In this document: in pieces, positions 1 through 64,000 of the stretch
How positions within the stretch are numbered: position 1 is the stretch's first letter
How the letters are laid out: every line of letters begins with the position of its first letter
NCBI GenBank assembly: GCA_023251875.1
Contig: JAHEXY010000005.1
Span: forward strand, 251,008 to 315,007
Length of the DNA stretch: 64,000 bases
Direction of reading: 5' to 3'
Origin: Bacteroidota bacterium
GTDB lineage: Bacteria; Bacteroidota; Bacteroidia; JAHEXY01
Made by a program: the position numbers and the translations under genes
Notes under the pieces: generated by a model
The model's input: only the letters and a program-made list of their open reading frames with translations
Told to the model about the DNA's origin: nothing
Database searches by the model: none

Positions 1-1
1 A

Positions 2-997
2 GATAAAGGTGCTGCAAAAAATAAATTGCTTTTAGGAATTCCTTATTACGGTTACCAATGGAAAACAATGAGCAGTAGTGTTCCTTCAAGTGCTCTTGCC
101 AGTGGCAGCGCAAAATATTACAATACAGTTAAAACAAATTATTGGGGAACCTATACACATCAAACGGATGCCGAAAGCAATGCTTCATACTATACTTTTC
201 AATCAAGTGGTTCGTGGTATCAGTGTTGGGCCGATGATGAGCTGAGTTTAGCTAGAATCTATGATATGGTAAAACAAAAGAACATTGCTGGAATTGGTAT
301 TTGGGCATTAGGCTATGACGATGGCTATACTGAATTATGGGATTTATTAAAAGATAAATTTTCTTCTTGCGCAACAACTGCATGCAGTGATACTATTTAT
401 GATACAGGTGGGCCTTATGGAGATTATTACAACGATGAAGATTATGTTTTTACTATTGCTCCGGATAGTGCATCTTCTGTAACACTTAAAATTTTCTCGT
501 TTGATTTAGAAACGGGTTACGATTATTTAAATATATACGATGGAGCCGATACCAATGCTGCATTACTGGGTAAATACACAGGAGTAATTTCTAAAGGAAG
601 TATTACTTCTACAACAGGGCCTATTACCCTACGTTTTATTTCTGATGGAGCTACTACTTCTAGTGGATGGAAATTGGTATATAATTGTAATAAAACCATT
701 ACTACAAATATGGCAGATATAATTCAAGATAAGAAGATTCAATTAAGCATTGCTCCAAATCCATGTAATACTATTACTGAATTAAAATTAACATCAAACA
801 TATATGATAAAAATTGTTCCATTGATTTATTTGACTGTATGGGACAATCAATTTCTAATTTATACAATGGAGATATAGTAAGGGGAACAAAAACATTTAC
901 TGTAGATAAAAACAACCTGCATTTAATAAATGGAATTTATTTTGTAAGATATACTTCCAACGAAACTTTATTATTGAAACGACTTATTGTGAATTAG
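2..997 (+). CDS. GH18 (chitinase-like) C-terminal part + CUB domain + T9SS type A CTD; 5'-partial
   Basis: Frame is open from base 2. GH18 motifs LLGIPYYG and GIGIWALGYD, CUB motif FDLETGYDYLNIYDG...RFISDG, and CTD motif APNP...GIYFVR. Confidence 0.8.
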   Translation, partial: DKGAAKNKLLLGIPYYGYQWKTMSSSVPSSALASGSAKYYNTVKTNYWGTYTHQTDAESNASYYTFQSSGSWYQCWADDELSLARIYDMVKQKNIAGIGIWALGYDDGYTELWDLLKDKFSSCATTACSDTIYDTGGPYGDYYNDEDYVFTIAPDSASSVTLKIFSFDLETGYDYLNIYDGADTNAALLGKYTGVISKGSITSTTGPITLRFISDGATTSSGWKLVYNCNKTITTNMADIIQDKKIQLSIAPNPCNTITELKLTSNIYDKNCSIDLFDCMGQSISNLYNGDIVRGTKTFTVDKNNLHLINGIYFVRYTSNETLLLKRLIVN

Positions 998-1059
998 GAA
1001 TTAAAATGCTAATTATTTGATTAGCCATACACTCATTTAAAATTAACGTTACTGGTTTT

Positions 1060-2397
1060 TTATAATTGTTTAAGAATAGCATCCTCAATTTCCTTGCTAT
1101 TCCATTTTTCATTTATATTATCGATCTGCAAAATCTCATTCATAATTTTATCCTGCTTCTTACCTTCTGCTAGAGCTAATGAGTAGGGAAGATCAGAAAA
1201 TGTAACCATGCTATACAAGGGAATCCATTTATGAGGATGTTTCTCATGAAAAGTTTTCTCAATTTTTTTTCGAAGTAAGAATTGTGGATCAGCAACCAAG
1301 TCTCTCATTTCAATAAAATTAGCAAGTGCTAAATCTGCAATGGCATCTGAATTGGGTTTACGCAGTTGTTGAAATTCATTGCAAATGTTTTTCCAATTAT
1401 CACCGTGATTGTCAAGAAGGGTATTTAAAACGGTACAATCTTCAAAACCACAATTCATACCTTGGCCAAAAAATGGAACGATGGCATGTGCAGCATCTCC
1501 AATTAATAGGGTTTTATCTTCAAAATTCCATGGTTGGCATTTTACAGTTACCAATGAAGATGTTGGGTTATGAAAAAAGTCATGCGCCAAAGTGGGCATT
1601 AATGGAACTACATCAGGAAAATTTTTGTTGAAAAAATCAACTAATTGCTTTTCGGTTTTTAAATTGGCAAAAGATGTTTCTCCATCGAAAGGGAAAAACA
1701 AGGTGCAAGTAAAACTTCCATCCATATTAGGCAATGCAATAAGCATAAAGGATTCTCTTGGCCAAATATGCAAGGCATTTTTTTCTAAAGCCCAATCTCC
1801 ATTGGTTTTGGCAGGGATAAGTAATTCTTTATAACCATGCTCAATATAATGTTGAGAATAATTAAATAGATCTGTTTTCATTTGCATGGATAAGCGAAGA
1901 GCAGAAAAAGCGCCATCAGATCCTATTACTAAATCAGATTCTATTTTTGATGTTTTATGAGTTTCAAAATTTTCAAATGAAGTACTGGCATTTTTTAAAT
2001 CAACATCAATACATCTCTCATTAAAAAGAAATCGTACGTTTTCATTTTGTTCTGCCAAACTCATTAATCGGCAATTAAGTTCTCCTCTTGAAACAGAATA
2101 AATAGCTTGATCGTCTTTTCCGTAAGGCAAGAAATTTAATTTACCTTCTATATCATGTACCATACGGCCTCGCATGGGAATCGCAATTTTTTTTATGTCT
2201 TCGGCAATGCCTGCAATTTGCAATGCTTTCCAACCCCGATCAGAGAGAGCAAGATTGATTGATTTACCGGCAGATATAGTTGCTTTACGCATGTCGGGCC
2301 TACGTTCATAAACGTTTACTTTGTTTCCTCGCTTGGCTAATAAAATGGCGAGTAAAGAACCTACAAGTCCGGCTCCAATGATTGTAATTTTTTTCAT
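1060..2397 (-). CDS. kmo: Kynurenine 3-monooxygenase (FAD-dependent)
   Basis: GAGLVG Rossmann motif; SINLALSDRG, ALHIWPR and GDAAHAIVPFFGQGMNCGFED. Confidence 0.93.
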   Translation of the reverse strand: MKKITIIGAGLVGSLLAILLAKRGNKVNVYERRPDMRKATISAGKSINLALSDRGWKALQIAGIAEDIKKIAIPMRGRMVHDIEGKLNFLPYGKDDQAIYSVSRGELNCRLMSLAEQNENVRFLFNERCIDVDLKNASTSFENFETHKTSKIESDLVIGSDGAFSALRLSMQMKTDLFNYSQHYIEHGYKELLIPAKTNGDWALEKNALHIWPRESFMLIALPNMDGSFTCTLFFPFDGETSFANLKTEKQLVDFFNKNFPDVVPLMPTLAHDFFHNPTSSLVTVKCQPWNFEDKTLLIGDAAHAIVPFFGQGMNCGFEDCTVLNTLLDNHGDNWKNICNEFQQLRKPNSDAIADLALANFIEMRDLVADPQFLLRKKIEKTFHEKHPHKWIPLYSMVTFSDLPYSLALAEGKKQDKIMNEILQIDNINEKWNSKEIEDAILKQL

Positions 2398-2418
2398 TAA
2401 ATAATTTGTATTGATGTT

Positions 2419-4521
2419 TTATCTCAGCAAAGTTACGCGTCCAATTTTATTTTCGGTATGCTCAAAGTCATTTTCTATAAGTGAATAAGAAATTTTATAT
2501 ACATAAACACCCATCATCAGTTCTTGTGAATTCAATTTTCCATCCCAAGCATCATTTAAAGAAGTAGAAGAGAAAATGCTTTGTCCCCAACGATCAAATA
2601 TTTCCATACTGAAATTTTCTACCCCAATGCCTTTAGGAATAAAAAAATCATTTTTACCATCACTATTGGGAGAAAATGTATTGGGAATATAAAAATAACT
2701 ATCACAATCTTGCATGCCTATTGTAATGCTATCGGCATCATTTCCACATCCGGAAATAGAAGTTGCCATTAGCCAATAAGTACCGCTATCTGAAACAGTA
2801 ATTTGGCTAGATGTTTCTCCTGTTGACCATAAATAATTTACATCAGCATTGGCAATCCCAATAAGAATAATTGTTTTGCTCGAACAAATAATTGTGTCTT
2901 TACCCAACACAATAGAAGGGGAAATAGTTTTGCTTATATTAATAGTATCTGAAGCAAAGCAATTCCAATTGGATACTTCTACCCAATAAGTGCTACTGTC
3001 TATAATCGTAATTTGATTAGTTGTGTTGCCGGTTGACCAATTGTAATTTGTTCCATCAGAACCTGCATCAAGTAAAATGGTTGATCCTGTACAAAGAATA
3101 GTATCATTGCCTAGACTAACTGATGGCGTGTTTGCGATATAAACATTTTTTGAGAGTGTATCTTTTTCGCAAGTATTCTGATAGATGATTTGAATTAAGG
3201 CATTGTTATTAGAACTCTGCGCTTGCAATACAATAGAATCACTATTTTGACTCGATAATAAAGAGAAGTTGTTTGAAAAACTCCAGATATAAGAAGTTGT
3301 TGCGCTATCAGCAGAAATAAAAAATTGAACTTGATCTCCTTCGCACAAACTATCTAAGCCATTTAATTGGGCTGTTGGGTATGAAATAAGTGATGTTGAA
3401 AAATCATAATGTGTTAGGCAGTTTCCATCAAAAATTTCAACCCAATAAGATCCCGCTGTGTCAATTTGATTAGATGATGCAGATGAATTATCATACCAAG
3501 TGTAGGAAATACCCAATGAAGAAACATCAATGGAAACAGAACTTCCATTACAAAAAGATGTGTCATTTAAATTACTATAAAATAATGTGTCAACTGTAAT
3601 GCTTTTTAAAAGTGTATCCGGAACACAACCTCTATTAATAACCAATTGAATTTGATACATTCCAATTGAATCTGCTTTAATGCTTGCAGAATAAGTATTT
3701 TGCCCTGATGTTAAGCTTAGTCCACTGGGAATAATCCACTCATACGAAATAATATCATTGTCTTGAGGCCCGGTATAGGTAGCAGATCCTTTGTAGCAAA
3801 TGGAACTATCACCAACAATAGAATCATCAATAGAATTTAGGGGAACTACACTTACATCATCTATATAATAATAAGAATTGAGCTGGCTTAATGATCCTTG
3901 TGGGGGTAATAAAAATGTGGTTGAATCTTTACTCAAGGGATTACCAATAATAAAATAGGCATAAGCTGAATCTGCTGTAAAGGTTCCTTTTACTTGAACC
4001 CAATTAGCCGTATCGCATATCATAACTGTATCAAGAATATGGTATTTGCCTATATAGGAAAGGCTTTTTATTTTATAATTAACATCGGTAGTAAAATATA
4101 CCCCAAAATTATTGGAGCAATTATCATAATCTTCTGCTTGGTTTACATAAAAACTTACTTCATATTCTGTTCCAGAATCTAGTGGACAAATTAAACTACC
4201 TCTTATGTATTCGCGTCCTTCTAATGAAGGCAAATAATTATCTTTAAAAATACCTGCATAAGCTACTCCTGTACGCGCCTGCTGATAGCCAATAGTATTT
4301 TTAGGTACACCAGCCCCTCCTGTATTGCAAACGTTAAAATAATCAGGTGATTCCTCCATGTCTTTCCAACCTGTTGCATAAGACATGTACTGTTGTATTG
4401 CCGACATCCCGGGTGGGCATAAGGTATATTGTTCAAAACTTGGGTTGATAACAAGGTTTTGAGCGCTTATTGATAAGCTAAACAAGATGAAAATAAGTAA
4501 ATAAGGTATACAGTTTTTCAT
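2419..4521 (-). CDS. Secreted Ig/PKD-like repeat protein with T9SS type B (gliding motility-associated) CTD
   Basis: Signal peptide; QNLVINPSFE N-domain; WSTG repeats; C-terminal IPNTFSPNSDGKND...IFDRWG...WDG. Confidence 0.85.
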   Translation of the reverse strand: MKNCIPYLLIFILFSLSISAQNLVINPSFEQYTLCPPGMSAIQQYMSYATGWKDMEESPDYFNVCNTGGAGVPKNTIGYQQARTGVAYAGIFKDNYLPSLEGREYIRGSLICPLDSGTEYEVSFYVNQAEDYDNCSNNFGVYFTTDVNYKIKSLSYIGKYHILDTVMICDTANWVQVKGTFTADSAYAYFIIGNPLSKDSTTFLLPPQGSLSQLNSYYYIDDVSVVPLNSIDDSIVGDSSICYKGSATYTGPQDNDIISYEWIIPSGLSLTSGQNTYSASIKADSIGMYQIQLVINRGCVPDTLLKSITVDTLFYSNLNDTSFCNGSSVSIDVSSLGISYTWYDNSSASSNQIDTAGSYWVEIFDGNCLTHYDFSTSLISYPTAQLNGLDSLCEGDQVQFFISADSATTSYIWSFSNNFSLLSSQNSDSIVLQAQSSNNNALIQIIYQNTCEKDTLSKNVYIANTPSVSLGNDTILCTGSTILLDAGSDGTNYNWSTGNTTNQITIIDSSTYWVEVSNWNCFASDTINISKTISPSIVLGKDTIICSSKTIILIGIANADVNYLWSTGETSSQITVSDSGTYWLMATSISGCGNDADSITIGMQDCDSYFYIPNTFSPNSDGKNDFFIPKGIGVENFSMEIFDRWGQSIFSSTSLNDAWDGKLNSQELMMGVYVYKISYSLIENDFEHTENKIGRVTLLR

Positions 4522-4776
4522 ATTCAGCTTAAAAGATAGCTTATTTTAGCTTTTTTGAAAAGAACAAATTTTGGTGATTATAAGAAAATCGCGTGATTTT
4601 ATTTATTTTTTGTTACTTGTATCAATGCCATTATGGAAATACTTTTAAAACTCAAACCAGATTGAGCATATAGTGTATTCCCCCTATTAATTGATTGCCC
4701 CTAAATGAAGGGGATTTGTTGTTCCCAATTTTTGGGTATAATGATTGGTAGGTTTATTATATAAAATATAAAAATT

Positions 4777-6357
4777 ATGAACAAACTAGTACTTGTATTA
4801 TTGCTATTGGCAATGATAAAAATTGATGCCAAGGCCCAAGCAGGAGATGTTTCTTCTTTTCAGAAAATTTCTTCTAGCCAGGGTAATTTAAATGTAACCT
4901 TAGATACAGATGATGAATTTGGTTTTTCTGTAGCTACCATTGGAGATGTAAATGGAGATGGTATTACCGATGTAGCTGTAGGTTCATTAAAATTTGAAGA
5001 TTCAACGCAAGGTTCTTATCAAACAATTGGAGCTGTTTATATTTTATTTCTTGATGCTAATGGAAAAGTAAAATCAAGTCAAATTATTTCGGAAAATATG
5101 GGTGGCTTTAGTGCTATTTTGCATAATACAGATCGATTTGGTACTTCAGTAGAAGGTATTGGAGATATGAATAATGATGGTATTCCGGATATTGCTGTGG
5201 GGCAAGTAGGTTTATATGGAGAAGGTTATGTATGGATTATTTTCTTGAAAATAGATGGTACGGTGAAAAGCTATCAACAAATTGGCTATGGTAATTTAGG
5301 TGGTTTTACGGGATCAATTACAAGTAAATGTTTTTTTGGATGGTCAATAGCCAATATTGGAGATATTAACAATGATGGTGTTATTGATTTAGCTGTTGGT
5401 GAATATGGAGATGATGATGGTTATACCGATGCAGGTGCATTTTGGATCTTGAAAATGAATGCAAATGGAACAGTAAAAGCCAATCAAAAAATTAGTGCAA
5501 CCTCAGGAAATTTTAAAGCTACAATAACTAATTTCTCCTATATGGGTTATGCAATTGAAGCCTTGCCTGATATCAATAAAGATGGTATATCTGAATTAAT
5601 TGTTGGGGAAGTATTGGGAGGCATGTCGTCTTTATCAAATGGAGGAGAAATCTTTCTTGTATCGATAGATTCATCTGGATTGGTTACATCTGCAAAAGAT
5701 ATTTATGGATATAAAAACCAGCTGGGTACCGAAATAAAAATAGGAGACTTGTTTGGCTGCTCTATTGCATCTTTGGGCGATGTAAATTTTGATGGAATAA
5801 ATGACATAGCTGTGGGTGCTTATGCCAGTGATGAAATTCCAAATTCGAGTGGTTCTGTTTTAATATTGTTTCTTGATTCTTTAGCAAATGTGAGCAGTGT
5901 GCAGGAAATAAGTGGAACACAAGGTAACATGAGCGGATTGCATGAAGGAGATTATTTTGGTATTTCACTCTCTCCTCTAGGAGATTTTAATGGAGATGGA
6001 ACTCCTGATCTTTTTATAGGAGCCAGTGGCGATGATGATGGAAACTTATATGCAGGTGCAGTATACAGTTGTTATTTATCCGATGGTATTCATACAGGCA
6101 TAAAGGAATTGAATCAAGAAGATAATATACTATTGTATCCCAATCCTACTAATGGTATTGTATATTTGACTAATTTAAAATCGAAAAATGCAGTAGCAGA
6201 TGTATATTCTATTACCGGTGAAAGTATTTTGTCTGATATTCATCTTTATAATAATGCAAGTATTAATTTAACCAACGAACCAGATGGTATATATATTATT
6301 AAAATTAAAACAGAAGAAGGTAACTTCTTCAAAAAAGCGCAGGTAGTAAGTCATTAA
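4777..6357 (+). CDS. FG-GAP (integrin-alpha beta-propeller) repeat protein with T9SS type A CTD
   Basis: Repeated FGxS...GDxNxDGxxDxAVG motifs; LYPNPTNG...GIYIIK CTD. Confidence 0.88.
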   Translation: MNKLVLVLLLLAMIKIDAKAQAGDVSSFQKISSSQGNLNVTLDTDDEFGFSVATIGDVNGDGITDVAVGSLKFEDSTQGSYQTIGAVYILFLDANGKVKSSQIISENMGGFSAILHNTDRFGTSVEGIGDMNNDGIPDIAVGQVGLYGEGYVWIIFLKIDGTVKSYQQIGYGNLGGFTGSITSKCFFGWSIANIGDINNDGVIDLAVGEYGDDDGYTDAGAFWILKMNANGTVKANQKISATSGNFKATITNFSYMGYAIEALPDINKDGISELIVGEVLGGMSSLSNGGEIFLVSIDSSGLVTSAKDIYGYKNQLGTEIKIGDLFGCSIASLGDVNFDGINDIAVGAYASDEIPNSSGSVLILFLDSLANVSSVQEISGTQGNMSGLHEGDYFGISLSPLGDFNGDGTPDLFIGASGDDDGNLYAGAVYSCYLSDGIHTGIKELNQEDNILLYPNPTNGIVYLTNLKSKNAVADVYSITGESILSDIHLYNNASINLTNEPDGIYIIKIKTEEGNFFKKAQVVSH

Positions 6358-6395
6358 TTAAATGCTTAATTTGGTGGGAGAATTATTATGCTCTC

Positions 6396-7373
6396 ATGCT
6401 AACGATAGACCAAATAAAAAAACCTGTAGAAAAGGAAATGCATGTATTTGAAGATAAATTTAAATCTTCAATGAAAAGTAGCGTTCCTTTATTGGATAAA
6501 ATAACCCATTACATAATAAAAAGAAAAGGCAAACAACTTCGTCCTCTTTTTATTTTTTTATCTGCCAAAGCCTGTGGCGAAATTTCTGAAGCCACTTATA
6601 CTGCCGCATCTCTTATTGAATTATTACATACTGCTACATTGGTGCATGATGATGTGGTGGATGAAGCCTATGAACGCAGAGGTTTTTTTTCTATTAATTA
6701 TTTATGGAAAAATAAAATTGCAGTATTGGTAGGAGATTATCTGCTCTCAAGAGGTTTACTGCTATCTGTAGATAATAATCAATTTGAATTACTGAAAATT
6801 GTTTCTACAGCAGTTCGTGAAATGAGTGAAGGGGAGTTGTTGCAAATTGAAAAAGCGAGAAGACTAGATATAGACGAGAAAATTTATTTTGATATTATCC
6901 GGCAAAAAACAGCTTCACTTATTGCGGCTTGTTGTGCGTCAGGTGCTGCTTCATCAGTAAAAGATGAAAACAAGATTGCCCTTATGCGCATTTTTGGAGA
7001 AAAAACCGGAATTGCTTTTCAAATTAAAGACGATCTTTTTGATTATGAAAATGATCATTCCATTATTGGAAAACCTACAGGCATTGATATCAAAGAGCGT
7101 AAAATGACACTTCCCTTAATTTATGCACTTAACAATACATCCTACTTGCAAAAAAGAAAAATTATAAATATTGTAAAGAATCACAATACCGAAGAAAAAA
7201 AAGTAGCTGAGGTTTTAAGTTTTGTTCATGCAAGTGGAGGTATAGAATATGCCAAACAAAAAATGGAAGAATATAGGATAGAAGCTCTAACTCTTTTGCA
7301 TCAAATTCCGGATTCTCCTTCTCGCACTTCATTAGAGCAATTGGTTTGGTTTACGATTAATAGGAAAAATTAA
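6396..7373 (+). CDS. Polyprenyl diphosphate synthase (IspB-like)
   Basis: GKQLRP, LVHDDVVD (FARM), QKTASL and FQIKDD (SARM). Confidence 0.92.
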   Translation: MLTIDQIKKPVEKEMHVFEDKFKSSMKSSVPLLDKITHYIIKRKGKQLRPLFIFLSAKACGEISEATYTAASLIELLHTATLVHDDVVDEAYERRGFFSINYLWKNKIAVLVGDYLLSRGLLLSVDNNQFELLKIVSTAVREMSEGELLQIEKARRLDIDEKIYFDIIRQKTASLIAACCASGAASSVKDENKIALMRIFGEKTGIAFQIKDDLFDYENDHSIIGKPTGIDIKERKMTLPLIYALNNTSYLQKRKIINIVKNHNTEEKKVAEVLSFVHASGGIEYAKQKMEEYRIEALTLLHQIPDSPSRTSLEQLVWFTINRKN

Positions 7374-7384
7374 TACTTATTTAC

Positions 7385-8074
7385 ATGAAAACTCTTGGAC
7401 TTATTGGCGGTATTAGTTGGATTTCAACAGCAGATTATTACAAATTCATCAATGAAGGAATCAATGAGAAATTAGGCGGACTCAATTTCTCAAAATGCAT
7501 CATTTATTCCTTTAATTATGCCGATATAAAAAAGAACAACGATAACAATGATTGGGAATCAACATTTAAAATGCTTTCTGAGGCCTGTGAACATTTAAAG
7601 CAAAGTGGCGCAGAAGCAATTATTCTATGCGCTAACACTATGCATTTACTTGCCGATAGAATTCAACAAAAAATTAATTTACCTGTTATTCATATTGCTA
7701 TTGAAACTGCAAAAGAAATAAAGAAAAGTAATTTAGCTAAGGTTGCCTTGTTGGGTACAAAATTTACAATGGAACTTGATTTTTTTAAAATAAAACTTGC
7801 TGAACAAAATATAGAAACTTTAATACCCGAAGCCGAAGACAGGGAATTTATTCATTCTACAATTGCTTATGAATTAGGAAAGGGAATCATTAACCAAGAA
7901 ACAAAAAAACGCTATTGTGCCATTATAAAAAAGTTGGCGGATAAGGGTGCTGAAGGAGTTATTTTGGGATGTACAGAAATACCTTTGTTAATTCAACAAG
8001 AAGATGTGTCTGTACCCATATTCAACACAACATTAATTCATTCTGCTGCTGCAGTTCAATTTGCTTTAGCATAA
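7385..8074 (+). CDS. Aspartate/glutamate racemase family protein
   Basis: GLIGGISWIST, CANTMH and GCTEIPL two-Cys motifs. Confidence 0.92.
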   Translation: MKTLGLIGGISWISTADYYKFINEGINEKLGGLNFSKCIIYSFNYADIKKNNDNNDWESTFKMLSEACEHLKQSGAEAIILCANTMHLLADRIQQKINLPVIHIAIETAKEIKKSNLAKVALLGTKFTMELDFFKIKLAEQNIETLIPEAEDREFIHSTIAYELGKGIINQETKKRYCAIIKKLADKGAEGVILGCTEIPLLIQQEDVSVPIFNTTLIHSAAAVQFALA

Positions 8075-8108
8075 TAAAGAGAGAAATGTAATTTTTGAAA
8101 GAGATTCT

Positions 8109-8456
8109 TTATTTTATCACAACAGTTTCTTCTGAAGTTTCACCCAAGGTTAATCTTATAATTCCACTTCCTGAAAGAGTATCATTATAAGCATCAATGA
8201 ATAGAATGGCTTCTAAATCAAAAGTAAAAGTGGCTTCTCCATTCGCATCTGTTATCTGTGTTTCGTCAATAGTACCAGCTGATCCATTTGAACTGGTATC
8301 AGTATAGTATAATCTTACCGTAGCGCCCGACATCTTATTACTTAATTCATCAGTAACAGTAATTACAGCGGTACATTCTTTTTTCTTTTTGCAAGATGAA
8401 AGAATTAGTCCTGATGTTATTAAAAAGGCTAGTATTAAATTAAGGTATAGCTTCAT
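8109..8456 (-). CDS. Small lipoprotein with a transthyretin-like / carboxypeptidase regulatory-like beta domain
   Basis: Lipobox LSSC; GATVRLY...TDANGEATF pattern. Confidence 0.65.
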   Translation of the reverse strand: MKLYLNLILAFLITSGLILSSCKKKKECTAVITVTDELSNKMSGATVRLYYTDTSSNGSAGTIDETQITDANGEATFTFDLEAILFIDAYNDTLSGSGIIRLTLGETSEETVVIK

Positions 8457-8552
8457 TTTTAGCTTATTATTTACTATAATTGCTACCCATTATAAAAATG
8501 GCTTACAATATGTAATTGCTAAAGATAGTGAATAAATAAAAATTTAAAAAAC

Positions 8553-9224
8553 ATGAGAAAGATAATTTTTACAGTTGCTGCACTTAGTTTGCTTACAATT
8601 CTTCTTTCATTAACATTTAAAAAGAAAGAAAAAGAAACATTAGTGCTTATAAAAACCAGCTATGGAAACATAAAAATTAAGCTTTACAATGAAACGCCCA
8701 AACACAGAGATAATTTTATAAAACTAGTTCAGGAAAGTTATTACAATGGAACGCTTTTTCATCGTGTTATTAATGGATTCATGATTCAAGGCGGTGATCC
8801 TGATTCGAAAACAGCTAAACCAGGACAAATGCTGGGTAATGGGGGCCCCGGATATACCGTTCCTGCAGAATTTGATACAACATTGTACCATAAAAAAGGA
8901 GCATTGGCAGCGGCTCGTTTGGGCGATAACATGAACCCTCAAAAAGAATCTTCGGGTAGTCAATTTTACATTGTACAAGGAAAAACATATAAAAATGAAG
9001 ACTTAGATATGCTTGAAAAACGAATGAAAATTCATTTTTCGGCAGCACAAAGAAAAATGTATACTACTGTTGGTGGTACACCCATGCTCGATCAAAATTA
9101 TACTGTATTTGGAGAAGTTATTGAAGGTCTTGATGTGATTGATAAAATTGCAGCAGTTAAAACAGCTCCTGGAGATAGACCACTTGAAGATATAAAAATG
9201 GAAATTACAATTGTTAAAAAGTAA
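8553..9224 (+). CDS. Cyclophilin-type peptidyl-prolyl isomerase, exported
   Basis: FHRVINGFMIQGGDP, SGSQFYI and YTVFGEV. Confidence 0.95.
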   Translation: MRKIIFTVAALSLLTILLSLTFKKKEKETLVLIKTSYGNIKIKLYNETPKHRDNFIKLVQESYYNGTLFHRVINGFMIQGGDPDSKTAKPGQMLGNGGPGYTVPAEFDTTLYHKKGALAAARLGDNMNPQKESSGSQFYIVQGKTYKNEDLDMLEKRMKIHFSAAQRKMYTTVGGTPMLDQNYTVFGEVIEGLDVIDKIAAVKTAPGDRPLEDIKMEITIVKK

Positions 9225-9318
9225 AAACGAAAAACGCTGGTTTCTCTGATTATGAGATCATCGTAGATTTTTTCTGCGATCATCATAAAAATCGGCCTTA
9301 TCTGCGTTCTATTTTCTT

Positions 9319-10338
9319 ATGCAAACAAAAATTGATGAATATAAAAAGGAAGTAGATTTATTTGAGCCATCAAATAAAGAAGCATTAGAACAATTCCGAA
9401 TACGTTTTTTAGGAAAAAAGGGAATTCTCACCGATTTATTTGCCGACTTTAAAAATGTAGCACCTGATCAAAAGAGGTTGATGGGTCAACTTATTAATGA
9501 GTTAAAAAATAAAGCTGAGCAAAAATTAGAAACGTATAAAGAAAGTTTTGAAAGTTTAGTTGTAGTTGGTAATACATTTGATTTATCTCGTCCGGCTGAG
9601 CCTATTAAATTAGGAACAAGGCATCCATTGTCGGTAGTACGTAACGAAATTATTAGCATATTTTCTCGATTGGGTTTTACTGTTTCCGATGGGCCTGAAA
9701 TTGAAGATGACTGGCATAATTTTTCTGCATTAAATTTTCCGCAAGAACATCCTGCAAGAGATATGCAGGATACCTTTTTTATCAATAAAAATCCGGATAT
9801 AGCATTGCGTACTCACACATCATCTGTGCAGGTACGCGTAATGGAAAATAGCAAACCTCCTATTTGTACCATTTCTCCCGGAAGGGTATTTAGAAATGAA
9901 GCTATTTCTGCTCGTGCGCATTGTCTTTTTCATCAAATAGAGGGTTTGTATGTTGATAAAGATGTTTCCTTTATTGATCTCAAACAAACGCTCCTTTATT
10001 TTGCAAAAGAAATGTTTGGAGAAAAAACCAAGATTCGTTTGAGACCTTCCTATTTTCCCTTTACCGAACCATCTGCCGAAATGGATATTTCATGCAATAT
10101 ATGCGGAGGCAAAGGTTGTAATATTTGTAAATATTCAGGTTGGGTTGAAATTTTGGGATGCGGTATGGTCGATCCCAATGTATTTACCAATTGTGGTATT
10201 GACAGTAACGTTTATACCGGTTTTGCTTTTGGAATGGGAATAGAACGTATTACCATGCTCAAATATGAAATAAACGACCTCAGATTGTTTTTCGAAAATG
10301 ATATTCGGTTTCTAAAGCAGTTTTCTTCGGCTGTGTGA
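9319..10338 (+). CDS. pheS: Phenylalanine-tRNA ligase alpha subunit
   Basis: HPARDMQDTF, LRTHTSSVQ, YFPFTEPSAE and GFAFGMGIER. Confidence 0.98.
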   Translation: MQTKIDEYKKEVDLFEPSNKEALEQFRIRFLGKKGILTDLFADFKNVAPDQKRLMGQLINELKNKAEQKLETYKESFESLVVVGNTFDLSRPAEPIKLGTRHPLSVVRNEIISIFSRLGFTVSDGPEIEDDWHNFSALNFPQEHPARDMQDTFFINKNPDIALRTHTSSVQVRVMENSKPPICTISPGRVFRNEAISARAHCLFHQIEGLYVDKDVSFIDLKQTLLYFAKEMFGEKTKIRLRPSYFPFTEPSAEMDISCNICGGKGCNICKYSGWVEILGCGMVDPNVFTNCGIDSNVYTGFAFGMGIERITMLKYEINDLRLFFENDIRFLKQFSSAV

Positions 10339-10379
10339 AAGTGTAAAATCTGTTTTGATTAAAAACTCATTTAAAAGTT

Positions 10380-11555
10380 TTAGGAAGAAAGCTCTGAATC
10401 AAGAAGCTTGTTAATATTTCTCCAGCTTAGCAATGTTCCATATTTAGTTTCTAGTGATTTTTCACCTCCATATATTACGTAAAAATGTTCTGTTTTATTT
10501 GATAAATTCTTCCAATACTCAAAATTTGTAAAGTATGAAGTGTTTTGAGTTTCTCCGGATTTTATTTCAATGGCAATCGTTTTGCTTCCATTATCAATAA
10601 TACAATCTATTTCTTTGCCTTTATGATCGCACCAAAAATACATATCAAATGAAAGATTATTATTGAATTTATGCTTGTATAGTTCGGCAAGAATAAAGTT
10701 TTCGAAAATAGCTCCTGTTGAATAATGATTATACAATTCAGCATTGTTTTTTATTCCAAGCAAGTAAGATAATAAGCCCGTATCATTAAAGTATAATTTT
10801 GGACTTTTTACCAGGCGCTTATCAAAACTTTTATGATAGGGTTGTAATAAAAATATAATGTACGAAGCCTCTAAAACAGATAACCATGACTTTACGGTGT
10901 TGACACTTATTCCTGCATCATTTGCCAATGATGACATGTTTACTAATTGCCCAGCTCTTCCTGCACATAATTTTAAGAAGCGATGAAAAGTATTGAGATT
11001 TTCAATATTGGTTATTATCCTCACATCTTTTTCTAAATACGTTTCAACATAATTTGAATAAAAAATAGAAGGGGGCGTTTTTTTGTCATATATAGCAGGA
11101 TAAAATCCTTTGTATAATAATTCAGTATGATGAATATCTTTTAGTTTACTTATACTTTGTATTTCAGCTATAGAAAACGGTAAAAGTTTTAAAATGCCAA
11201 CCCTACCGGCAAGGCTTTGTGATATTTTTTCGGAAAGTAAAAAATTCTGTGAGCCGGAAATATAATATTTAAGCTTTTTATCATTGTCGACAAAGCCTTG
11301 GATGTATGAAAATAATTCAGGCCCCCTTTGTATTTCATCAATAATAAGCCCATTGGGATAATTATTTAAAAATTTTCTAGGATCATCAGTTGCTATGGTT
11401 CTGGTATCAGGATCTTCTAATGAAACGTAAGGTAAATTAGAAAACATTGAACGTAACAAAGTAGTTTTGCCCGATTGGCGAGGCCCCGTAAGCGAAATAA
11501 CCTGGAAGTATTTACTTAGTTCTTTTATGTTAGGCTCAATTTCTCTTTTTACCAT
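10380..11555 (-). CDS. AAA_14-family ATPase with C-terminal DUF4143
   Basis: Walker A GPRQSGKT, Walker B IIDEIQ, KSPKLYFxDTGL, GAIFEN and EIDC...IEIKS (PD-D/ExK-like). Confidence 0.9.
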   Translation of the reverse strand: MVKREIEPNIKELSKYFQVISLTGPRQSGKTTLLRSMFSNLPYVSLEDPDTRTIATDDPRKFLNNYPNGLIIDEIQRGPELFSYIQGFVDNDKKLKYYISGSQNFLLSEKISQSLAGRVGILKLLPFSIAEIQSISKLKDIHHTELLYKGFYPAIYDKKTPPSIFYSNYVETYLEKDVRIITNIENLNTFHRFLKLCAGRAGQLVNMSSLANDAGISVNTVKSWLSVLEASYIIFLLQPYHKSFDKRLVKSPKLYFNDTGLLSYLLGIKNNAELYNHYSTGAIFENFILAELYKHKFNNNLSFDMYFWCDHKGKEIDCIIDNGSKTIAIEIKSGETQNTSYFTNFEYWKNLSNKTEHFYVIYGGEKSLETKYGTLLSWRNINKLLDSELSS

Positions 11556-11563
11556 ATATTAAA

Positions 11564-11598
11564 GGTACAAATTTGCAATTGGATTGCAAATTTGTACC
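11564..11598. promoter_or_regulatory. Perfect 16-bp inverted repeat just upstream of the AAA_14/DUF4143 start (putative operator)
   Basis: GGTACAAATTTGCAAT-tgg-ATTGCAAATTTGTACC, 8 bp from the ATG. Confidence 0.5.
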
Positions 11599-11672
11599 AA
11601 CAAAAATGTTGTTGTATTAAAAATTCACTGATGATTTTGAAGAAAAAACAGGATACATTTTCTGTGTTTATT

Positions 11673-12392
11673 TTAATTTTCTAATAGATTGCATTGTGCT
11701 TGCCCACATTTACAATATATTGAATCTGTTATATGATCAGTTTGTAAACACTGTAATATAAATTGTTTTATTTTTTGATGATTATAAAAAGCATAAGAAC
11801 AGCCCGTGTTGAGCCAATATATTTTCCTATCTGTTTTAATAACATAATCATTGCTATATGTGAGTCCAGGCGTCCAGTCATAGCCGGTGCGTTTTCCTTT
11901 CTCATAAGCATCATTTTGTAATTCAAAGAATGCTTTAGTTGCTGAAATAGTATCTTGGTAAGTAACTTCAAGAAACCATAAATCCAATTTTCTGTTACCT
12001 TTTCCCGGGCTAAAACTATATCGTTTAGCAGTTGTATTATTGGATGTAAAAAGTGCATTAAAAAAACGTCCAGATTGATCCGCTGTTATTGTATCAATAC
12101 TACAACTTAAATGTATTGGCTGGCCTTGTAAAGTAGTTAAAAGAGAATCGCTAAGTTTAATGAATTTAGCGATTTCAAAGTCAGATTTGAGAATTGATGC
12201 AGTTTTGTCAAACGTTGCTGTATCGTTTTTTGATTTATCAATAGCTGCAAAAGAAATCGTTTTATTCTCTAACTGATTACTTGAATTCTGACTACAGCTT
12301 ATAATTGCAAAACCAATAAAGATGATTGATATAATTTTAATAGCGAGACTTTTCATGTTTCTAATCATAGTGAATAAGAGTATTCTCAACAA
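11673..12392 (-). CDS. Hypothetical lipoprotein
   Basis: Lipobox IISC after a hydrophobic stretch; true start is probably a downstream Met. Confidence 0.55.
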   Translation of the reverse strand: MLRILLFTMIRNMKSLAIKIISIIFIGFAIISCSQNSSNQLENKTISFAAIDKSKNDTATFDKTASILKSDFEIAKFIKLSDSLLTTLQGQPIHLSCSIDTITADQSGRFFNALFTSNNTTAKRYSFSPGKGNRKLDLWFLEVTYQDTISATKAFFELQNDAYEKGKRTGYDWTPGLTYSNDYVIKTDRKIYWLNTGCSYAFYNHQKIKQFILQCLQTDHITDSIYCKCGQAQCNLLEN

Positions 12393-12420
12393 ATTAAAAT
12401 ACCAAGTCTAATCAAGGCAT

Positions 12421-12452
12421 TCCTCTCTTTCGGAAAGGGGTTAGGGGAGAGG
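12421..12452 (-). repeat. REP-like CCTC..CCCTCTCC-n-GGAGAGGG family element
   Basis: Similar to 13897-13930, 46123-46156, 49303-49336 and 61153-61186; abuts the fumC stop codon. Confidence 0.6.
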
Positions 12453-13847
12453 TCATAAACTCCCCACCATTTTCTCCGGCTTTACCCATTCATCAAATTG
12501 TACATCGTTTACAAGTCCTAAATCTTTTGCCGCTTGTCGCAACGTAGAATTTTCTTTGTGTGCTTTTTTAGCAATTTTGGCTGCATTTTCATAGCCAATT
12601 TTTGTATTGAGAGCGGTAACAAGCATTAAAGAATTATCTAAATGCTGCTTGATGGCATCATAATTGGGTTCAATACCTTCAGCGCATTTATCATTAAAGG
12701 AAACACAGGCATCGCCAATTAAACGAGCAGATTGTAAAACATTAGCTGCAATTACCGGTTTAAAAACATTTAATTCAAAATGACCGGTTGCTCCGCCAAT
12801 ACTAGCCGCAACATCATTGCCCATTACCTGAGCGCACACCATGGTTAAAGCTTCTGGCTGGGTTGGATTTACTTTACCCGGCATAATAGATGAGCCAGGT
12901 TCATTATCAGGAATAATAATTTCTCCAATGCCGCAACGCGGGCCAGAGCTCAACATACGCACATCATTGGCAATTTTCATTAATGAAACGGCTGAGCGTT
13001 TTAATGCACCTGATAGTTCAATCATGGCATCATGTGCTGCCAATGCTTCAAATTTATTTGGGGCAGTTACAAATGGTAAGCCTGTGAGTTCAGCAATTTT
13101 TTTGGCAACCAATACATCATAACCTTTTGGTGTGTTCAATCCGGTTCCAACTGCTGTTCCTCCCAAGGCTAATTCGCTTACTGCTTCTAATGCATTTTTA
13201 ATGGCTCGTATGCTATTGGTAATTTGCTGTACGTAACCAGAAAATTCTTGCCCTAATGTTAATGGCGTTGCATCCATAAAATGGGTACGGCCAATTTTTA
13301 CTATTTCTTTAAATTCTTTTGCTTTTTTGTCTAAGGTATTTCTCAATTTCTCCATTCCGGGAATAGTAACTTCAACTACTTGTTTGTATGCTGCAATGTG
13401 CATAGCCGTTGGAAATGTATCGTTTGATGATTGTGATTTATTTACATCATCATTAGGGTGCAAAACTTTTTCTGCATCACTTAATTTTCCTCCTTTTAAT
13501 ACATGTGCACGGTAAGCCACTACTTCATTCACATTCATATTCGATTGTGTGCCCGACCCTGTTTGCCAAATTACCAATGGAAATTGATCATCTAATTTTT
13601 TTTCTAAAATTTCATCGCAAACTTTTCCAATTAAATCACTTTTGTCTTTTGTTAAAACACCTAATTCCATATTAGCTAAAGCAGCGGCCTTTTTTAAATA
13701 GGCAAAAGCATAAATAATTTCCTTTGGCATAGATGCTTCCGGACCAATTTTAAAATTATTGCGAGAACGTTCTGTTTGTGCTCCCCAGTATTTATCTGCA
13801 GGTACTTTTACCTGGCCCATGGTGTCGTGTTCAATTCTAAATTCCAT
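12453..13847 (-). CDS. fumC: Fumarate hydratase class II
   Basis: [22 protein letters not shown] and the [11 protein letters not shown] signature. Confidence 0.98.
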
Positions 13848-13896
13848 ATAAGTTTAAAGTTTAATAGTTCAAGGTTTAAAAAAATAATTTCAAACG

Positions 13897-13930
13897 CCTT
13901 CTCCTTTTTAAGGAGTTGGTTAGGGTGAGG
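13897..13930 (-). repeat. REP-like element of the same family, degenerate
   Basis: Reverse complement cctcaccctaaccaactccttaaaaaggagaagg; abuts the stop codon at 13931. Confidence 0.5.
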
Positions 13931-14587
13931 TTAAAAAATTATCCCCACATTTAAAGCCATATAATGAGAATTGGCTTGCTCATCAATTTTAGTTGCGTCA
14001 CTATTTTTTAAAATATTTACAAATCCGTTGTTAAACGTTAAGCCTGCTACTAATGATGTATTGCCAACAAAATTATATTCACATCCTAATCCCACTATTA
14101 GTCCAAGCCTTAATGGAAACATCTGGCTTTTTATATTTACATCATTTTGAATACTGCTAGAGCTTATCAAACTAGAATCTGTTTGGATATCGGCCATGCC
14201 TTTTATCATAAAAGAAGGATCGATACCAAACTGACCAAAATATTTAAAATAGCCAATTTGATTGGTTTTCATTTTTATGGTAAGTGGAAGTGAAACATAA
14301 TTTAAATGGTATTTAGTATGTTGGTCATAAAGCGTATCTGTTACCAATAAGTTTACGCCATTGTATAAAAACTCTAAACTTGGAGCAAAATAATAGTTCT
14401 TGGTTAATTGGTAATCAGCAAAAACGCCCCAGCCCCAGCCTAGTTTTAGTCCATCATTTGAATAGGTACTTACATTTGATTTGAGCCAATTAATATTGGT
14501 TGAAATTTTTAATCCTCCCTGTATTTTTTGGGCTTGAGAAAATAAAGTACTTGCAACAAGCATAGTTAAAATAATGGCTTTTCTCAT
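13931..14587 (-). CDS. Outer membrane beta-barrel protein (PorT-like/porin family)
   Basis: Signal peptide; YVSLPLTIKMKT motif; amphipathic strands; terminal Phe. Confidence 0.8.
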   Translation of the reverse strand: MRKAIILTMLVASTLFSQAQKIQGGLKISTNINWLKSNVSTYSNDGLKLGWGWGVFADYQLTKNYYFAPSLEFLYNGVNLLVTDTLYDQHTKYHLNYVSLPLTIKMKTNQIGYFKYFGQFGIDPSFMIKGMADIQTDSSLISSSSIQNDVNIKSQMFPLRLGLIVGLGCEYNFVGNTSLVAGLTFNNGFVNILKNSDATKIDEQANSHYMALNVGIIF

Positions 14588-14594
14588 ATATTTG
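14587..14594 (+). promoter_or_regulatory. Bacteroidota -7 promoter element for gldBC
   Basis: TATATTTG matches TAnnTTTG. Confidence 0.5.
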
Positions 14595-14735
14595 TCGGTT
14601 TTTATACCATGTGTAATTACAAATTAGTTCTAAATTTTTTGGTATAATGCCGATAGGATAGTCGTTTAGTCCAAATGTTTGGACTATTACGAATATCGCA
14701 TCGGTATTAGAAACGTAAAACTACTTATTTTTTAA

Positions 14736-15743
14736 ATGTTAAACATTAGAATTTCGCTTTTATTGTTTTGTTGTTTGTTGTTTATGGCTTCTTGTCATAA
14801 TGATCATAATAAACCCGATATATCAAATAGTAAAGTTGGTATTAAAATTGAGCGTTTTGAACAAGATTTGTTTTCTCATACACAAGATAGTGCTATGTTA
14901 TTGCTCCCATCTGTACTTTCTAATAAATATGGGAGTTTTTGGAAAGTGTATGTAGGCAATATAATGCGATTAGGTAATCCTAATGATGCAAATATTTCTA
15001 TGGCTCTTTCTCGATTTACTGCTGATCCATCCATGAATGAATTATATGGCGATTGTGTTAAAAAATATCCTGATTTAAGTAAAGAGGAAAAAGAATTAAG
15101 TACTGCATTTAAATATTACCACTATTATTTTCCCGACAAATTAATTCCTAAAGCACTTAGTTTTGTTTCAGGATTTTCATTGGCCATTGCATCCCTTGAT
15201 TCTACCATTGGAATTGGTTTAGATATGTATTTGGGTAGTGATTATGCAAAATATCCTTTTCCGGAATATCAGAAAAAAAGAATGAGGCAAGAAAATATTG
15301 TTCCTGATTGTATGTACAGTTGGCTGAGTTCTGAATTTGAATTTAATGCTGATAAGGACGATTTGCTTAGTAACATGATATATGCTGGAAAAATGATGTA
15401 TCTGATGGATTTAGTATTACCGGATACGGAAGATTCTCTTAAAATAGCCTATTCTCAAAACCAAATGGAATGGTGTGAGAAAAATGAAAAAGAGGTTTGG
15501 AAATATTTTATCAATAACAATTTATTGTACTCAACAGACAAAACTCTGTTTTATAAAAAGTATTTTGCCGAAGCTCCCTTTACATCCGGATTTTCTCAAG
15601 ATTCTCCTAGTAAAATAGGAGTCTGGCTGGGCTGGCAGATTGTAAGATCCTATATGAATAACAATGCTAATGTTGGTATTTCAGAATTGATCAATCAAAA
15701 TGATGCACAATTAATATTAAAAGAATCGAAGTATAAACCATAG
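14736..15743 (+). CDS. gldB: Gliding motility lipoprotein GldB
   Basis: Lipobox MASC; RFEQDLF, IGLDMYLG, EAPFT...SPSKIGVWLGWQIVRSYM and SKYKP; adjacent to gldC. Confidence 0.9.
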   Translation: MLNIRISLLLFCCLLFMASCHNDHNKPDISNSKVGIKIERFEQDLFSHTQDSAMLLLPSVLSNKYGSFWKVYVGNIMRLGNPNDANISMALSRFTADPSMNELYGDCVKKYPDLSKEEKELSTAFKYYHYYFPDKLIPKALSFVSGFSLAIASLDSTIGIGLDMYLGSDYAKYPFPEYQKKRMRQENIVPDCMYSWLSSEFEFNADKDDLLSNMIYAGKMMYLMDLVLPDTEDSLKIAYSQNQMEWCEKNEKEVWKYFINNNLLYSTDKTLFYKKYFAEAPFTSGFSQDSPSKIGVWLGWQIVRSYMNNNANVGISELINQNDAQLILKESKYKP

Positions 15744-15836
15744 TTTCGTTGTTAGTTTTTCGTTATTTTTGTTAGGTAAAATCAATTTCTAATAATCTTC
15801 GAATAACTAATAACGAACAACCAATAACTAATATGT

Positions 15837-16163
15837 ATGAAGACATCTGAAATTAAATTTTCCGTTACACTTGATGAAAACAGTTTACCCATTGCAATCA
15901 ATTGGGAGGCCCAAGATCAAAAAGAAAAAGGTGAATGTAAATCTGTACTTATTTCAATTTGGGATAAAAATGAAAATAATACACTAAAAATAGATTTATG
16001 GACTAAAGATATGATGGTGGATGAGATGAAAATATTCTTTCACCAAACCTTACTTTCTATGGCCAATACTTTAGAAAAAGCTACTGCCGAAGAAAAAATG
16101 GCCAAGCAATTACGCGAATTTTGTGAAAATTTTGCCGAAAAATTAAACCTCATTAATAAATAG
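15837..16163 (+). CDS. gldC: Gliding motility protein GldC
   Basis: SEIKFSVTLDEN...LKIDLWTKDMMVDEMKIFFHQTL. Confidence 0.93.
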   Translation: MKTSEIKFSVTLDENSLPIAINWEAQDQKEKGECKSVLISIWDKNENNTLKIDLWTKDMMVDEMKIFFHQTLLSMANTLEKATAEEKMAKQLREFCENFAEKLNLINK

Positions 16164-16409
16164 GTATTTTATTGTTTATCAAATAATTAATAATTTGATA
16201 AAAAGGTTTTGAACAATGCTTTTCATTGCCAATCTCCATTTTGTAATTATTCTATCTGATTTTATTAAAAAAAAGTAATCGTTAATGCGCTAGAATTCAA
16301 ATAACTTTAGCTTGTTGCAATACCCCTAAATGATAAGTTTTAATTCTAATAACGAGTAAAAAAGACTAGCTCCTAATTAATTATAGGTTGCTTTTCAATA
16401 ATAATTTTA

Positions 16410-16417
16410 TAACTTTG
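16410..16417 (+). promoter_or_regulatory. -7 promoter element
   Basis: TAACTTTG with a TTG 19 bp upstream. Confidence 0.55.
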
Positions 16418-16439
16418 TGATCCCTTTTTTATCAAATAA

Positions 16440-18230
16440 TTGAATCAAATGAAGAATAAAAATCTACAAACCTTGTTTTTTGCCTTATCTGTAGGCCTTG
16501 TTTCCTCCTCCGCTTATTCTCAAGTGTTTTTTAATAATGGTGCTGACATTATGGTTAGCTCAGGTGGTTTAGTTCAAATCAATGGTGGTTTTGAAAATGC
16601 CGTTATTGGTAATTTAACCAATGATGGAGAAATGCATGTTGATAGTGCTGTTTCTAAAGGAGATTTTTGGAACAATGTAGGAACTGTTGATGGAAGTGGT
16701 GATTTGTATGTTGAAGGAGATTGGATTAATGATGGTCAATTTACTGCTGATGCAAGCAATACCAGCCATGTATATTTATATGGAACAAGCCAATTAATTA
16801 CCGGTGGTAATGAAAGTCATTTTTGGGATTTAGAAACTGCAGGCTCAGATGTAAAAACAATGAAGCTAAATGCTTTTGTTCAAAATGATCTTACACTTAA
16901 TCAAAATACAGAATTAGCAACGGATGCTTATATGATGTATGTTGAAAATACAGATCCTTCTGCCATTTCAAATAATGGTTCAAAAGGTAGTGAAGGTTTT
17001 GTAAGTAGTGGTATCGGTTATTTATCTTGGGCTATGAATCAATCTGCAGATTATGTATTTCCTGTAGGTTCAAGTTTAGGAACAAAAAGATACCGTACAG
17101 TAACACTTAAACCAACAACGGCTAGTTCTTGTAGGTTTTTTGTAAGTATGGAAAATGTGAATGCAACAACTGATGGTTATGATGTAAATAAATTTGATTC
17201 CGTTACTATTTGTAAAATAAATGATCAATTCTACCACAGAATTGTTAGAGATAATGGTTCTACTTCTGCAGATATAGGAATATCTTTTGATAAACTAGCT
17301 GATGGCGGATGGGCAAGTAGTGCACAATGGCAAACCAAATGGGAAAAAACAGGAACAACAACAATGACAAGTGCTACTTATGAAACAGTTACTGTGGCAG
17401 CATACAATAATTTTACAACCAATCCATTTGCATTAGCGGGTATTGCTCCGGATGCCCCGGTAATAGATGGTGCTAATGGTTTATGTGCCGGTGATGTAGA
17501 TGCGGGCATGTATAATGCTACCGGAGATGCAAGTTCATCTTTTTCATGGAGTGTTAGTGGAGGTTCAATTGTAGGAGCATCTACCGGTTCAACTGTTAAT
17601 GTTGATTGGAGTGGAACAAGTACAGCAACAGTTTCAGTTGTACAAACAGATGCTTTAGGTTGTTCAAGTGTACCGGCTACTATGAGTGTTAATGTATTTC
17701 AAAAACCAATTGCAGGTTTTGTTGGCGATTCAGCAGCATTTTCATATACCTTATTTAGTTTTGAAGATACAACTATTGGAAACAATGGTGTAGCCAACTG
17801 GCAATGGGATTTTGGTGATGGATATACTTCATCTCAAGAAAATCCATACCACCAATACAGTGGTCCTGGAACTTATAGCGTACAGTTAATTGTTACAAAT
17901 GAAAATGGTTGTGTTGATACAATCTTGTCTGATGTAACTATTCACGAAGGTTTATTAATCTCAAATACATTTACACCAAACGGTGATGGTATTAATGATT
18001 ATTTTATGGTACCAAGTTCTGGTATTACTGAATATCACATAATGATTTACAATCGTTGGGGAACATTGGTTTTTGAATCAGATGCACCAAGCGTAACTTG
18101 GGATGGAAAAACAAAAGCTGGTTTAGTATTACCTTCAGGAACTTATTTTTATACTGTAGCTGCTAAAGCAGGTGAAATGGATCATTCTTCACAAGGTTAT
18201 GTTGAATTGCTAAGAGGAGATAACCAATAA
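16440..18230 (+). CDS. Secreted PKD-domain protein with T9SS type B CTD
   Basis: Signal peptide; WDFGDG PKD motif; NTFTPNGDGIND...YNRWG...WDG. Confidence 0.87.
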   Translation: MNQMKNKNLQTLFFALSVGLVSSSAYSQVFFNNGADIMVSSGGLVQINGGFENAVIGNLTNDGEMHVDSAVSKGDFWNNVGTVDGSGDLYVEGDWINDGQFTADASNTSHVYLYGTSQLITGGNESHFWDLETAGSDVKTMKLNAFVQNDLTLNQNTELATDAYMMYVENTDPSAISNNGSKGSEGFVSSGIGYLSWAMNQSADYVFPVGSSLGTKRYRTVTLKPTTASSCRFFVSMENVNATTDGYDVNKFDSVTICKINDQFYHRIVRDNGSTSADIGISFDKLADGGWASSAQWQTKWEKTGTTTMTSATYETVTVAAYNNFTTNPFALAGIAPDAPVIDGANGLCAGDVDAGMYNATGDASSSFSWSVSGGSIVGASTGSTVNVDWSGTSTATVSVVQTDALGCSSVPATMSVNVFQKPIAGFVGDSAAFSYTLFSFEDTTIGNNGVANWQWDFGDGYTSSQENPYHQYSGPGTYSVQLIVTNENGCVDTILSDVTIHEGLLISNTFTPNGDGINDYFMVPSSGITEYHIMIYNRWGTLVFESDAPSVTWDGKTKAGLVLPSGTYFYTVAAKAGEMDHSSQGYVELLRGDNQ

Positions 18231-18251
18231 TAGCATTTATATAAAAAATAG

Positions 18252-18287
18252 AAAACCTGTTTGAAAATATTTCAGACAGGTTTTTTT
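18252..18287 (+). terminator. Rho-independent terminator
   Basis: aaaacctgtttgaa...ttcagacagg-ttttttt. Confidence 0.75.
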
Positions 18288-18477
18288 GTTTAGAGTAAAG
18301 AACAGTTTCTAATTTTTTTTTTTGACTTCCTCTTCATTAATCTCTTGCTTGAAGAGAGAGATAAATTTTAATTCTTGGAACTGCCCTAAAGCGATTTACT
18401 CATCATAGATAAGTATTAAAGAAAGAAATTTGTGCTTATTAATGTAATTCGTGTCTTATTTTAAATGAGCAATAGAG

Positions 18478-19452
18478 TTATAACTTCAAATTCTTAATTT
18501 CTTTTCCAATCCCCACAAAAGAGTGATAGTTTAATGGAAATTCAAGAAATACATGTAGCACGCTTAATAGATATAAACATCTTAATCCAAAACCATAATC
18601 ATAAAAATAAAGCCCAACAGATGCAGCCCACAATACAATTACAACCATAAGCTGTATAAAAGGAACATTATGCCATTTAATTACTGATGTTTTTGAAAAC
18701 CAATTTAAATAGTGATATGTATAGGCAAATGCAATAAATCGCATAACGATATATCCATTATCAGAATGAAAAATAGAGATAATGGAAGCCTTATCATAAA
18801 GATCTCCCAATTTATCTAAATGTAAAATATTGATGAGTTCATAGTTTAACATCATCATGTCGGCATATTTTTTTTTGATATCGAGACTTAAATTATATAC
18901 AGAGAGTTTAGGTACGTAAATGAAAAAACAGGCTGTACAAAGAATAAAAACTATTAATGATAAAATACCTGTTGCGCTTTTATTTTTTAAGGCTCCTAAT
19001 AAAATAAATGCTCCCGTAAATAAATACACATGAACCAATGTGGGAAGAAAAACACTCACAAATATTTTATAAAAATCAACTTTATAGGATAGTAAACAAC
19101 CCAATGTGATTATTGCTATGGCAATGTATCTGTTTTGTTTTTCTTTAATAAATGCCAAGGCGATAGCACTAATCAATGCAATGAGTATTAATGCAGGAGC
19201 AATATCAATAAGTGAAGTAGCAAAAAAACTAATAAATGTAATAAGCACTGCTAATATGGAAAGATACATGAAGTCGTATTTTCCGTACGAAAAATAATTG
19301 CGTTTATGCAACCATGAAATTTCAGTAAGATAATGCAGAGGACCTAAAACGGCATACGAAAATAAAAACAACTCAAATGGTAAAACATAGGCTGCCATGC
19401 ATGAAATGAGCATGAGGCCTATGTTTAAAAGGTCGATGTTTTTAGTATTCAT
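18478..19452 (-). CDS. Polytopic membrane protein with several His motifs, function unknown
   Basis: Many hydrophobic helices; GPLHYLTEISWLH, HVYLFTG, YHYLNWF and HVFLEFPLNYH. Confidence 0.7.
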   Translation of the reverse strand: MNTKNIDLLNIGLMLISCMAAYVLPFELFLFSYAVLGPLHYLTEISWLHKRNYFSYGKYDFMYLSILAVLITFISFFATSLIDIAPALILIALISAIALAFIKEKQNRYIAIAIITLGCLLSYKVDFYKIFVSVFLPTLVHVYLFTGAFILLGALKNKSATGILSLIVFILCTACFFIYVPKLSVYNLSLDIKKKYADMMMLNYELINILHLDKLGDLYDKASIISIFHSDNGYIVMRFIAFAYTYHYLNWFSKTSVIKWHNVPFIQLMVVIVLWAASVGLYFYDYGFGLRCLYLLSVLHVFLEFPLNYHSFVGIGKEIKNLKL

Positions 19453-19507
19453 TGGCTTAAATAGGATCTTTATATTTAAGCCAAGATAGTAAAACAGCCT
19501 TTAAATA

Positions 19508-21205
19508 CTATCGTGAAATAATTAATTTTTGATAGGTACTTCCTGATTCAGATTGCATAGCAATAAAATACAAACCGCTTGGTATTTTATTTAGAGAAAT
19601 AACATGTGTGGTTTCTGAATTTGATATTCTAGAATTATATACTTCTCTTCCTTGCATATCTATTAATTGAATAAAACTATTGGGAGAAATCGGCTCTGAA
19701 AAATGAAGTGTTACATCATCTTTTGCAGGATTTGGAGAAATTGTAAAACTCAAATTGGATAAATTCATTTCTTCAATATTGCTGGTTTTTGCAGATGATG
19801 CTATTGTAAGTACATAATCTTCTACTTCTCCTCTTGAAAAAGCCTCACACGAGCTTGGATAAGCACCATATTTCATTGAAACACGCATACGTGTATTGCC
19901 TGATTTTGTATTTGCAGGTATGGTTAAAGAGTATTTATATGGTTTTCCATTACTAATTCCTTTGCAAATTTCTTCTCCCGTATCATCAAAATCTCCATCT
20001 TGATTATAATCAATCCAGATTGTAAAATATTCCTTTTGCATTTTAGAAATAAATCCTGGTTTTACAGATAGCGAATACAACACTCCGGGGTTAACATTAA
20101 TTGGATTTGAAGTAAAATCACCATAGCCATTATTATTTCCTGAATTATTGATAGATGAACCAAATGACACGCTATTAATAAATTCAGAGCTAGTATTTCC
20201 AGTTGAATTACAATACACAATAGTTGAAGTGGGTATTGAATCTACTGAGCTTTCTACTGATAATGAGTCACAATCTAATGTAAATGGATTTGAAGCATAA
20301 TCATTTTTCCACTTCTCAATTACTTCTGGTATAAACAACCATTCCACTTCACCTTTTCCAACATAATTATTTATAGAGTCCATAAGTTCCGGAAGCATAA
20401 GATCAATAAAATCTGATTTAAAAAGGCTTGCTTCTTCAAAAAACAAACTTGTGCAATAAAATCCATTACTTGGGGCAGTACCATTTTTAATTGCATTTAC
20501 TGCTTTTTTAATTATAGCCAAAACCGTAGCAGCACTGGTTGTATCATTCATTTCTATTCTGCAACCGTTCCCGTAAGAAATAAGATGATTGTTTGCATTA
20601 TGACTAAAAAAATCTGTCATTGAATTGGGTTTCCAAACTCCGTATAACTCCGGATCATCTAAATGCTGTAAAGTACCTGCCCCCCAAATAATTTCGGGAG
20701 CCCATACATATTGAGGATAATATTTTCCCGCAACAGGATTTTGATAAGATTGCCAGTCAGTGCCTCCTGCCATTACATGATCATATACCAAACCTCCCAT
20801 TACAACACCCGGGTCTAATCCTAGCGTAGTCATCATATAGGCGAGATCAGGGTAATTGTATTTGCTTTCATGGCTATGCAGTTCACATTGTACGTTATTG
20901 GGATAAGTTTGAACAATATATTTTAAAACATTTAATCCTCCGGTATTACTGGTAATAGAACCTACGTCTTGGGCAGCAACTGCTTGAAGTAATGTATAGT
21001 CACTTTGCATATCCCACTTAACTGCTTTTGTTTGGCAAAGCTGAGCCATCTTCAGCAGTTTATCACGTGTATTTGGGTAGGTACTTGAATTATAAACATA
21101 ATTATCCTCATTATGTGACACAAAATTGAGGTACACTTTGGGGGTAGATTGGGAGAAAAGCTGAGTACAATAAAGTACAAGAACCAATAGGGTAATTTTT
21201 TTCAT
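19508..21205 (-). CDS. T9SS type A cargo: unknown N-terminal domain (possibly NodB/deacetylase-like) + GEVED domain
   Basis: SHNED and ELHSHE; WIDYNQDGDF...RMRV...GEVEDY; SPNPA CTD. Confidence 0.8.
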   Translation of the reverse strand: MKKITLLVLVLYCTQLFSQSTPKVYLNFVSHNEDNYVYNSSTYPNTRDKLLKMAQLCQTKAVKWDMQSDYTLLQAVAAQDVGSITSNTGGLNVLKYIVQTYPNNVQCELHSHESKYNYPDLAYMMTTLGLDPGVVMGGLVYDHVMAGGTDWQSYQNPVAGKYYPQYVWAPEIIWGAGTLQHLDDPELYGVWKPNSMTDFFSHNANNHLISYGNGCRIEMNDTTSAATVLAIIKKAVNAIKNGTAPSNGFYCTSLFFEEASLFKSDFIDLMLPELMDSINNYVGKGEVEWLFIPEVIEKWKNDYASNPFTLDCDSLSVESSVDSIPTSTIVYCNSTGNTSSEFINSVSFGSSINNSGNNNGYGDFTSNPINVNPGVLYSLSVKPGFISKMQKEYFTIWIDYNQDGDFDDTGEEICKGISNGKPYKYSLTIPANTKSGNTRMRVSMKYGAYPSSCEAFSRGEVEDYVLTIASSAKTSNIEEMNLSNLSFTISPNPAKDDVTLHFSEPISPNSFIQLIDMQGREVYNSRISNSETTHVISLNKIPSGLYFIAMQSESGSTYQKLIISR

Positions 21206-21362
21206 AAGATATTTTGTTTTAGATATTAAGGGATATTAAAAACAATATATCTGTCCAGAAGAATGAAGACAAACAGATTTTTAGAGGAAATTTACCAGTC
21301 TGGCATTAAATATAAGCCGGTTTTTAATGGATAGAAAGCAATAATTAATTTATTAGAAACGG

Positions 21363-21947
21363 CTAATGCAAGGCAGCCGTAAAAGTAAGTGTGGAAATAA
21401 TTTCACCTTCTTTTTTATTGAGTTCTTCTAATCTTTTGTACACTAAAGTCTCGTCAAAGTATTGTAATGCAAAGCCCACAAAAATATGGCCATGCTTGGC
21501 TTCGGAAGCCCATAGTAAATGATAAAAGTTTTTAAGTTCAGCATCATCTAAAGCTTCATATACCAGTCTAAATCTTTCTGCTCCTCTACATTCAATTATT
21601 GAAGCCAGTAATAAACGATCCATAAATCTTTCATCGCGACCTGAGCGGCATAAACCAATCAATTGTTTTACATATAAGTCTTCTGAAATTTCATGTTTTA
21701 AAGGGATGCCTCTTTTTTGCATTATCTTGTATACATCCCTAAAGTGTTCTAGTTCTTCAATAGCAGTATCAATTAAATCGGGAATAATGGCTAAGCGGTC
21801 GGGATATTTTGCAGCAAGGCTCATGGCCATTGCAGATGCCTTGCGTTCACAATTGGCATGATCTTGTAAAAAAGAATTGAAATCATTCATTACTGCTTTT
21901 ATCCATAATGGGTTTGATGCTTGTACAAGATCTAGGCTTAGTTTCAT
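21363..21947 (-). CDS. miaE: tRNA-(ms2io6A) hydroxylase
   Basis: DHANCERKAS, EELEHF, IECRGAERF and SEAKH di-iron motifs. Confidence 0.9.
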   Translation of the reverse strand: MKLSLDLVQASNPLWIKAVMNDFNSFLQDHANCERKASAMAMSLAAKYPDRLAIIPDLIDTAIEELEHFRDVYKIMQKRGIPLKHEISEDLYVKQLIGLCRSGRDERFMDRLLLASIIECRGAERFRLVYEALDDAELKNFYHLLWASEAKHGHIFVGFALQYFDETLVYKRLEELNKKEGEIISTLTFTAALH

Positions 21948-22081
21948 TGAATGAATGGTTTGTATTTATTTCAACAAAAGTACAATTTATGCTACAAGTT
22001 TTTTGAATATGATGTTATGGATTTGTAAAATATTTATACATTGTAATTTACCCCTAGTACCCCATCAATTAAAAATGGCGA

Positions 22082-25000
22082 ATGAGAAAACGAATACTTT
22101 TTTTGTTTTTATTATTTCCTGTTTTATTATTTGCCCAACTCTCGGCTGATTTTACTTCAAATGCTACAACAGGCTGTGATTATTTAACGGTTAATTTTTC
22201 TGATCTTTCAACAGGGGCAATTAAATCTTGGAAATGGACCTTTGGTAATGGCAATACTTCTACCCTGCAAAATCCAACAGTAGTTTATAGTAGTCCGGGA
22301 AAATACACTGTTGTATTAACCATAACTGATAGCACAAACAATACATCTACCATAACAAAAAAAGATTACATTCAAGTTTATGTGCCGGCTACTGTTAATT
22401 TTTCATCAGACAAAGCTGGAGGATGCACACCCTTAGATGTTAGTTTTTCTGATTTATCTGTAATAGGTGATACAACCATAGCATCGTGGAAATGGGATTT
22501 AGGCGATGGGAATTTTAATTACCAACAAAACCCATCTCATACGTATACTACCATTGCCGGTAGCTACCAGGTTTCACTTGAAGTAACGGATAATAATGGA
22601 TGCAAATCAAAAACCATCAAACCATCATTTATTACTGTAACAAATCCCCCCATTTCTTATTTTTATATTGACTCCTCTCAAGTATTAGGTTGTAGTATTC
22701 CATACACACTTCCATTTACAAATTCAGAAATTGCATCCGATACCTATTTATGGAATTTTGGAGATGGAAATACCTCTTCTCAACAAAATACTTCTAATAC
22801 CTATACCAATTATGGTACTTATAATATTTCTTTAACTGTAACAAATATTTATGGATGCTCAAGCTCTTATGGTACTAATTATTGGTATGTAACTATAATA
22901 CCTTTTAATGCCGATTTTATTTTAGATTCAAGTGTAATTTGTAAAAATACAGGGATAACATTTATACACAATTCTGCTTTAAATGAAGAAGCTTGGAAAT
23001 GGGATTTTGGAGATGGAAATAATATTTACTCCGTTATTGATGATACTTTATGGCTTTCTGCTACAGATTCTATTTCCGATACCTTATACACTTTTCCAAT
23101 CTATGGAACATATACGCAACCTTTTTATAATTATGATAGCGCAGGAACTTATTCTGTAACATTATATGCCTATGATACCGTTGCTTTTAATAATAAAAGA
23201 TGTATTGATACTGTTTCAAAAATAGTAACAGTATTGCCATTGCCAAAAATTGATTTTACTATAAGTGATTCCATTGCTTGTATGGTTCCATTTGCTGTTC
23301 AATTTACTGATAATACTACAAACATTTCTTTACACACATGGGACATAAATTTTAGTATGGATAACATGATTTTTGTGATCGATACTTCAATAACAAATAA
23401 TGTATTGGCATATACATATCTCAATACCGGTATTTATTCCATTTCATTAACCGATATAGATATAAATGGATGTAGAGATACATTACTAAAAGATAGTCTT
23501 GTTTATATTATCCCACCTGATGCGGAACCTTATAGTAAAGGGTTTTGGAATGACACAACCCATAAAGGTGATCCTAATTATAATTATTGGTTCCCATATA
23601 ATTATTATGAATTTAGTGCTTGTGCCCCGGCAACTATTCCTTTCGAAGACGTTTCATATTCAAATGAACAAATAAACTATTGGCATTGGACTTTTGGAGA
23701 ACCATCAACAGGTTCATTAGATACCTCATTTTTGCAAACACCCTCTCACTTATATGCCGATTCCGGTATTTATACAGGTTCTTTATATATAGAAACTGTG
23801 AGTGGTTGTAAAGACTCCACTAAATTTTATGTTTATTTAGGAATTAAACCTACGGCTTCTTTTTCTTTACCCAGTGATACTATTTGCCACGGATCATCTA
23901 CAATATTTATAGACTCTGTAAGTAGTAATGTAAACCATTGGGAGTGGCATGTTTATTATCAAATAAATTTAGATTCAATATATTCCCATTGGGATACAAT
24001 TAATAATTCAGTAGTTTATACATACGATACTGTTGTTTATGTTGAAAAAAATGATGATTATTTAAATAATCCCTCTTATTCTTGTGTTTTTAAAGATACC
24101 GGATATTTTGCAGCTAGTTTGCAATCCTATCATTATGGATGTGCATCTGATATTTTTTTATTTGATTCAATGGTTTATATTTTAGAACCCCATCCCTATT
24201 TTACAATTACCGGGGCAAATAATCATATTTTACCGGATGGAACTGAAGAATATGTTTTTTGTCCTTCAAATCTTCCTCCATACACTATTTCTCTTAAAGA
24301 TTATTCAAAAGGAGCGCATCATTGGTATTGGGATTTTGGAGATACCACAGCAGGTTCGGTCAATTATTATGATGGACAATATCCACCACCTTTTACGTAC
24401 GCAAAACGAGGAAATTATACTGTTACTCTTACTTGTGTAAACGATTCAACAGGCTGTTCTGATTTTTTTTCATATCCTATAATATGGTCAGATCTGAGTA
24501 CTGAAATTGCTATTGATTCAACTTTATTATATAAACAATGCGCACCAGCCAATTTACCATTTATAAATGCATCTACTTCTAGTGATGCCATGTGGTGGGA
24601 ATGGAATTTTGGAGATTCTACCCAAGCGGTAATTTATAATACGGGTTCTTCTTCCGATTCTATTTTAACAAATCCCGGTTATAATACTATTGATTCTTAT
24701 ACCTATGGCACTTATATCGAACCGGTTCATATTTATAATAAGGTTGGTAACCATACTATAACATTAATGGTATATAATGATAAAGGTTGTAAATCTTCAG
24801 ATACTTTTGATTTGATAGAAGTGTATCCTCAACCTAGTATAAATTTTGTAGGAGATAAATTAGGAGGCTGTGTTCCTTTTGATGTTAACTTTACTGACAA
24901 GAGTATTTCTGATACAAGCCTAAGCAGTTGGAATTGGAATTTTGGTGATAAAAAATCGACAATAAATAACACTTCTATTCTTCAAAATCCAACTCATACT

Positions 25001-26920
25001 TTTGCCGATACAGGCGTTTTTAATATTCGTTTAATCGTGAATGATCAAAACAGTTGTAAAGATACACTCATAGATACTGCTTATATAACAGCAACAACTG
25101 CAATTGCAAATTTCGGTTTCGGAGGATCAAGTAATTGCCATGATAAACCATTAAGTATATATAATTATTCATTAGGAAAAGGGCTTTCATATCAATGGAA
25201 TTATGGTGATAATACTCCCATTGATACTTCATCTATCCCTTCTCATTATTATTCTTCAATTACATCGTCTCAAACTGTAACTGTAACATTAATTGTGAAT
25301 AGTAGTTACGGTTGTTCCGATACGCTTTCTGCCAAAGAAGATATTCTTAAAACAATTGGCAATTTTAGTATAGACCAAAACATAGGTAATTGCCCTCCTT
25401 TTTTTGCTTCCTTTTTAGATTCATCATCTAATGATATAACTATTTGGGAATATGATTTTGGTGATGGAAATAAGTCAACATTTTATTATACCATTCCGGA
25501 TACCATTTCTCATGTTTATAATAATCCCGGAACTTATGATGTTATGTTAATAGTAACCAATTATATTAGTTGCATCGATACTGTATACCTACCCCAAGCT
25601 TTGTTTATTCAAGGCCCTCAGGGAAGTTTTTCTTATAGTCCTCATGAAGGCTGTCCTCCCATTGATGTTACATTTATTCCATCAAACATTTCAAATGTGG
25701 CTCAATATTATTGGGTATTTGGAGACGGCTATACTTCAAAAACTGATACTGTTGTGCATACCTATGATCAAGCAGGATATTTTTTTCCAACCTTAATTAT
25801 TACTGATTCCATTATTACATTAATTGGTGATACCGAAACCTGTACTATTACAATAATAGGAGATAGCTCCATTTATGTTCCGGGGCCTCAAGTTGATTTT
25901 CAATTATCTAAAACGGATACTGCTTGTAAGGGAGAACTCATTAGCTTTATAAATAATACAGACTCAACTGATATAAATGAATGGAGATGGTATTTTGGCG
26001 ATGGGGATACTGCTGTTGATTATAATACATGCCATCAATATAACTCCTCCGGTTTTTATGATGTATCATTATATGGGTTTACTTATTTAAGTTCCGATAC
26101 ATGCATTTATTATTATACGCAGCCAAATGCAATCAATATTTTTCAGTCGCCTGATATTCTTATTTCTGATCAATACCAAGAAGGTTGTCCCCCTGTTGCT
26201 GTTCAATTATTCATAGATTCACAAAGCATTGCTTATACTATCGACTCATTGCAATGGAACTTTAATAACCAAACTTCATACGGAGATACGGCACTGTTTT
26301 TTGTTAATAATTCAGATTCATTTCCAACTTCATTAAAGGTTATTTTTACTAATGGTTGTGAAGAAGTTTATACAGATACATTTGGTTTTTTTGTTTATCC
26401 TTCGCCAATTGCCGATTTTTCAATAATTGGAGAACAAAATACTTTAGGGGCGTACAAACAATTTATTCAGTTAAACAATACTTCTCAAAATGCAGTTTCA
26501 TATTTATGGAATTTTGGTGATAGTACTGTAATTGATACCACAATAAATCCCAAACACAATTATGATACAGATGGTAATTTTTCTGTTCAATTAATTGCAG
26601 TTAGTGATTCGGGATGTATAGATACATTGCTAGTTCCCATTAAAATATATTTAGGAGCTGATGTGCCTAATACTTTTAGCCCTAACGGAGATGGAATAAA
26701 TGATGCCTTTGTATTGAATTTAAGTGGCGAATATAGCGATAATCTATCTATAGAATTTTTTAATAGATGGGGAAAACGTATTTATAAAAATGACGATTAT
26801 CAAAATAACTGGGATGGAAAAGACAAAAACAATAAGTTGGTTCAGCCTGATACATATTATTATATTCTTAAATATAAAAATAAAAAAGTATGGGCAGGTT
26901 GGCTGAGAATTATTTATTGA
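22082..26920 (+). CDS. Large multi-PKD surface protein with T9SS type B CTD
   Basis: More than ten WxFGDG PKD motifs; PNTFSPNGDGIND...FNRWG...WDG. Confidence 0.9.
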   Translation: MRKRILFLFLLFPVLLFAQLSADFTSNATTGCDYLTVNFSDLSTGAIKSWKWTFGNGNTSTLQNPTVVYSSPGKYTVVLTITDSTNNTSTITKKDYIQVYVPATVNFSSDKAGGCTPLDVSFSDLSVIGDTTIASWKWDLGDGNFNYQQNPSHTYTTIAGSYQVSLEVTDNNGCKSKTIKPSFITVTNPPISYFYIDSSQVLGCSIPYTLPFTNSEIASDTYLWNFGDGNTSSQQNTSNTYTNYGTYNISLTVTNIYGCSSSYGTNYWYVTIIPFNADFILDSSVICKNTGITFIHNSALNEEAWKWDFGDGNNIYSVIDDTLWLSATDSISDTLYTFPIYGTYTQPFYNYDSAGTYSVTLYAYDTVAFNNKRCIDTVSKIVTVLPLPKIDFTISDSIACMVPFAVQFTDNTTNISLHTWDINFSMDNMIFVIDTSITNNVLAYTYLNTGIYSISLTDIDINGCRDTLLKDSLVYIIPPDAEPYSKGFWNDTTHKGDPNYNYWFPYNYYEFSACAPATIPFEDVSYSNEQINYWHWTFGEPSTGSLDTSFLQTPSHLYADSGIYTGSLYIETVSGCKDSTKFYVYLGIKPTASFSLPSDTICHGSSTIFIDSVSSNVNHWEWHVYYQINLDSIYSHWDTINNSVVYTYDTVVYVEKNDDYLNNPSYSCVFKDTGYFAASLQSYHYGCASDIFLFDSMVYILEPHPYFTITGANNHILPDGTEEYVFCPSNLPPYTISLKDYSKGAHHWYWDFGDTTAGSVNYYDGQYPPPFTYAKRGNYTVTLTCVNDSTGCSDFFSYPIIWSDLSTEIAIDSTLLYKQCAPANLPFINASTSSDAMWWEWNFGDSTQAVIYNTGSSSDSILTNPGYNTIDSYTYGTYIEPVHIYNKVGNHTITLMVYNDKGCKSSDTFDLIEVYPQPSINFVGDKLGGCVPFDVNFTDKSISDTSLSSWNWNFGDKKSTINNTSILQNPTHTFADTGVFNIRLIVNDQNSCKDTLIDTAYITATTAIANFGFGGSSNCHDKPLSIYNYSLGKGLSYQWNYGDNTPIDTSSIPSHYYSSITSSQTVTVTLIVNSSYGCSDTLSAKEDILKTIGNFSIDQNIGNCPPFFASFLDSSSNDITIWEYDFGDGNKSTFYYTIPDTISHVYNNPGTYDVMLIVTNYISCIDTVYLPQALFIQGPQGSFSYSPHEGCPPIDVTFIPSNISNVAQYYWVFGDGYTSKTDTVVHTYDQAGYFFPTLIITDSIITLIGDTETCTITIIGDSSIYVPGPQVDFQLSKTDTACKGELISFINNTDSTDINEWRWYFGDGDTAVDYNTCHQYNSSGFYDVSLYGFTYLSSDTCIYYYTQPNAINIFQSPDILISDQYQEGCPPVAVQLFIDSQSIAYTIDSLQWNFNNQTSYGDTALFFVNNSDSFPTSLKVIFTNGCEEVYTDTFGFFVYPSPIADFSIIGEQNTLGAYKQFIQLNNTSQNAVSYLWNFGDSTVIDTTINPKHNYDTDGNFSVQLIAVSDSGCIDTLLVPIKIYLGADVPNTFSPNGDGINDAFVLNLSGEYSDNLSIEFFNRWGKRIYKNDDYQNNWDGKDKNNKLVQPDTYYYILKYKNKKVWAGWLRIIY

Positions 26921-26921
26921 A

Positions 26922-28160
26922 ATGAGTAATTTCTATCTTCAAAAATATGCTTATTGCCAAGAGCAAATTAAAGCCAGACCTTGTGAGGGATTAGGAATAA
27001 TAGTTGTTATACCATGTTTTAACGAACCTGATTTAATTTCTACTTTAAAAAGTATACATGCATGTGATAAGCCTAAATGTGCTGTTGAAGTTATTGTAGT
27101 AATTAATGCTCCTGAAAATGCAGATGAAAATGTTAGGCTGCAAAATAGTTCGACCTATGATGAGGCTATAGCGTTTAGCAAAGAGGTAAAATCGAATCAT
27201 TTTTTATTTCATATTCTCAATGTGGAATTGCCAATACGAGATGCAGGCGTGGGCTTGGCACGCAAAGTAGGAATGGACGAAGCAGTAAGCCGATTTGAGA
27301 AAATTAGAAATCATGAGGGTTTAATTGTTTGCTTAGATGCAGATAGTTTAGTTGATAATCATTATTTAACTGAAATTGAAAAGCATTTTGAGATAAATAA
27401 GAAAAGTGTTGCTGCCTCCATTTATTTTGAACATCCTCTTGAAGGAAAATTGGAAAGTAAAGTTTATGAAGGCATTGTTTTGTACGAATTATTTTTGAGG
27501 TATTATGTAAATGCATTACGATATGCAGGCCATCCCTATGCTTTTGAAACAATAGGATCGAGTATGGTGGTTCGTTCAAATGCTTATCAGGCACAAGGAG
27601 GAATGAACAAACGAAAAGCCGGAGAAGATTTTTATTTTTTGCAAAAAATGATTGCATTAGGAAAGTATACTGAAATAAATGCCACACGAGTTATTCCTTC
27701 TCCCCGAATTTCAAACCGAGTTCCATTTGGTACAGGTAGGGCTATTGGCGATTTTACTAATGGAAAAGAAATTTTATTTTATGATTTCAGGATATTTACA
27801 GCACTTAAAAAATTTATTGAATCTGTTTCAGATTTGTATCGTATTCAAAAAATGGAAACGTATTTAAGTACGCTCCCCGAATGTGTGCTTAATTTTCTTA
27901 AGAAAAATGAATTCGAAAAAGTACTGGAGGAAATTAAAACCAATACCTCAAATCAAGAGAATTTTGAGAAGCGTTTTTTTAATTGGTTCAATGGGTTTTT
28001 AGTACTCAAATATGTGCATTATGCTACTGAGCATTTTTATAATCGAGTAAGTGCATTAGAAGCCACACATGATTTAATGCTTGTGATAAATAAAAATGAA
28101 AAAATTAAATCGGAGAAAGAGGCATTATTGTATTGGAGAGATTCTGATAAAAATTCTTAG
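26922..28160 (+). CDS. Glycosyltransferase family 2
   Basis: VVIPCFNE, GVGLARK, LDAD (DxD) and AGEDFYF. Confidence 0.85.
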   Translation: MSNFYLQKYAYCQEQIKARPCEGLGIIVVIPCFNEPDLISTLKSIHACDKPKCAVEVIVVINAPENADENVRLQNSSTYDEAIAFSKEVKSNHFLFHILNVELPIRDAGVGLARKVGMDEAVSRFEKIRNHEGLIVCLDADSLVDNHYLTEIEKHFEINKKSVAASIYFEHPLEGKLESKVYEGIVLYELFLRYYVNALRYAGHPYAFETIGSSMVVRSNAYQAQGGMNKRKAGEDFYFLQKMIALGKYTEINATRVIPSPRISNRVPFGTGRAIGDFTNGKEILFYDFRIFTALKKFIESVSDLYRIQKMETYLSTLPECVLNFLKKNEFEKVLEEIKTNTSNQENFEKRFFNWFNGFLVLKYVHYATEHFYNRVSALEATHDLMLVINKNEKIKSEKEALLYWRDSDKNS

Positions 28161-28190
28161 GTTTTGCTAAATCCTACTCGTCTTAATTTT

Positions 28191-29195
28191 TTAAACAATT
28201 CCTTCTTTCATTAAATCATGAATATGCACTACACCTACATATTTACCTTCTTGTTCAATAAGTACTTGTGTAATTTTATTTTTTTTCATCATGCTTAAAG
28301 CATCTACTGCTAATGTACCTGCTTCAAGCATTCTTGGCTTTGGCGACATAATATCTTTTGCTTTTAGCGCTTCAATATTTACCTCAGATTTTTCGAGCAT
28401 ACGTCTAATATCTCCGTCCGTAATAATTCCAATTAATTGATCATTTTGCATAACAGCCGTTGCTCCCAAACGTTTTGAAGATATCTCAAAAATGACTTGC
28501 CTAACAGAATCTTCTGCGTTTACTTTGGGCACTTCATTGATGGGGTAAATATCATCAACTCTTAGGTACAATCGTTTTCCGAGTGAACCTCCGGGATGAA
28601 TTTTCGCAAAATCCATAGGTGTAAAATCTTTACAAGCCAAAAGGCACATGGCAAGTGCATCTCCCATTACCAATTGTGCAGTAGTGCTTGAAGTAGGAGC
28701 TAAATTATTGGGACAAGCCTCTTTTTCAACACTTGCATTTAAAACATAATCAGCATGAATAGCCAAATATGAATTTACATTGCCTGTAATGGCTACAATT
28801 TTATTGCCCATGTTTTTTATAAGCGGAACCAGTACTTTAATTTCTGAAGTATCACCACTCTTAGATAAACAAAGCACCACATCATCTGCTTGAATAATTC
28901 CTAAATCGCCATGAATGGCATCAGCAGCATGCATAAAAATAGAAGGGGAGCCGGTAGAACTTAGTGTACCAACAATTTTACGTGCGATTTGAGCACTTTT
29001 TCCCACTCCTGTGGCAACAATTCTTCCCTTGCTTTTTGCTAAATATTCAACACAGCGAATAAAGGAATCGTCAACATATTTGATTAAATCTTGAATGGAT
29101 TGCGCTTCAATTTTTATAGTTGATACGGCTATGTTTTTTATTTCTTCTGCAGATTTCAAATCAGTAAGATTTAATTTTCCACTAAAATAAGTCAA
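28191..29195 (-). CDS. kdsD: Arabinose-5-phosphate isomerase, KpsF/GutQ family (SIS + CBS)
   Basis: TGVGKS, HGDLG, EACPNNLAPTSSTT, HPGGSLG and GIITDGD; true start may be ~29159. Confidence 0.92.
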   Translation of the reverse strand: MTYFSGKLNLTDLKSAEEIKNIAVSTIKIEAQSIQDLIKYVDDSFIRCVEYLAKSKGRIVATGVGKSAQIARKIVGTLSSTGSPSIFMHAADAIHGDLGIIQADDVVLCLSKSGDTSEIKVLVPLIKNMGNKIVAITGNVNSYLAIHADYVLNASVEKEACPNNLAPTSSTTAQLVMGDALAMCLLACKDFTPMDFAKIHPGGSLGKRLYLRVDDIYPINEVPKVNAEDSVRQVIFEISSKRLGATAVMQNDQLIGIITDGDIRRMLEKSEVNIEALKAKDIMSPKPRMLEAGTLAVDALSMMKKNKITQVLIEQEGKYVGVVHIHDLMKEGIV

Positions 29196-29226
29196 ATTTC
29201 CTTCTCTTTATAGTTTCGAAAATTTC

Positions 29227-29234
29227 TATATTTG
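29227..29234 (+). promoter_or_regulatory. -7 promoter element
   Basis: TATATTTG 29 bp upstream of the ATG at 29264. Confidence 0.55.
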
Positions 29235-29263
29235 TGGTCTTTAAAATATTTAAATAAAATTGC

Positions 29264-29941
29264 ATGAAGAAATTTTTACTCCTCATCACTTTATTGAGTA
29301 CAATTGGATCTCTTTTCTCTCAAAATAAAAGTACGTTCGTTTTTGAAAGTATTCAATCTGTAAGTGAGAAATTAAAGGCGACAGATGCCAATACCAATAT
29401 CTCTATTGAAACAGAAAAAAACAAAAATACCTCTAATAAAACCACTTTTGGTGCAGGTACTATTATTTGGTCAGAAGATCTTGGAAATGGATTTCCTGTT
29501 GGTTGGAAAATAAACGATGTTTCCGGTATTTGCCCTTGGGTATATTCACAAGATGGGTCATGGGGGTATTATAATGGCAATAGTGCTACTAAAGCCGGAA
29601 CGGCAATAAAATCTACTACGGCATCCAATGGATTTTTACTTTCAAATCCGGATTCTGCCAATTATGTAAACTATGGTTTGCCATCAGAAACTACGTATCA
29701 ATATCTGGAAACATATATTACAACAAGCATTAATTATTTCTTGAGTGCGGCTTCGGAACATGTTGTAATCAATATTTATAATTCACTTGGAGAAAAAGTT
29801 GATACCTATGATGAAGGAGCTAAATTGGCAGGAAGATATACACTTGCAATCAATGCCGATCATCTTTCAAGTGGGGTTTATCATTACACACTTATTAGTG
29901 GTAAAAATAACATAACTAAAAAAATGACCATTTCTAAATAA
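29264..29941 (+). CDS. T9SS type A cargo protein, probably internally deleted
   Basis: Signal peptide; IWSED N-domain; the CTD (IYNSLGE...SSGVYHY) lacks the usual YPNP start. Confidence 0.6.
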   Translation: MKKFLLLITLLSTIGSLFSQNKSTFVFESIQSVSEKLKATDANTNISIETEKNKNTSNKTTFGAGTIIWSEDLGNGFPVGWKINDVSGICPWVYSQDGSWGYYNGNSATKAGTAIKSTTASNGFLLSNPDSANYVNYGLPSETTYQYLETYITTSINYFLSAASEHVVINIYNSLGEKVDTYDEGAKLAGRYTLAINADHLSSGVYHYTLISGKNNITKKMTISK

Positions 29942-29958
29942 ACTATCCCTTAACCCAG

Positions 29959-29994
29959 AAAAGCCGGTTATGTTTTTACATGCCGGTTTTTTTT
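29959..29994 (+). terminator. Probable Rho-independent terminator
   Basis: aaaagccgg...gccggtttttttt. Confidence 0.6.
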
Positions 29995-30068
29995 AATGAG
30001 ACTCAGATTTTAGGAGCGATTGCGAAAAAAATCTGTAGGTCGAATTAATCCCGATTTTTTATCGGGAT
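29993..30068. repeat. ~75-bp composite palindromic element (TTAGTGAGA...AGTCGAACTAA-TCCCG..CGGGAT family)
   Basis: Near-identical to 50373-50447; related to 47244-47327, 45887-45953 and 49067-49133. Confidence 0.8.
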
Positions 30069-30093
30069 ATTATTTGTAATTAAATTTTATTTT

Positions 30094-31032
30094 GTGAAAA
30101 TACTTTTTGCTGATTACGTACATGCTTCTCTTGCTCATGAACTCCAAAAATGCGGACATGTGTGTGACAATTTTTCAAAAAAAAGTGCAGATGAAGTATT
30201 GACAGCTATTGGTCAATATGAAGGGATTATTATTAGAAGTAAAATTAAGCTCGACAAAAAAAATATTGATAAGGCTAATCAATTAAAATGGATTGCTCGC
30301 GTAGGAGCAGGCATGGAAAGCATTGATGTAGATTATGCAAAGTTAAAAGGAATAATTTGCCTGAATGCTCCCGAAGGAAACAGAAATGCAGTAGCAGAAC
30401 ATACTTTAGGCTTATTACTGTCTTTGTTTAATAATATTTGCAAGGCCAATAATGAAGTTAAAAGTGGTAAATGGTTGAGGCCCGAAAACAGAGGGATTGA
30501 ATTAAGTGGAAAAACAATTGGAATAATTGGTTGTGGAAATACAGGTTCTGCATTTGCACGTTGTTTAAGAGGTTTTGATGTAAGAATATTGGCTTATGAC
30601 AAATACAAACAAGGCATTTCCAACGAATTTATTAGGGGAGTTGATTTAGATATTTTATTTGACCAAGCCGATATAATAAGTTTGCACTTACCCTTAACGG
30701 ATGAAACACATCAAATGGTAAATACCAATTTTATCAATAAGTTTAAAAAAGATATTTATTTGTTGAACACTGCTAGAGGAAAAATAGTTTGTACTGATGA
30801 TCTTGTAAAAGCATTACAATCATGCAAAATTAAAGGAGCTGCATTAGATGTTTTGGAATATGAGGATATTTCTTTTCAGTCCATATACAATCAAGAACTT
30901 GCCCCTGCTTACCAATACCTATTAAACACTCCTAATGTTATTCTTACACCACACATTGCCGGTTGGACAAATGAAGCTGAAGAAAAAATGGCGTCTGTTT
31001 TATTTCAAAAAATCATCAAAATAGTTGGGTGA
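30094..31032 (+). CDS. D-isomer-specific 2-hydroxyacid dehydrogenase (phosphoglycerate dehydrogenase-like)
   Basis: GIIGCGNTG, ISLHLPL, NTARG, LDVLE and TPHIAG. Confidence 0.9.
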   Translation: MKILFADYVHASLAHELQKCGHVCDNFSKKSADEVLTAIGQYEGIIIRSKIKLDKKNIDKANQLKWIARVGAGMESIDVDYAKLKGIICLNAPEGNRNAVAEHTLGLLLSLFNNICKANNEVKSGKWLRPENRGIELSGKTIGIIGCGNTGSAFARCLRGFDVRILAYDKYKQGISNEFIRGVDLDILFDQADIISLHLPLTDETHQMVNTNFINKFKKDIYLLNTARGKIVCTDDLVKALQSCKIKGAALDVLEYEDISFQSIYNQELAPAYQYLLNTPNVILTPHIAGWTNEAEEKMASVLFQKIIKIVG

Positions 31033-31040
31033 TTTTTTTC

Positions 31041-31946
31041 CTAAAATGTCATGTAGTCTTCCGGATTTAAGGCATAGCCATTAAACCATAATTCGAAATG
31101 AAGATGTGGGCCTGTAGTAATTTCACCTGTATTACCAATAATCGCAATGGGTTCACCTGCTTTTACAATATCACCTTCTTGTTTTAACAAAACAGAATTG
31201 TGTTTGTAAAGAGAAAATAAATTGTTGCTGTGTTGTATGCAAATAAGGTAGCCCGTTTCTAAAGTCCATGTGGCAATAATTACGGTTCCATCTAAAACAG
31301 ATTTTATGGGTTCATTCTCGGGAGCAACAATATCAACGCCAAAATGTTTTTTCTTAGCATCGTAACTATCCGTAATAGTGCCATGAAGTGGTGAGAAAAA
31401 GAAAAATCCGCTTACACTGGATGCGTTTGCAGCATTATTGGCAGAGGGATTTTGAGTAATATTAAACATATCTTCTTGTTCTACTTCTGCCCTTAAAACG
31501 GAATCTTCTTTTGAAGAAGCATAGTGAATATTGCTCTTTATCTTTGCTACAGTATCTTTTGTTGTATTATCGGATAGTGTAGTATCATTACCTGCTATAA
31601 TACTAACAATGTTTTTAATATAGGTGTCTTTATTTGCCATTGAAGTTTGAAGAGAATCGGCCTTGTATTTTAATGCAATCATCTGTTTACGCATGGTTAC
31701 ATCTGCATAACCGGGTATGTATTCTCGCAAATCTGTAAAAGCAATTACACTTACAATAATGGCTACAAAAACTATTGTGCTTATCACAAAAGTCACAAAA
31801 ATATTCATGGGAGAAAGAATGAAAGAAGCCTTTTCTTCTAAAGTAGCATCGTTCATAATTACCATTCTGAACTTACTTTTAAAGGTTCGGTATAATTTTC
31901 GTTTTATGAGCTTTTTGTGATCCATCCTATTTTGTTGCCTTTGCAA
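31041..31946 (-). CDS. M23 family metallopeptidase
   Basis: HFGVD, YKHNS and TGPHLHFE; N-terminal TM helix followed by EYIPGY. Confidence 0.92.
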   Translation of the reverse strand: MQRQQNRMDHKKLIKRKLYRTFKSKFRMVIMNDATLEEKASFILSPMNIFVTFVISTIVFVAIIVSVIAFTDLREYIPGYADVTMRKQMIALKYKADSLQTSMANKDTYIKNIVSIIAGNDTTLSDNTTKDTVAKIKSNIHYASSKEDSVLRAEVEQEDMFNITQNPSANNAANASSVSGFFFFSPLHGTITDSYDAKKKHFGVDIVAPENEPIKSVLDGTVIIATWTLETGYLICIQHSNNLFSLYKHNSVLLKQEGDIVKAGEPIAIIGNTGEITTGPHLHFELWFNGYALNPEDYMTF

Positions 31947-31973
31947 ATATCGGAAATTAAATTTTGCGAAGAA

Positions 31974-34349
31974 CTACTCCCTTATCGTCATTTTCTTCTT
32001 CCGTTTTTCATTAAACAAAAGTAAGAGACCTAAAAGTAAAAGAATGGCAGATGCAATAGTGGCATACAAACGGTATTGATTCCATCTTTCTTGCTTCATT
32101 TTCTGAAGCATGGCTTCTTCATAAGTTTTATTGATTAAAGAGGTATTCATCATACCGGGAGTTCCTTTATTGTTATAGGCAATCCAGTTTTCCATATTGG
32201 TATTTGATAGTAAGGGATCTCTTAATGAAAGGGATTTTATTAAGGAATCTGCATTTGTAATATTTGAAACGTTATAGGTAAGAGAATCTATAAAATCTCC
32301 ATTTTTATCAAATAAGCGCAAATTGCCGTATTGCTTGTTTAATTCAAACGGAAAATTACCGATAGCATTAATAACATTTGGAAATACATTTTCAAAAGCA
32401 TCTACATTACTGCACAAAACAAGATATTGATTGGGTTGTAAAATTAAATTGCTAGGCAAAAGAAATGCATTATTGTCGGTATTACCTTTAAAGGTACAGC
32501 CCGATAAATCAATTTTTTTAGAAGAGGTATTTACGAGTTCAATCCAGTCACCTGCATCATTTTTTTTATGAGCATGAAATGCAATTTCATTGATACTTAC
32601 ACTATCGTATAATGGGCTTAAAGGAATGGCTTCGAAAATAGCAGTGATTGAAGTATCGCTATTAAAGCTTGCCATGCAAGATGCATTTTTATCATTTATG
32701 CCTTTCCATCTAACAAACCTGTAATTTGTTTTTGCAATGGCAGAAAATGGAATTGGGATATCATTAAAATATATTCCCATCCAAGGAAATTTATCAAGAA
32801 CAAGAGAATTGATTTTGACATTTCCTCCTTCTGTTGCATCAAGAGTGAGGGTAAGCGTATCGTTTAAATGAAAAAAATCAAGCATTTGTTTTCTAATATA
32901 CATTGGCCGATGCACCGCAAAATCATTCATGATATCAATATGTTTTTGCCAGCGCGATAAAGTCCATCCCCACTTTTTTTGATGGCGATCCATTTCCGGT
33001 TCTAATAAGGCTTTGAAATAAGTAATTCTATTTAAAACCGTATCCGGGTAAAAAATAGAATTCAAATTGTCACACATTTGATTGATAAAAGCAATTTTGT
33101 ATGCATCACTTTCAAACATTTTACGCAATAAAAAAGTCGACCATGGAGGATTAGGCCAATTGGGTCCCTTAGGATCGGTGCAAAATTTAAAGGAATTTTC
33201 TGTATAAGCTTCTTTATTAAAACGCCCATAGCCCAAATCAACATCATACATAATCCAACGCCATTTTGATGTATCGGCAAAACTTTTCCAACAACGTGTA
33301 TTGCCACCTGCATCACGGTTTTGAAAATAGACTTGCGCTACACTAAATTTTAAATAATTATTCCAATCCATTAAGGTTTTAACATGGGCAAAATTTGAAG
33401 AATCATGTAAGTCGTGTTTCTTTAAATAATCCAGCAATACATTATAACTTTTTAAAGTACCGCATTTAGGGATGTTATTTTTTTCGATCATGTCTAGGCT
33501 GTCTTTATCAACATGATGATTTTCGGCAATGAAATATTCATCTACTTTTTCTCGAATAAAATAAATGCCCCAATATTGTCCGTTTAAAAATACAACGGCA
33601 GGTCTGTAAGCTTGTATGTCAATACCACTGTTTTTCATCATACCAATCATAAACTCATCTCTAAAATGAGAACCATCGCAATCGCTTCCTCCATTACGCA
33701 ATGCAATACGTTTGTATTTTTTTATCGGTTTATCCGGAAATATAGGATATTTCATATACGCATCACCGTATTCTTCTTTGGCATACAGCTTAAATGATTT
33801 TTGAGGAAATGTTCTGCTCCATCCTCCAAATATTCTTATTCCTATGTCTTGACTAAATCCTAATACACTGTTGGTATCCCAAAACTCAACATGTCCTCGT
33901 TTTTCCCAATTTTTCCAATAATTAGCACCGTAGTGCGGATGTTTGGCACTTGCATGCGGCCCTTCAACATAAATTCCTGTTTTCTCATCCCATAAATCTT
34001 CAGGATTAAGGCTTAGTGAAACAACCGCATAAGGAAAATGTTCATGAATGAGATAACTTGCAGTTGCAGTATTGCTGGCCAAATAATCTTTTTTAAAAGC
34101 TTTGGCTCTTATAACCTGAGAAGTGTCTATTGTAATAGCCCTCTTGTACTCTTTCGATTTTTGTGAGGGTTCAGATCCGTCTGTAGTATAATAGATAGTA
34201 ACGTTTGCAGTATTTTCGGTAATGTTTAATTCTATTTTAGTAGTATACAAACCAGCAGGATATGAGAATGAAGGGGGCTCCAGTTTGTTTTTCTGAGCCC
34301 AAGCCGTATTGCATATTAAAATAAAAATAATGAGAGTAGAATACCTCAT
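31974..34349 (-). CDS. CotH kinase family protein with chitobiase-type Ig and lamin-tail domains and a C-terminal TM anchor
   Basis: YYTTDGSEP; RIFGGWSR...KSFK; NGQYWGIY; WRWIMYDVD; INEI...DWIEL. Confidence 0.85.
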   Translation of the reverse strand: MRYSTLIIFILICNTAWAQKNKLEPPSFSYPAGLYTTKIELNITENTANVTIYYTTDGSEPSQKSKEYKRAITIDTSQVIRAKAFKKDYLASNTATASYLIHEHFPYAVVSLSLNPEDLWDEKTGIYVEGPHASAKHPHYGANYWKNWEKRGHVEFWDTNSVLGFSQDIGIRIFGGWSRTFPQKSFKLYAKEEYGDAYMKYPIFPDKPIKKYKRIALRNGGSDCDGSHFRDEFMIGMMKNSGIDIQAYRPAVVFLNGQYWGIYFIREKVDEYFIAENHHVDKDSLDMIEKNNIPKCGTLKSYNVLLDYLKKHDLHDSSNFAHVKTLMDWNNYLKFSVAQVYFQNRDAGGNTRCWKSFADTSKWRWIMYDVDLGYGRFNKEAYTENSFKFCTDPKGPNWPNPPWSTFLLRKMFESDAYKIAFINQMCDNLNSIFYPDTVLNRITYFKALLEPEMDRHQKKWGWTLSRWQKHIDIMNDFAVHRPMYIRKQMLDFFHLNDTLTLTLDATEGGNVKINSLVLDKFPWMGIYFNDIPIPFSAIAKTNYRFVRWKGINDKNASCMASFNSDTSITAIFEAIPLSPLYDSVSINEIAFHAHKKNDAGDWIELVNTSSKKIDLSGCTFKGNTDNNAFLLPSNLILQPNQYLVLCSNVDAFENVFPNVINAIGNFPFELNKQYGNLRLFDKNGDFIDSLTYNVSNITNADSLIKSLSLRDPLLSNTNMENWIAYNNKGTPGMMNTSLINKTYEEAMLQKMKQERWNQYRLYATIASAILLLLGLLLLFNEKRKKKMTIRE

Positions 34350-34475
34350 TTATATAGAATTATTGCTAAAAGTAAATCAAAAGCCTAAACTATCAAAACT
34401 ACACACATTTCTAAATATTTTAAATGTGTGGCACTATTATTGCTAATTTTGAGGGTCAAATTTAAATTTTTAACC

Positions 34476-35012
34476 ATGAAGAAAGTATTCTTTTTTATTG
34501 GCGCAATTGCAACATTTGCGGCCTGCTCACCAAAAGTACCATTTACAGAAGCGATTCGTCAAAATTACAACCTAACTACTGATGAAATAAAACAGATTCA
34601 GTTTTATACCAGTGGCGATATTGTTTTGGTAAGAGGTACAAAAGAAAATGATAAAGATACTTACAATCATACCTTAACAGTAACGCAAGGTAAGCGTGTT
34701 GAAGAAGTTGATATCCCTAAAGGAACACCAGGCTTGGCTGAAATTGTAAACGATCATTCCATAAAAGTAAGCTTTGAAAATGGTTCAGGAAAAAGTATAA
34801 CATTTGGTGTAAAAATGAACAGCGATAGCACCTATAAATTTATTGCTGAAGAATGGAAAGACGATAAAGGAAAAATATTGTATGATGGCCGTACTTTTTT
34901 TGCTTTAAAAGGTGCAGAAAATGTGCAACTGCTTTTTAAGCTTAAAAGCCTGGATAAAAATACTACTAAACGCAGAGTTGTGGGAGGGAAAAGTTATAAT
35001 ATCTTATATTAG
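34476..35012 (+). CDS. Hypothetical lipoprotein
   Basis: Start moved to ATG 34476 (MKKVFF...FAAC lipobox), with TAATTTTG at 34444. Confidence 0.65.
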   Translation: MKKVFFFIGAIATFAACSPKVPFTEAIRQNYNLTTDEIKQIQFYTSGDIVLVRGTKENDKDTYNHTLTVTQGKRVEEVDIPKGTPGLAEIVNDHSIKVSFENGSGKSITFGVKMNSDSTYKFIAEEWKDDKGKILYDGRTFFALKGAENVQLLFKLKSLDKNTTKRRVVGGKSYNILY

Positions 35013-35035
35013 TAATTTATAATTGCTAATGTATT

Positions 35036-35434
35036 ATGGATAAAAAATTCCTTTCCTCAGCTGCCATTTTAGGAGCCTTAAGTGTAATCTTTGGCGCCTT
35101 TGGTGCACATGCCCTTAAAGCCAGATTAGAACCAGATCAGCTTCAAATTTTTGAAACGGGAGTGCGATATCAAATGTATACTGCTTTAGCAATGTTAGGT
35201 TTGGCTGGTTTTTCAGAAAAACTTTCATGTAAATATTTAAACTATACCTTTTGGTGTTTCTTAGTGGGTATCAGTTTTTTCTCCGGATCTATTTATTTAC
35301 TTTCTATGCGCACAATATTGGGCATTGAAAATCTTACTTCAATTTTAGGCCCCATTACCCCAATGGGAGGTTTGCTTTTAATTTTAGGATGGGTATTTAT
35401 TTTTATCTCCACATTCAAATTAAAATCCAATTAA
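35036..35434 (+). CDS. DUF423 membrane protein
   Basis: GAFGAH, FETGVRYQMY, FSGSIY and GPITPMGG. Confidence 0.9.
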   Translation: MDKKFLSSAAILGALSVIFGAFGAHALKARLEPDQLQIFETGVRYQMYTALAMLGLAGFSEKLSCKYLNYTFWCFLVGISFFSGSIYLLSMRTILGIENLTSILGPITPMGGLLLILGWVFIFISTFKLKSN

Positions 35435-35725
35435 AAAGGCCTTATAAATACATTTTTTGTTTACTTTATGTTTTAATTGTAATTAATTGATAATTATCAT
35501 TTTAAATATATTTTAATTCTTCAAATTTTAATAAATAGCATTATTTTTTGTTAAAATAGTCTTTTATTCAAATCGTGTTTACTGTTACTTTTCGTATGTA
35601 TATAATTTGATTTTTAAGTGTCATATGGTATACGCCATGTTCATGTACTCATGTTTGAGTGCGTTTGGTGCATGGCTATTTCACTAATATATTTGTTTCA
35701 CTCTTTCAACCTCTCATCTCTGCGC

Positions 35726-37246
35726 ATGAATCACAACTACGAAAATTACGTAAAACATTTACAAAAGATATCGGATTTAAACCATTCAGGGGCTGTATTA
35801 ACGTGGGACCAAGAGGTGAATATGCCTGAGAAAGGCGCACAATTTAGAGCTCGACAATTGGCTACTTTAGCGGGGATTTCGCATGAAATGTTTACTTCGG
35901 AAGATTTTGGAATGCTCTTACAAAAGCTTAGCATAGATCAGACTCTTACTTTTGAAGAATCAAAAAATGTAGAAGAATCGTATCGAATTTATAAACGTGA
36001 TAAAAAATTCTCTATTCAGTTTATAGAAGAAAGGAGTATTGCCATTTCTAATGCTTTTACGGCTTGGGCCAATGCAAAAGAAGAAAGCAATTTTAGTTTA
36101 TTTGAACCCTATCTTAAAAAAGTTGTTGAAAATGTTCGTCAAGAAAGTATCATTATAGGTTTTGAGAATCATCCTTATGATGCCATGCTCGAGCTTTATG
36201 AGCCGGGAATGACAACCAAAGAATTGGATCAAATTTTTGAACAAGCCAAAGCCAAATTGATTCCACTTTTACAAAAAATAAAGCAAGCCAAGCAAGTTGA
36301 TGATAGCTTTATGTATAAGCAATACGATACAGAAAAGCAATGGAATTTTGGTCTCGATTTATTAAAGCAAATGCATTATGATTTTGATGCCGGCCGACAG
36401 GATATTTCTTCACATCCCTTTACCATTAATTTTAATCCTTTAGATGTAAGAATTACTACTAGAATTAATGAAAAGGATTTAGCCGAGATGCTTTGGAGCA
36501 CTGTTCATGAATGTGGTCATGCTTTGTATGAACAAGGATTAAAAGTAGAAAATTATGGTTTGCCCTCTGGGGAAGCTACTTCTTTGGCTATGCATGAGTC
36601 TCAATCGAGATTATGGGAAAACAATGTGGGTAGAAGCTATGCCTATTGGAAATGTAATTATGCTGCATTGCATGAAATTTTTCCTAAAAATTTATTGATG
36701 ATTACTGTAAAAGATTTTTACAAAGCCATGAATAAAGTACAAGCATCTTTAATTAGAACCAGTGCCGATGAATTAACCTATCATTTTCATGTTATTATTA
36801 GATACGAGATAGAAAAAGATTTAATTGCCGGTAATATTCAAGTGGCAGATTTACCTGCTGTTTGGAATAAAAAATACAAAGATTATTTAGGTGTTGATGT
36901 GCCAAATGATCGTGAAGGAGTATTGCAAGATGTACATTGGTCGCACGGAAGTTTTGGTTATTTTCCAACCTATTCTTTGGGCAGTTTTTATGCGGTTCAG
37001 TTTTTTAATAAAGCCAATCAAGAAATAGAAAATTTAGAAGGTCATATATCAAAGGGCAATATGCTCCCTTTATTAAATTGGTTAAGAACCAATGTGCATT
37101 GCTATGGAAAAACCTATTCTGCATCTGAATTATGCGAGAAAATTACCGGTGAAAAATTAAATATTGACCATTTCATTAATTACGCATATAAAAAGTATTC
37201 TGAAATTTATGAATTGAGCTCTCAATACGAGCCAATAAGTTCATAA
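35726..37246 (+). CDS. Carboxypeptidase M32 (Taq-like)
   Basis: HPF, HECGHALYEQ, HESQSR, IRTSADE and QDVHW; start moved to ATG 35726, downstream of TATATTTG at 35688. Confidence 0.93.
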   Translation: MNHNYENYVKHLQKISDLNHSGAVLTWDQEVNMPEKGAQFRARQLATLAGISHEMFTSEDFGMLLQKLSIDQTLTFEESKNVEESYRIYKRDKKFSIQFIEERSIAISNAFTAWANAKEESNFSLFEPYLKKVVENVRQESIIIGFENHPYDAMLELYEPGMTTKELDQIFEQAKAKLIPLLQKIKQAKQVDDSFMYKQYDTEKQWNFGLDLLKQMHYDFDAGRQDISSHPFTINFNPLDVRITTRINEKDLAEMLWSTVHECGHALYEQGLKVENYGLPSGEATSLAMHESQSRLWENNVGRSYAYWKCNYAALHEIFPKNLLMITVKDFYKAMNKVQASLIRTSADELTYHFHVIIRYEIEKDLIAGNIQVADLPAVWNKKYKDYLGVDVPNDREGVLQDVHWSHGSFGYFPTYSLGSFYAVQFFNKANQEIENLEGHISKGNMLPLLNWLRTNVHCYGKTYSASELCEKITGEKLNIDHFINYAYKKYSEIYELSSQYEPISS

Positions 37247-37284
37247 ATTCTCCTCTCCATTATTGTTTTTGCCTGAAAGAGTGT

Positions 37285-37292
37285 TACCTTTG
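37285..37292 (+). promoter_or_regulatory. -7 promoter element for pckA
   Basis: TACCTTTG. Confidence 0.55.
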
Positions 37293-37390
37293 TGCCTCTT
37301 ACTGAAACCATACTTTCAATAAGGTATCCCCAAATTGAAGATATTGTTTGAAGTAATCACTCTTTATTTACCCATTAAAAACTTCATTGT

Positions 37391-39010
37391 ATGAATAATG
37401 AATTTGGACTTAGATCAAAAAATGCTACTATTTCAACATTAGGGCTTAGCTATGTATCTGCAGCTCACTGGAATTTACCTCTTGCGGAATTAATTGAAGA
37501 AACCATTATTAGAGGAGAAGGTCTTTTAACCGATACCGGTGCTATTGCTATAGATACAGGTGAATTTACCGGCCGTGCTCCAAAAGACAAATTTACGGTT
37601 GTTGATGAAAATACAAAGGATAATGTTTGGTGGGAAAAACACAATTTTAAATTTGATGCTCAAAAATTTGATGCTTTATATAACCGAGTAACAGCTTACC
37701 TTTCAGGTAAAGATGTGTACGTGCGAGATGCCTACGCATGTGCAGATAACCAATATAGGTTAAACTTAAGAGTTGTAACAGAAAGCCCTTGGGCCAATTT
37801 GTTTGCTTACAACATGTTTTTACGCCCAACAAGAGAAGAAATTCTAGCTGGATTTAATCCTGAATGGACTGTAGTTTGTGCACCAGGCTTTAATGCCGAT
37901 CCTAAAGTAGACGGAACGCGCCAACATAATTTTGCAATTTTAAATTTTACGCGAAAAATAATTTTAATTGGAGGAACCGGTTATACAGGCGAAATTAAAA
38001 AAGGAATTTTTACGGTGTTGAATTATTTATTGCCATTGGAAAAAAATGTGCTTTCGATGCATTGTTCAGCCAATGTGGGTAAAGATGGAGATACTGCCAT
38101 TTTCTTTGGACTTTCTGGAACAGGGAAAACGACCCTTTCTGCCGATGAAAACAGAAAATTAATTGGTGATGATGAGCATGGGTGGTCAGAAACCGGTGTA
38201 TTTAATTTTGAAGGTGGTTGCTATGCCAAGTGCATTGATTTAACCAAAGAAAAAGAGCCACAAATTTTCGATGCCATTAAATTTGGTGCATTACTCGAAA
38301 ATATTGAATTCTATCCAGGCACTACAACAGTTGATTATAGCAATACCAACAAAACAGAAAATACAAGAGTAAGTTATCCTATTCATCATATTGATAATAT
38401 TGTTACCCCTTCGGTAGGCCCACATCCTAAAAATATCTTCTTTTTAACTTGTGATGCATATGGTATTTTGCCTCCGGTATCTCAATTAACTGCAGGTCAA
38501 GCCATGTATCATTTTATTTCGGGCTATACTGCAAAAGTTGCAGGTACAGAAGCAGGGATTACTGAGCCACAAACTGTATTTTCAGCTTGTTTTGGAGCAC
38601 CATTTTTACCGCTTCATCCAACTAAATATGCTGAAATGTTGGGCAAGAAAATGAAAAAGCACAATGTAAAAGTATGGTTGATTAACACAGGTTGGTCGGG
38701 TGGAGCATATGGAGTAGGAGAAAGGATGAAATTAAAACATACGCGTACCATGATTACTGCTGCTTTAACCGGAGCTTTAGATAAAGTAGAATATAAAAAT
38801 GATCCTGTATTTGGTTTAGCTATTCCAACAGCAGTTGCTGATGTGCCAGCAGAAATTTTATGGCCACGCAATACTTGGAAAGATAAAAATGCATACGATC
38901 AAAAAGCAAATGAATTAGCTGAAAAATTTGTAAAAAACTTTGAAGCTTATGCAAGTTTTGCTAACGCAGAAATTATGGCAGGAGCTCCAAAGGTTGCTGT
39001 GAATGCATAA
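37391..39010 (+). CDS. pckA: Phosphoenolpyruvate carboxykinase (ATP)
   Basis: GLSGTGKTTLS, LIGDDEHGW, FNFEGGCYAK and TENTR. Confidence 0.98.
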   Translation: MNNEFGLRSKNATISTLGLSYVSAAHWNLPLAELIEETIIRGEGLLTDTGAIAIDTGEFTGRAPKDKFTVVDENTKDNVWWEKHNFKFDAQKFDALYNRVTAYLSGKDVYVRDAYACADNQYRLNLRVVTESPWANLFAYNMFLRPTREEILAGFNPEWTVVCAPGFNADPKVDGTRQHNFAILNFTRKIILIGGTGYTGEIKKGIFTVLNYLLPLEKNVLSMHCSANVGKDGDTAIFFGLSGTGKTTLSADENRKLIGDDEHGWSETGVFNFEGGCYAKCIDLTKEKEPQIFDAIKFGALLENIEFYPGTTTVDYSNTNKTENTRVSYPIHHIDNIVTPSVGPHPKNIFFLTCDAYGILPPVSQLTAGQAMYHFISGYTAKVAGTEAGITEPQTVFSACFGAPFLPLHPTKYAEMLGKKMKKHNVKVWLINTGWSGGAYGVGERMKLKHTRTMITAALTGALDKVEYKNDPVFGLAIPTAVADVPAEILWPRNTWKDKNAYDQKANELAEKFVKNFEAYASFANAEIMAGAPKVAVNA

Positions 39011-39049
39011 AATGATTAGCTAATGAGACAATTAGCTGATGAAATAAAT

Positions 39050-39086
39050 AAAATCCTTCTTCAAGAAATTGAGGAAGGATTTTTTT
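39050..39086 (+). terminator. Rho-independent terminator
   Basis: aaaatccttcttcaa...ttgaggaaggattttttt. Confidence 0.8.
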
Positions 39087-39130
39087 ATATTTTGTTTTAG
39101 TAAAAATTAGCATTCTAATTATAGAGACAA

Positions 39131-39877
39131 TTGATAAACGGCAAAAAAATAGTAGTTGTACTTCCCGCTTATAATGCCGGTAATACCTTAGAAAAAACAT
39201 ACAATGAAATACCCTTTGATATAGTGGATGAAGTTATTTTGGTAGATGATCATAGTGCCGATCAAACGTATGATATTGCTAAAAAAATAGGAATAAAAAA
39301 TGTTATCCGCCATGAAAAAAATTTAGGATATGGGGGTAATCAAAAAACATGTTACAATAAAGCCTTAGAATTAAAGGCTGATATTGTTGTGATGTTGCAT
39401 CCCGATTACCAATACACTCCTAAACTGATGAGCTCTATGTGCTATTTAATTGCCAATGGTGTTTACCCGGTTGTTTTGGGTTCACGAATATTAGGTAATG
39501 GAGCAATAAAAGGTGGTATGCCCTATTACAAATATGTATTCAATCGCATATTAACATTGATTCAAAATATTTTGATGAATCAAAAACTATCGGAATATCA
39601 TACCGGTTATCGTGCTTTTTCTGCTGATGTTGTTAAAAGTATTGCCTATATGAATAATTCAGATGATTTTGTTTTCGACAACCAAATGCTTGCTCAAATT
39701 TGTTATAATAATTTTCAAATTGCAGAAATAACATGTCCTACAAAATATTTTGAAGATGCATCTTCCATTAATTTTAATAGAAGTATTACCTATGGTTTAG
39801 GGGTTGTGCGAACATCTCTACAATATTTTCTTGCAAAAAAAATGGGATTAAAAAATAAAATATTTGAAAAGCCATAA
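39131..39877 (+). CDS. GT2 polyprenol-phosphate glycosyltransferase (DPM-like)
   Basis: VLPAYN, LVDDHS, NLGYGGNQK, HPDYQY and HTGYRAF. Confidence 0.9.
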   Translation: MINGKKIVVVLPAYNAGNTLEKTYNEIPFDIVDEVILVDDHSADQTYDIAKKIGIKNVIRHEKNLGYGGNQKTCYNKALELKADIVVMLHPDYQYTPKLMSSMCYLIANGVYPVVLGSRILGNGAIKGGMPYYKYVFNRILTLIQNILMNQKLSEYHTGYRAFSADVVKSIAYMNNSDDFVFDNQMLAQICYNNFQIAEITCPTKYFEDASSINFNRSITYGLGVVRTSLQYFLAKKMGLKNKIFEKP

Positions 39878-39885
39878 ACTCAAAA

Positions 39886-41304
39886 ATGAAACTAAATTTT
39901 AAAAATAACCTCACACTTATTTTAGGCCTCATTTTTGTTTCTCTATTGGTTTTAAGCAATAGTAATAACTTTTTCTTTTGGGATACTGTTCAGCTTGCAT
40001 CAAAACATGCTAATTTTTATTTGTCCACAAATTTTTCAACTCTTTTACTCCCCAGTGAAATTGATAGCGGTCATATTCCTACGTTTGGATTTTATTTAGC
40101 ATTGGTTTGGAAATTATTTGGGAAAACTTTATGGGTAAGTCATTTGGCTATTTTGCCTTTTGCTTTGGGTATTGTGGTTCAATTATACAAATTAATTGAA
40201 AAATTTATCCCCAATAAATATTGTTTTTTTGCATTCTTTTTAGTCTTAATTGATCCCACTCTTTTATGTCAAATAACTTTAGTTTCTCCTGATGTTCCCT
40301 TGGTATTTTTCTTTTTGTTGGGAGTAAATGCTGCATTAAATAGAAATAGATTCATGATTCTACTCGCTACTGTTTTTCTATTTCTTACCAGTATGCGAGG
40401 CATGATGGTTTCACTTTGTATTTTATGTCTTGATTCCTATATGAATATTTCTATTGTTGATAATATAAAAAAAATAGTTTTTGATTTTATAAAGAGAAGT
40501 TTTACTTACCTGCCTGCTTTTTTAATTTTTGTTTCATTTAGCGCATATCATTACCATCAAAAAGGTTGGATAGGTTTTCACAAAGATTCACCTTGGGCAG
40601 CCTGTTTTGAACCTGTTGGTTTAAGTGGAGTCATTCGCAATATTGGAATTTTAGGATGGCGCATACTTGATTTTGGCAGAGTTGGAATTTGGTTGGTGTT
40701 TTTTATTCTTGCTTTCATTTATAGAAAACAAATATTCAAAAATGAAAAAAAACGATTACTCTTATTCTTTTTTAGTTGCACGCTTGTATTGCTACCTGCC
40801 AATATGTTATGGGCAAAAAATTTAATTGCACACAGGTATTTAATGCCCATTTATTTATCATTTTCTCTTTTATGTGCCACTCTTTTATTTTCAGATTATG
40901 TAAAAGAAAAATTGAAATATATTTTAATGATTACTTGGGCTGTAATCATTATTTTAGGTAATTTCTGGATTTATCCGAATGGAATTTCTCAAGGATGGGA
41001 TTCAACACTTGCTCATTTACCCTATTACAATCTTAGGCACAATGCAATTGCATATTTAAATAATAAAAGAATAGACATTACCCAAGTTGCATCATTTTTT
41101 CCAAATGATTCTAAAATAGATTTAATAGATTTAAATGGAGATGAAAGATGCTTTTCAAAGTTTGATGGAAACAATCAATATGTGTTTTATTCAAATATTT
41201 ATAATGTGGGTGACGATGTATTGAATGAACTTAGTCAGAATTATAATGAGGTTCAGCAATTCAATAAGAATGGAGTTTTTATCCGGATTTTGGAAAGGAA
41301 ATAA
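39886..41304 (+). CDS. Polytopic membrane protein, likely a GT-C (ArnT/PMT-like) glycosyltransferase
   Basis: FFWD...DSGHIP loop, many TM helices and RYLMP; co-oriented with the GT2. Confidence 0.65.
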   Translation: MKLNFKNNLTLILGLIFVSLLVLSNSNNFFFWDTVQLASKHANFYLSTNFSTLLLPSEIDSGHIPTFGFYLALVWKLFGKTLWVSHLAILPFALGIVVQLYKLIEKFIPNKYCFFAFFLVLIDPTLLCQITLVSPDVPLVFFFLLGVNAALNRNRFMILLATVFLFLTSMRGMMVSLCILCLDSYMNISIVDNIKKIVFDFIKRSFTYLPAFLIFVSFSAYHYHQKGWIGFHKDSPWAACFEPVGLSGVIRNIGILGWRILDFGRVGIWLVFFILAFIYRKQIFKNEKKRLLLFFFSCTLVLLPANMLWAKNLIAHRYLMPIYLSFSLLCATLLFSDYVKEKLKYILMITWAVIIILGNFWIYPNGISQGWDSTLAHLPYYNLRHNAIAYLNNKRIDITQVASFFPNDSKIDLIDLNGDERCFSKFDGNNQYVFYSNIYNVGDDVLNELSQNYNEVQQFNKNGVFIRILERK

Positions 41305-41333
41305 AATTTTTAGTAAGGCTACTGTTAGTAAGG

Positions 41334-42509
41334 CTACTGAATAATAAACTTATCTTTTGCTACCAATTTATCTTTATTAATAATTTCATAAAAATAAGTT
41401 CCTCCGGAGAGATTACCGCGATCGATATCAATTGATAAATCTCCGCCTTTTGCCTGTTGAATACCTCCAATATTCATTTGTGCAGTAATCTCTTTTCCTG
41501 TAATATCAAATATTTTAAGATGAATATCTGAAGTATGATTTACTTTTAACCCATGCACCAACATAGTAGCTGAAGATGCAATAGGATGGGGATAAATTTG
41601 AATGGTTACATCATCAGAAACATAAAAATCATGCGTAAATGTAATTACTGTATTTTTCCAAATTTCATAAATTGAATTTCCACTTGAACTTTCACCGGCA
41701 TAAGGCAAGCCATACATTTCTTCAAGTGTTCTGAGCATATCATAATGATTGTATTTAGTATTACTGTAACTTCCTCCTATTACATTTTGGCCAATAAATA
41801 TAGCCGGTACTTTGTTATTTGAAATATAACTTTCTGTTTCATCAAAAGTAATAATGAGCAAGCTGTTGTGTGTTTTTGCCCATTTTACATATCCGGCCAA
41901 ATTCTTTTTAACCCATGCATCTCCTTGCGGAACTGTTCCATCATGCATGTCATTATCTAAATTGGGAATAACCCAACATAGTGTAGGTAAAGAATCATAA
42001 TCAGAAGGAAAAGAGGTAAAGGGTAAATTATCTTTTGCGGGAATACCATTTTGAGATGCATCTTGCCAATCGAGCCATGGACAATGTCTACGAACCCATT
42101 GACCAACATCACTACCCGTATAACCAACAGAGGGTAAATCTTCTGAATAACCAATAAAGGAATAGCCTTTCTTTAGTAAAGAACCTCCTAAATTTTCAGT
42201 AGTATAAGGTAATGTAGATGAGATAGGATCGAAATCAAGAATTACGCTTTGGCCATCTCCGGAAAAAAGTCTAACATAATTAGGCTGACTGGGATGGGTT
42301 AATGCAAAGTATTTTTCAAGCAATGCACAATTTGAATCAGCAAGTAAACTATTTAAATAAGGAGCGTCACTGCTTCCAATAATACTACCGTAGTTTTTGT
42401 TTTCTAAAATCACAATCATTACATGATCGTGATAAGGTATAGTTTGGGAATAAGTTGGTGTTTTAAATAAATTTAGGCATGCTAAAATAACTAGTAAATA
42501 CTTCTTCAT
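41334..42509 (-). CDS. Phosphoesterase/acid phosphatase (SapM-like) with T9SS type A CTD
   Basis: HVMIVILENK, THPSQPNY, DNDMHDG, ITFDE and HYDMLRT; YPHP...GTYFY CTD. Confidence 0.88.
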   Translation of the reverse strand: MKKYLLVILACLNLFKTPTYSQTIPYHDHVMIVILENKNYGSIIGSSDAPYLNSLLADSNCALLEKYFALTHPSQPNYVRLFSGDGQSVILDFDPISSTLPYTTENLGGSLLKKGYSFIGYSEDLPSVGYTGSDVGQWVRRHCPWLDWQDASQNGIPAKDNLPFTSFPSDYDSLPTLCWVIPNLDNDMHDGTVPQGDAWVKKNLAGYVKWAKTHNSLLIITFDETESYISNNKVPAIFIGQNVIGGSYSNTKYNHYDMLRTLEEMYGLPYAGESSSGNSIYEIWKNTVITFTHDFYVSDDVTIQIYPHPIASSATMLVHGLKVNHTSDIHLKIFDITGKEITAQMNIGGIQQAKGGDLSIDIDRGNLSGGTYFYEIINKDKLVAKDKFIIQ

Positions 42510-42629
42510 AATAAAAAAAATAATTTAGGTTAAATTAGAGATACAATATGCTACCTCCCAGGGGAATTTTGGTACACGAAGATAATAAATATTATTGTGC
42601 TAAAAAAGAGAGAATTGGGAGATTGAAGC

Positions 42630-44189
42630 TTAAGCAATACCTACTTTAATACGAGTGCCAGGCTTAAGAGACTTTTCGTTACGGATATTATTGAGGCTTT
42701 TTAATTTTTGAACACTAATACCACTTTGGTTTGCAATATCCCATAAAGTATCTCCTTTTTGAACGGTATAATACACAAATAAACTTTTATTGGTAGTGTT
42801 GCTATTATTTTCGTTAGATACTTGCTCTGTTTTCTTTTCTTCTTTTTGGATAGTTTCTTCACTCTTAGCCATTAATTGAGCCACATCAACAGTATGAACC
42901 GACAATTTTTGTCCAATATAAATAGTTCCTTTTTTTAATTCATTCCAAGCTGTAATATCGGAAACGGAACAATTGTATTTTTTAGCTATTAATCCTAATG
43001 ACTCTCCTTTTTTTACTACATGTGTTCGTATTAATGTTTTTTGAGAAGAGGGATCAGCACTTGCCATTTCCAATTCCATTTGAGGGTTGTTTCTGTCGGG
43101 TTCCGTACTACATAAATACATATTGTAAATATCTTGTTCGCAATAGTTGTAATCACATAATTTATCTTTTGGTAAACAAATGGTGTGAGATAATGTATTA
43201 ACAGCTACCGCATCATTTTTATAAACAGGATTCAAATATTTTAAATCTTCAATGGGTACTTCTAAAACTTCGGCTAAATGGTTAAAAGAAAAACTGCCGC
43301 TTACCTCAACTTTAGTTAAATCATTATAGGTAAATTTTGGTGCAGTACGACAAATATTATGTTCATGCGCAAAATTCATTACATAGGCTGCTCCTATAAA
43401 TGCAGGAACGTAACCTTGAGTTTCTTTTGGTAAATAGGGGCGAAGTTCCCAATACGTTCTCTTTCCGCCTGACTTTGTAATTGCTTTTCTTATTGTTCCA
43501 GGCCCTGCATTATAGGCAGAAAGTGCCAATTGCCAATCTCCAAAATAACCATATAGTTCTTTTAAATATTTACAAGCAGCCTCGGTTGCTTGCTCAGGGT
43601 CTTTTCTTTCATCTATTTCATTATTAATAGTTAAGCCAAATAGTTTGCCTGTTGGTGGCATAAATTGCCAAAGTCCGGCAGCTCCTGATCTTGATTTAGC
43701 AACAGGATTTAAAGCAGATTCAATAATGGATAAATACTTTAATTCTTTAGGCAATCCATATTCTGCAAGTTTTTGTTCGTATAATGGAAAATACAATTCC
43801 GCAAGGCCCATCATACGTGAAATCATCCCTCTCTTGTTGTCAGAAAAAAGTTTTACATAGGCTAGGGTTGCATTGTTATAATCAAATGAAATTGCGCTAT
43901 TGGTATTCATTTCACTTAAACGAGCTTGAATGATTGCATCGTCATAAGTTGGTATAAATGCAGAAGGATAGCCGTATTCATTGAGAATGGTTCCTTCCGG
44001 ATAAGAGCCATCGCAATCAGCAAATTGTAAAGTAACGAGCTCATCAACAGTTGAAGGAGAAATAGTTTCAGGCATGGTGCCAATAGCAACAGAATCTATT
44101 GTAGGTTGTATTTCATCTTGAACTTGAGCCAATGAAATGCTCAAAAATCCTAAAATAAAAACACTTGTATATACTATTCTGTTTATCAT
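42630..44189 (-). CDS. Lytic transglycosylase with two LysM domains (MltD-like)
   Basis: IIESALNP, AAGLWQFM, AYNAGPG and LPKETQGYV; LysM motifs VKKGESL and VQKGDTL. Confidence 0.92.
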   Translation of the reverse strand: MINRIVYTSVFILGFLSISLAQVQDEIQPTIDSVAIGTMPETISPSTVDELVTLQFADCDGSYPEGTILNEYGYPSAFIPTYDDAIIQARLSEMNTNSAISFDYNNATLAYVKLFSDNKRGMISRMMGLAELYFPLYEQKLAEYGLPKELKYLSIIESALNPVAKSRSGAAGLWQFMPPTGKLFGLTINNEIDERKDPEQATEAACKYLKELYGYFGDWQLALSAYNAGPGTIRKAITKSGGKRTYWELRPYLPKETQGYVPAFIGAAYVMNFAHEHNICRTAPKFTYNDLTKVEVSGSFSFNHLAEVLEVPIEDLKYLNPVYKNDAVAVNTLSHTICLPKDKLCDYNYCEQDIYNMYLCSTEPDRNNPQMELEMASADPSSQKTLIRTHVVKKGESLGLIAKKYNCSVSDITAWNELKKGTIYIGQKLSVHTVDVAQLMAKSEETIQKEEKKTEQVSNENNSNTTNKSLFVYYTVQKGDTLWDIANQSGISVQKLKSLNNIRNEKSLKPGTRIKVGIA

Positions 44190-44484
44190 TTATTGTTCTG
44201 TTGAGGTAAATAAGTATTTAATACGTGAAAAAATTAAAAATGTTTCGTTTTTAATCTAAATACTTATTAACAATCTAAATGGTCATTTTTACAAAAATGC
44301 AATATGTAAGTATGTGTTCTAGCTTCAAGATAAAAAAGTTTTTAACAATTGCCTACTCATAAGCCTAGTTTTAACGCTTTTTAATCAGATTATTTGAATA
44401 AGTATAGCTATATAATAGATTGTAATACTATATTTTGAAGTAAAATAAAAACCGACATATGTAGCTAGGTGTAGAGTTGTAACT

Positions 44485-46515
44485 TCATTGACCTGTTACT
44501 ACTTTCCCGAGATTCACTTCTCCATCTTTAAGTTTTCCGTCTAAAACCGCATTTCCTTTTTTGTCGATTACAGCAGCTTGTAATGAAGTAGCGCTAAGCA
44601 TACCTTCTCCCTTGCGGTTATCTGATAAAATAATATTTTTTACTGCCGACATTTTAAGTGTATTTCCATCGGTACTTATTTTAAAAGTCGCATTGTTCTG
44701 AACAATTATAAAACCGCTCCCTTCTTCGCCAAAAACCAATGGATTTCCATCGGTAGTTTCAACTATAATAGTACCATCTGTATTGGTAACTGACTTTACC
44801 CTTTTCAATTCTCCATACATAGCGGGGCTTTTTGATTTAAAATCAGATGGTAATGCTTTCACTATTTCAGTACCACTTACATCATCACCCGGCTTAAGCA
44901 TATTCGAAAGGGTAAAAAGCGCTACTGTTCCTTCCTGTATGTCTTTTCTCTTGGCTGCTTCTGCTATAAGTTGGTCGGCTTTTAATGCGGCTTCTCCTGT
45001 AGGGTCAATAAATAATATTGGATTATTATTCATGGAATTATAGGGGCTCATGGATGGAAATTTTTGTGCCAATGGATCAATTGACAATGCAAATAGTACA
45101 GGATCGGTATTGGTTATAGCAAATGCAAGTGTATTATCAAAAGCAATTGTAGCTGCTTCTATATTTAAACTTACCATACCAATGCTGTAAGCATTTTTTG
45201 TTTCATGTAATTCGGGAAATTTATTTTTTGAAAGGGTGTAATAATTTTGTTTGTTATCAATTTGTTGAAATGGAGCTATTTTTTTTGTTGATTTTGCAAA
45301 AGGTACTATACCTGAAGTTTCAGCCATTAATAATTCTTGCATATTGCCCGGCATAGGTTCATAGCCATAATCATGAAGTTTGGTAACCACATCAATTAAG
45401 TCAGAAATTTTGCTAATATTTTCAAGTGCTGTTTCATAGTTATTATTTGTCAATTCATTTTTTATTTTTTCTTCCAATACTTGCTCTTTGAACAATAGCG
45501 CACTTAGATTTGTTGAATCATATTTTAGAACTACATTCACACAATTTAACTCAAACTCTTTCATTCGTAATTCTGCATTCATCATTCTTAATTTTTTCTC
45601 ATAGCCTTTTGCCAAATAAACTAAACTCAATGCAACCGCTTCTTTTTCATTAAGCCTTTTCATAGCTATGCCCTTGGTAATGGCTTCATGTGTGGTATAG
45701 GTATAAGTTTTAATGGTGCCGCTGCAGGGAAATGATTGAGTAGGAATTTCAATATTGTAGTAATTTCCATCAAAGCCTTTGTGTTGGATAAATATATGCT
45801 GGGGAGCTGTGCTAAGAAAAGCATTGCTTTGCAAGCGCAATGAAAAAATATAATACAAGGCTGATAATGAAAAACAATTTCCTATTTTAGTGAGACTTAA
45901 TTCCGCTTTTTCAGCGGAATTATTAGTCGAACTAATCCCGCTTTGGCGGGATATTTCATCAGTAGATGATACAAGATTAGAAACCATTGTTACTTCCCAC
46001 TTATCATTTCCATAAGGATCTTGTTTTGCATATTGCATGGGGTATTGAGTAACATAAGTATTTTCTTGCTTCCAAAAAGTAGTATCGGTTAAGTAAGTAA
46101 AAATAGCCCAGTTTAAAAGACACCCCTCTCCGGCTCTCCCCGAAGGGGAGAGGGGAAGAACGCTATTTTCAAACTGAAAAGGTTTAGAAACTCTATCTTT
46201 ATTTGCATTAGCCAATTGAAGAATTCGATTGGTATGAAAATTCAATGTTTCTGTAAATGCCTTTTTTGATAATGTATTATCGTGGTAAGCATTTTCAATT
46301 TCAAAAATGGCCTCTTCAAAACTTAAAATTGATTTGCCATTGAGCATGTTGTTTAGTTGCTCATAAGCTGTTTGATAATTTAAATTTGTTAACGAATCAT
46401 TCGTATCATTTGCAAATAAATTAGTTGCAGTGAATAAAAATAAAATTAGGGCCGGCAACAAAAAATGAATTTTTGTTAGGCTGATAATGTTTTGAATTTT
46501 GTTGTTGTTGAACAT
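44485..46515 (-). CDS. Shell-less RHS-like polymorphic protein A: signal peptide + transglutaminase-like domain + RHS cleavage motif + unknown 169-aa C-terminus
   Basis: GNCFSL...APQHIFI; SIDPLAQKFPSMSPYNSMNNNPILFIDPTG; paralog of 47494-49695 up to DPxG. Confidence 0.75.
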   Translation of the reverse strand: MFNNNKIQNIISLTKIHFLLPALILFLFTATNLFANDTNDSLTNLNYQTAYEQLNNMLNGKSILSFEEAIFEIENAYHDNTLSKKAFTETLNFHTNRILQLANANKDRVSKPFQFENSVLPLSPSGRAGEGCLLNWAIFTYLTDTTFWKQENTYVTQYPMQYAKQDPYGNDKWEVTMVSNLVSSTDEISRQSGISSTNNSAEKAELSLTKIGNCFSLSALYYIFSLRLQSNAFLSTAPQHIFIQHKGFDGNYYNIEIPTQSFPCSGTIKTYTYTTHEAITKGIAMKRLNEKEAVALSLVYLAKGYEKKLRMMNAELRMKEFELNCVNVVLKYDSTNLSALLFKEQVLEEKIKNELTNNNYETALENISKISDLIDVVTKLHDYGYEPMPGNMQELLMAETSGIVPFAKSTKKIAPFQQIDNKQNYYTLSKNKFPELHETKNAYSIGMVSLNIEAATIAFDNTLAFAITNTDPVLFALSIDPLAQKFPSMSPYNSMNNNPILFIDPTGEAALKADQLIAEAAKRKDIQEGTVALFTLSNMLKPGDDVSGTEIVKALPSDFKSKSPAMYGELKRVKSVTNTDGTIIVETTDGNPLVFGEEGSGFIIVQNNATFKISTDGNTLKMSAVKNIILSDNRKGEGMLSATSLQAAVIDKKGNAVLDGKLKDGEVNLGKVVTGQ
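45561..45595. repeat. Heptamer tandem repeat inside the CDS (second copy at 48741-48775)
   Basis: tcattcg-taattct-gcattca-tcattct-taatttt; encodes LRMMNAELRMK. Confidence 0.6.
45887..45953. repeat. Composite palindromic element inserted in-frame (second copy at 49067-49133)
   Basis: ttagtgagact-aattccgct/agcggaatt-agtcgaactaa-tcccgc/gcggga; same family as the intergenic copies. Confidence 0.8.
46123..46156. repeat. REP-like CTCTCCCC/GGGGAGAG element inserted in-frame (second copy at 49303-49336)
   Basis: cccctctccggctctccccgaaggggagagggga; resembles 61153-61186. Confidence 0.75.
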
Positions 46516-46657
46516 ATTTTGTTGTTATAGTTTTGGTGCTGTTTTTTATTTAATATTGATAGATGAAACTACTGTCATTTTATATTTGGTATCACTCTAG
46601 TTTTTTTATTATCTTAGGTATAAGAAAAGTGTATGTTATATACTAAAACGATATACT

Positions 46658-46894
46658 ATGTCAAACATTGAAATAAAAAAACGGCTTATTAATAAAATAA
46701 AGTCAAGCAAAAATCAGCTTCTGCTCGAAGAAATATACAGATTACTTGAACTTGAATATGATAACTTTGAAATATTGGAATTATCTGTTGGCCAAAAAAA
46801 TGCAATTCGCAAAGGCCAATTGGATATTAAAAAAGGAAAAACGCTAAGCAACGAACAAGCAAATGCAGAAATTGATCAATGGCTAAAAAAATAA
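46658..46894 (+). CDS. Putative type II antitoxin
   Basis: 78 aa; AIRKGQLDIKKGKTLS motif; overlaps the downstream ParE-like toxin. Confidence 0.75.
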   Translation: MSNIEIKKRLINKIKSSKNQLLLEEIYRLLELEYDNFEILELSVGQKNAIRKGQLDIKKGKTLSNEQANAEIDQWLKK

Positions 46895-47193
46895 AATGGT
46901 CAGTACAGTCGCATAAAGACCGAAAGCGTATTCTGCAATTTTGGATAAAGCATAATAAATCTAAAGTATATAGCATAAAACTAAATTTACTTTTTAAGCA
47001 TGCGATACAAATCATTTCTAAATTTCCGAAAATTGGAAAGATTACGGATATAAAAAATGTTAGGGCTAAAATTGTTCGCAATTACTATATTTTCTACAAA
47101 GAAACAAAAAATGAAATTTTTATTATTTCCATTTGTGATGCCAAACAAGACCCTGTCAATATTGAAACGAAAGTAAAAAAAATCATGTCTTAA
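46879..47193 (+). CDS. RelE/ParE family toxin
   Basis: IKWSVQS...FPKIGK...NYYIFY...IISICDAKQDP. Confidence 0.85.
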   Translation: MAKKIKWSVQSHKDRKRILQFWIKHNKSKVYSIKLNLLFKHAIQIISKFPKIGKITDIKNVRAKIVRNYYIFYKETKNEIFIISICDAKQDPVNIETKVKKIMS

Positions 47194-47217
47194 ATGCATT
47201 ATTTTTAAAGAGATGAA

Positions 47218-47243
47218 TTTCACCTATCAATATTTCAAAGAAC
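47218..47243 (-). promoter_or_regulatory. boxA-like motif plus stalk arm (other copies at 50347-50372 and 50977-51001)
   Basis: Minus strand reads GTTCTTTGAAATATTGATAGGTGAAA; the arm is complementary to 46552-46568. Confidence 0.5.
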
Positions 47244-47327
47244 TTAGTGAGAATCAATTTTTGCAATCCCGATTTATCGGGAGCAGTAAAAATTGTAAGT
47301 CGAACTAATCCCGCTTTTAGGCGAGAT
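47244..47327. repeat. Composite palindromic element
   Basis: ttagtgaga...agtcgaactaatcccgcttttaggcgagat. Confidence 0.75.
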
Positions 47328-47347
47328 AGTATGATTTTATTTTTATA

Positions 47348-47380
47348 AGCTTTACCAAAGTTTATAACTTTGGTAAAGCT
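47348..47380. repeat. 33-bp hairpin AGCTTTACCAAAGTT-nnn-AACTTTGGTAAAGCT (other copies at 50467-50499 and 51018-51050)
   Basis: Perfect 15-bp arms in all three copies. Confidence 0.85.
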
Positions 47381-47493
47381 GGGTATTGCTTTGTAATTTT
47401 ATTATGTAGGATTACAAATCCTATTTTTTTAATAAAGGCAAAATGCCTTCTCATAATTGGCATTGGGTAGTCCTAGCGCCATCAGGATATTCT

Positions 47494-49695
47494 CTATTTT
47501 TCGTTATAGTTTGGTACTTCACCTTCTTGCTTGGTTCCAATATCAATGTCTTCATGATTTGTTATTCTGGCTGCGCCTTTTGTTTCTGTGGCAAGCCTTT
47601 CTTTTTGGTCGTGTAAAATGAAATATATATTCCATCCGGCATTATCGCCATTTTCAATATTGGGTAATTCATTCTCAACAGGACTCAAAACTGTGCATTG
47701 ATCACCTCTATGATTATTTCTTTCTCCTTCTCCCGTTACCTTTACAAAATCTCTTTCCCTGCCACTTATTACCCTATCCTCTTCCCAATTATCCATATCA
47801 TCAAATGTTTTTGATCCTACATCTTCTCTGTATTGTTTTGTATTAGAAATGTTTTGATCGGCATGATCTAGTTCGTGCAATAAGTTTGTGGCAGGAGATG
47901 TGCTCTCTCCGGTTGGAGTGCCCTTATCATCAACAATGGCAAGTCCGGATGAAGCATCCCAGGAAATTATTCCACTATTTTTAACTCGCTTACCTGATGA
48001 TGGGTAAAATTCATAACCATAAGAAACTTTATCTATTCCATTAACCTCTGTAACGGTTATCATTTCTGAACTTTTCCCTAATTTATCAACAATATCAGCC
48101 TGACCATTTTCCCGAAGGTACTGAAGTGCCAAATAAAATTTTCCTTGAAATTCCTGACTTGTGCCCTTTGCAAATCTAAATTCTTTTCCATCTGGATCAA
48201 CATAAATAATTGGATTATTTCCCATAGCATTGTATGGGCTCATGGATGGAAACTTTTCTGCCAAAGGATCAATTGACAAAGCAAACAAAACCGGATCGGT
48301 ATTATTAAACGCAAGTTCAACTGTATTATCAAAAGCAATTGTGCCTTCAGTTACATTCATACTTAGCATACCAATATTGTAGGTGTTTTTTGTTTCATGC
48401 AATTCAGGAAATTTATTTTTTGAAAGTGTGTAATAATTTTGTTTGGTATCAATTTCTTGAAATGGAGCTATTTTTTTGCTACTTTTTTTCGTAGATACAC
48501 TCTGCATGTCTGCCAATAATAGTTCCTGCATATTGCTTGGCATAGGTTCGTAGCCGTAATCATGAAGTTTGGTAACCATATCTACTAGTCCGGTAATTTC
48601 ATTCGCACCTTCATATCCTGCTTCATTTGCTAATTCATTTTTTATTTTTTCTTCCAACACTTGCTCTTTGAGCAATAGCGCACTTAGATTTGTTGAATCA
48701 TATTGTAGAACTACATTCACACAATTTAACTCAAACTCTTTCATTCGTAATTCTTCATTCATCATTCTTAATTTTTTCTCATATCCTTTTGCCAAATAAA
48801 CTAAATTCAATGCAACCGCTTCTTTTTCACTCAGCCTTTTCATGGCTATGCCGTTAGCAACAGCTTCATGTGTGGTATAGGTATAGGTTTTAATAGTCCC
48901 GCTGCCTGGAAATGATTGTGTTGGCAATTCTACATTATAATAATTTCCATCAAAGCCTTTGTGTTGGATAAATATATGCTGGGGAGCTGTGCTAAGAAAA
49001 GCATTGCTTTGCAAGCGCAACGAAAAAATATAATACAAGGCTGATAATGAAAAACAATTTCCTATTTTAGTGAGACTTAATTCCGCTTTTTCAGCGGAAT
49101 TATTAGTCGAACTAATCCCGCTTTGGCGGGATATTTCATCAGTAGATGATACAAGATTAGAAACCATTGTTACTTCCCACTTATCATTTCCATAAGGATC
49201 TTGTTTTGCATATTGCATGGGGTATTGAGTAACATAAGTATTTTCTTGCTTCCAAAAAGTAGTATCGGTTAAGTAAGTAAAAATAGCCCAGTTTAAAAGA
49301 CACCCCTCTCCGGCTCTCCCCGAAGGGGAGAGGGGAAGAACGCTATTTTCAAACTGAAAAGGTTTAGAAACTCTATCTTTATTTGCATTAGCCAATTGAA
49401 GAATTCGATTGGTATGAAAATTCAATGTTTCTGTAAATTCTGTTTTTGAAAGCCGATTATCAGAGTATGCATTTTCAATTACAAAAATAGCATCTTCAAA
49501 ACTTAAAATTGATTTGCCATTGAGCATGTTGTTTAGTTGCTCGTAGGCTTGTTGATAATATTGGTTTGTTAACGAATCATTCGTATCACTTGCAAATAAA
49601 TTAGTTGCAGTGAATAAAAATAAAATTAGGGCCGGCAACAAAAAATAAATTTTTGTTAGACTGAAAATATTTTGAATTTTGTTTTTATTGAACAT
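47494..49695 (-). CDS. Shell-less RHS-like polymorphic protein B with a HExxH (M91/NleD-like) metalloprotease C-terminus
   Basis: Same N-terminal body as protein A; SIDPLAEKFPSMSPYNAMGNNPIIYVDPDG; C-terminus SPATNLLHELDHA...NWEEDRVI...GEGERNNH. Confidence 0.78.
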   Translation of the reverse strand: MFNKNKIQNIFSLTKIYFLLPALILFLFTATNLFASDTNDSLTNQYYQQAYEQLNNMLNGKSILSFEDAIFVIENAYSDNRLSKTEFTETLNFHTNRILQLANANKDRVSKPFQFENSVLPLSPSGRAGEGCLLNWAIFTYLTDTTFWKQENTYVTQYPMQYAKQDPYGNDKWEVTMVSNLVSSTDEISRQSGISSTNNSAEKAELSLTKIGNCFSLSALYYIFSLRLQSNAFLSTAPQHIFIQHKGFDGNYYNVELPTQSFPGSGTIKTYTYTTHEAVANGIAMKRLSEKEAVALNLVYLAKGYEKKLRMMNEELRMKEFELNCVNVVLQYDSTNLSALLLKEQVLEEKIKNELANEAGYEGANEITGLVDMVTKLHDYGYEPMPSNMQELLLADMQSVSTKKSSKKIAPFQEIDTKQNYYTLSKNKFPELHETKNTYNIGMLSMNVTEGTIAFDNTVELAFNNTDPVLFALSIDPLAEKFPSMSPYNAMGNNPIIYVDPDGKEFRFAKGTSQEFQGKFYLALQYLRENGQADIVDKLGKSSEMITVTEVNGIDKVSYGYEFYPSSGKRVKNSGIISWDASSGLAIVDDKGTPTGESTSPATNLLHELDHADQNISNTKQYREDVGSKTFDDMDNWEEDRVISGRERDFVKVTGEGERNNHRGDQCTVLSPVENELPNIENGDNAGWNIYFILHDQKERLATETKGAARITNHEDIDIGTKQEGEVPNYNEK

Positions 49696-49805
49696 ATTTT
49701 TGTTGTTAAATTTTGTGCTGTTTTTTAAATGCTATTGATAGATGATATTCATTTTCTTTATTAATTAAAAGCCTTACCTTAGCATAATTAAATTATTACT
49801 TAGTT

Positions 49806-50018
49806 ATGCGACTTGTTTTATCAATACAGGATAGTAAGCTTTCTTTTTTTTTAGAACTTATTAGAAACTTTAGATTTATTAAAGTAGAAGTTCTTGATAA
49901 AGAACCTTCAAAAGAGGAAATAAAATCTAATATTCGTAAAGGTGTAAAAGAACTTCAATTAATAGAAAAGGGAAAGCTAAAAACTACTCCATTAAAAGAT
50001 TTTTTAAATGGCCTTTAA
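49806..50018 (+). CDS. Putative type II antitoxin
   Basis: 70 aa; FFLELI...IRKGVKELQLIEKGKLK; overlaps the toxin start. Confidence 0.75.
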   Translation: MRLVLSIQDSKLSFFLELIRNFRFIKVEVLDKEPSKEEIKSNIRKGVKELQLIEKGKLKTTPLKDFLNGL

Positions 50019-50337
50019 AGTTGAAACTACACCTAATTTTAATAAAGAAGCCAAACGCCTTATTAAAAAATACCCTTCCCTAAAATATGAATTAGCTGAG
50101 CTAGGCAGTGAACTGGAAAACAATCCTTTTCAAGGAGATTTGCTAGGTAATCACGTTTACAAAATCCGAATGGGTGTTGAAAGTAAAGGAAAAGGAAAAA
50201 GTGGTGGTGCACGAATTATTAGCCATGTAAAAGTGGTAAAGCAAATAATTTATCTTTTTTCCATATATAGCAAAGGAGAAAAAGATAGCATTACAAATGC
50301 TGAAATTAAAGAGCTGCTATTAGAAATTCCTAACTGA
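50008..50337 (+). CDS. RelE/HigB-like toxin
   Basis: FNKEAKRLIKKYPSL; YKIRM...KGKGKSGGARII; IYSKGEK. Confidence 0.88.
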   Translation: MAFKVETTPNFNKEAKRLIKKYPSLKYELAELGSELENNPFQGDLLGNHVYKIRMGVESKGKGKSGGARIISHVKVVKQIIYLFSIYSKGEKDSITNAEIKELLLEIPN

Positions 50338-50372
50338 TATAATGTATTTCACCTATCAATATTTCAAAGAGC

Positions 50373-50447
50373 TTAGTGAGACTCAGATTTTAGAAGCGAT
50401 AGCGAAAAAAATCTGTAAGTCGAACTAATCCCGCTTTTGGGCGGGAT
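50373..50447. repeat. Composite palindromic element
   Basis: Near-identical to 29993-30068. Confidence 0.8.
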
Positions 50448-50653
50448 TGTGTGATTCTATTTTTAAAGCTTTACCAAAGTTTTAAACTTTGGTAAAGCTG
50501 GGTAATTTTTTTGAAGGATTACAAATCCTGTATTATAGGGTTTGGTTTATAAAACCAAACTAGCTCTTTCGAATCCAAACCATCCGATATGCATAATTGC
50601 CAACTACCGTTATATTTCATAAATTTGACTCTATCAATCTAATTTTTACGAAT

Positions 50654-50881
50654 ATGCAAACCATAAACATTGTTGCACATGCCGAGGATGTTTCTCAAAT
50701 AGAAGCTATTAAAGCTGTTTTAAAAGCCTTCAAGATTAAATTTGAAATTTATAAAAACAAGGGTAAAGAGAAACCTTATAATCCTGAATTTGTTGCCATG
50801 ATACAACAGGGCGACAAAGACTTAAAAGATGGTAGAGGAAAAAAAATGAGCCTCAAAGAACTGAATGCTTTATGGAAATAA
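50654..50881 (+). CDS. DUF2683-like antitoxin
   Basis: QIEAIKAVLKAFKIKFE...PYNPEFVAMI...DLKDG; ends in LWK, overlapping the ATG of the toxin remnant. Confidence 0.78.
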   Translation: MQTINIVAHAEDVSQIEAIKAVLKAFKIKFEIYKNKGKEKPYNPEFVAMIQQGDKDLKDGRGKKMSLKELNALWK

Positions 50882-50955
50882 TCATTCTTCCAAAAGCACA
50901 AGAACATTTAGATTTTTGGAAAAGAAAAGGCAATAAAAGTCTCCTTTATTCATAA
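50872..50955 (+). pseudogene. Truncated Txe/YoeB-family toxin (27 aa)
   Basis: MEIIILPKAQEHLDFWKRKGNKSLLYS* resembles YoeB N-termini; the rest is missing before the repeat at 50977. Confidence 0.7.
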
Positions 50956-51182
50956 ATTCGGCTATTACCTGTAGCATTCATCTATCAATATTTCAAAGAA
51001 CAATTTTATTTTTATTAAGCTTTACCAAAGTTTCAAACTTTGGTAAAGCTGGGTGTTGCTTTGTACTTTTTATGCAGGATTAAAAATCCTGTTTTAGAAG
51101 GTTTGGTTTACAAAACCAAACCAGCTCTATCAAACATCTAAACCATCCGGGGAAAACCATCGCACATCTAAACCATATAATT

Positions 51183-54100
51183 TTATCTTGCGAGACGAGT
51201 TGGTGCTTGCTTCGGTAAACTTTTATCAACAGGTTGCAATCTATCTCTTTTTTCAATATGTAGTCTCTCTTCATCTGACATTTGAGGACCACTTTGCTGA
51301 TTATCTATTTTTTCGAGCTCTTTAAGTTCCACTTCTGTTGGAGTAACTTCTTTATAACCTAATACATGTTCAAATTCAACCCCTGCTGATACATATACCC
51401 CTCCGCTAACTCCAGCCTCCACTTCGCCAGCAACACACATTCCATCACTCTTAGTTTCAGTATTTTCGAATAATGGAGACGAGCCTTCTACAGAAACTTT
51501 TCCCCCTATCTCCGCTGAGCCTTCTCCTCCAATCTCCACTTCTTTATCCCATCCCCCAATGGCATCTACAACTTCGTCTATTGTAACCGGGCTGTTATCT
51601 TTTGATTCAACTTGCGAGTAACAGATAGCAACACCTGTCGAAGCAGTTAAAGTCCCACCCGCCTCTAATCCTGCACTTCCACCAACATATACAGTGGCAA
51701 TAAGGTAATACCTATACCCATTGCCATTTGCATTAGGTACACGAGCAAGGTAAGAGGCATGACCAAATCCAAACTCTCCTCTACCAAGTATTCCGCCACT
51801 TACACCTAACACTCTCTGTTCAGCACTAATAATACGTGCAGGTTCTGGCGCCATCCCATCCGGATCCACCATATTAATTGGATCATTTGCCATTGCACTA
51901 TAAGGAGACTCACCGGCAAACTTCTCTGCCAATGGGTCTAAGCTTAGCCAACGGCCTACTCTGGCATCGAGAATACGGGCGCCAAAGTCGTAGGCAACGG
52001 CATTGCCCATGAGTTCGGTTTCTTTTTCTTTGCCTTGGTAGCCGTAGCGGTAATCGCTGCTGCTTACAGTTTGGCCGGGCATTTCCATACCAAATGGGTA
52101 GTAATCTGCAAGGGAAACTACATCGGCTGTAAAGTTTTCGGGTGCGCCTGTGGTGGCATTAATAGCTGCATTTTTCTCGTCACTTACTACGGCTCGCATA
52201 TTGCCCAAATGGTCTTTTAGCTCGTAAAATTTAAAGCCTGTTGAGCGGGTAAAGGTTCCGGTTTCGCTGGTTTTTGAAATGGATGTTACATTAACTTCAT
52301 CTTTAACTGTTCCTAAGCGGCCGCCTGCTGCGTAAATGGGTAGTTCCTTAAGAGTAAGCGATGTTGTTGTAGTGGTGCTGCCACTGCCTAATGAAGGGGC
52401 TGTGCCGCTACCTAAGCCAGTACCACTGCTACTTCCTGAAAGAATACCTGTACCTGAAGTAGTATATTCTCCTTTGTATATAGCCATTTCGCTTCCATTG
52501 GCATCGCGTACATAGTAGCTAGTAGTAGAGCTTACGCCCAGTTTGCCCGTTTCTGTTTTACTAATTTTATTGCCTAAGGCATCATAAGTATAGTTTAGTG
52601 TAGTTCCATCACTTTTTGTAACCTTGCTTACTTTGCCATTTAAGCCCCATTCTATTTTGCTTACGCCAGAAGCTACATCTGCGGTGAGCTGGCCGTTGGC
52701 ATTGTAGGTATAGTTATCTGTTTTTTGATCGTCAAGGTCGGTACCGTAATTGCCGCTGCTTATCAAATCATTAACACTATTTAGTTGATTGGTTTCATTG
52801 TTATATACATAAGATAATGCATCCATTCCCAACTTATTTGACGATGTATAATAGCCATTACGGTTTAAGGATGTTATATTTCCATTTTTATCGTATTCAT
52901 AAGATGAAAAATAATCTCCTTTGCCATCTGCATCGTTTCCATTTACCCATGAACTGCCGTTATAGTAATCGAAATTGCTTTGTACCAAGCGATACAGTTC
53001 ATCGTACTTGTACATAAAACCTTTTACTTTTCCATCATAAGAATTGCTTGTGCTAGATGTTGTAGAAGCTGTGTTATAAGCCATATTGGTGATAGTACCA
53101 TTAAATAGTTGGGTATAGCTTGCTCCGGTTGTACTTCCTGTTGCATCAGGCATATCCCAGCTCATTTGTTGTATCCCTGTATTATAGTAAGGAGAAGCAT
53201 TATCATAAAATTCAGAATTGAAGACTGAAAATTGATCGAGGGTGCCATCCTTATTATTATCAATACCTCGTTTAAAGTCTCCATTAAAATAACCCAGTGT
53301 CATACCAAAGGCATCGGTAGGGAAATTACCATAAGCAGTATTACCATCTTTACCCGGGTCGTAAGTGGAACTTAAACTCTGGTGATTAATAGCTTTAAGC
53401 CATCCGTTGAGTGTGTATACATGATCGAGGCCTTGTATGTTATCTTCACCAATGGATACGCGTTTTAATGGACCGTAAGCATAATATTCATAAGTGGCAT
53501 CTTTATCCCAAATTACACCATCGCGTGAGGTTTCAACTGTTTTTATTCTGTTATCAGAATCATAAGAATAGCGGTGAAAAAACTGATCTTCATAGCCTTC
53601 GTTGTATTTTACTTTTTTTACTTTAGAAGTTATTAAATCGTATTCATAGGCTATTTTTTTATCGTCCATGCCGGGTATGCGTTGTATGAGCCATTCAACA
53701 TTACCGTGAGGATCATAACTGTAAATGGTATAAATTTCATCACCGGTATAAGCATAGCTTACACGGTTTTGAATGTAGCGCTGTTCATCGCTTAAAGTTG
53801 TTTCGCTATACGCTTCTGTGAAAACGGTATAAATTTGCTCTTTGCAGGAAGACGAAGGATAATCTTGATCATCAACATTATCTTCAAAATCAGCATCAGC
53901 ATTGGCACAGCGGCCTGCTTCAATAATGCGTCCTAAATCATCGTATTTTATATACGCATAATCGTTATCGGCTTTTTGCACTTCGTTTTGTGAAAAACGC
54001 AATTGTCCAATACTATTATACCAAAACTGTTTTACACCTCCATCGGGCGTTTTTTCATATATGCGCTGCCCAAGTGAATTATAACTGTAATCGGTAGTAA

Positions 54101-57100
54101 GGGTATGATTTTTTTCATCCTGTAAAGTAGGCCTTTGGTCAATAATGCCATCATCATTGGTATCCATATCCATTACATCAGCTCCTTTGGGTGGCACGGT
54201 TTGCACCAAATTACCTGCAACGTCATAAAAGAAAAGGGTGTATTGGTGGTAATCGACCGAGTATTTAATGGTAAAGCTATCCGTAATGTTTGTAGGCAAG
54301 GTACAAGCTGCCTTGTAAATGGCTACAGTTGTATCACGTTCGTAATTTTTACAATCGAGCAATTGCTCAGATATGGCATTGCGCACATATTCTACAAGGC
54401 GAGGATCACATTCGGTGGCAGGCGATAAGATGTGACTGGTATTAAGGTTAAGCCATGAAAAGGTGCTTTTCCATTCTCCGGTTACAGGGCCAAGGCTATA
54501 TGAAGGATTAATAGGGGATTTGTATAATTCGCGATAAGTAGTAGTAGCCGATGCGCCTATTCCGGATGTGGTGGCAAGAATAAGTTTGCCATCTTTTACC
54601 GTTACTTTTACACTTCCATTACTTCCGGCTTTTTTGATAAGGGAATCGGGCTTAAAATAAGAACCAAGCCCACTTTTTACAAATGAACCCAGTTTAAACT
54701 TGGCATCTGTTTCTTCAAGTTCTGAAAGCATTTCACTTGCCTTTACAGGAGCATTTCCAGCCTTTTGAATCATTTTGTTAACTACATAGGCTTGCATATC
54801 GGCATAAGAAACGGTAGTTTTAGCAAACAATTTTTCAACATTTACTTTACCGGTAAAATTGGCCGGCTCCTCTGTACTTACCTCCAAAGGCATCATCATT
54901 ATTTTATAAATAGAAGCCATTTCATTATCCGTTGCAATTGACTCCGGTATGTTATTAGCATCATCGTCTTGTATGGTAATAGAGATTTGATTTTTTAATT
55001 TGCTAACAATTTCGTCAGCCACATAATCAGAAAGTACGCTATTAGGATATATGGTAGCATCAAGTTTTTGCAAACGGGTGCTTATGGTAGGGCCGCGGTA
55101 TTCACAAATTTTTTGAGCTGAGTCAACCATGGCTCCTGTAATTTCTTGCGTACAAGTAAGGCTGGGGGTATTGCTACAAGAAGAGAATGTACCTGCTTCA
55201 TCTTCTTCCTCAACAATATTTTCTAAATCGGAGTTTAGGCATGTATATAGTTGTTCCCATACTTTACAGGCCCCATCTTCATCTTTTTCATCGCCTATCA
55301 CTTTACCGGTAGAAGGATCCCACCAGGCATAGGTTCCGCAGCTCTCGGTATCCCATTCAGGATTTCCGTTTTCATCGGTTTCGGTGGGGTTTGTCCACTT
55401 ACTCATGGCATCTTTAAAATTACTTATGCCCATCATTGATAAGCAATTTTCTTGTTGGTTATTTAAAACCAGCTCCTGATCTGTATAACTTTCATTGGGG
55501 TATTCATCCATTTTAATAAAATCGGGTTCATAAAACGATTTATAAGCATATTCTAAATACCCATAATGAGTTCTGGTTTCATGAGAGGGATCATTTTGTC
55601 CATCGCTTCCGGGAAAGCCACTATAAGCATCGGCATCTGTAAAACTTGTATCATAAGGCTCATAAGCGTAACCTGTGTACATTTTACCGGCAGCTTTTAA
55701 AAATTCATCTAATAAATCATAACCATAAGTATCTTTCATGTCATTGTAATTATTTGCCAAACCTTCCCAAATTGTCATAATGGTATAGCAATCATAGCCG
55801 TCTTCTTGTATCATGTGGTTGGCCATGGCATTAAAAGCTCCATTGCCATATTGAAAAGTAGTAGATGGGTTATGAAGTTCAAAATCATCAAATGAAATAT
55901 GGTCGGCAATATTTGTGTTTGTTGAAGTGAAGTTAAGGCCAAACGTAGTTGCTTCAAGTTCAGGGTGATCAACAAAGTTCATTTTTATTGTTATCGTATA
56001 TTTGTCGTTTTCTAAAGACGAAACAGAAAACTCATAGTTCGGATAGGTTTGGTTTAAATATGCCCACATGCTTTTTGCCAACTCATATCCTGTAAAATAT
56101 TTATCACAGTCAGAGCTACCGCTTGAGTAAGCACATGATCTATGTAAAAAATCACCTTCTGTAGTAGCGGTATTTTTATCTTCATCGTTATTATACGGAT
56201 GCTCGTCACCATTAAAATTATAATCAGGATCGTAGATTAAATAGTCCTGGGCAATATCTCTTTCGGTTTCACTTGAAGTTGTGTCGGCTTCATCTTCTAG
56301 TGTGTTTACATAGCTTACAACCTCTGTTCCATTTTGTGTTATGCTCATAGTAAGAGTTGATCCCAAGTAATTAGGGTGATCATCAAAGTCATACTGTCCG
56401 GCATCGATATATATTTTAGCTTCTGTATGATAATCGCCAGAGGGATATGTATAATCTCCATATTTATCTTTAAAGTAGCGATACAATTTATCTTCAAGAG
56501 CAATATCATAGCTGTCTGTCCAGCCTTCATCAATGGCTTTGTCTGTTAACACGCTTTCAAAATCGTAATAACCTTTGTTGGCTTCTATTATATCTTTATA
56601 GGTTTCTGAGCCATTGGAGTATTCTTTCGATGCTCCGGAATTTATCTCATCGATGCTGGTTCCGTCACTCAAATCATAATCAATCCACCATTCGCTACAC
56701 AAATCAAAACCACAATCAATTTTTGGAACGGCTACGGTGCAGCAAGAAGAAGCAATGTTGTAATAAGGTATATCGTCAATAGTATCAGTTGAAGATACCC
56801 AAAGGTCGTTTTCGGTTTCTACGTATTGAACAGAAGTATAGGATGGCCCGCCTCCAATATTACCGCCTCCAATATTATTAATTACTCCGTTTCCGCCACC
56901 TGATGTGCCCAATGGGTTTAGTATGTTTGTGGATGAGCTTGATCCAACAGACACATCCGAGCCAACAACCATTGTAGTTGTGTATTGTTCAGTAGGAAGG
57001 TCATCAATAAAAGTGTATAGTTCATCTAATACCAAATCTTCCTCTTCAAGATAGGTAAATAGGGTATCAAACTTTGAATTTTGAATATCCATCAGCGAGT

Positions 57101-60100
57101 CTATTTGCATGCCGTGGTAATCGGCATAGCGCATACTATCACTATTGTATGTGTTTACGCTAATGCGGCAACCAAAACGGTAGTTACCCGGGTCGGAACA
57201 AGAAATGTCGTCTGTAACCACGATGGTATCGGTATAATCTTCATCACAGGAGCTTGGGCCTATTATAATGGTGGTATCGAATTTTAGTTCATTGGTTTCT
57301 TCGCGTATGCCATAGATGTTAAGAGTATAATCGCAGGTGCTACAGTAATCAACACAGTTAGCTTTAAAATCTTTAACATTAAAATAGTAAGCATAGGTGG
57401 GTGTTACCGTTGGGTCGGCAAAATAGATGGATGCTTCTTTTAAAAGCGTATAGTCATTTAACTGAACCGTTGATTTTATTTGTTTTGTTTCATAGATGGT
57501 ATTGGTTGAGATATCATCTAATAAAGGATGATCACCGGTGCTGATGAGGCAGGTGGCAATGGTTTTACCATCCAAGGTTTTGTATTCAACTGTTGGCATT
57601 TCGTTAGGGTCGACACGAACAATTTTATACACGCTGCTATCGGCCGGGGCTTGGTTGCCAAATACTTTTAATAAAGCAGTGTCGCTAACGGCAGAATAAT
57701 ACGTACGTACGGTGCGTTGCATACCGCCATCAATATATGTTTGGTCGTATAAACCCATGCGGTGCTCAGCGCCAAAAAGAGATTGTTTTTTTACTCTTCC
57801 ATCTTGGTGGTAGAGGGTGCGCGAAAAAGCAAAACTATCGGCAGCCGGTATGTTTATATCGGAGTTTAAATCAGAAAAGTAATTGTTGATAGGGCCTACC
57901 ATGGGCAATGGGTTTTCCCAAATAGGCACTGAATCCAAATCATCAGCAAACTTTGTGCGGCTGTTTACATCAAAATCCTGCACGTTATACGCATTGCCCG
58001 AAGTGTCTTGAATAAGCATTTTGTGATAACCCAATGAATCTTGATTTACGGGTGCAACCATGCTTTGAATGGCAGGGCGGCCCACATAGTCATATACTGT
58101 TTGGCTCATGAGCACACTGTCTATTTCCTGTAGTTTGCGCTGGGTTTGCACCAGCTGGCCAAGGCCTGTTCCATAACTAATACCTTCGGCTATTTTGTTT
58201 TGTTCGGTAAAAGTTCGGTTGTAAATCCAGTTTTTATCGGTATCAAATTGTTGGTAGTAAAACATGAATTTCTTTTCGGTACTACTAAGGTCAGTTGTTT
58301 TAGAATAGGTTTTTGTACCATCGCTTTCATCATAAGCATCACTCCAATTACCCCAGTTTTGGCTGTTTCCGTAACCGTTTTCATAATACGTTCCAATGGG
58401 GCGTACCCGCCAAATATAGTAACCGGTACCTTCGGTAAGGGTAAGGGATAAAGAGGTGTTGGAGCTTTCGGTTAATATAGAAAGTGCGTGATCCCAGTTA
58501 ATGGTAGTACTTACTGCTTCCTCAATATCTTCGTAAGTTGAGCTTGTGTTGTACAAACGCATAATTTGTACTTCGTAGCCGGGCACATCATCACCACAGT
58601 TTTTGGCTTGCCATGATAAAGTAACAGGGTTGGAAGAGCATGGAGAAGTGATAGCTTGTGTTGATAGGGAAACATCAGTAACATCAACACCTAAATCGGA
58701 AGTATAATAAGCTTTTAATTGAAGGCTGTCATGAACTAAATTGTTTAATGAATCATAAGATGTTATTTTTATTTTGTAACCAATTAAGTCTTCATACGAA
58801 GAAGTTATTTCCTCGCGATAAAGCTGCTTAGGTTGATTTTGATTAATGCTTAAAGTAATATTAGAAGATTCGGAGCCTGTAGAAGTAAGTGTATATGGAG
58901 TAAGTGTAAAAGTTACTTCTTCCTTAAATTCATTTTTTGAGCCAAACTGATAGCCTTCACCGGTACTTAGTTCGAGATTGAGATAAGCGCTATTTACTGT
59001 TTTATCGGTACAATCATCGTCATAAGGAGAGCAAAGGGGTTTGGTTTCTCCTGCCTCCAATTCAGCTTGGGTATAAACCACCTGGGTATCGCCTTTTTCA
59101 GGGACAAACATATAAAAATAATTGTCGGAAAGTTGAACACTAGGGCTCTGCAATCGTGTATAATCATCGCCATATTGTATGGCATAGGAGCCATTGTATT
59201 GCACACCCATGGTCATGCTGTTATTGGTATATTTTGTTTTATTATAATACATATCAATAATGTAAATGTAGTTGTTGCTTTCTTGCAGCATACAGCCATA
59301 GAAATTATCAGATACATAGGGGTTACCTGTACACATGGAGTACCACCTTACCCATAACAGGCGGTTAGGTTCAGAACCTGTTACTTTATAATAAACAACA
59401 TCATTAGAACCTAAATTTGTAGTTGGATAATCGTCCCAATAGCAGGCAATGGTTTTATCGGGCAGTGATGAAGAAGGTAAATTTTCGTTTACACTGGGTA
59501 AAAGATTGGTTGAAGATGAAAAAGTAAGCAAACCATTTGGTGTAACCTTAAAGCTACTTACCGCTTCGCCAAAAAATAAAAAATTAAAAGGCATTGTGAT
59601 GGCAGATGACCAAGATGTAATGCTTGCCAGCGTACTATAACCGCTAATGGCGGTCCAACCATCGGAAGTAGGAACAGAGCTATCATAAATAGTAGATGCC
59701 GTATTGTATGGAAGCCATGATGATAGCTGATACGCTTTGTTTGGTTGGGTATATGATAAAAGAGGTGATTCATAAACGGGCGAAAACATAAAATAGTTGT
59801 TGTTCCATAAACCGGTAGATTCTGACTTTAAATATAAAGAACTGCCATAATCAATTGCAACGGAACTGTTGTATTGTAAACCAACAGAAGAAGTATTTGT
59901 AATTGCTCCCGAGCCATTGTATAAATCAACCATATAAATTCGGTTAGATGTTTCTTCGAGTACGCATGCAAAAAAATTATTTTCGGTGGCTGTGCTTCCA
60001 TATTTCATGGAGTACCATTTTATCCATAGCTGGCGATTGGGTGCTTTGCCAGAAACATAATAATATACCATATCATTTGAACTGGTTTTGGTGGCTGCTT

Positions 60101-61127
60101 TATCCCAAAAGCAGGCAATACTTTTATCGGGCAAAGAGGCAGAAGGCAGGGATGAATTATCATCAGGCAAAGCAGTAGCTGTAGTAGTAAAAGTAAGAAC
60201 ACCATTTAAGGATACCATAAAGCTGCTTACTTCTTCGTCAAAAAATTTAAAACTAAAAGGCAGGGCTGTGGCAGCAGACCATTTATTGGCAGAACTTGCA
60301 CCAAGTAATGTTGTCCATCCTGTTTTATAATCATCGGCAGTAGTATTTACTCCAAGCGGATTGCCTTTTTTGCGGTAATAGTTGGCGGTGTAATTATCGG
60401 TGGTAAGGGTATCGTAAGAAGGTGAAAAAGTATAAAAATAATTATTGGCATAAGCCGTTGAGGTAGATTGAAGTGTGGCTGAAGAAGAATACGTCATACC
60501 TTCTGCAGAATATTTTTGAATGCCAATGGTAGAAGAAAGTTTGCTTGAAACTCCGGCTGTGGTTATACCGTTATACAAATCAACCATATAAATATTACTT
60601 GTACCTTCCTCGAGTACGCAGGCAAAATAATTATTGGCTTCGACACCCATTTTCATGGAATACCATTTGATCCAAAGCTGGCGGTGAGGTGAGCTTCCTA
60701 TTGTGGTGTAATATACGAAATCATCTGCATTGGTGCCCCCCAAGCTTGGGAATGCATCCCAAAAACAAGCAATGCTCATTTTAGGAAAATAAGCTGAGGG
60801 AAGTGAAGTGTTTTCACCGGGAATAACTACGCCTGTATTGGTGGTATCGAAAGTAACAAGACCATTGCAGCTTACTTTAAAGTGTGTAACATTTTCGCCA
60901 TAAAAGTGAAATTTAAAGCTCGATGGCAAGGCAATGGCTTTAGACCAATTGTTCACTTTTGCTGATGCACTTAAAGCAGTTGTCCACCCGGTAAAATAGG
61001 CATCGGCTGTGGTATTAAGCAGGTGTGGGTTACTTCCTGATGAAGCACTCATGGTATAAGTTACATCCTGTGCTTGTGATACACTAAGTAGTGTAAGGAA
61101 GCTTAAAAGTAGAAGAAGGTTTTTCAT
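51183..61127 (-). CDS. Giant RHS/YD-repeat polymorphic toxin (~3314 aa): signal peptide, three NIDO-like repeats, DUF6443-like region, RHS core and 223-aa C-terminus
   Basis: MKNLLLLLSFLTLLSVSQA signal (ATG 61127); YD repeats; YELKDHLGNMR, DYYPFGM, YRYGYQGKE, YDFGAR and RWLSLDPLA...DPINMVDPDG. Confidence 0.9.
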   Translation of the reverse strand: MKNLLLLLSFLTLLSVSQAQDVTYTMSASSGSNPHLLNTTADAYFTGWTTALSASAKVNNWSKAIALPSSFKFHFYGENVTHFKVSCNGLVTFDTTNTGVVIPGENTSLPSAYFPKMSIACFWDAFPSLGGTNADDFVYYTTIGSSPHRQLWIKWYSMKMGVEANNYFACVLEEGTSNIYMVDLYNGITTAGVSSKLSSTIGIQKYSAEGMTYSSSATLQSTSTAYANNYFYTFSPSYDTLTTDNYTANYYRKKGNPLGVNTTADDYKTGWTTLLGASSANKWSAATALPFSFKFFDEEVSSFMVSLNGVLTFTTTATALPDDNSSLPSASLPDKSIACFWDKAATKTSSNDMVYYYVSGKAPNRQLWIKWYSMKYGSTATENNFFACVLEETSNRIYMVDLYNGSGAITNTSSVGLQYNSSVAIDYGSSLYLKSESTGLWNNNYFMFSPVYESPLLSYTQPNKAYQLSSWLPYNTASTIYDSSVPTSDGWTAISGYSTLASITSWSSAITMPFNFLFFGEAVSSFKVTPNGLLTFSSSTNLLPSVNENLPSSSLPDKTIACYWDDYPTTNLGSNDVVYYKVTGSEPNRLLWVRWYSMCTGNPYVSDNFYGCMLQESNNYIYIIDMYYNKTKYTNNSMTMGVQYNGSYAIQYGDDYTRLQSPSVQLSDNYFYMFVPEKGDTQVVYTQAELEAGETKPLCSPYDDDCTDKTVNSAYLNLELSTGEGYQFGSKNEFKEEVTFTLTPYTLTSTGSESSNITLSINQNQPKQLYREEITSSYEDLIGYKIKITSYDSLNNLVHDSLQLKAYYTSDLGVDVTDVSLSTQAITSPCSSNPVTLSWQAKNCGDDVPGYEVQIMRLYNTSSTYEDIEEAVSTTINWDHALSILTESSNTSLSLTLTEGTGYYIWRVRPIGTYYENGYGNSQNWGNWSDAYDESDGTKTYSKTTDLSSTEKKFMFYYQQFDTDKNWIYNRTFTEQNKIAEGISYGTGLGQLVQTQRKLQEIDSVLMSQTVYDYVGRPAIQSMVAPVNQDSLGYHKMLIQDTSGNAYNVQDFDVNSRTKFADDLDSVPIWENPLPMVGPINNYFSDLNSDINIPAADSFAFSRTLYHQDGRVKKQSLFGAEHRMGLYDQTYIDGGMQRTVRTYYSAVSDTALLKVFGNQAPADSSVYKIVRVDPNEMPTVEYKTLDGKTIATCLISTGDHPLLDDISTNTIYETKQIKSTVQLNDYTLLKEASIYFADPTVTPTYAYYFNVKDFKANCVDYCSTCDYTLNIYGIREETNELKFDTTIIIGPSSCDEDYTDTIVVTDDISCSDPGNYRFGCRISVNTYNSDSMRYADYHGMQIDSLMDIQNSKFDTLFTYLEEEDLVLDELYTFIDDLPTEQYTTTMVVGSDVSVGSSSSTNILNPLGTSGGGNGVINNIGGGNIGGGPSYTSVQYVETENDLWVSSTDTIDDIPYYNIASSCCTVAVPKIDCGFDLCSEWWIDYDLSDGTSIDEINSGASKEYSNGSETYKDIIEANKGYYDFESVLTDKAIDEGWTDSYDIALEDKLYRYFKDKYGDYTYPSGDYHTEAKIYIDAGQYDFDDHPNYLGSTLTMSITQNGTEVVSYVNTLEDEADTTSSETERDIAQDYLIYDPDYNFNGDEHPYNNDEDKNTATTEGDFLHRSCAYSSGSSDCDKYFTGYELAKSMWAYLNQTYPNYEFSVSSLENDKYTITIKMNFVDHPELEATTFGLNFTSTNTNIADHISFDDFELHNPSTTFQYGNGAFNAMANHMIQEDGYDCYTIMTIWEGLANNYNDMKDTYGYDLLDEFLKAAGKMYTGYAYEPYDTSFTDADAYSGFPGSDGQNDPSHETRTHYGYLEYAYKSFYEPDFIKMDEYPNESYTDQELVLNNQQENCLSMMGISNFKDAMSKWTNPTETDENGNPEWDTESCGTYAWWDPSTGKVIGDEKDEDGACKVWEQLYTCLNSDLENIVEEEDEAGTFSSCSNTPSLTCTQEITGAMVDSAQKICEYRGPTISTRLQKLDATIYPNSVLSDYVADEIVSKLKNQISITIQDDDANNIPESIATDNEMASIYKIMMMPLEVSTEEPANFTGKVNVEKLFAKTTVSYADMQAYVVNKMIQKAGNAPVKASEMLSELEETDAKFKLGSFVKSGLGSYFKPDSLIKKAGSNGSVKVTVKDGKLILATTSGIGASATTTYRELYKSPINPSYSLGPVTGEWKSTFSWLNLNTSHILSPATECDPRLVEYVRNAISEQLLDCKNYERDTTVAIYKAACTLPTNITDSFTIKYSVDYHQYTLFFYDVAGNLVQTVPPKGADVMDMDTNDDGIIDQRPTLQDEKNHTLTTDYSYNSLGQRIYEKTPDGGVKQFWYNSIGQLRFSQNEVQKADNDYAYIKYDDLGRIIEAGRCANADADFEDNVDDQDYPSSSCKEQIYTVFTEAYSETTLSDEQRYIQNRVSYAYTGDEIYTIYSYDPHGNVEWLIQRIPGMDDKKIAYEYDLITSKVKKVKYNEGYEDQFFHRYSYDSDNRIKTVETSRDGVIWDKDATYEYYAYGPLKRVSIGEDNIQGLDHVYTLNGWLKAINHQSLSSTYDPGKDGNTAYGNFPTDAFGMTLGYFNGDFKRGIDNNKDGTLDQFSVFNSEFYDNASPYYNTGIQQMSWDMPDATGSTTGASYTQLFNGTITNMAYNTASTTSSTSNSYDGKVKGFMYKYDELYRLVQSNFDYYNGSSWVNGNDADGKGDYFSSYEYDKNGNITSLNRNGYYTSSNKLGMDALSYVYNNETNQLNSVNDLISSGNYGTDLDDQKTDNYTYNANGQLTADVASGVSKIEWGLNGKVSKVTKSDGTTLNYTYDALGNKISKTETGKLGVSSTTSYYVRDANGSEMAIYKGEYTTSGTGILSGSSSGTGLGSGTAPSLGSGSTTTTTSLTLKELPIYAAGGRLGTVKDEVNVTSISKTSETGTFTRSTGFKFYELKDHLGNMRAVVSDEKNAAINATTGAPENFTADVVSLADYYPFGMEMPGQTVSSSDYRYGYQGKEKETELMGNAVAYDFGARILDARVGRWLSLDPLAEKFAGESPYSAMANDPINMVDPDGMAPEPARIISAEQRVLGVSGGILGRGEFGFGHASYLARVPNANGNGYRYYLIATVYVGGSAGLEAGGTLTASTGVAICYSQVESKDNSPVTIDEVVDAIGGWDKEVEIGGEGSAEIGGKVSVEGSSPLFENTETKSDGMCVAGEVEAGVSGGVYVSAGVEFEHVLGYKEVTPTEVELKELEKIDNQQSGPQMSDEERLHIEKRDRLQPVDKSLPKQAPTRLAR

Positions 61128-61152
61128 GGTACAAATATTAGTTGTTCGTTGA

Positions 61153-61186
61153 CCTCGCCCCCGACCCCTCTCCAAAGGAGAGGGGA
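61153..61186. repeat. REP-like element
   Basis: cctcgcccccgacccctctccaaaggagagggga. Confidence 0.7.
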
Positions 61187-61379
61187 GGAAAAAAGGATTT
61201 TGATTGTATGTTGTGTTTAATGTATTAATAGATTGTTTTTATTTCAATTTCAATTTGTTTGGTTTTCGGTTTTGATCTCGTTTGTTTTTAGTTGCGATTG
61301 TATTTTAACTATTAGATTATCAATATTTTAATAAGTTAATTGTGTTTTATGTATGGGTTTTATCTCTTGTTTTTAGTTG

Positions 61380-61491
61380 TGTGGCTTCGACAAGCTCAGC
61401 CACCATTCGACAAGTTCAGCCACCAATTATTAACTACATCTATAACTTCAGTTATTTCAGAGATTCGGTGGCTGAGCTTGTCGAAGCCACA
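61380..61491. repeat. REP doublet (REPIN-like): 25-bp perfect inverted repeat plus a partial third copy
   Basis: tgtggcttcgacaagctcagccacc (61380-61404) / ggtggctgagcttgtcgaagccaca (61467-61491); partial copy at 61406-61424. Confidence 0.8.
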
Positions 61492-61501
61492 GAATCTCAT
61501 T

Positions 61502-64000
61502 TTATTCTCTTCTTTCAGCCGGTATATTGTATTGTGTTTCTGCCACGGTTCTTATGCCTCTTTCGGTTTCTCTAAGCTTTCGAATCAGTTTACCTTCCTG
61601 GTTATACTGGTAATTGATGGCAAAGTGCTGATCATCAAATTGGGTTAGTAATTTATAAGTTGCCGGATCGTACACATAACAGTTAACTTTTGCATTGAGA
61701 GGTTGTATGCGCACATCATCAATATACACTCCCATAACTGCGGTTGCATCATCATTAAAATCAATTAATAAGTCAATAAATAATGATAAGTCAGTAAGCT
61801 TGCTTTCATCTTTTTCCACCCAATCTTCTATTTTTGCTTCATATAAAGCCCATTCACCGGTTTGGGCTACTTTTTCAAATAAAACATCATTAAAAGCATT
61901 TGAAACAGAACGAAATTGAAAAGTTGTAGAATTATTTGGGGGAATTTTAGCCCAAAATTTTATGGACATACCATCTTCTATTAGTTGAGAACTTATGTTA
62001 ATATTGGATAAAAAGGCATAGCCTCTATAAATGTCAGTACTTCCGCTTCCTTGCTCAGTCATTTTAGTTTCCAATGAATTTGTTCCGGAATGTGCTGTTT
62101 CGTCTGAAAGAGAGGTGTAAAGATTTGCGGTTGTTATTTCCTCGAAACAAGTATAGCTAGTTTCATCACATTCTTTTTTATTTTCAAAACTTTCAAATAT
62201 TACATCATCATATTGGGCATTTGCAGCAGTTAAGTAAACCAAGTTATTGTTGTAACCAAATTTATTTACGCTGTATATATCGAGAATATTTTTTTCTTCC
62301 AGCATATTGCCATGAGGAGAATAAGAAGTAATTGTGTTGGTGTTTAGCCAATTGTTGTCGAGGCTGTTTTCTACATCTTCATAATCAAACAGTTTGACAT
62401 CATTCATGATGCCCGATTCATAAATTTTTAGATTTGAAGCATGCATATCTGTAATGTCGTCTTTGTAAACATAGCTCGATTGCATTCTCCATTTTCCTTT
62501 TTCTCCTTTTTCATAAGGATTAGAGATGCTGCCTATATCGTAAATATTTTCAAGATTATCATCCATTGCCCAGTCTTGAGAATAATAAGCGGCATTGGTT
62601 GAAATAACATTGTTGAGCAAATAAGTAGAATAGGTAGTGCTATAGGTTGGTTTTTCAAAACTACCGTAAGAAACTATATTTCCGCAAGAAGCAGAAAGTT
62701 GGTTGGTACGAGCACTTTTTAGAATTTCAATACTACTAATTTTATCTCCTGTTTTTCCATAGCTAAAATTAGAGGTAGCGTATAAAGAAATCGCAGTAGT
62801 ACTTGAAACTGTATTAACGTTATATATACCTATTAGGGAATTGCCATTATAGGCAGCAATTAGATCTCCGGAAAACAATAAATCTGTTAAGGTGCTATAG
62901 CTAGTGCCACTTATTGATGCAACTTGTGGAGCAATAGTAGATAACTTCCAATCTCCTAATTCAATTGTTCGGCCTTCATAATTTGCTTTTTGTCCCATTT
63001 TCTCAAAATTTTGATAAGCAGGAAAATTCCAGTTGATGTATTTTCCCTGGTGTTTTGAGCCTAATGTAAACTCTCTTTGATCGTATTGGCCGGATTGTTC
63101 TTGCACAACAGCATCGCCACTATTGGGGTCGAAATATTTATTGTGAACAGTAGTGCGTACTCCATCCTGGTAGGATGTTATGCTTTTTACAAAACAAGGC
63201 GAATAAATTACTTTGTTGGTAACATGTGTATATAAATGTGTTTTATCGTTGGTTTCAGATGGTAAAGGAATGGCAAAAGCTATAGCGGCCACCACACAGT
63301 TGGCTACACCAATTTCCCAGTTTAGGGTTGTGCTGTGTTTTTCTTCCGATACTTTGCGTGACTCGGTAATTACTTCGGTTTCTTTGCCCAGAGGTTCTTC
63401 TCCATAACTAGTAAGGCTATTCATTACAGGCAATTCTTCAAGAGGATTAAAATAATTATAGGTGGTGCTGCTTACTTCTGTAAGCTCATCTACATTATCT
63501 ATGTTTTCATAATCGCCTGAATACTGGGTTGTTTTTTTGGTTTGCCCATGCATGTTGTTAATTACAAATCGAAAGCCTTGTGTAGCCCAACAATCGAAAG
63601 TAACTTTGTTACTGAAAAAACCATACTCAGGGCTTGGATCTTCTTTTATCTTGGTAATTTTACTTGCTTCAGCACCTTCAACACTTACGGTATTGCCATC
63701 ACTATCGGTATACGTATAGGTTGCATCAAAAGGATAATCTTTGGCTGTATAGTACTCGTAGCAACTTATACCATCGTTGGTATTTATTTCGTGTATGTTT
63801 TTTACCAGTACTCTTGAATAACCCACCGAAGCCGAAGGCAGTACGTTTTCTCCCATTGGGCCTTCGAACCAGGATTTGTCTTCACCCACAGCCATTACCT
63901 GATCGTTGGTTGATTCAGAGCGTTTTTTCAAATATCCGATAAGGGCATTTTCTTCGCGGCCTTCAGAAGGTTCATTGCTGGCTACTCCACTACAAGTACC
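61502..64000 (-). CDS. C-terminal part of a large YD-repeat-like protein (RHS-locus shell partner); 5'-partial
   Basis: Frame is open to the window end (GTCSGVASNEPSEGREEN...); VGYSRVLV; C-terminal DDVRIQP...YVYDP...YQYNQEGKL; no DPxG tip. Confidence 0.7.
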   Translation of the reverse strand, partial: GTCSGVASNEPSEGREENALIGYLKKRSESTNDQVMAVGEDKSWFEGPMGENVLPSASVGYSRVLVKNIHEINTNDGISCYEYYTAKDYPFDATYTYTDSDGNTVSVEGAEASKITKIKEDPSPEYGFFSNKVTFDCWATQGFRFVINNMHGQTKKTTQYSGDYENIDNVDELTEVSSTTYNYFNPLEELPVMNSLTSYGEEPLGKETEVITESRKVSEEKHSTTLNWEIGVANCVVAAIAFAIPLPSETNDKTHLYTHVTNKVIYSPCFVKSITSYQDGVRTTVHNKYFDPNSGDAVVQEQSGQYDQREFTLGSKHQGKYINWNFPAYQNFEKMGQKANYEGRTIELGDWKLSTIAPQVASISGTSYSTLTDLLFSGDLIAAYNGNSLIGIYNVNTVSSTTAISLYATSNFSYGKTGDKISSIEILKSARTNQLSASCGNIVSYGSFEKPTYSTTYSTYLLNNVISTNAAYYSQDWAMDDNLENIYDIGSISNPYEKGEKGKWRMQSSYVYKDDITDMHASNLKIYESGIMNDVKLFDYEDVENSLDNNWLNTNTITSYSPHGNMLEEKNILDIYSVNKFGYNNNLVYLTAANAQYDDVIFESFENKKECDETSYTCFEEITTANLYTSLSDETAHSGTNSLETKMTEQGSGSTDIYRGYAFLSNINISSQLIEDGMSIKFWAKIPPNNSTTFQFRSVSNAFNDVLFEKVAQTGEWALYEAKIEDWVEKDESKLTDLSLFIDLLIDFNDDATAVMGVYIDDVRIQPLNAKVNCYVYDPATYKLLTQFDDQHFAINYQYNQEGKLIRKLRETERGIRTVAETQYNIPAERRE

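Follow-up and report, generated by a model that had tools for sequence, protein, structure and literature searches.

The antisense toxin–antitoxin (TA) inserts of a large toxin-gene cluster in this Bacteroidota genome are probably each enclosed by an RNA module of the kind found in ribosomal RNA operons, which would act on the long transcript of the cluster. We place the probability of this reading, which is drawn from sequence comparison, at roughly 0.55. In the window, that is, the whole 64,000-nucleotide stretch analysed (contig JAHEXY010000005.1), this transcript is read from the minus strand. The arrangement suggests that the cell may transcribe across the antisense TA inserts and fold them away, as it does with ribosomal RNA. 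The original prediction had proposed that a boxA element carries the mRNA across such inserts, which are looped out between complementary arms that also define an exchangeable cassette slot. Its host-like boxA, the non-random placement of the motif, and the exchangeable slot were all recovered, whereas the long extended stalks that it implied were not.

The upstream gene of the cluster in the window encodes a giant RHS-repeat protein of 3330 aa (51183–61175, minus strand; Pfam RHS_repeat, 23.4 bits). Its C-terminal region has a toxin junction motif in common with two smaller genes (match C7:302954-302862; repeat families D8 and D18). Three slots, W3, W2, and W1, are found along the operon strand, with arms located by motif and repeat searches. 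Slot W3 comprises a hairpin at the boxB position (51018–51050, minus strand; the 33-nt palindrome AGCTTTACCAAAGTTTGAAACTTTGGTAAAGCT, dG −19.5, z −7.7), a long arm (50977–51001, minus strand) made up of the boxA core GTTCTTTGAA at 51001-50992 and the 5' strand of a stalk, and a lone antisense DUF2683 gene as cargo (50597–50881, plus strand; PF10884, 74 bits). In slot W2, a hairpin (50380–50421, minus strand; dG −12.0, z −4.2) stands upstream of a long arm with the boxA variant GCTCTTTGAA and stalk 5' strand (50348–50372, minus strand). The W2 cargo (49806–50337, plus strand, antisense) is a 70-aa ORF, a putative antitoxin without a Pfam family, and a 109-aa RelE-family toxin gene (PF06296, 36.6 bits). 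Both slots share one short arm, the 3' strand of the stalk (49732–49753, minus strand), with the next start codon 37 nt downstream of it. The gene that follows is of polymorphic-toxin type (47494–49695, minus strand; 733 aa), with a signal-like N-terminus, a junction motif, and a C-terminal HExxH peptidase-like domain, for which a weak Peptidase_M91 match falls under the cut-off (23.5 bits). Slot W1 has a hairpin (47262–47285, minus strand; dG −11.0, z −3.1), a long arm (47219–47243, minus strand) with GTTCTTTGAA at 47243-47234 and the stalk 5' strand, and an antisense cargo (46658–47193, plus strand) of a 78-aa ORF, again a putative antitoxin without a Pfam family, and a 104-aa ParE-family toxin gene (PF05016, 25.1 bits). 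Its short arm, the stalk 3' strand (46552–46568, minus strand), is also 37 nt upstream of the next start codon, that of a paralogous toxin-type gene of 676 aa (44485–46515, minus strand). Rfam gave no meaningful match over 46300-51400.

Three minus-strand sites, 47219-47241, 50348-50370, and 50977-50999, carry the motif predicted ahead of each insert, TCTTTGAAATATTGATAGRTGAA; with two leading bases, they correspond to the intervals originally noted (47243-47218, 50372-50347, and 51001-50977). These three matches in the window compare with 0.00 expected, and none of 100 shuffles contained any. The complementary arms are equally in place, the window holding three long and two short ones. Allowing up to one mismatch, TCATCTATCAATA has six matches in the window against 0.22 expected: 46554-46566 and 49733-49745 on the minus strand, 47220-47232, 50349-50361, and 50978-50990 on the plus strand, and an unrelated site at 20146-20158. 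Inverted-repeat pairs link 46552-46579 with 47207-47234 (28 nt, 79%), 49733-49753 with 50341-50361 (21 nt, 86%), and 46552-46567 with 50977-50992 (16 nt, 100%). The perfect 13-nt pairing claimed for 49733-49745 and 50978-50990 was reproduced, since both sites match TCATCTATCAATA exactly. Homology between the paralogous units does end at the arms: blastn aligns 45008-46566 with 48202-49745 (89.5%; the units of the 676-aa and 733-aa genes) and 47213-47385 with 50342-50504 (84.6%), and aligns nothing between 46567-47212 and 49746-50341.

The expected likeness to the boxA of the host is close. The slot motif GTTCTTTGAAATATTGATAG is identical at 17 of 20 positions to the spacer element of the genome's own rRNA operon (GTTCTTTGACATGTTGATTG), and shares GTTCTTTGAA plus TATTGA with the 16S leader element (GTTCTTTGAATGTATTGAAG). 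The host boxA words are GTTCTTTGAA in the leader and GTTCTTTGAC in the spacer; among the slots, nine of 12 carry GTTCTTTGAA and the remaining three GCTCTTTGAA, AATCTTTGAA, and TTTCTTTGAA. The slot boxA agrees at 10 of 11 positions with the published consensus GYTCTTTAANA, which is gamma-proteobacterial (PMC5725501). All 12 long arms keep TCTTTGAA, and the equivalent flank of the short arms is variable, so that the boxA half is conserved on the long arm only. With up to two mismatches, the slot motif was present in 66 of 400 sampled other genomes of the class, while a control pattern gave 0–1 matches per genome in the class-wide scan. Of 15 such loci checked against Rfam, six are in the spacer just before 23S and two in the 16S leader. 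The slot motif is 1–2 bases apart from the spacer or leader boxA of other class genomes, the spacer copies in G142 and G209 being one base off. In the host rRNA operon, the motif sequence forms the 5' strand of a processing stalk and pairs with the trailer in both the spacer and leader cases (duplex scores −38.4 kcal/mol for spacer/23S-trailer and −31.3 kcal/mol for leader/16S-trailer).

A boxB-like hairpin ends 4–17 nt before boxA in 10 of the 12 slots (z ≤ −2.5), and likewise in the host spacer. RNAalifold predicted no common hairpin (0 pairs) because the slot hairpins differ in sequence and register, and they were scored by single-sequence folds instead. Alternatively, the hairpin upstream of boxA could serve in termination, above all of the TA transcript that runs toward it. 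The genome carries nusB, rho, and rnc, which shows only that the machinery exists.

A genome scan for motif and arm pairs and their cargo, as the original prediction had suggested, found 12 slots spread over six contigs, with at least seven type II TA families among them. All lie downstream of large toxin-cluster genes, that is, at one kind of locus. Their order is constant: a large RHS-type gene, a hairpin, an A-run, GTTCTTTGAA and ATATTGATAGATGA, antisense cargo, the complementary arm and, 33–44 nt further on, the next gene. At every one of the 12 slots, the long arm and the large gene before it share one direction; 20 of the 21 cargo ORFs run antisense, the enclosed stretch of 0.45–1.6 kb being antisense to coding sequence. 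Placement of the motif is therefore not random, as the copy numbers of GTTCTTTGA[AC] also indicate: the genome total of 22 comprises two in the rRNA operon, nine in slots, and 11 elsewhere, nine of these last within ORFs of at least 290 aa. Many slots are paralogous (W1, W2, W3, C7c), and the orientation counts are thus not independent. Several observations count against the boxA-module reading. One is the exceptional sense-oriented cargo ORF, a PIN_2 ORF in C5a, and another that a long arm follows the toxin junction motif in only eight of 44 cases. A third is that two slots, C5b and C15, are without a codirectional downstream gene, so readthrough to a next gene cannot be their purpose; their boxA words, AATCTTTGAA and TTTCTTTGAA, are the most degenerate of all.

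The cargo consists of small adjacent gene pairs, one member of which has a known TA toxin or antitoxin domain in Pfam. The families are ParE, RelE (PF06296, three slots), YoeB, PIN (two slots), PIN_2, HEPN with nucleotidyltransferase, HicB-like, and DUF2683 (two slots), whose homologues elsewhere in the genome adjoin YoeB homologues. No Pfam family was assigned to the C6 ORF or to four ORFs regarded as putative antitoxins. The slot behaves as exchangeable, in line with the original prediction: the upstream flanks of W1, W2, W3, and C7c are 94–97% identical and enclose four unrelated cargos, and one cargo, 90% identical in C20a and C5b, sits between unrelated flanks. Only C6/C14b and C20a/C5b are alike in cargo; the others are unrelated. 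Every tblastn match to cargo outside the slots was without paired arms within 1.5 kb. Insert-free junctions of paralogous toxin genes likewise have the hairpins and neither boxA nor arms. The arms appear to be a property of the slot rather than of the TA genes, and are nearly invariant, whereas the enclosed cargo and the adjoining hairpins differ completely.

An exchangeable slot could also be a DNA-level phenomenon, with the arms acting as terminal inverted repeats or recombination sites of a mobile or inverting cassette that inserts TA modules into the A/T-rich spacer. The boxA likeness might then be secondary, for example, carried to keep the insertion non-polar. This alternative draws on the insert-free junctions of paralogous toxin genes, which keep the same hairpin repeats and lack boxA and arms, so that the complete unit, long arm through short arm, looks like an insertion. 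The uncoupling of cargo from flanks, an inverted repeat that reaches ~21 nt with two mismatches in C6, C20a, and C20b, and boxA-like words at multi-copy repeat ends or before DDE transposase genes in G178 and G424 point the same way. Yet no transposase or recombinase was found among the ORFs of any slot, and no target-site duplication was recognisable in the slot flanks, whose A-rich sequence limits recognition. Twelve copies with at least seven unrelated cargos are not one element, and all 12 have the same orientation to their host genes at a single kind of locus. Only one of the two arms conserves the boxA half, and TA paralogues elsewhere have no arms. Of the features of an inverton, inverted repeats are present; in this one assembly, a single orientation is seen, with the 20 of 21 cargo ORFs antisense. 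We consider the DNA-level explanation unlikely, and the way in which the arms vary is a further point against it.

Every one of the 12 long arms has a partner among 10 short arms, two of which each serve a tandem pair of long arms. Summed over the 12 arm pairs, the core has 168 positions, of which 156 are Watson–Crick. The seven internal exceptions are all G·U on operon-strand RNA and none on the TA strand, a pattern that a DNA-level site does not predict; the remaining five mismatches are all terminal. Two double changes are compensated (C5b position 13 and C15 position 12). Because several arms are paralogues, the seven G·U positions represent about five independent events. The arm substitutions thus follow an RNA-type pattern, being wobble or compensatory on the operon strand. 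Scores of arm duplexes range from −19 to −31, those of shuffled controls from −9 to −12. Both MFE and centroid folds are closed by the stalk in the two inserts tested (46535-47260 and 49715-50390). The whole-insert folding energy of two inserts is ordinary (z −0.87 and −1.57), which counts against the boxA-module reading.

The pairing is shorter than first thought. An extended, cassette-specific stalk was rejected: the mean score of the inner 24 nt is −3.33 kcal/mol with cognate partners and −3.67 kcal/mol with non-cognate ones, a result matched in 13398 of 20000 permutations. Outside the 14-nt core and its few outer pairs, no complementarity is specific to a cassette, and the stalk is therefore ~14–22 bp and not longer, a shortness that counts against the boxA-module reading. 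Reading of the sequence also discounted the long arm as a Bacteroidetes promoter, there being no TAnnTTTG box in register, and no such box was found on the operon strand of two intergenic stretches. Operon-strand insert RNA has no Rho-entry bias, its C/G ratio of 0.99 being uninformative either way.

The same arm differences bear on whether the arms instead serve the TA modules, either as a 5'–3' panhandle on the TA mRNA, affecting stability or termination, or as paired operators of one common regulator. On the TA-strand RNA, the seven variable internal positions would be A·C mismatches, and the conserved boxA reads correctly on the operon strand only. TA paralogues outside toxin clusters are without arms, and one operator would be needed across unrelated TA families. 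In favour of such a role, the short arm lies 50–90 nt upstream of the first cargo gene and contains an ATG, and a T-run follows the long-arm complement on the TA strand in several slots. The TA strand also has Bacteroidetes-type −7 boxes, at 46581 (TATATTTG) and 49695 (TATTTTTG), and TA transcripts may therefore include the short arm. We regard a role for the TA modules as very unlikely. Least credible of all is that the arms are functionless leftovers of toxin-gene unit duplication with a fortuitous boxA likeness, for which the paralogy of many slots and the 94–97% identity of the W1, W2, W3, and C7c flanks speak. Against it, the 20-mer is 1–3 bases from a class-wide rRNA element (control 0–1 matches per genome, no shuffle match) and is no chance event, the arms stay near-invariant while cargo and hairpins differ completely, and their substitutions are compensated or wobble-compatible.

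For the rRNA-type module, the mechanism that we infer combines Nus loading, antitermination, looping, RNase III cleavage, and cargo exchange. Past the stop codon of the large gene, RNA polymerase would transcribe the hairpin, the A-rich spacer, and a boxA that is a near copy of the cell's own 16S–23S spacer element. NusB/S10 and their partners would load at this boxA, and the Nus-loaded polymerase would resist Rho while crossing 0.45–1.6 kb of insert RNA, which is untranslatable because it is antisense to a type II TA module. As in the rRNA model, boxA and the adjacent 5' arm would stay tethered to the complex until the 3' arm emerges, when the arms would close the ~14–22 bp stalk and loop out the antisense insert. 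The stalk would be a plausible RNase III site, 33–44 nt before the start codon of the next gene; among sites of this kind, a 14-bp core with outer pairs is one of the shorter ones. In the DNA itself, the arms, being conserved, would mark out a slot in which different TA modules were swapped. More broadly, and as a tentative proposal only, Bacteroidota may host foreign or selfish genes backwards in long operons without polarity by means of a portable rRNA module of hairpin, boxA, and closing stalk. The polymerase would cross the insert, which would be looped out and cut, and the arms would double as cassette-exchange junctions between toxin loci.

BoxA and the Nus complex are textbook elements of rRNA operons and phage lambda, and to our knowledge only a few other targets are known. 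If the proposed module is real, the full rRNA grammar of hairpin, boxA, and long-range closing helix recurs a dozen times in toxin clusters, extending the Nus machinery to mRNA architecture. On the broader, tentative proposal, the outcome would also be the excision of an intervening sequence from mRNA and a defined antisense RNA against the enclosed TA module. The module would further bear on two open questions, namely how long operons tolerate antisense inserts and why TA modules accumulate within polymorphic toxin gene arrays. With twelve natural variants of one module, the ‘RNA looping’ model of Nus action could be tested directly on a substrate other than rRNA.

Beyond this genome, none of the 60 nearest genomes compared, all related at the level of class only, has the arm; a single two-mismatch match in G020 is without the boxA core and was taken as chance. 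The exact 20-mer occurs in six stretches of public genome collections and 16 of metagenome collections, and 20 of these 22 were judged chance by sequence context. In L047 and L051, the full motif precedes a 548-aa ORF, and the surrounding region bears a resolvase and looks mobile. G359, from another family, offers one analogue: it combines a hairpin and AAGTTCTTTGAAATATTG with three small ORFs in antisense and, 1.35 kb downstream, 14 nt perfectly complementary to an arm whose sequence is different. A 12-nt downstream complement at L112 (G510) falls within an antisense ORF and was put down to chance, and in G498 (19 copies) and G424 (18 copies) the boxA word belongs to other kinds of repeat without a downstream complement, a different system. 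In the full-text literature searched, boxA-stalk-bracketed antisense TA cassettes are not described; the supplementary tables of PMC5725501 may list further boxA–TA cases.

Among known systems, several resemble the slots in part. Intervening sequences of 23S rRNA are removed by RNase III at a closing stem, and the fragments stay together in the ribosome. They too are variable inserts between complementary arms inside a longer transcript, but they lie within stable RNA, whereas cutting at the slots would merely separate two mRNAs; the likeness is one of analogy only. Chromosomal integron arrays carry diverse type II TA cassettes among repeated variable genes and may be stabilised by them. The diverse TA modules in interchangeable positions within repeated-gene arrays are common to both. 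In contrast, integron cassettes have attC at one end and an integrase, while the slots have inverted repeats on both sides, 0.45–1.6 kb apart, and no integron integrase was found among the scanned flanking ORFs. MITEs and other elements with terminal inverted repeats share repeats of 14–21 nt around 0.45–1.6 kb and a unit missing from empty paralogous junctions. The slots differ from them in their unrelated interiors, fixed orientation, single locus type, lack of a recognised target duplication, and RNA-type arm differences.

The antiterminator and processing stalks of rRNA operons (boxB–boxA–boxC; NusB/S10/NusA/NusG/SuhB) have the same order of hairpin, spacer, and boxA. Leader–trailer and spacer–trailer helices of rRNA are cut by RNase III. 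In both rRNA operons and slots, a long-range helix has its 5' strand next to boxA and its 3' strand 0.5–1.6 kb further on, a layout that fits the published loop model of rRNA antitermination (PMC4807359). The rRNA operon differs in that it encloses stable RNA, whereas the slots enclose the antisense of TA coding genes within a protein-coding cluster, and its helix is more extended (−38 kcal/mol) than the 14-bp core of the slot stalk. Outside rRNA, boxA is also present in the leaders of CRISPR arrays. Baniulyte et al. 2017 (PMC5725501) describe functional boxA elements in the suhB leader of E. coli and ahead of a ParE-like toxin gene, CKO_00699, of Citrobacter koseri. These are cases of boxA on a non-ribosomal transcript and include a link between boxA and a ParE-type TA gene, as in the slots. 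They differ in that the published elements sit no more than 50 nt from the start codon, in the 5' leader on the sense strand, and repress or protect that same gene, whereas the slot boxA is on the strand antisense to the TA module, has a distant complementary arm as its partner, and is present in 12 copies.

Slots, each with a hairpin, a boxA with its adjoining long arm, an antisense cargo and a short arm complementary to the long one, lie between large toxin-type genes. In the window, these genes occupy the minus strand (here the operon strand). They comprise an ORF entering from beyond the window end (61502-64000), a gene for an RHS-repeat protein of 3330 aa (51183-61175), and genes for a 733-aa protein (47494-49695) and its 676-aa paralogue (44485-46515), followed in the same run by an SLT/LysM gene and a gene for a T9SS-tailed phosphoesterase. 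The 733-aa protein, the 676-aa protein and the C-terminal part of the RHS protein have a junction motif in common. It occurs in 44 copies in the genome, always 168-393 codons ahead of a stop, and therefore indicates a large repertoire of polymorphic-toxin-type genes. This repertoire, which includes at least 12 paralogues of the N-terminal domain of the 733-aa protein, is very large for a 4.8-Mb genome. Palindromic repeat units also lie in frame within the unbroken 733-aa (49078-49135 and 49301-49345) and 676-aa (45898-45955 and 46121-46165) ORFs. They match the intergenic hairpin repeats in kind (cf. 47298-47328, 50418-50448) and resemble palindromic elements inserted in coding sequence.

The three slots of the window (W1, W2 and W3) carry their cargo on the plus strand. 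In W1 a 78-aa ORF accompanies a ParE-family gene (46658-47193), in W2 a 70-aa ORF accompanies a RelE-family gene (49806-50337), and in W3 a DUF2683 gene stands alone (50597-50881). The original prediction placed a boxA-like motif ahead of each of these toxin-antitoxin (TA) inserts and a complementary arm ahead of the next toxin gene, and both were recovered. The 23-mer TCTTTGAAATATTGATAGRTGAA occurs three times at the predicted coordinates, always on the minus strand, where shuffles give an expectation of none; the complement of a 13-mer lies at 46554-46566 and 49733-49745; and a repeat search returned the predicted inverted-repeat pairs. Homology between the paralogous units does stop at the arms, as blastn aligns 45008-46566 with 48202-49745 and 47213-47385 with 50342-50504, and nothing between these two alignments.

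A scan of the whole genome (4.8 Mb, 23 contigs, the window being C7:251008-315007) with up to three mismatches gave 14 matches to the 23-mer, versus 0 for a reversed control. Mapping of arms and ORFs resolved 12 slots on contigs C5, C6, C7, C14, C15 and C20; the large genes that flank them mostly carry RHS repeats or DUF6531. Along the large genes, the order is large-gene stop, hairpin, A-rich spacer, GTTCTTTGAA, ATATTGATAGATGA, cargo, and the 14-mer complement. The stop codon lies 140-250 nt upstream of boxA in every slot, and the next start codon, where a following gene exists, is 33-44 nt past the short arm. In all 12 slots, the long arm and the upstream gene run in one direction. Two pairs of slots are in tandem (W3-W2 and C14b-C14a), with one short arm serving two long arms, and C20a/C20b are in part. 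The tests support a distribution that is non-random, oriented and slot-like. Just past the window end, downstream of slot C7c, ATA replaces ATG at the paralogous start-codon position (C7:319288), and the alignable part of the N-terminal domain has shrunk to residues 7-39; the short arm is intact, and the gene start retained behind it has decayed.

The predicted likeness to the host's own rRNA boxA was borne out. The single assembled rRNA operon of the genome is split between C19 and C10, the latter carrying the 23S end and 5S. Its 16S leader contains GTTCTTTGAATGTATTGAAG, and its 16S-23S spacer has a hairpin (TCCCAATTTATTGGGA), AATAA and GTTCTTTGACATGTTGATTG in that order; the slot motif and the spacer agree at 17 of 20 positions. 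In this operon the slot-like sequence forms the 5' strand of the processing stalks, with pairing energies of -38.4 kcal/mol (spacer/23S trailer) and -31.3 kcal/mol (leader/16S trailer). Among genomes sampled by a fixed pattern (400 + 120), the slot 20-mer with up to two mismatches was found in 66 of 400 others from the same class, with 0-1 matches per genome for its reversed control. When 15 of these loci were compared with Rfam, six lay between spacer tRNAs and 23S and two upstream of 16S, and the remaining seven had no rRNA nearby; the spacer copies of two genomes (G142 and G209) are one base off the slot motif. Since rRNA loci in other genomes match the full 20-mer, the whole of it, beyond the boxA core, is a class-wide rRNA element. 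Nor is the motif randomly placed in this genome: the 22 copies of GTTCTTTGA[AC] comprise two in the rRNA operon, nine in slots and 11 elsewhere, nine of the last inside ORFs of at least 290 aa. Together, the tests support identification of the long arm as the cell's rRNA boxA element.

The two arms differ in how they are conserved, the boxA half being kept on the long arm only. Of the 168 core positions in the 12 arm pairs, 156 form Watson-Crick pairs, and all five mismatches fall at position 1 or 14. Each of the seven internal differences places a long-arm G opposite a would-be U in the operon-strand RNA (7/7), and the reverse arrangement, with G·U on the TA strand, occurs among none of them. 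Watson-Crick pairing is also kept by changes in both arms at C5b position 13 and C15 position 12. Because several arms are paralogues, these amount to about five independent wobble and two compensated events; the sample is modest and the pattern is one-sided. Arm duplexes have predicted energies of -19 to -31 kcal/mol, versus -9 to -12 for shuffled partners, and for the W1 and W2 inserts, whose whole-insert folding energies are ordinary, the stalk closes both the MFE and the centroid structure. A longer helix was considered and rejected: for the 24 nt inside the core, cognate pairing is no better than pairing with the partners of other slots. The pairing thus looks like that of an RNA helix on the operon strand, as judged from these substitutions and predicted folds.

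Cargo genes are antisense in 20 of 21 ORFs, and their families over the slots are ParE, RelE, YoeB, PIN, PIN_2, HEPN with nucleotidyltransferase, HicB-like and DUF2683. The view that the arms define an exchangeable cassette slot held from both directions. The upstream flanks of W1, W2, W3 and C7c are 94-97% identical and their four cargos unrelated, while the C20a and C5b cargos share 90% identity across 623 nt within unrelated flanks; between the C6 and C14b cargos, identity is 95%. Among all tblastn matches to cargo homologues outside slots, none lies within 1.5 kb of paired arms. The arms go with the slot, and what it holds can be exchanged. Two DUF2683 homologues elsewhere (C19:500471-500937 and C20:63028-63512) directly adjoin YoeB homologues, suggesting that YoeB-like toxins in this genome have DUF2683 as their antitoxin; the DUF2683 genes of W3 and C5a are orphans.

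The long arm follows only 8 of the 44 junction motifs. Insert-free paralogous junctions on C10, C22 and C8 share the slots' kinds of hairpin repeat, which lead directly into the leader of the next gene, with neither boxA nor arms. Because these empty junctions have hairpins alone, the unit from boxA to short arm behaves like an insertion, and a mobile-cassette origin is therefore conceivable. A mobile or recombining cassette acting at the DNA level is the main rival explanation, which we regard as unlikely.

Antitermination, looping and cleavage of the operon transcript is the best-supported reading, to which we give a probability of roughly 55%. Polymerase leaving the large gene would transcribe the hairpin and boxA, NusB/S10 would load, and the modified complex would resist Rho over untranslatable RNA. 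In keeping with the model for rRNA (PMC4807359), the complex would retain boxA together with the adjoining 5' arm close to the exit channel until the 3' arm emerges. The helix would loop out the antisense insert, possibly allowing RNase III to cut shortly before the leader of the next gene. The genome encodes NusB, Rho and RNase III. The Bacteroidetes-type -7 box TAnnTTTG is absent from the minus strand of the two intergenic stretches, where the genome-wide rate predicts about 1.8, and this fits weakly with dependence on readthrough. Slots C5b and C15 lack a codirectional gene downstream, so readthrough cannot always serve to reach a next gene; they also have the most degenerate boxA among the slots, and these two features point in opposite directions.

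Elsewhere, one genome of another family (G359; L083 8400-10080, on its contig C1) holds one further case of this design, independent and with an arm that covaries. A hairpin and AAGTTCTTTGAAATATTG precede three antisense small ORFs, 1.35 kb downstream comes a 14-nt stretch perfectly complementary to this genome's arm, whose sequence differs from that of the slots, and codirectional genes stand on both sides. The hairpin shares the CCCTCTCC...GGAGAGGG type with the repeats in the window; the antisense ORFs (~133 aa) resemble small membrane proteins, and none matches a Pfam family. Among the 60 nearest genomes, all merely of the same class, the single match (G020, two mismatches) lacks the boxA core and is attributed to chance. 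By sequence context, so are the exact-scan matches in public genome and metagenome collections, save two near-identical metagenome contigs (L047 and L051), of GC 0.30, in which the full motif precedes a sense ORF of 548 aa that has no Pfam match. In this region (7730-9560 in L051), the exact 24-mer of the C7c long arm has an imperfect complement ~1.8 kb downstream, with a resolvase gene and a beta-lactamase-fold gene nearby.

Three further genomes use the boxA word differently from the slots. G498 (3.3 Mb, another family) has 19 copies (e.g. L124, L127, L128, L131), most ~10 nt behind a promoter-like TTTG...TATATTGC. They lead into a conserved ~250-nt repeat with CAGCTAAT-type short repeats, no apparent ORF and no downstream complement, and might represent a multi-copy family of boxA-led RNA genes. 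The 18 copies in G424 (L133-L136) lie ~75 nt from the ends of many contigs, the position expected of the terminus of a multi-copy repeat, e.g. an insertion sequence; a conserved ~100-nt stretch with the word recurs there and in G469 (L096), G472 (L105) and G509 (L115). Two GTTCTTTGACATATTGATAG copies in G178, with conserved flanks and away from rRNA, are directly upstream of DDE_Tnp_1 transposase ORFs (L085 about 6203, L086 about 6131), an arrangement that looks like an insertion sequence whose leader carries an rRNA-type boxA.

No description of a boxA and distal complementary arm around antisense TA modules was found in the main texts covered by full-text literature searches, and no such enclosure in excerpts of a polymorphic-toxin survey (PMC3482391). 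Functional boxA is reported outside rRNA, including for a ParE-like toxin gene, where it lies in the sense leader (PMC5725501), and elements named boxB, boxA and boxC have been described (PMC10250234). A hairpin ends 4-17 nt ahead of boxA in 10 of the 12 slots, and likewise in the rRNA spacer. In rrn operons, boxB precedes boxA, and the slots follow the same order, hairpin before boxA.
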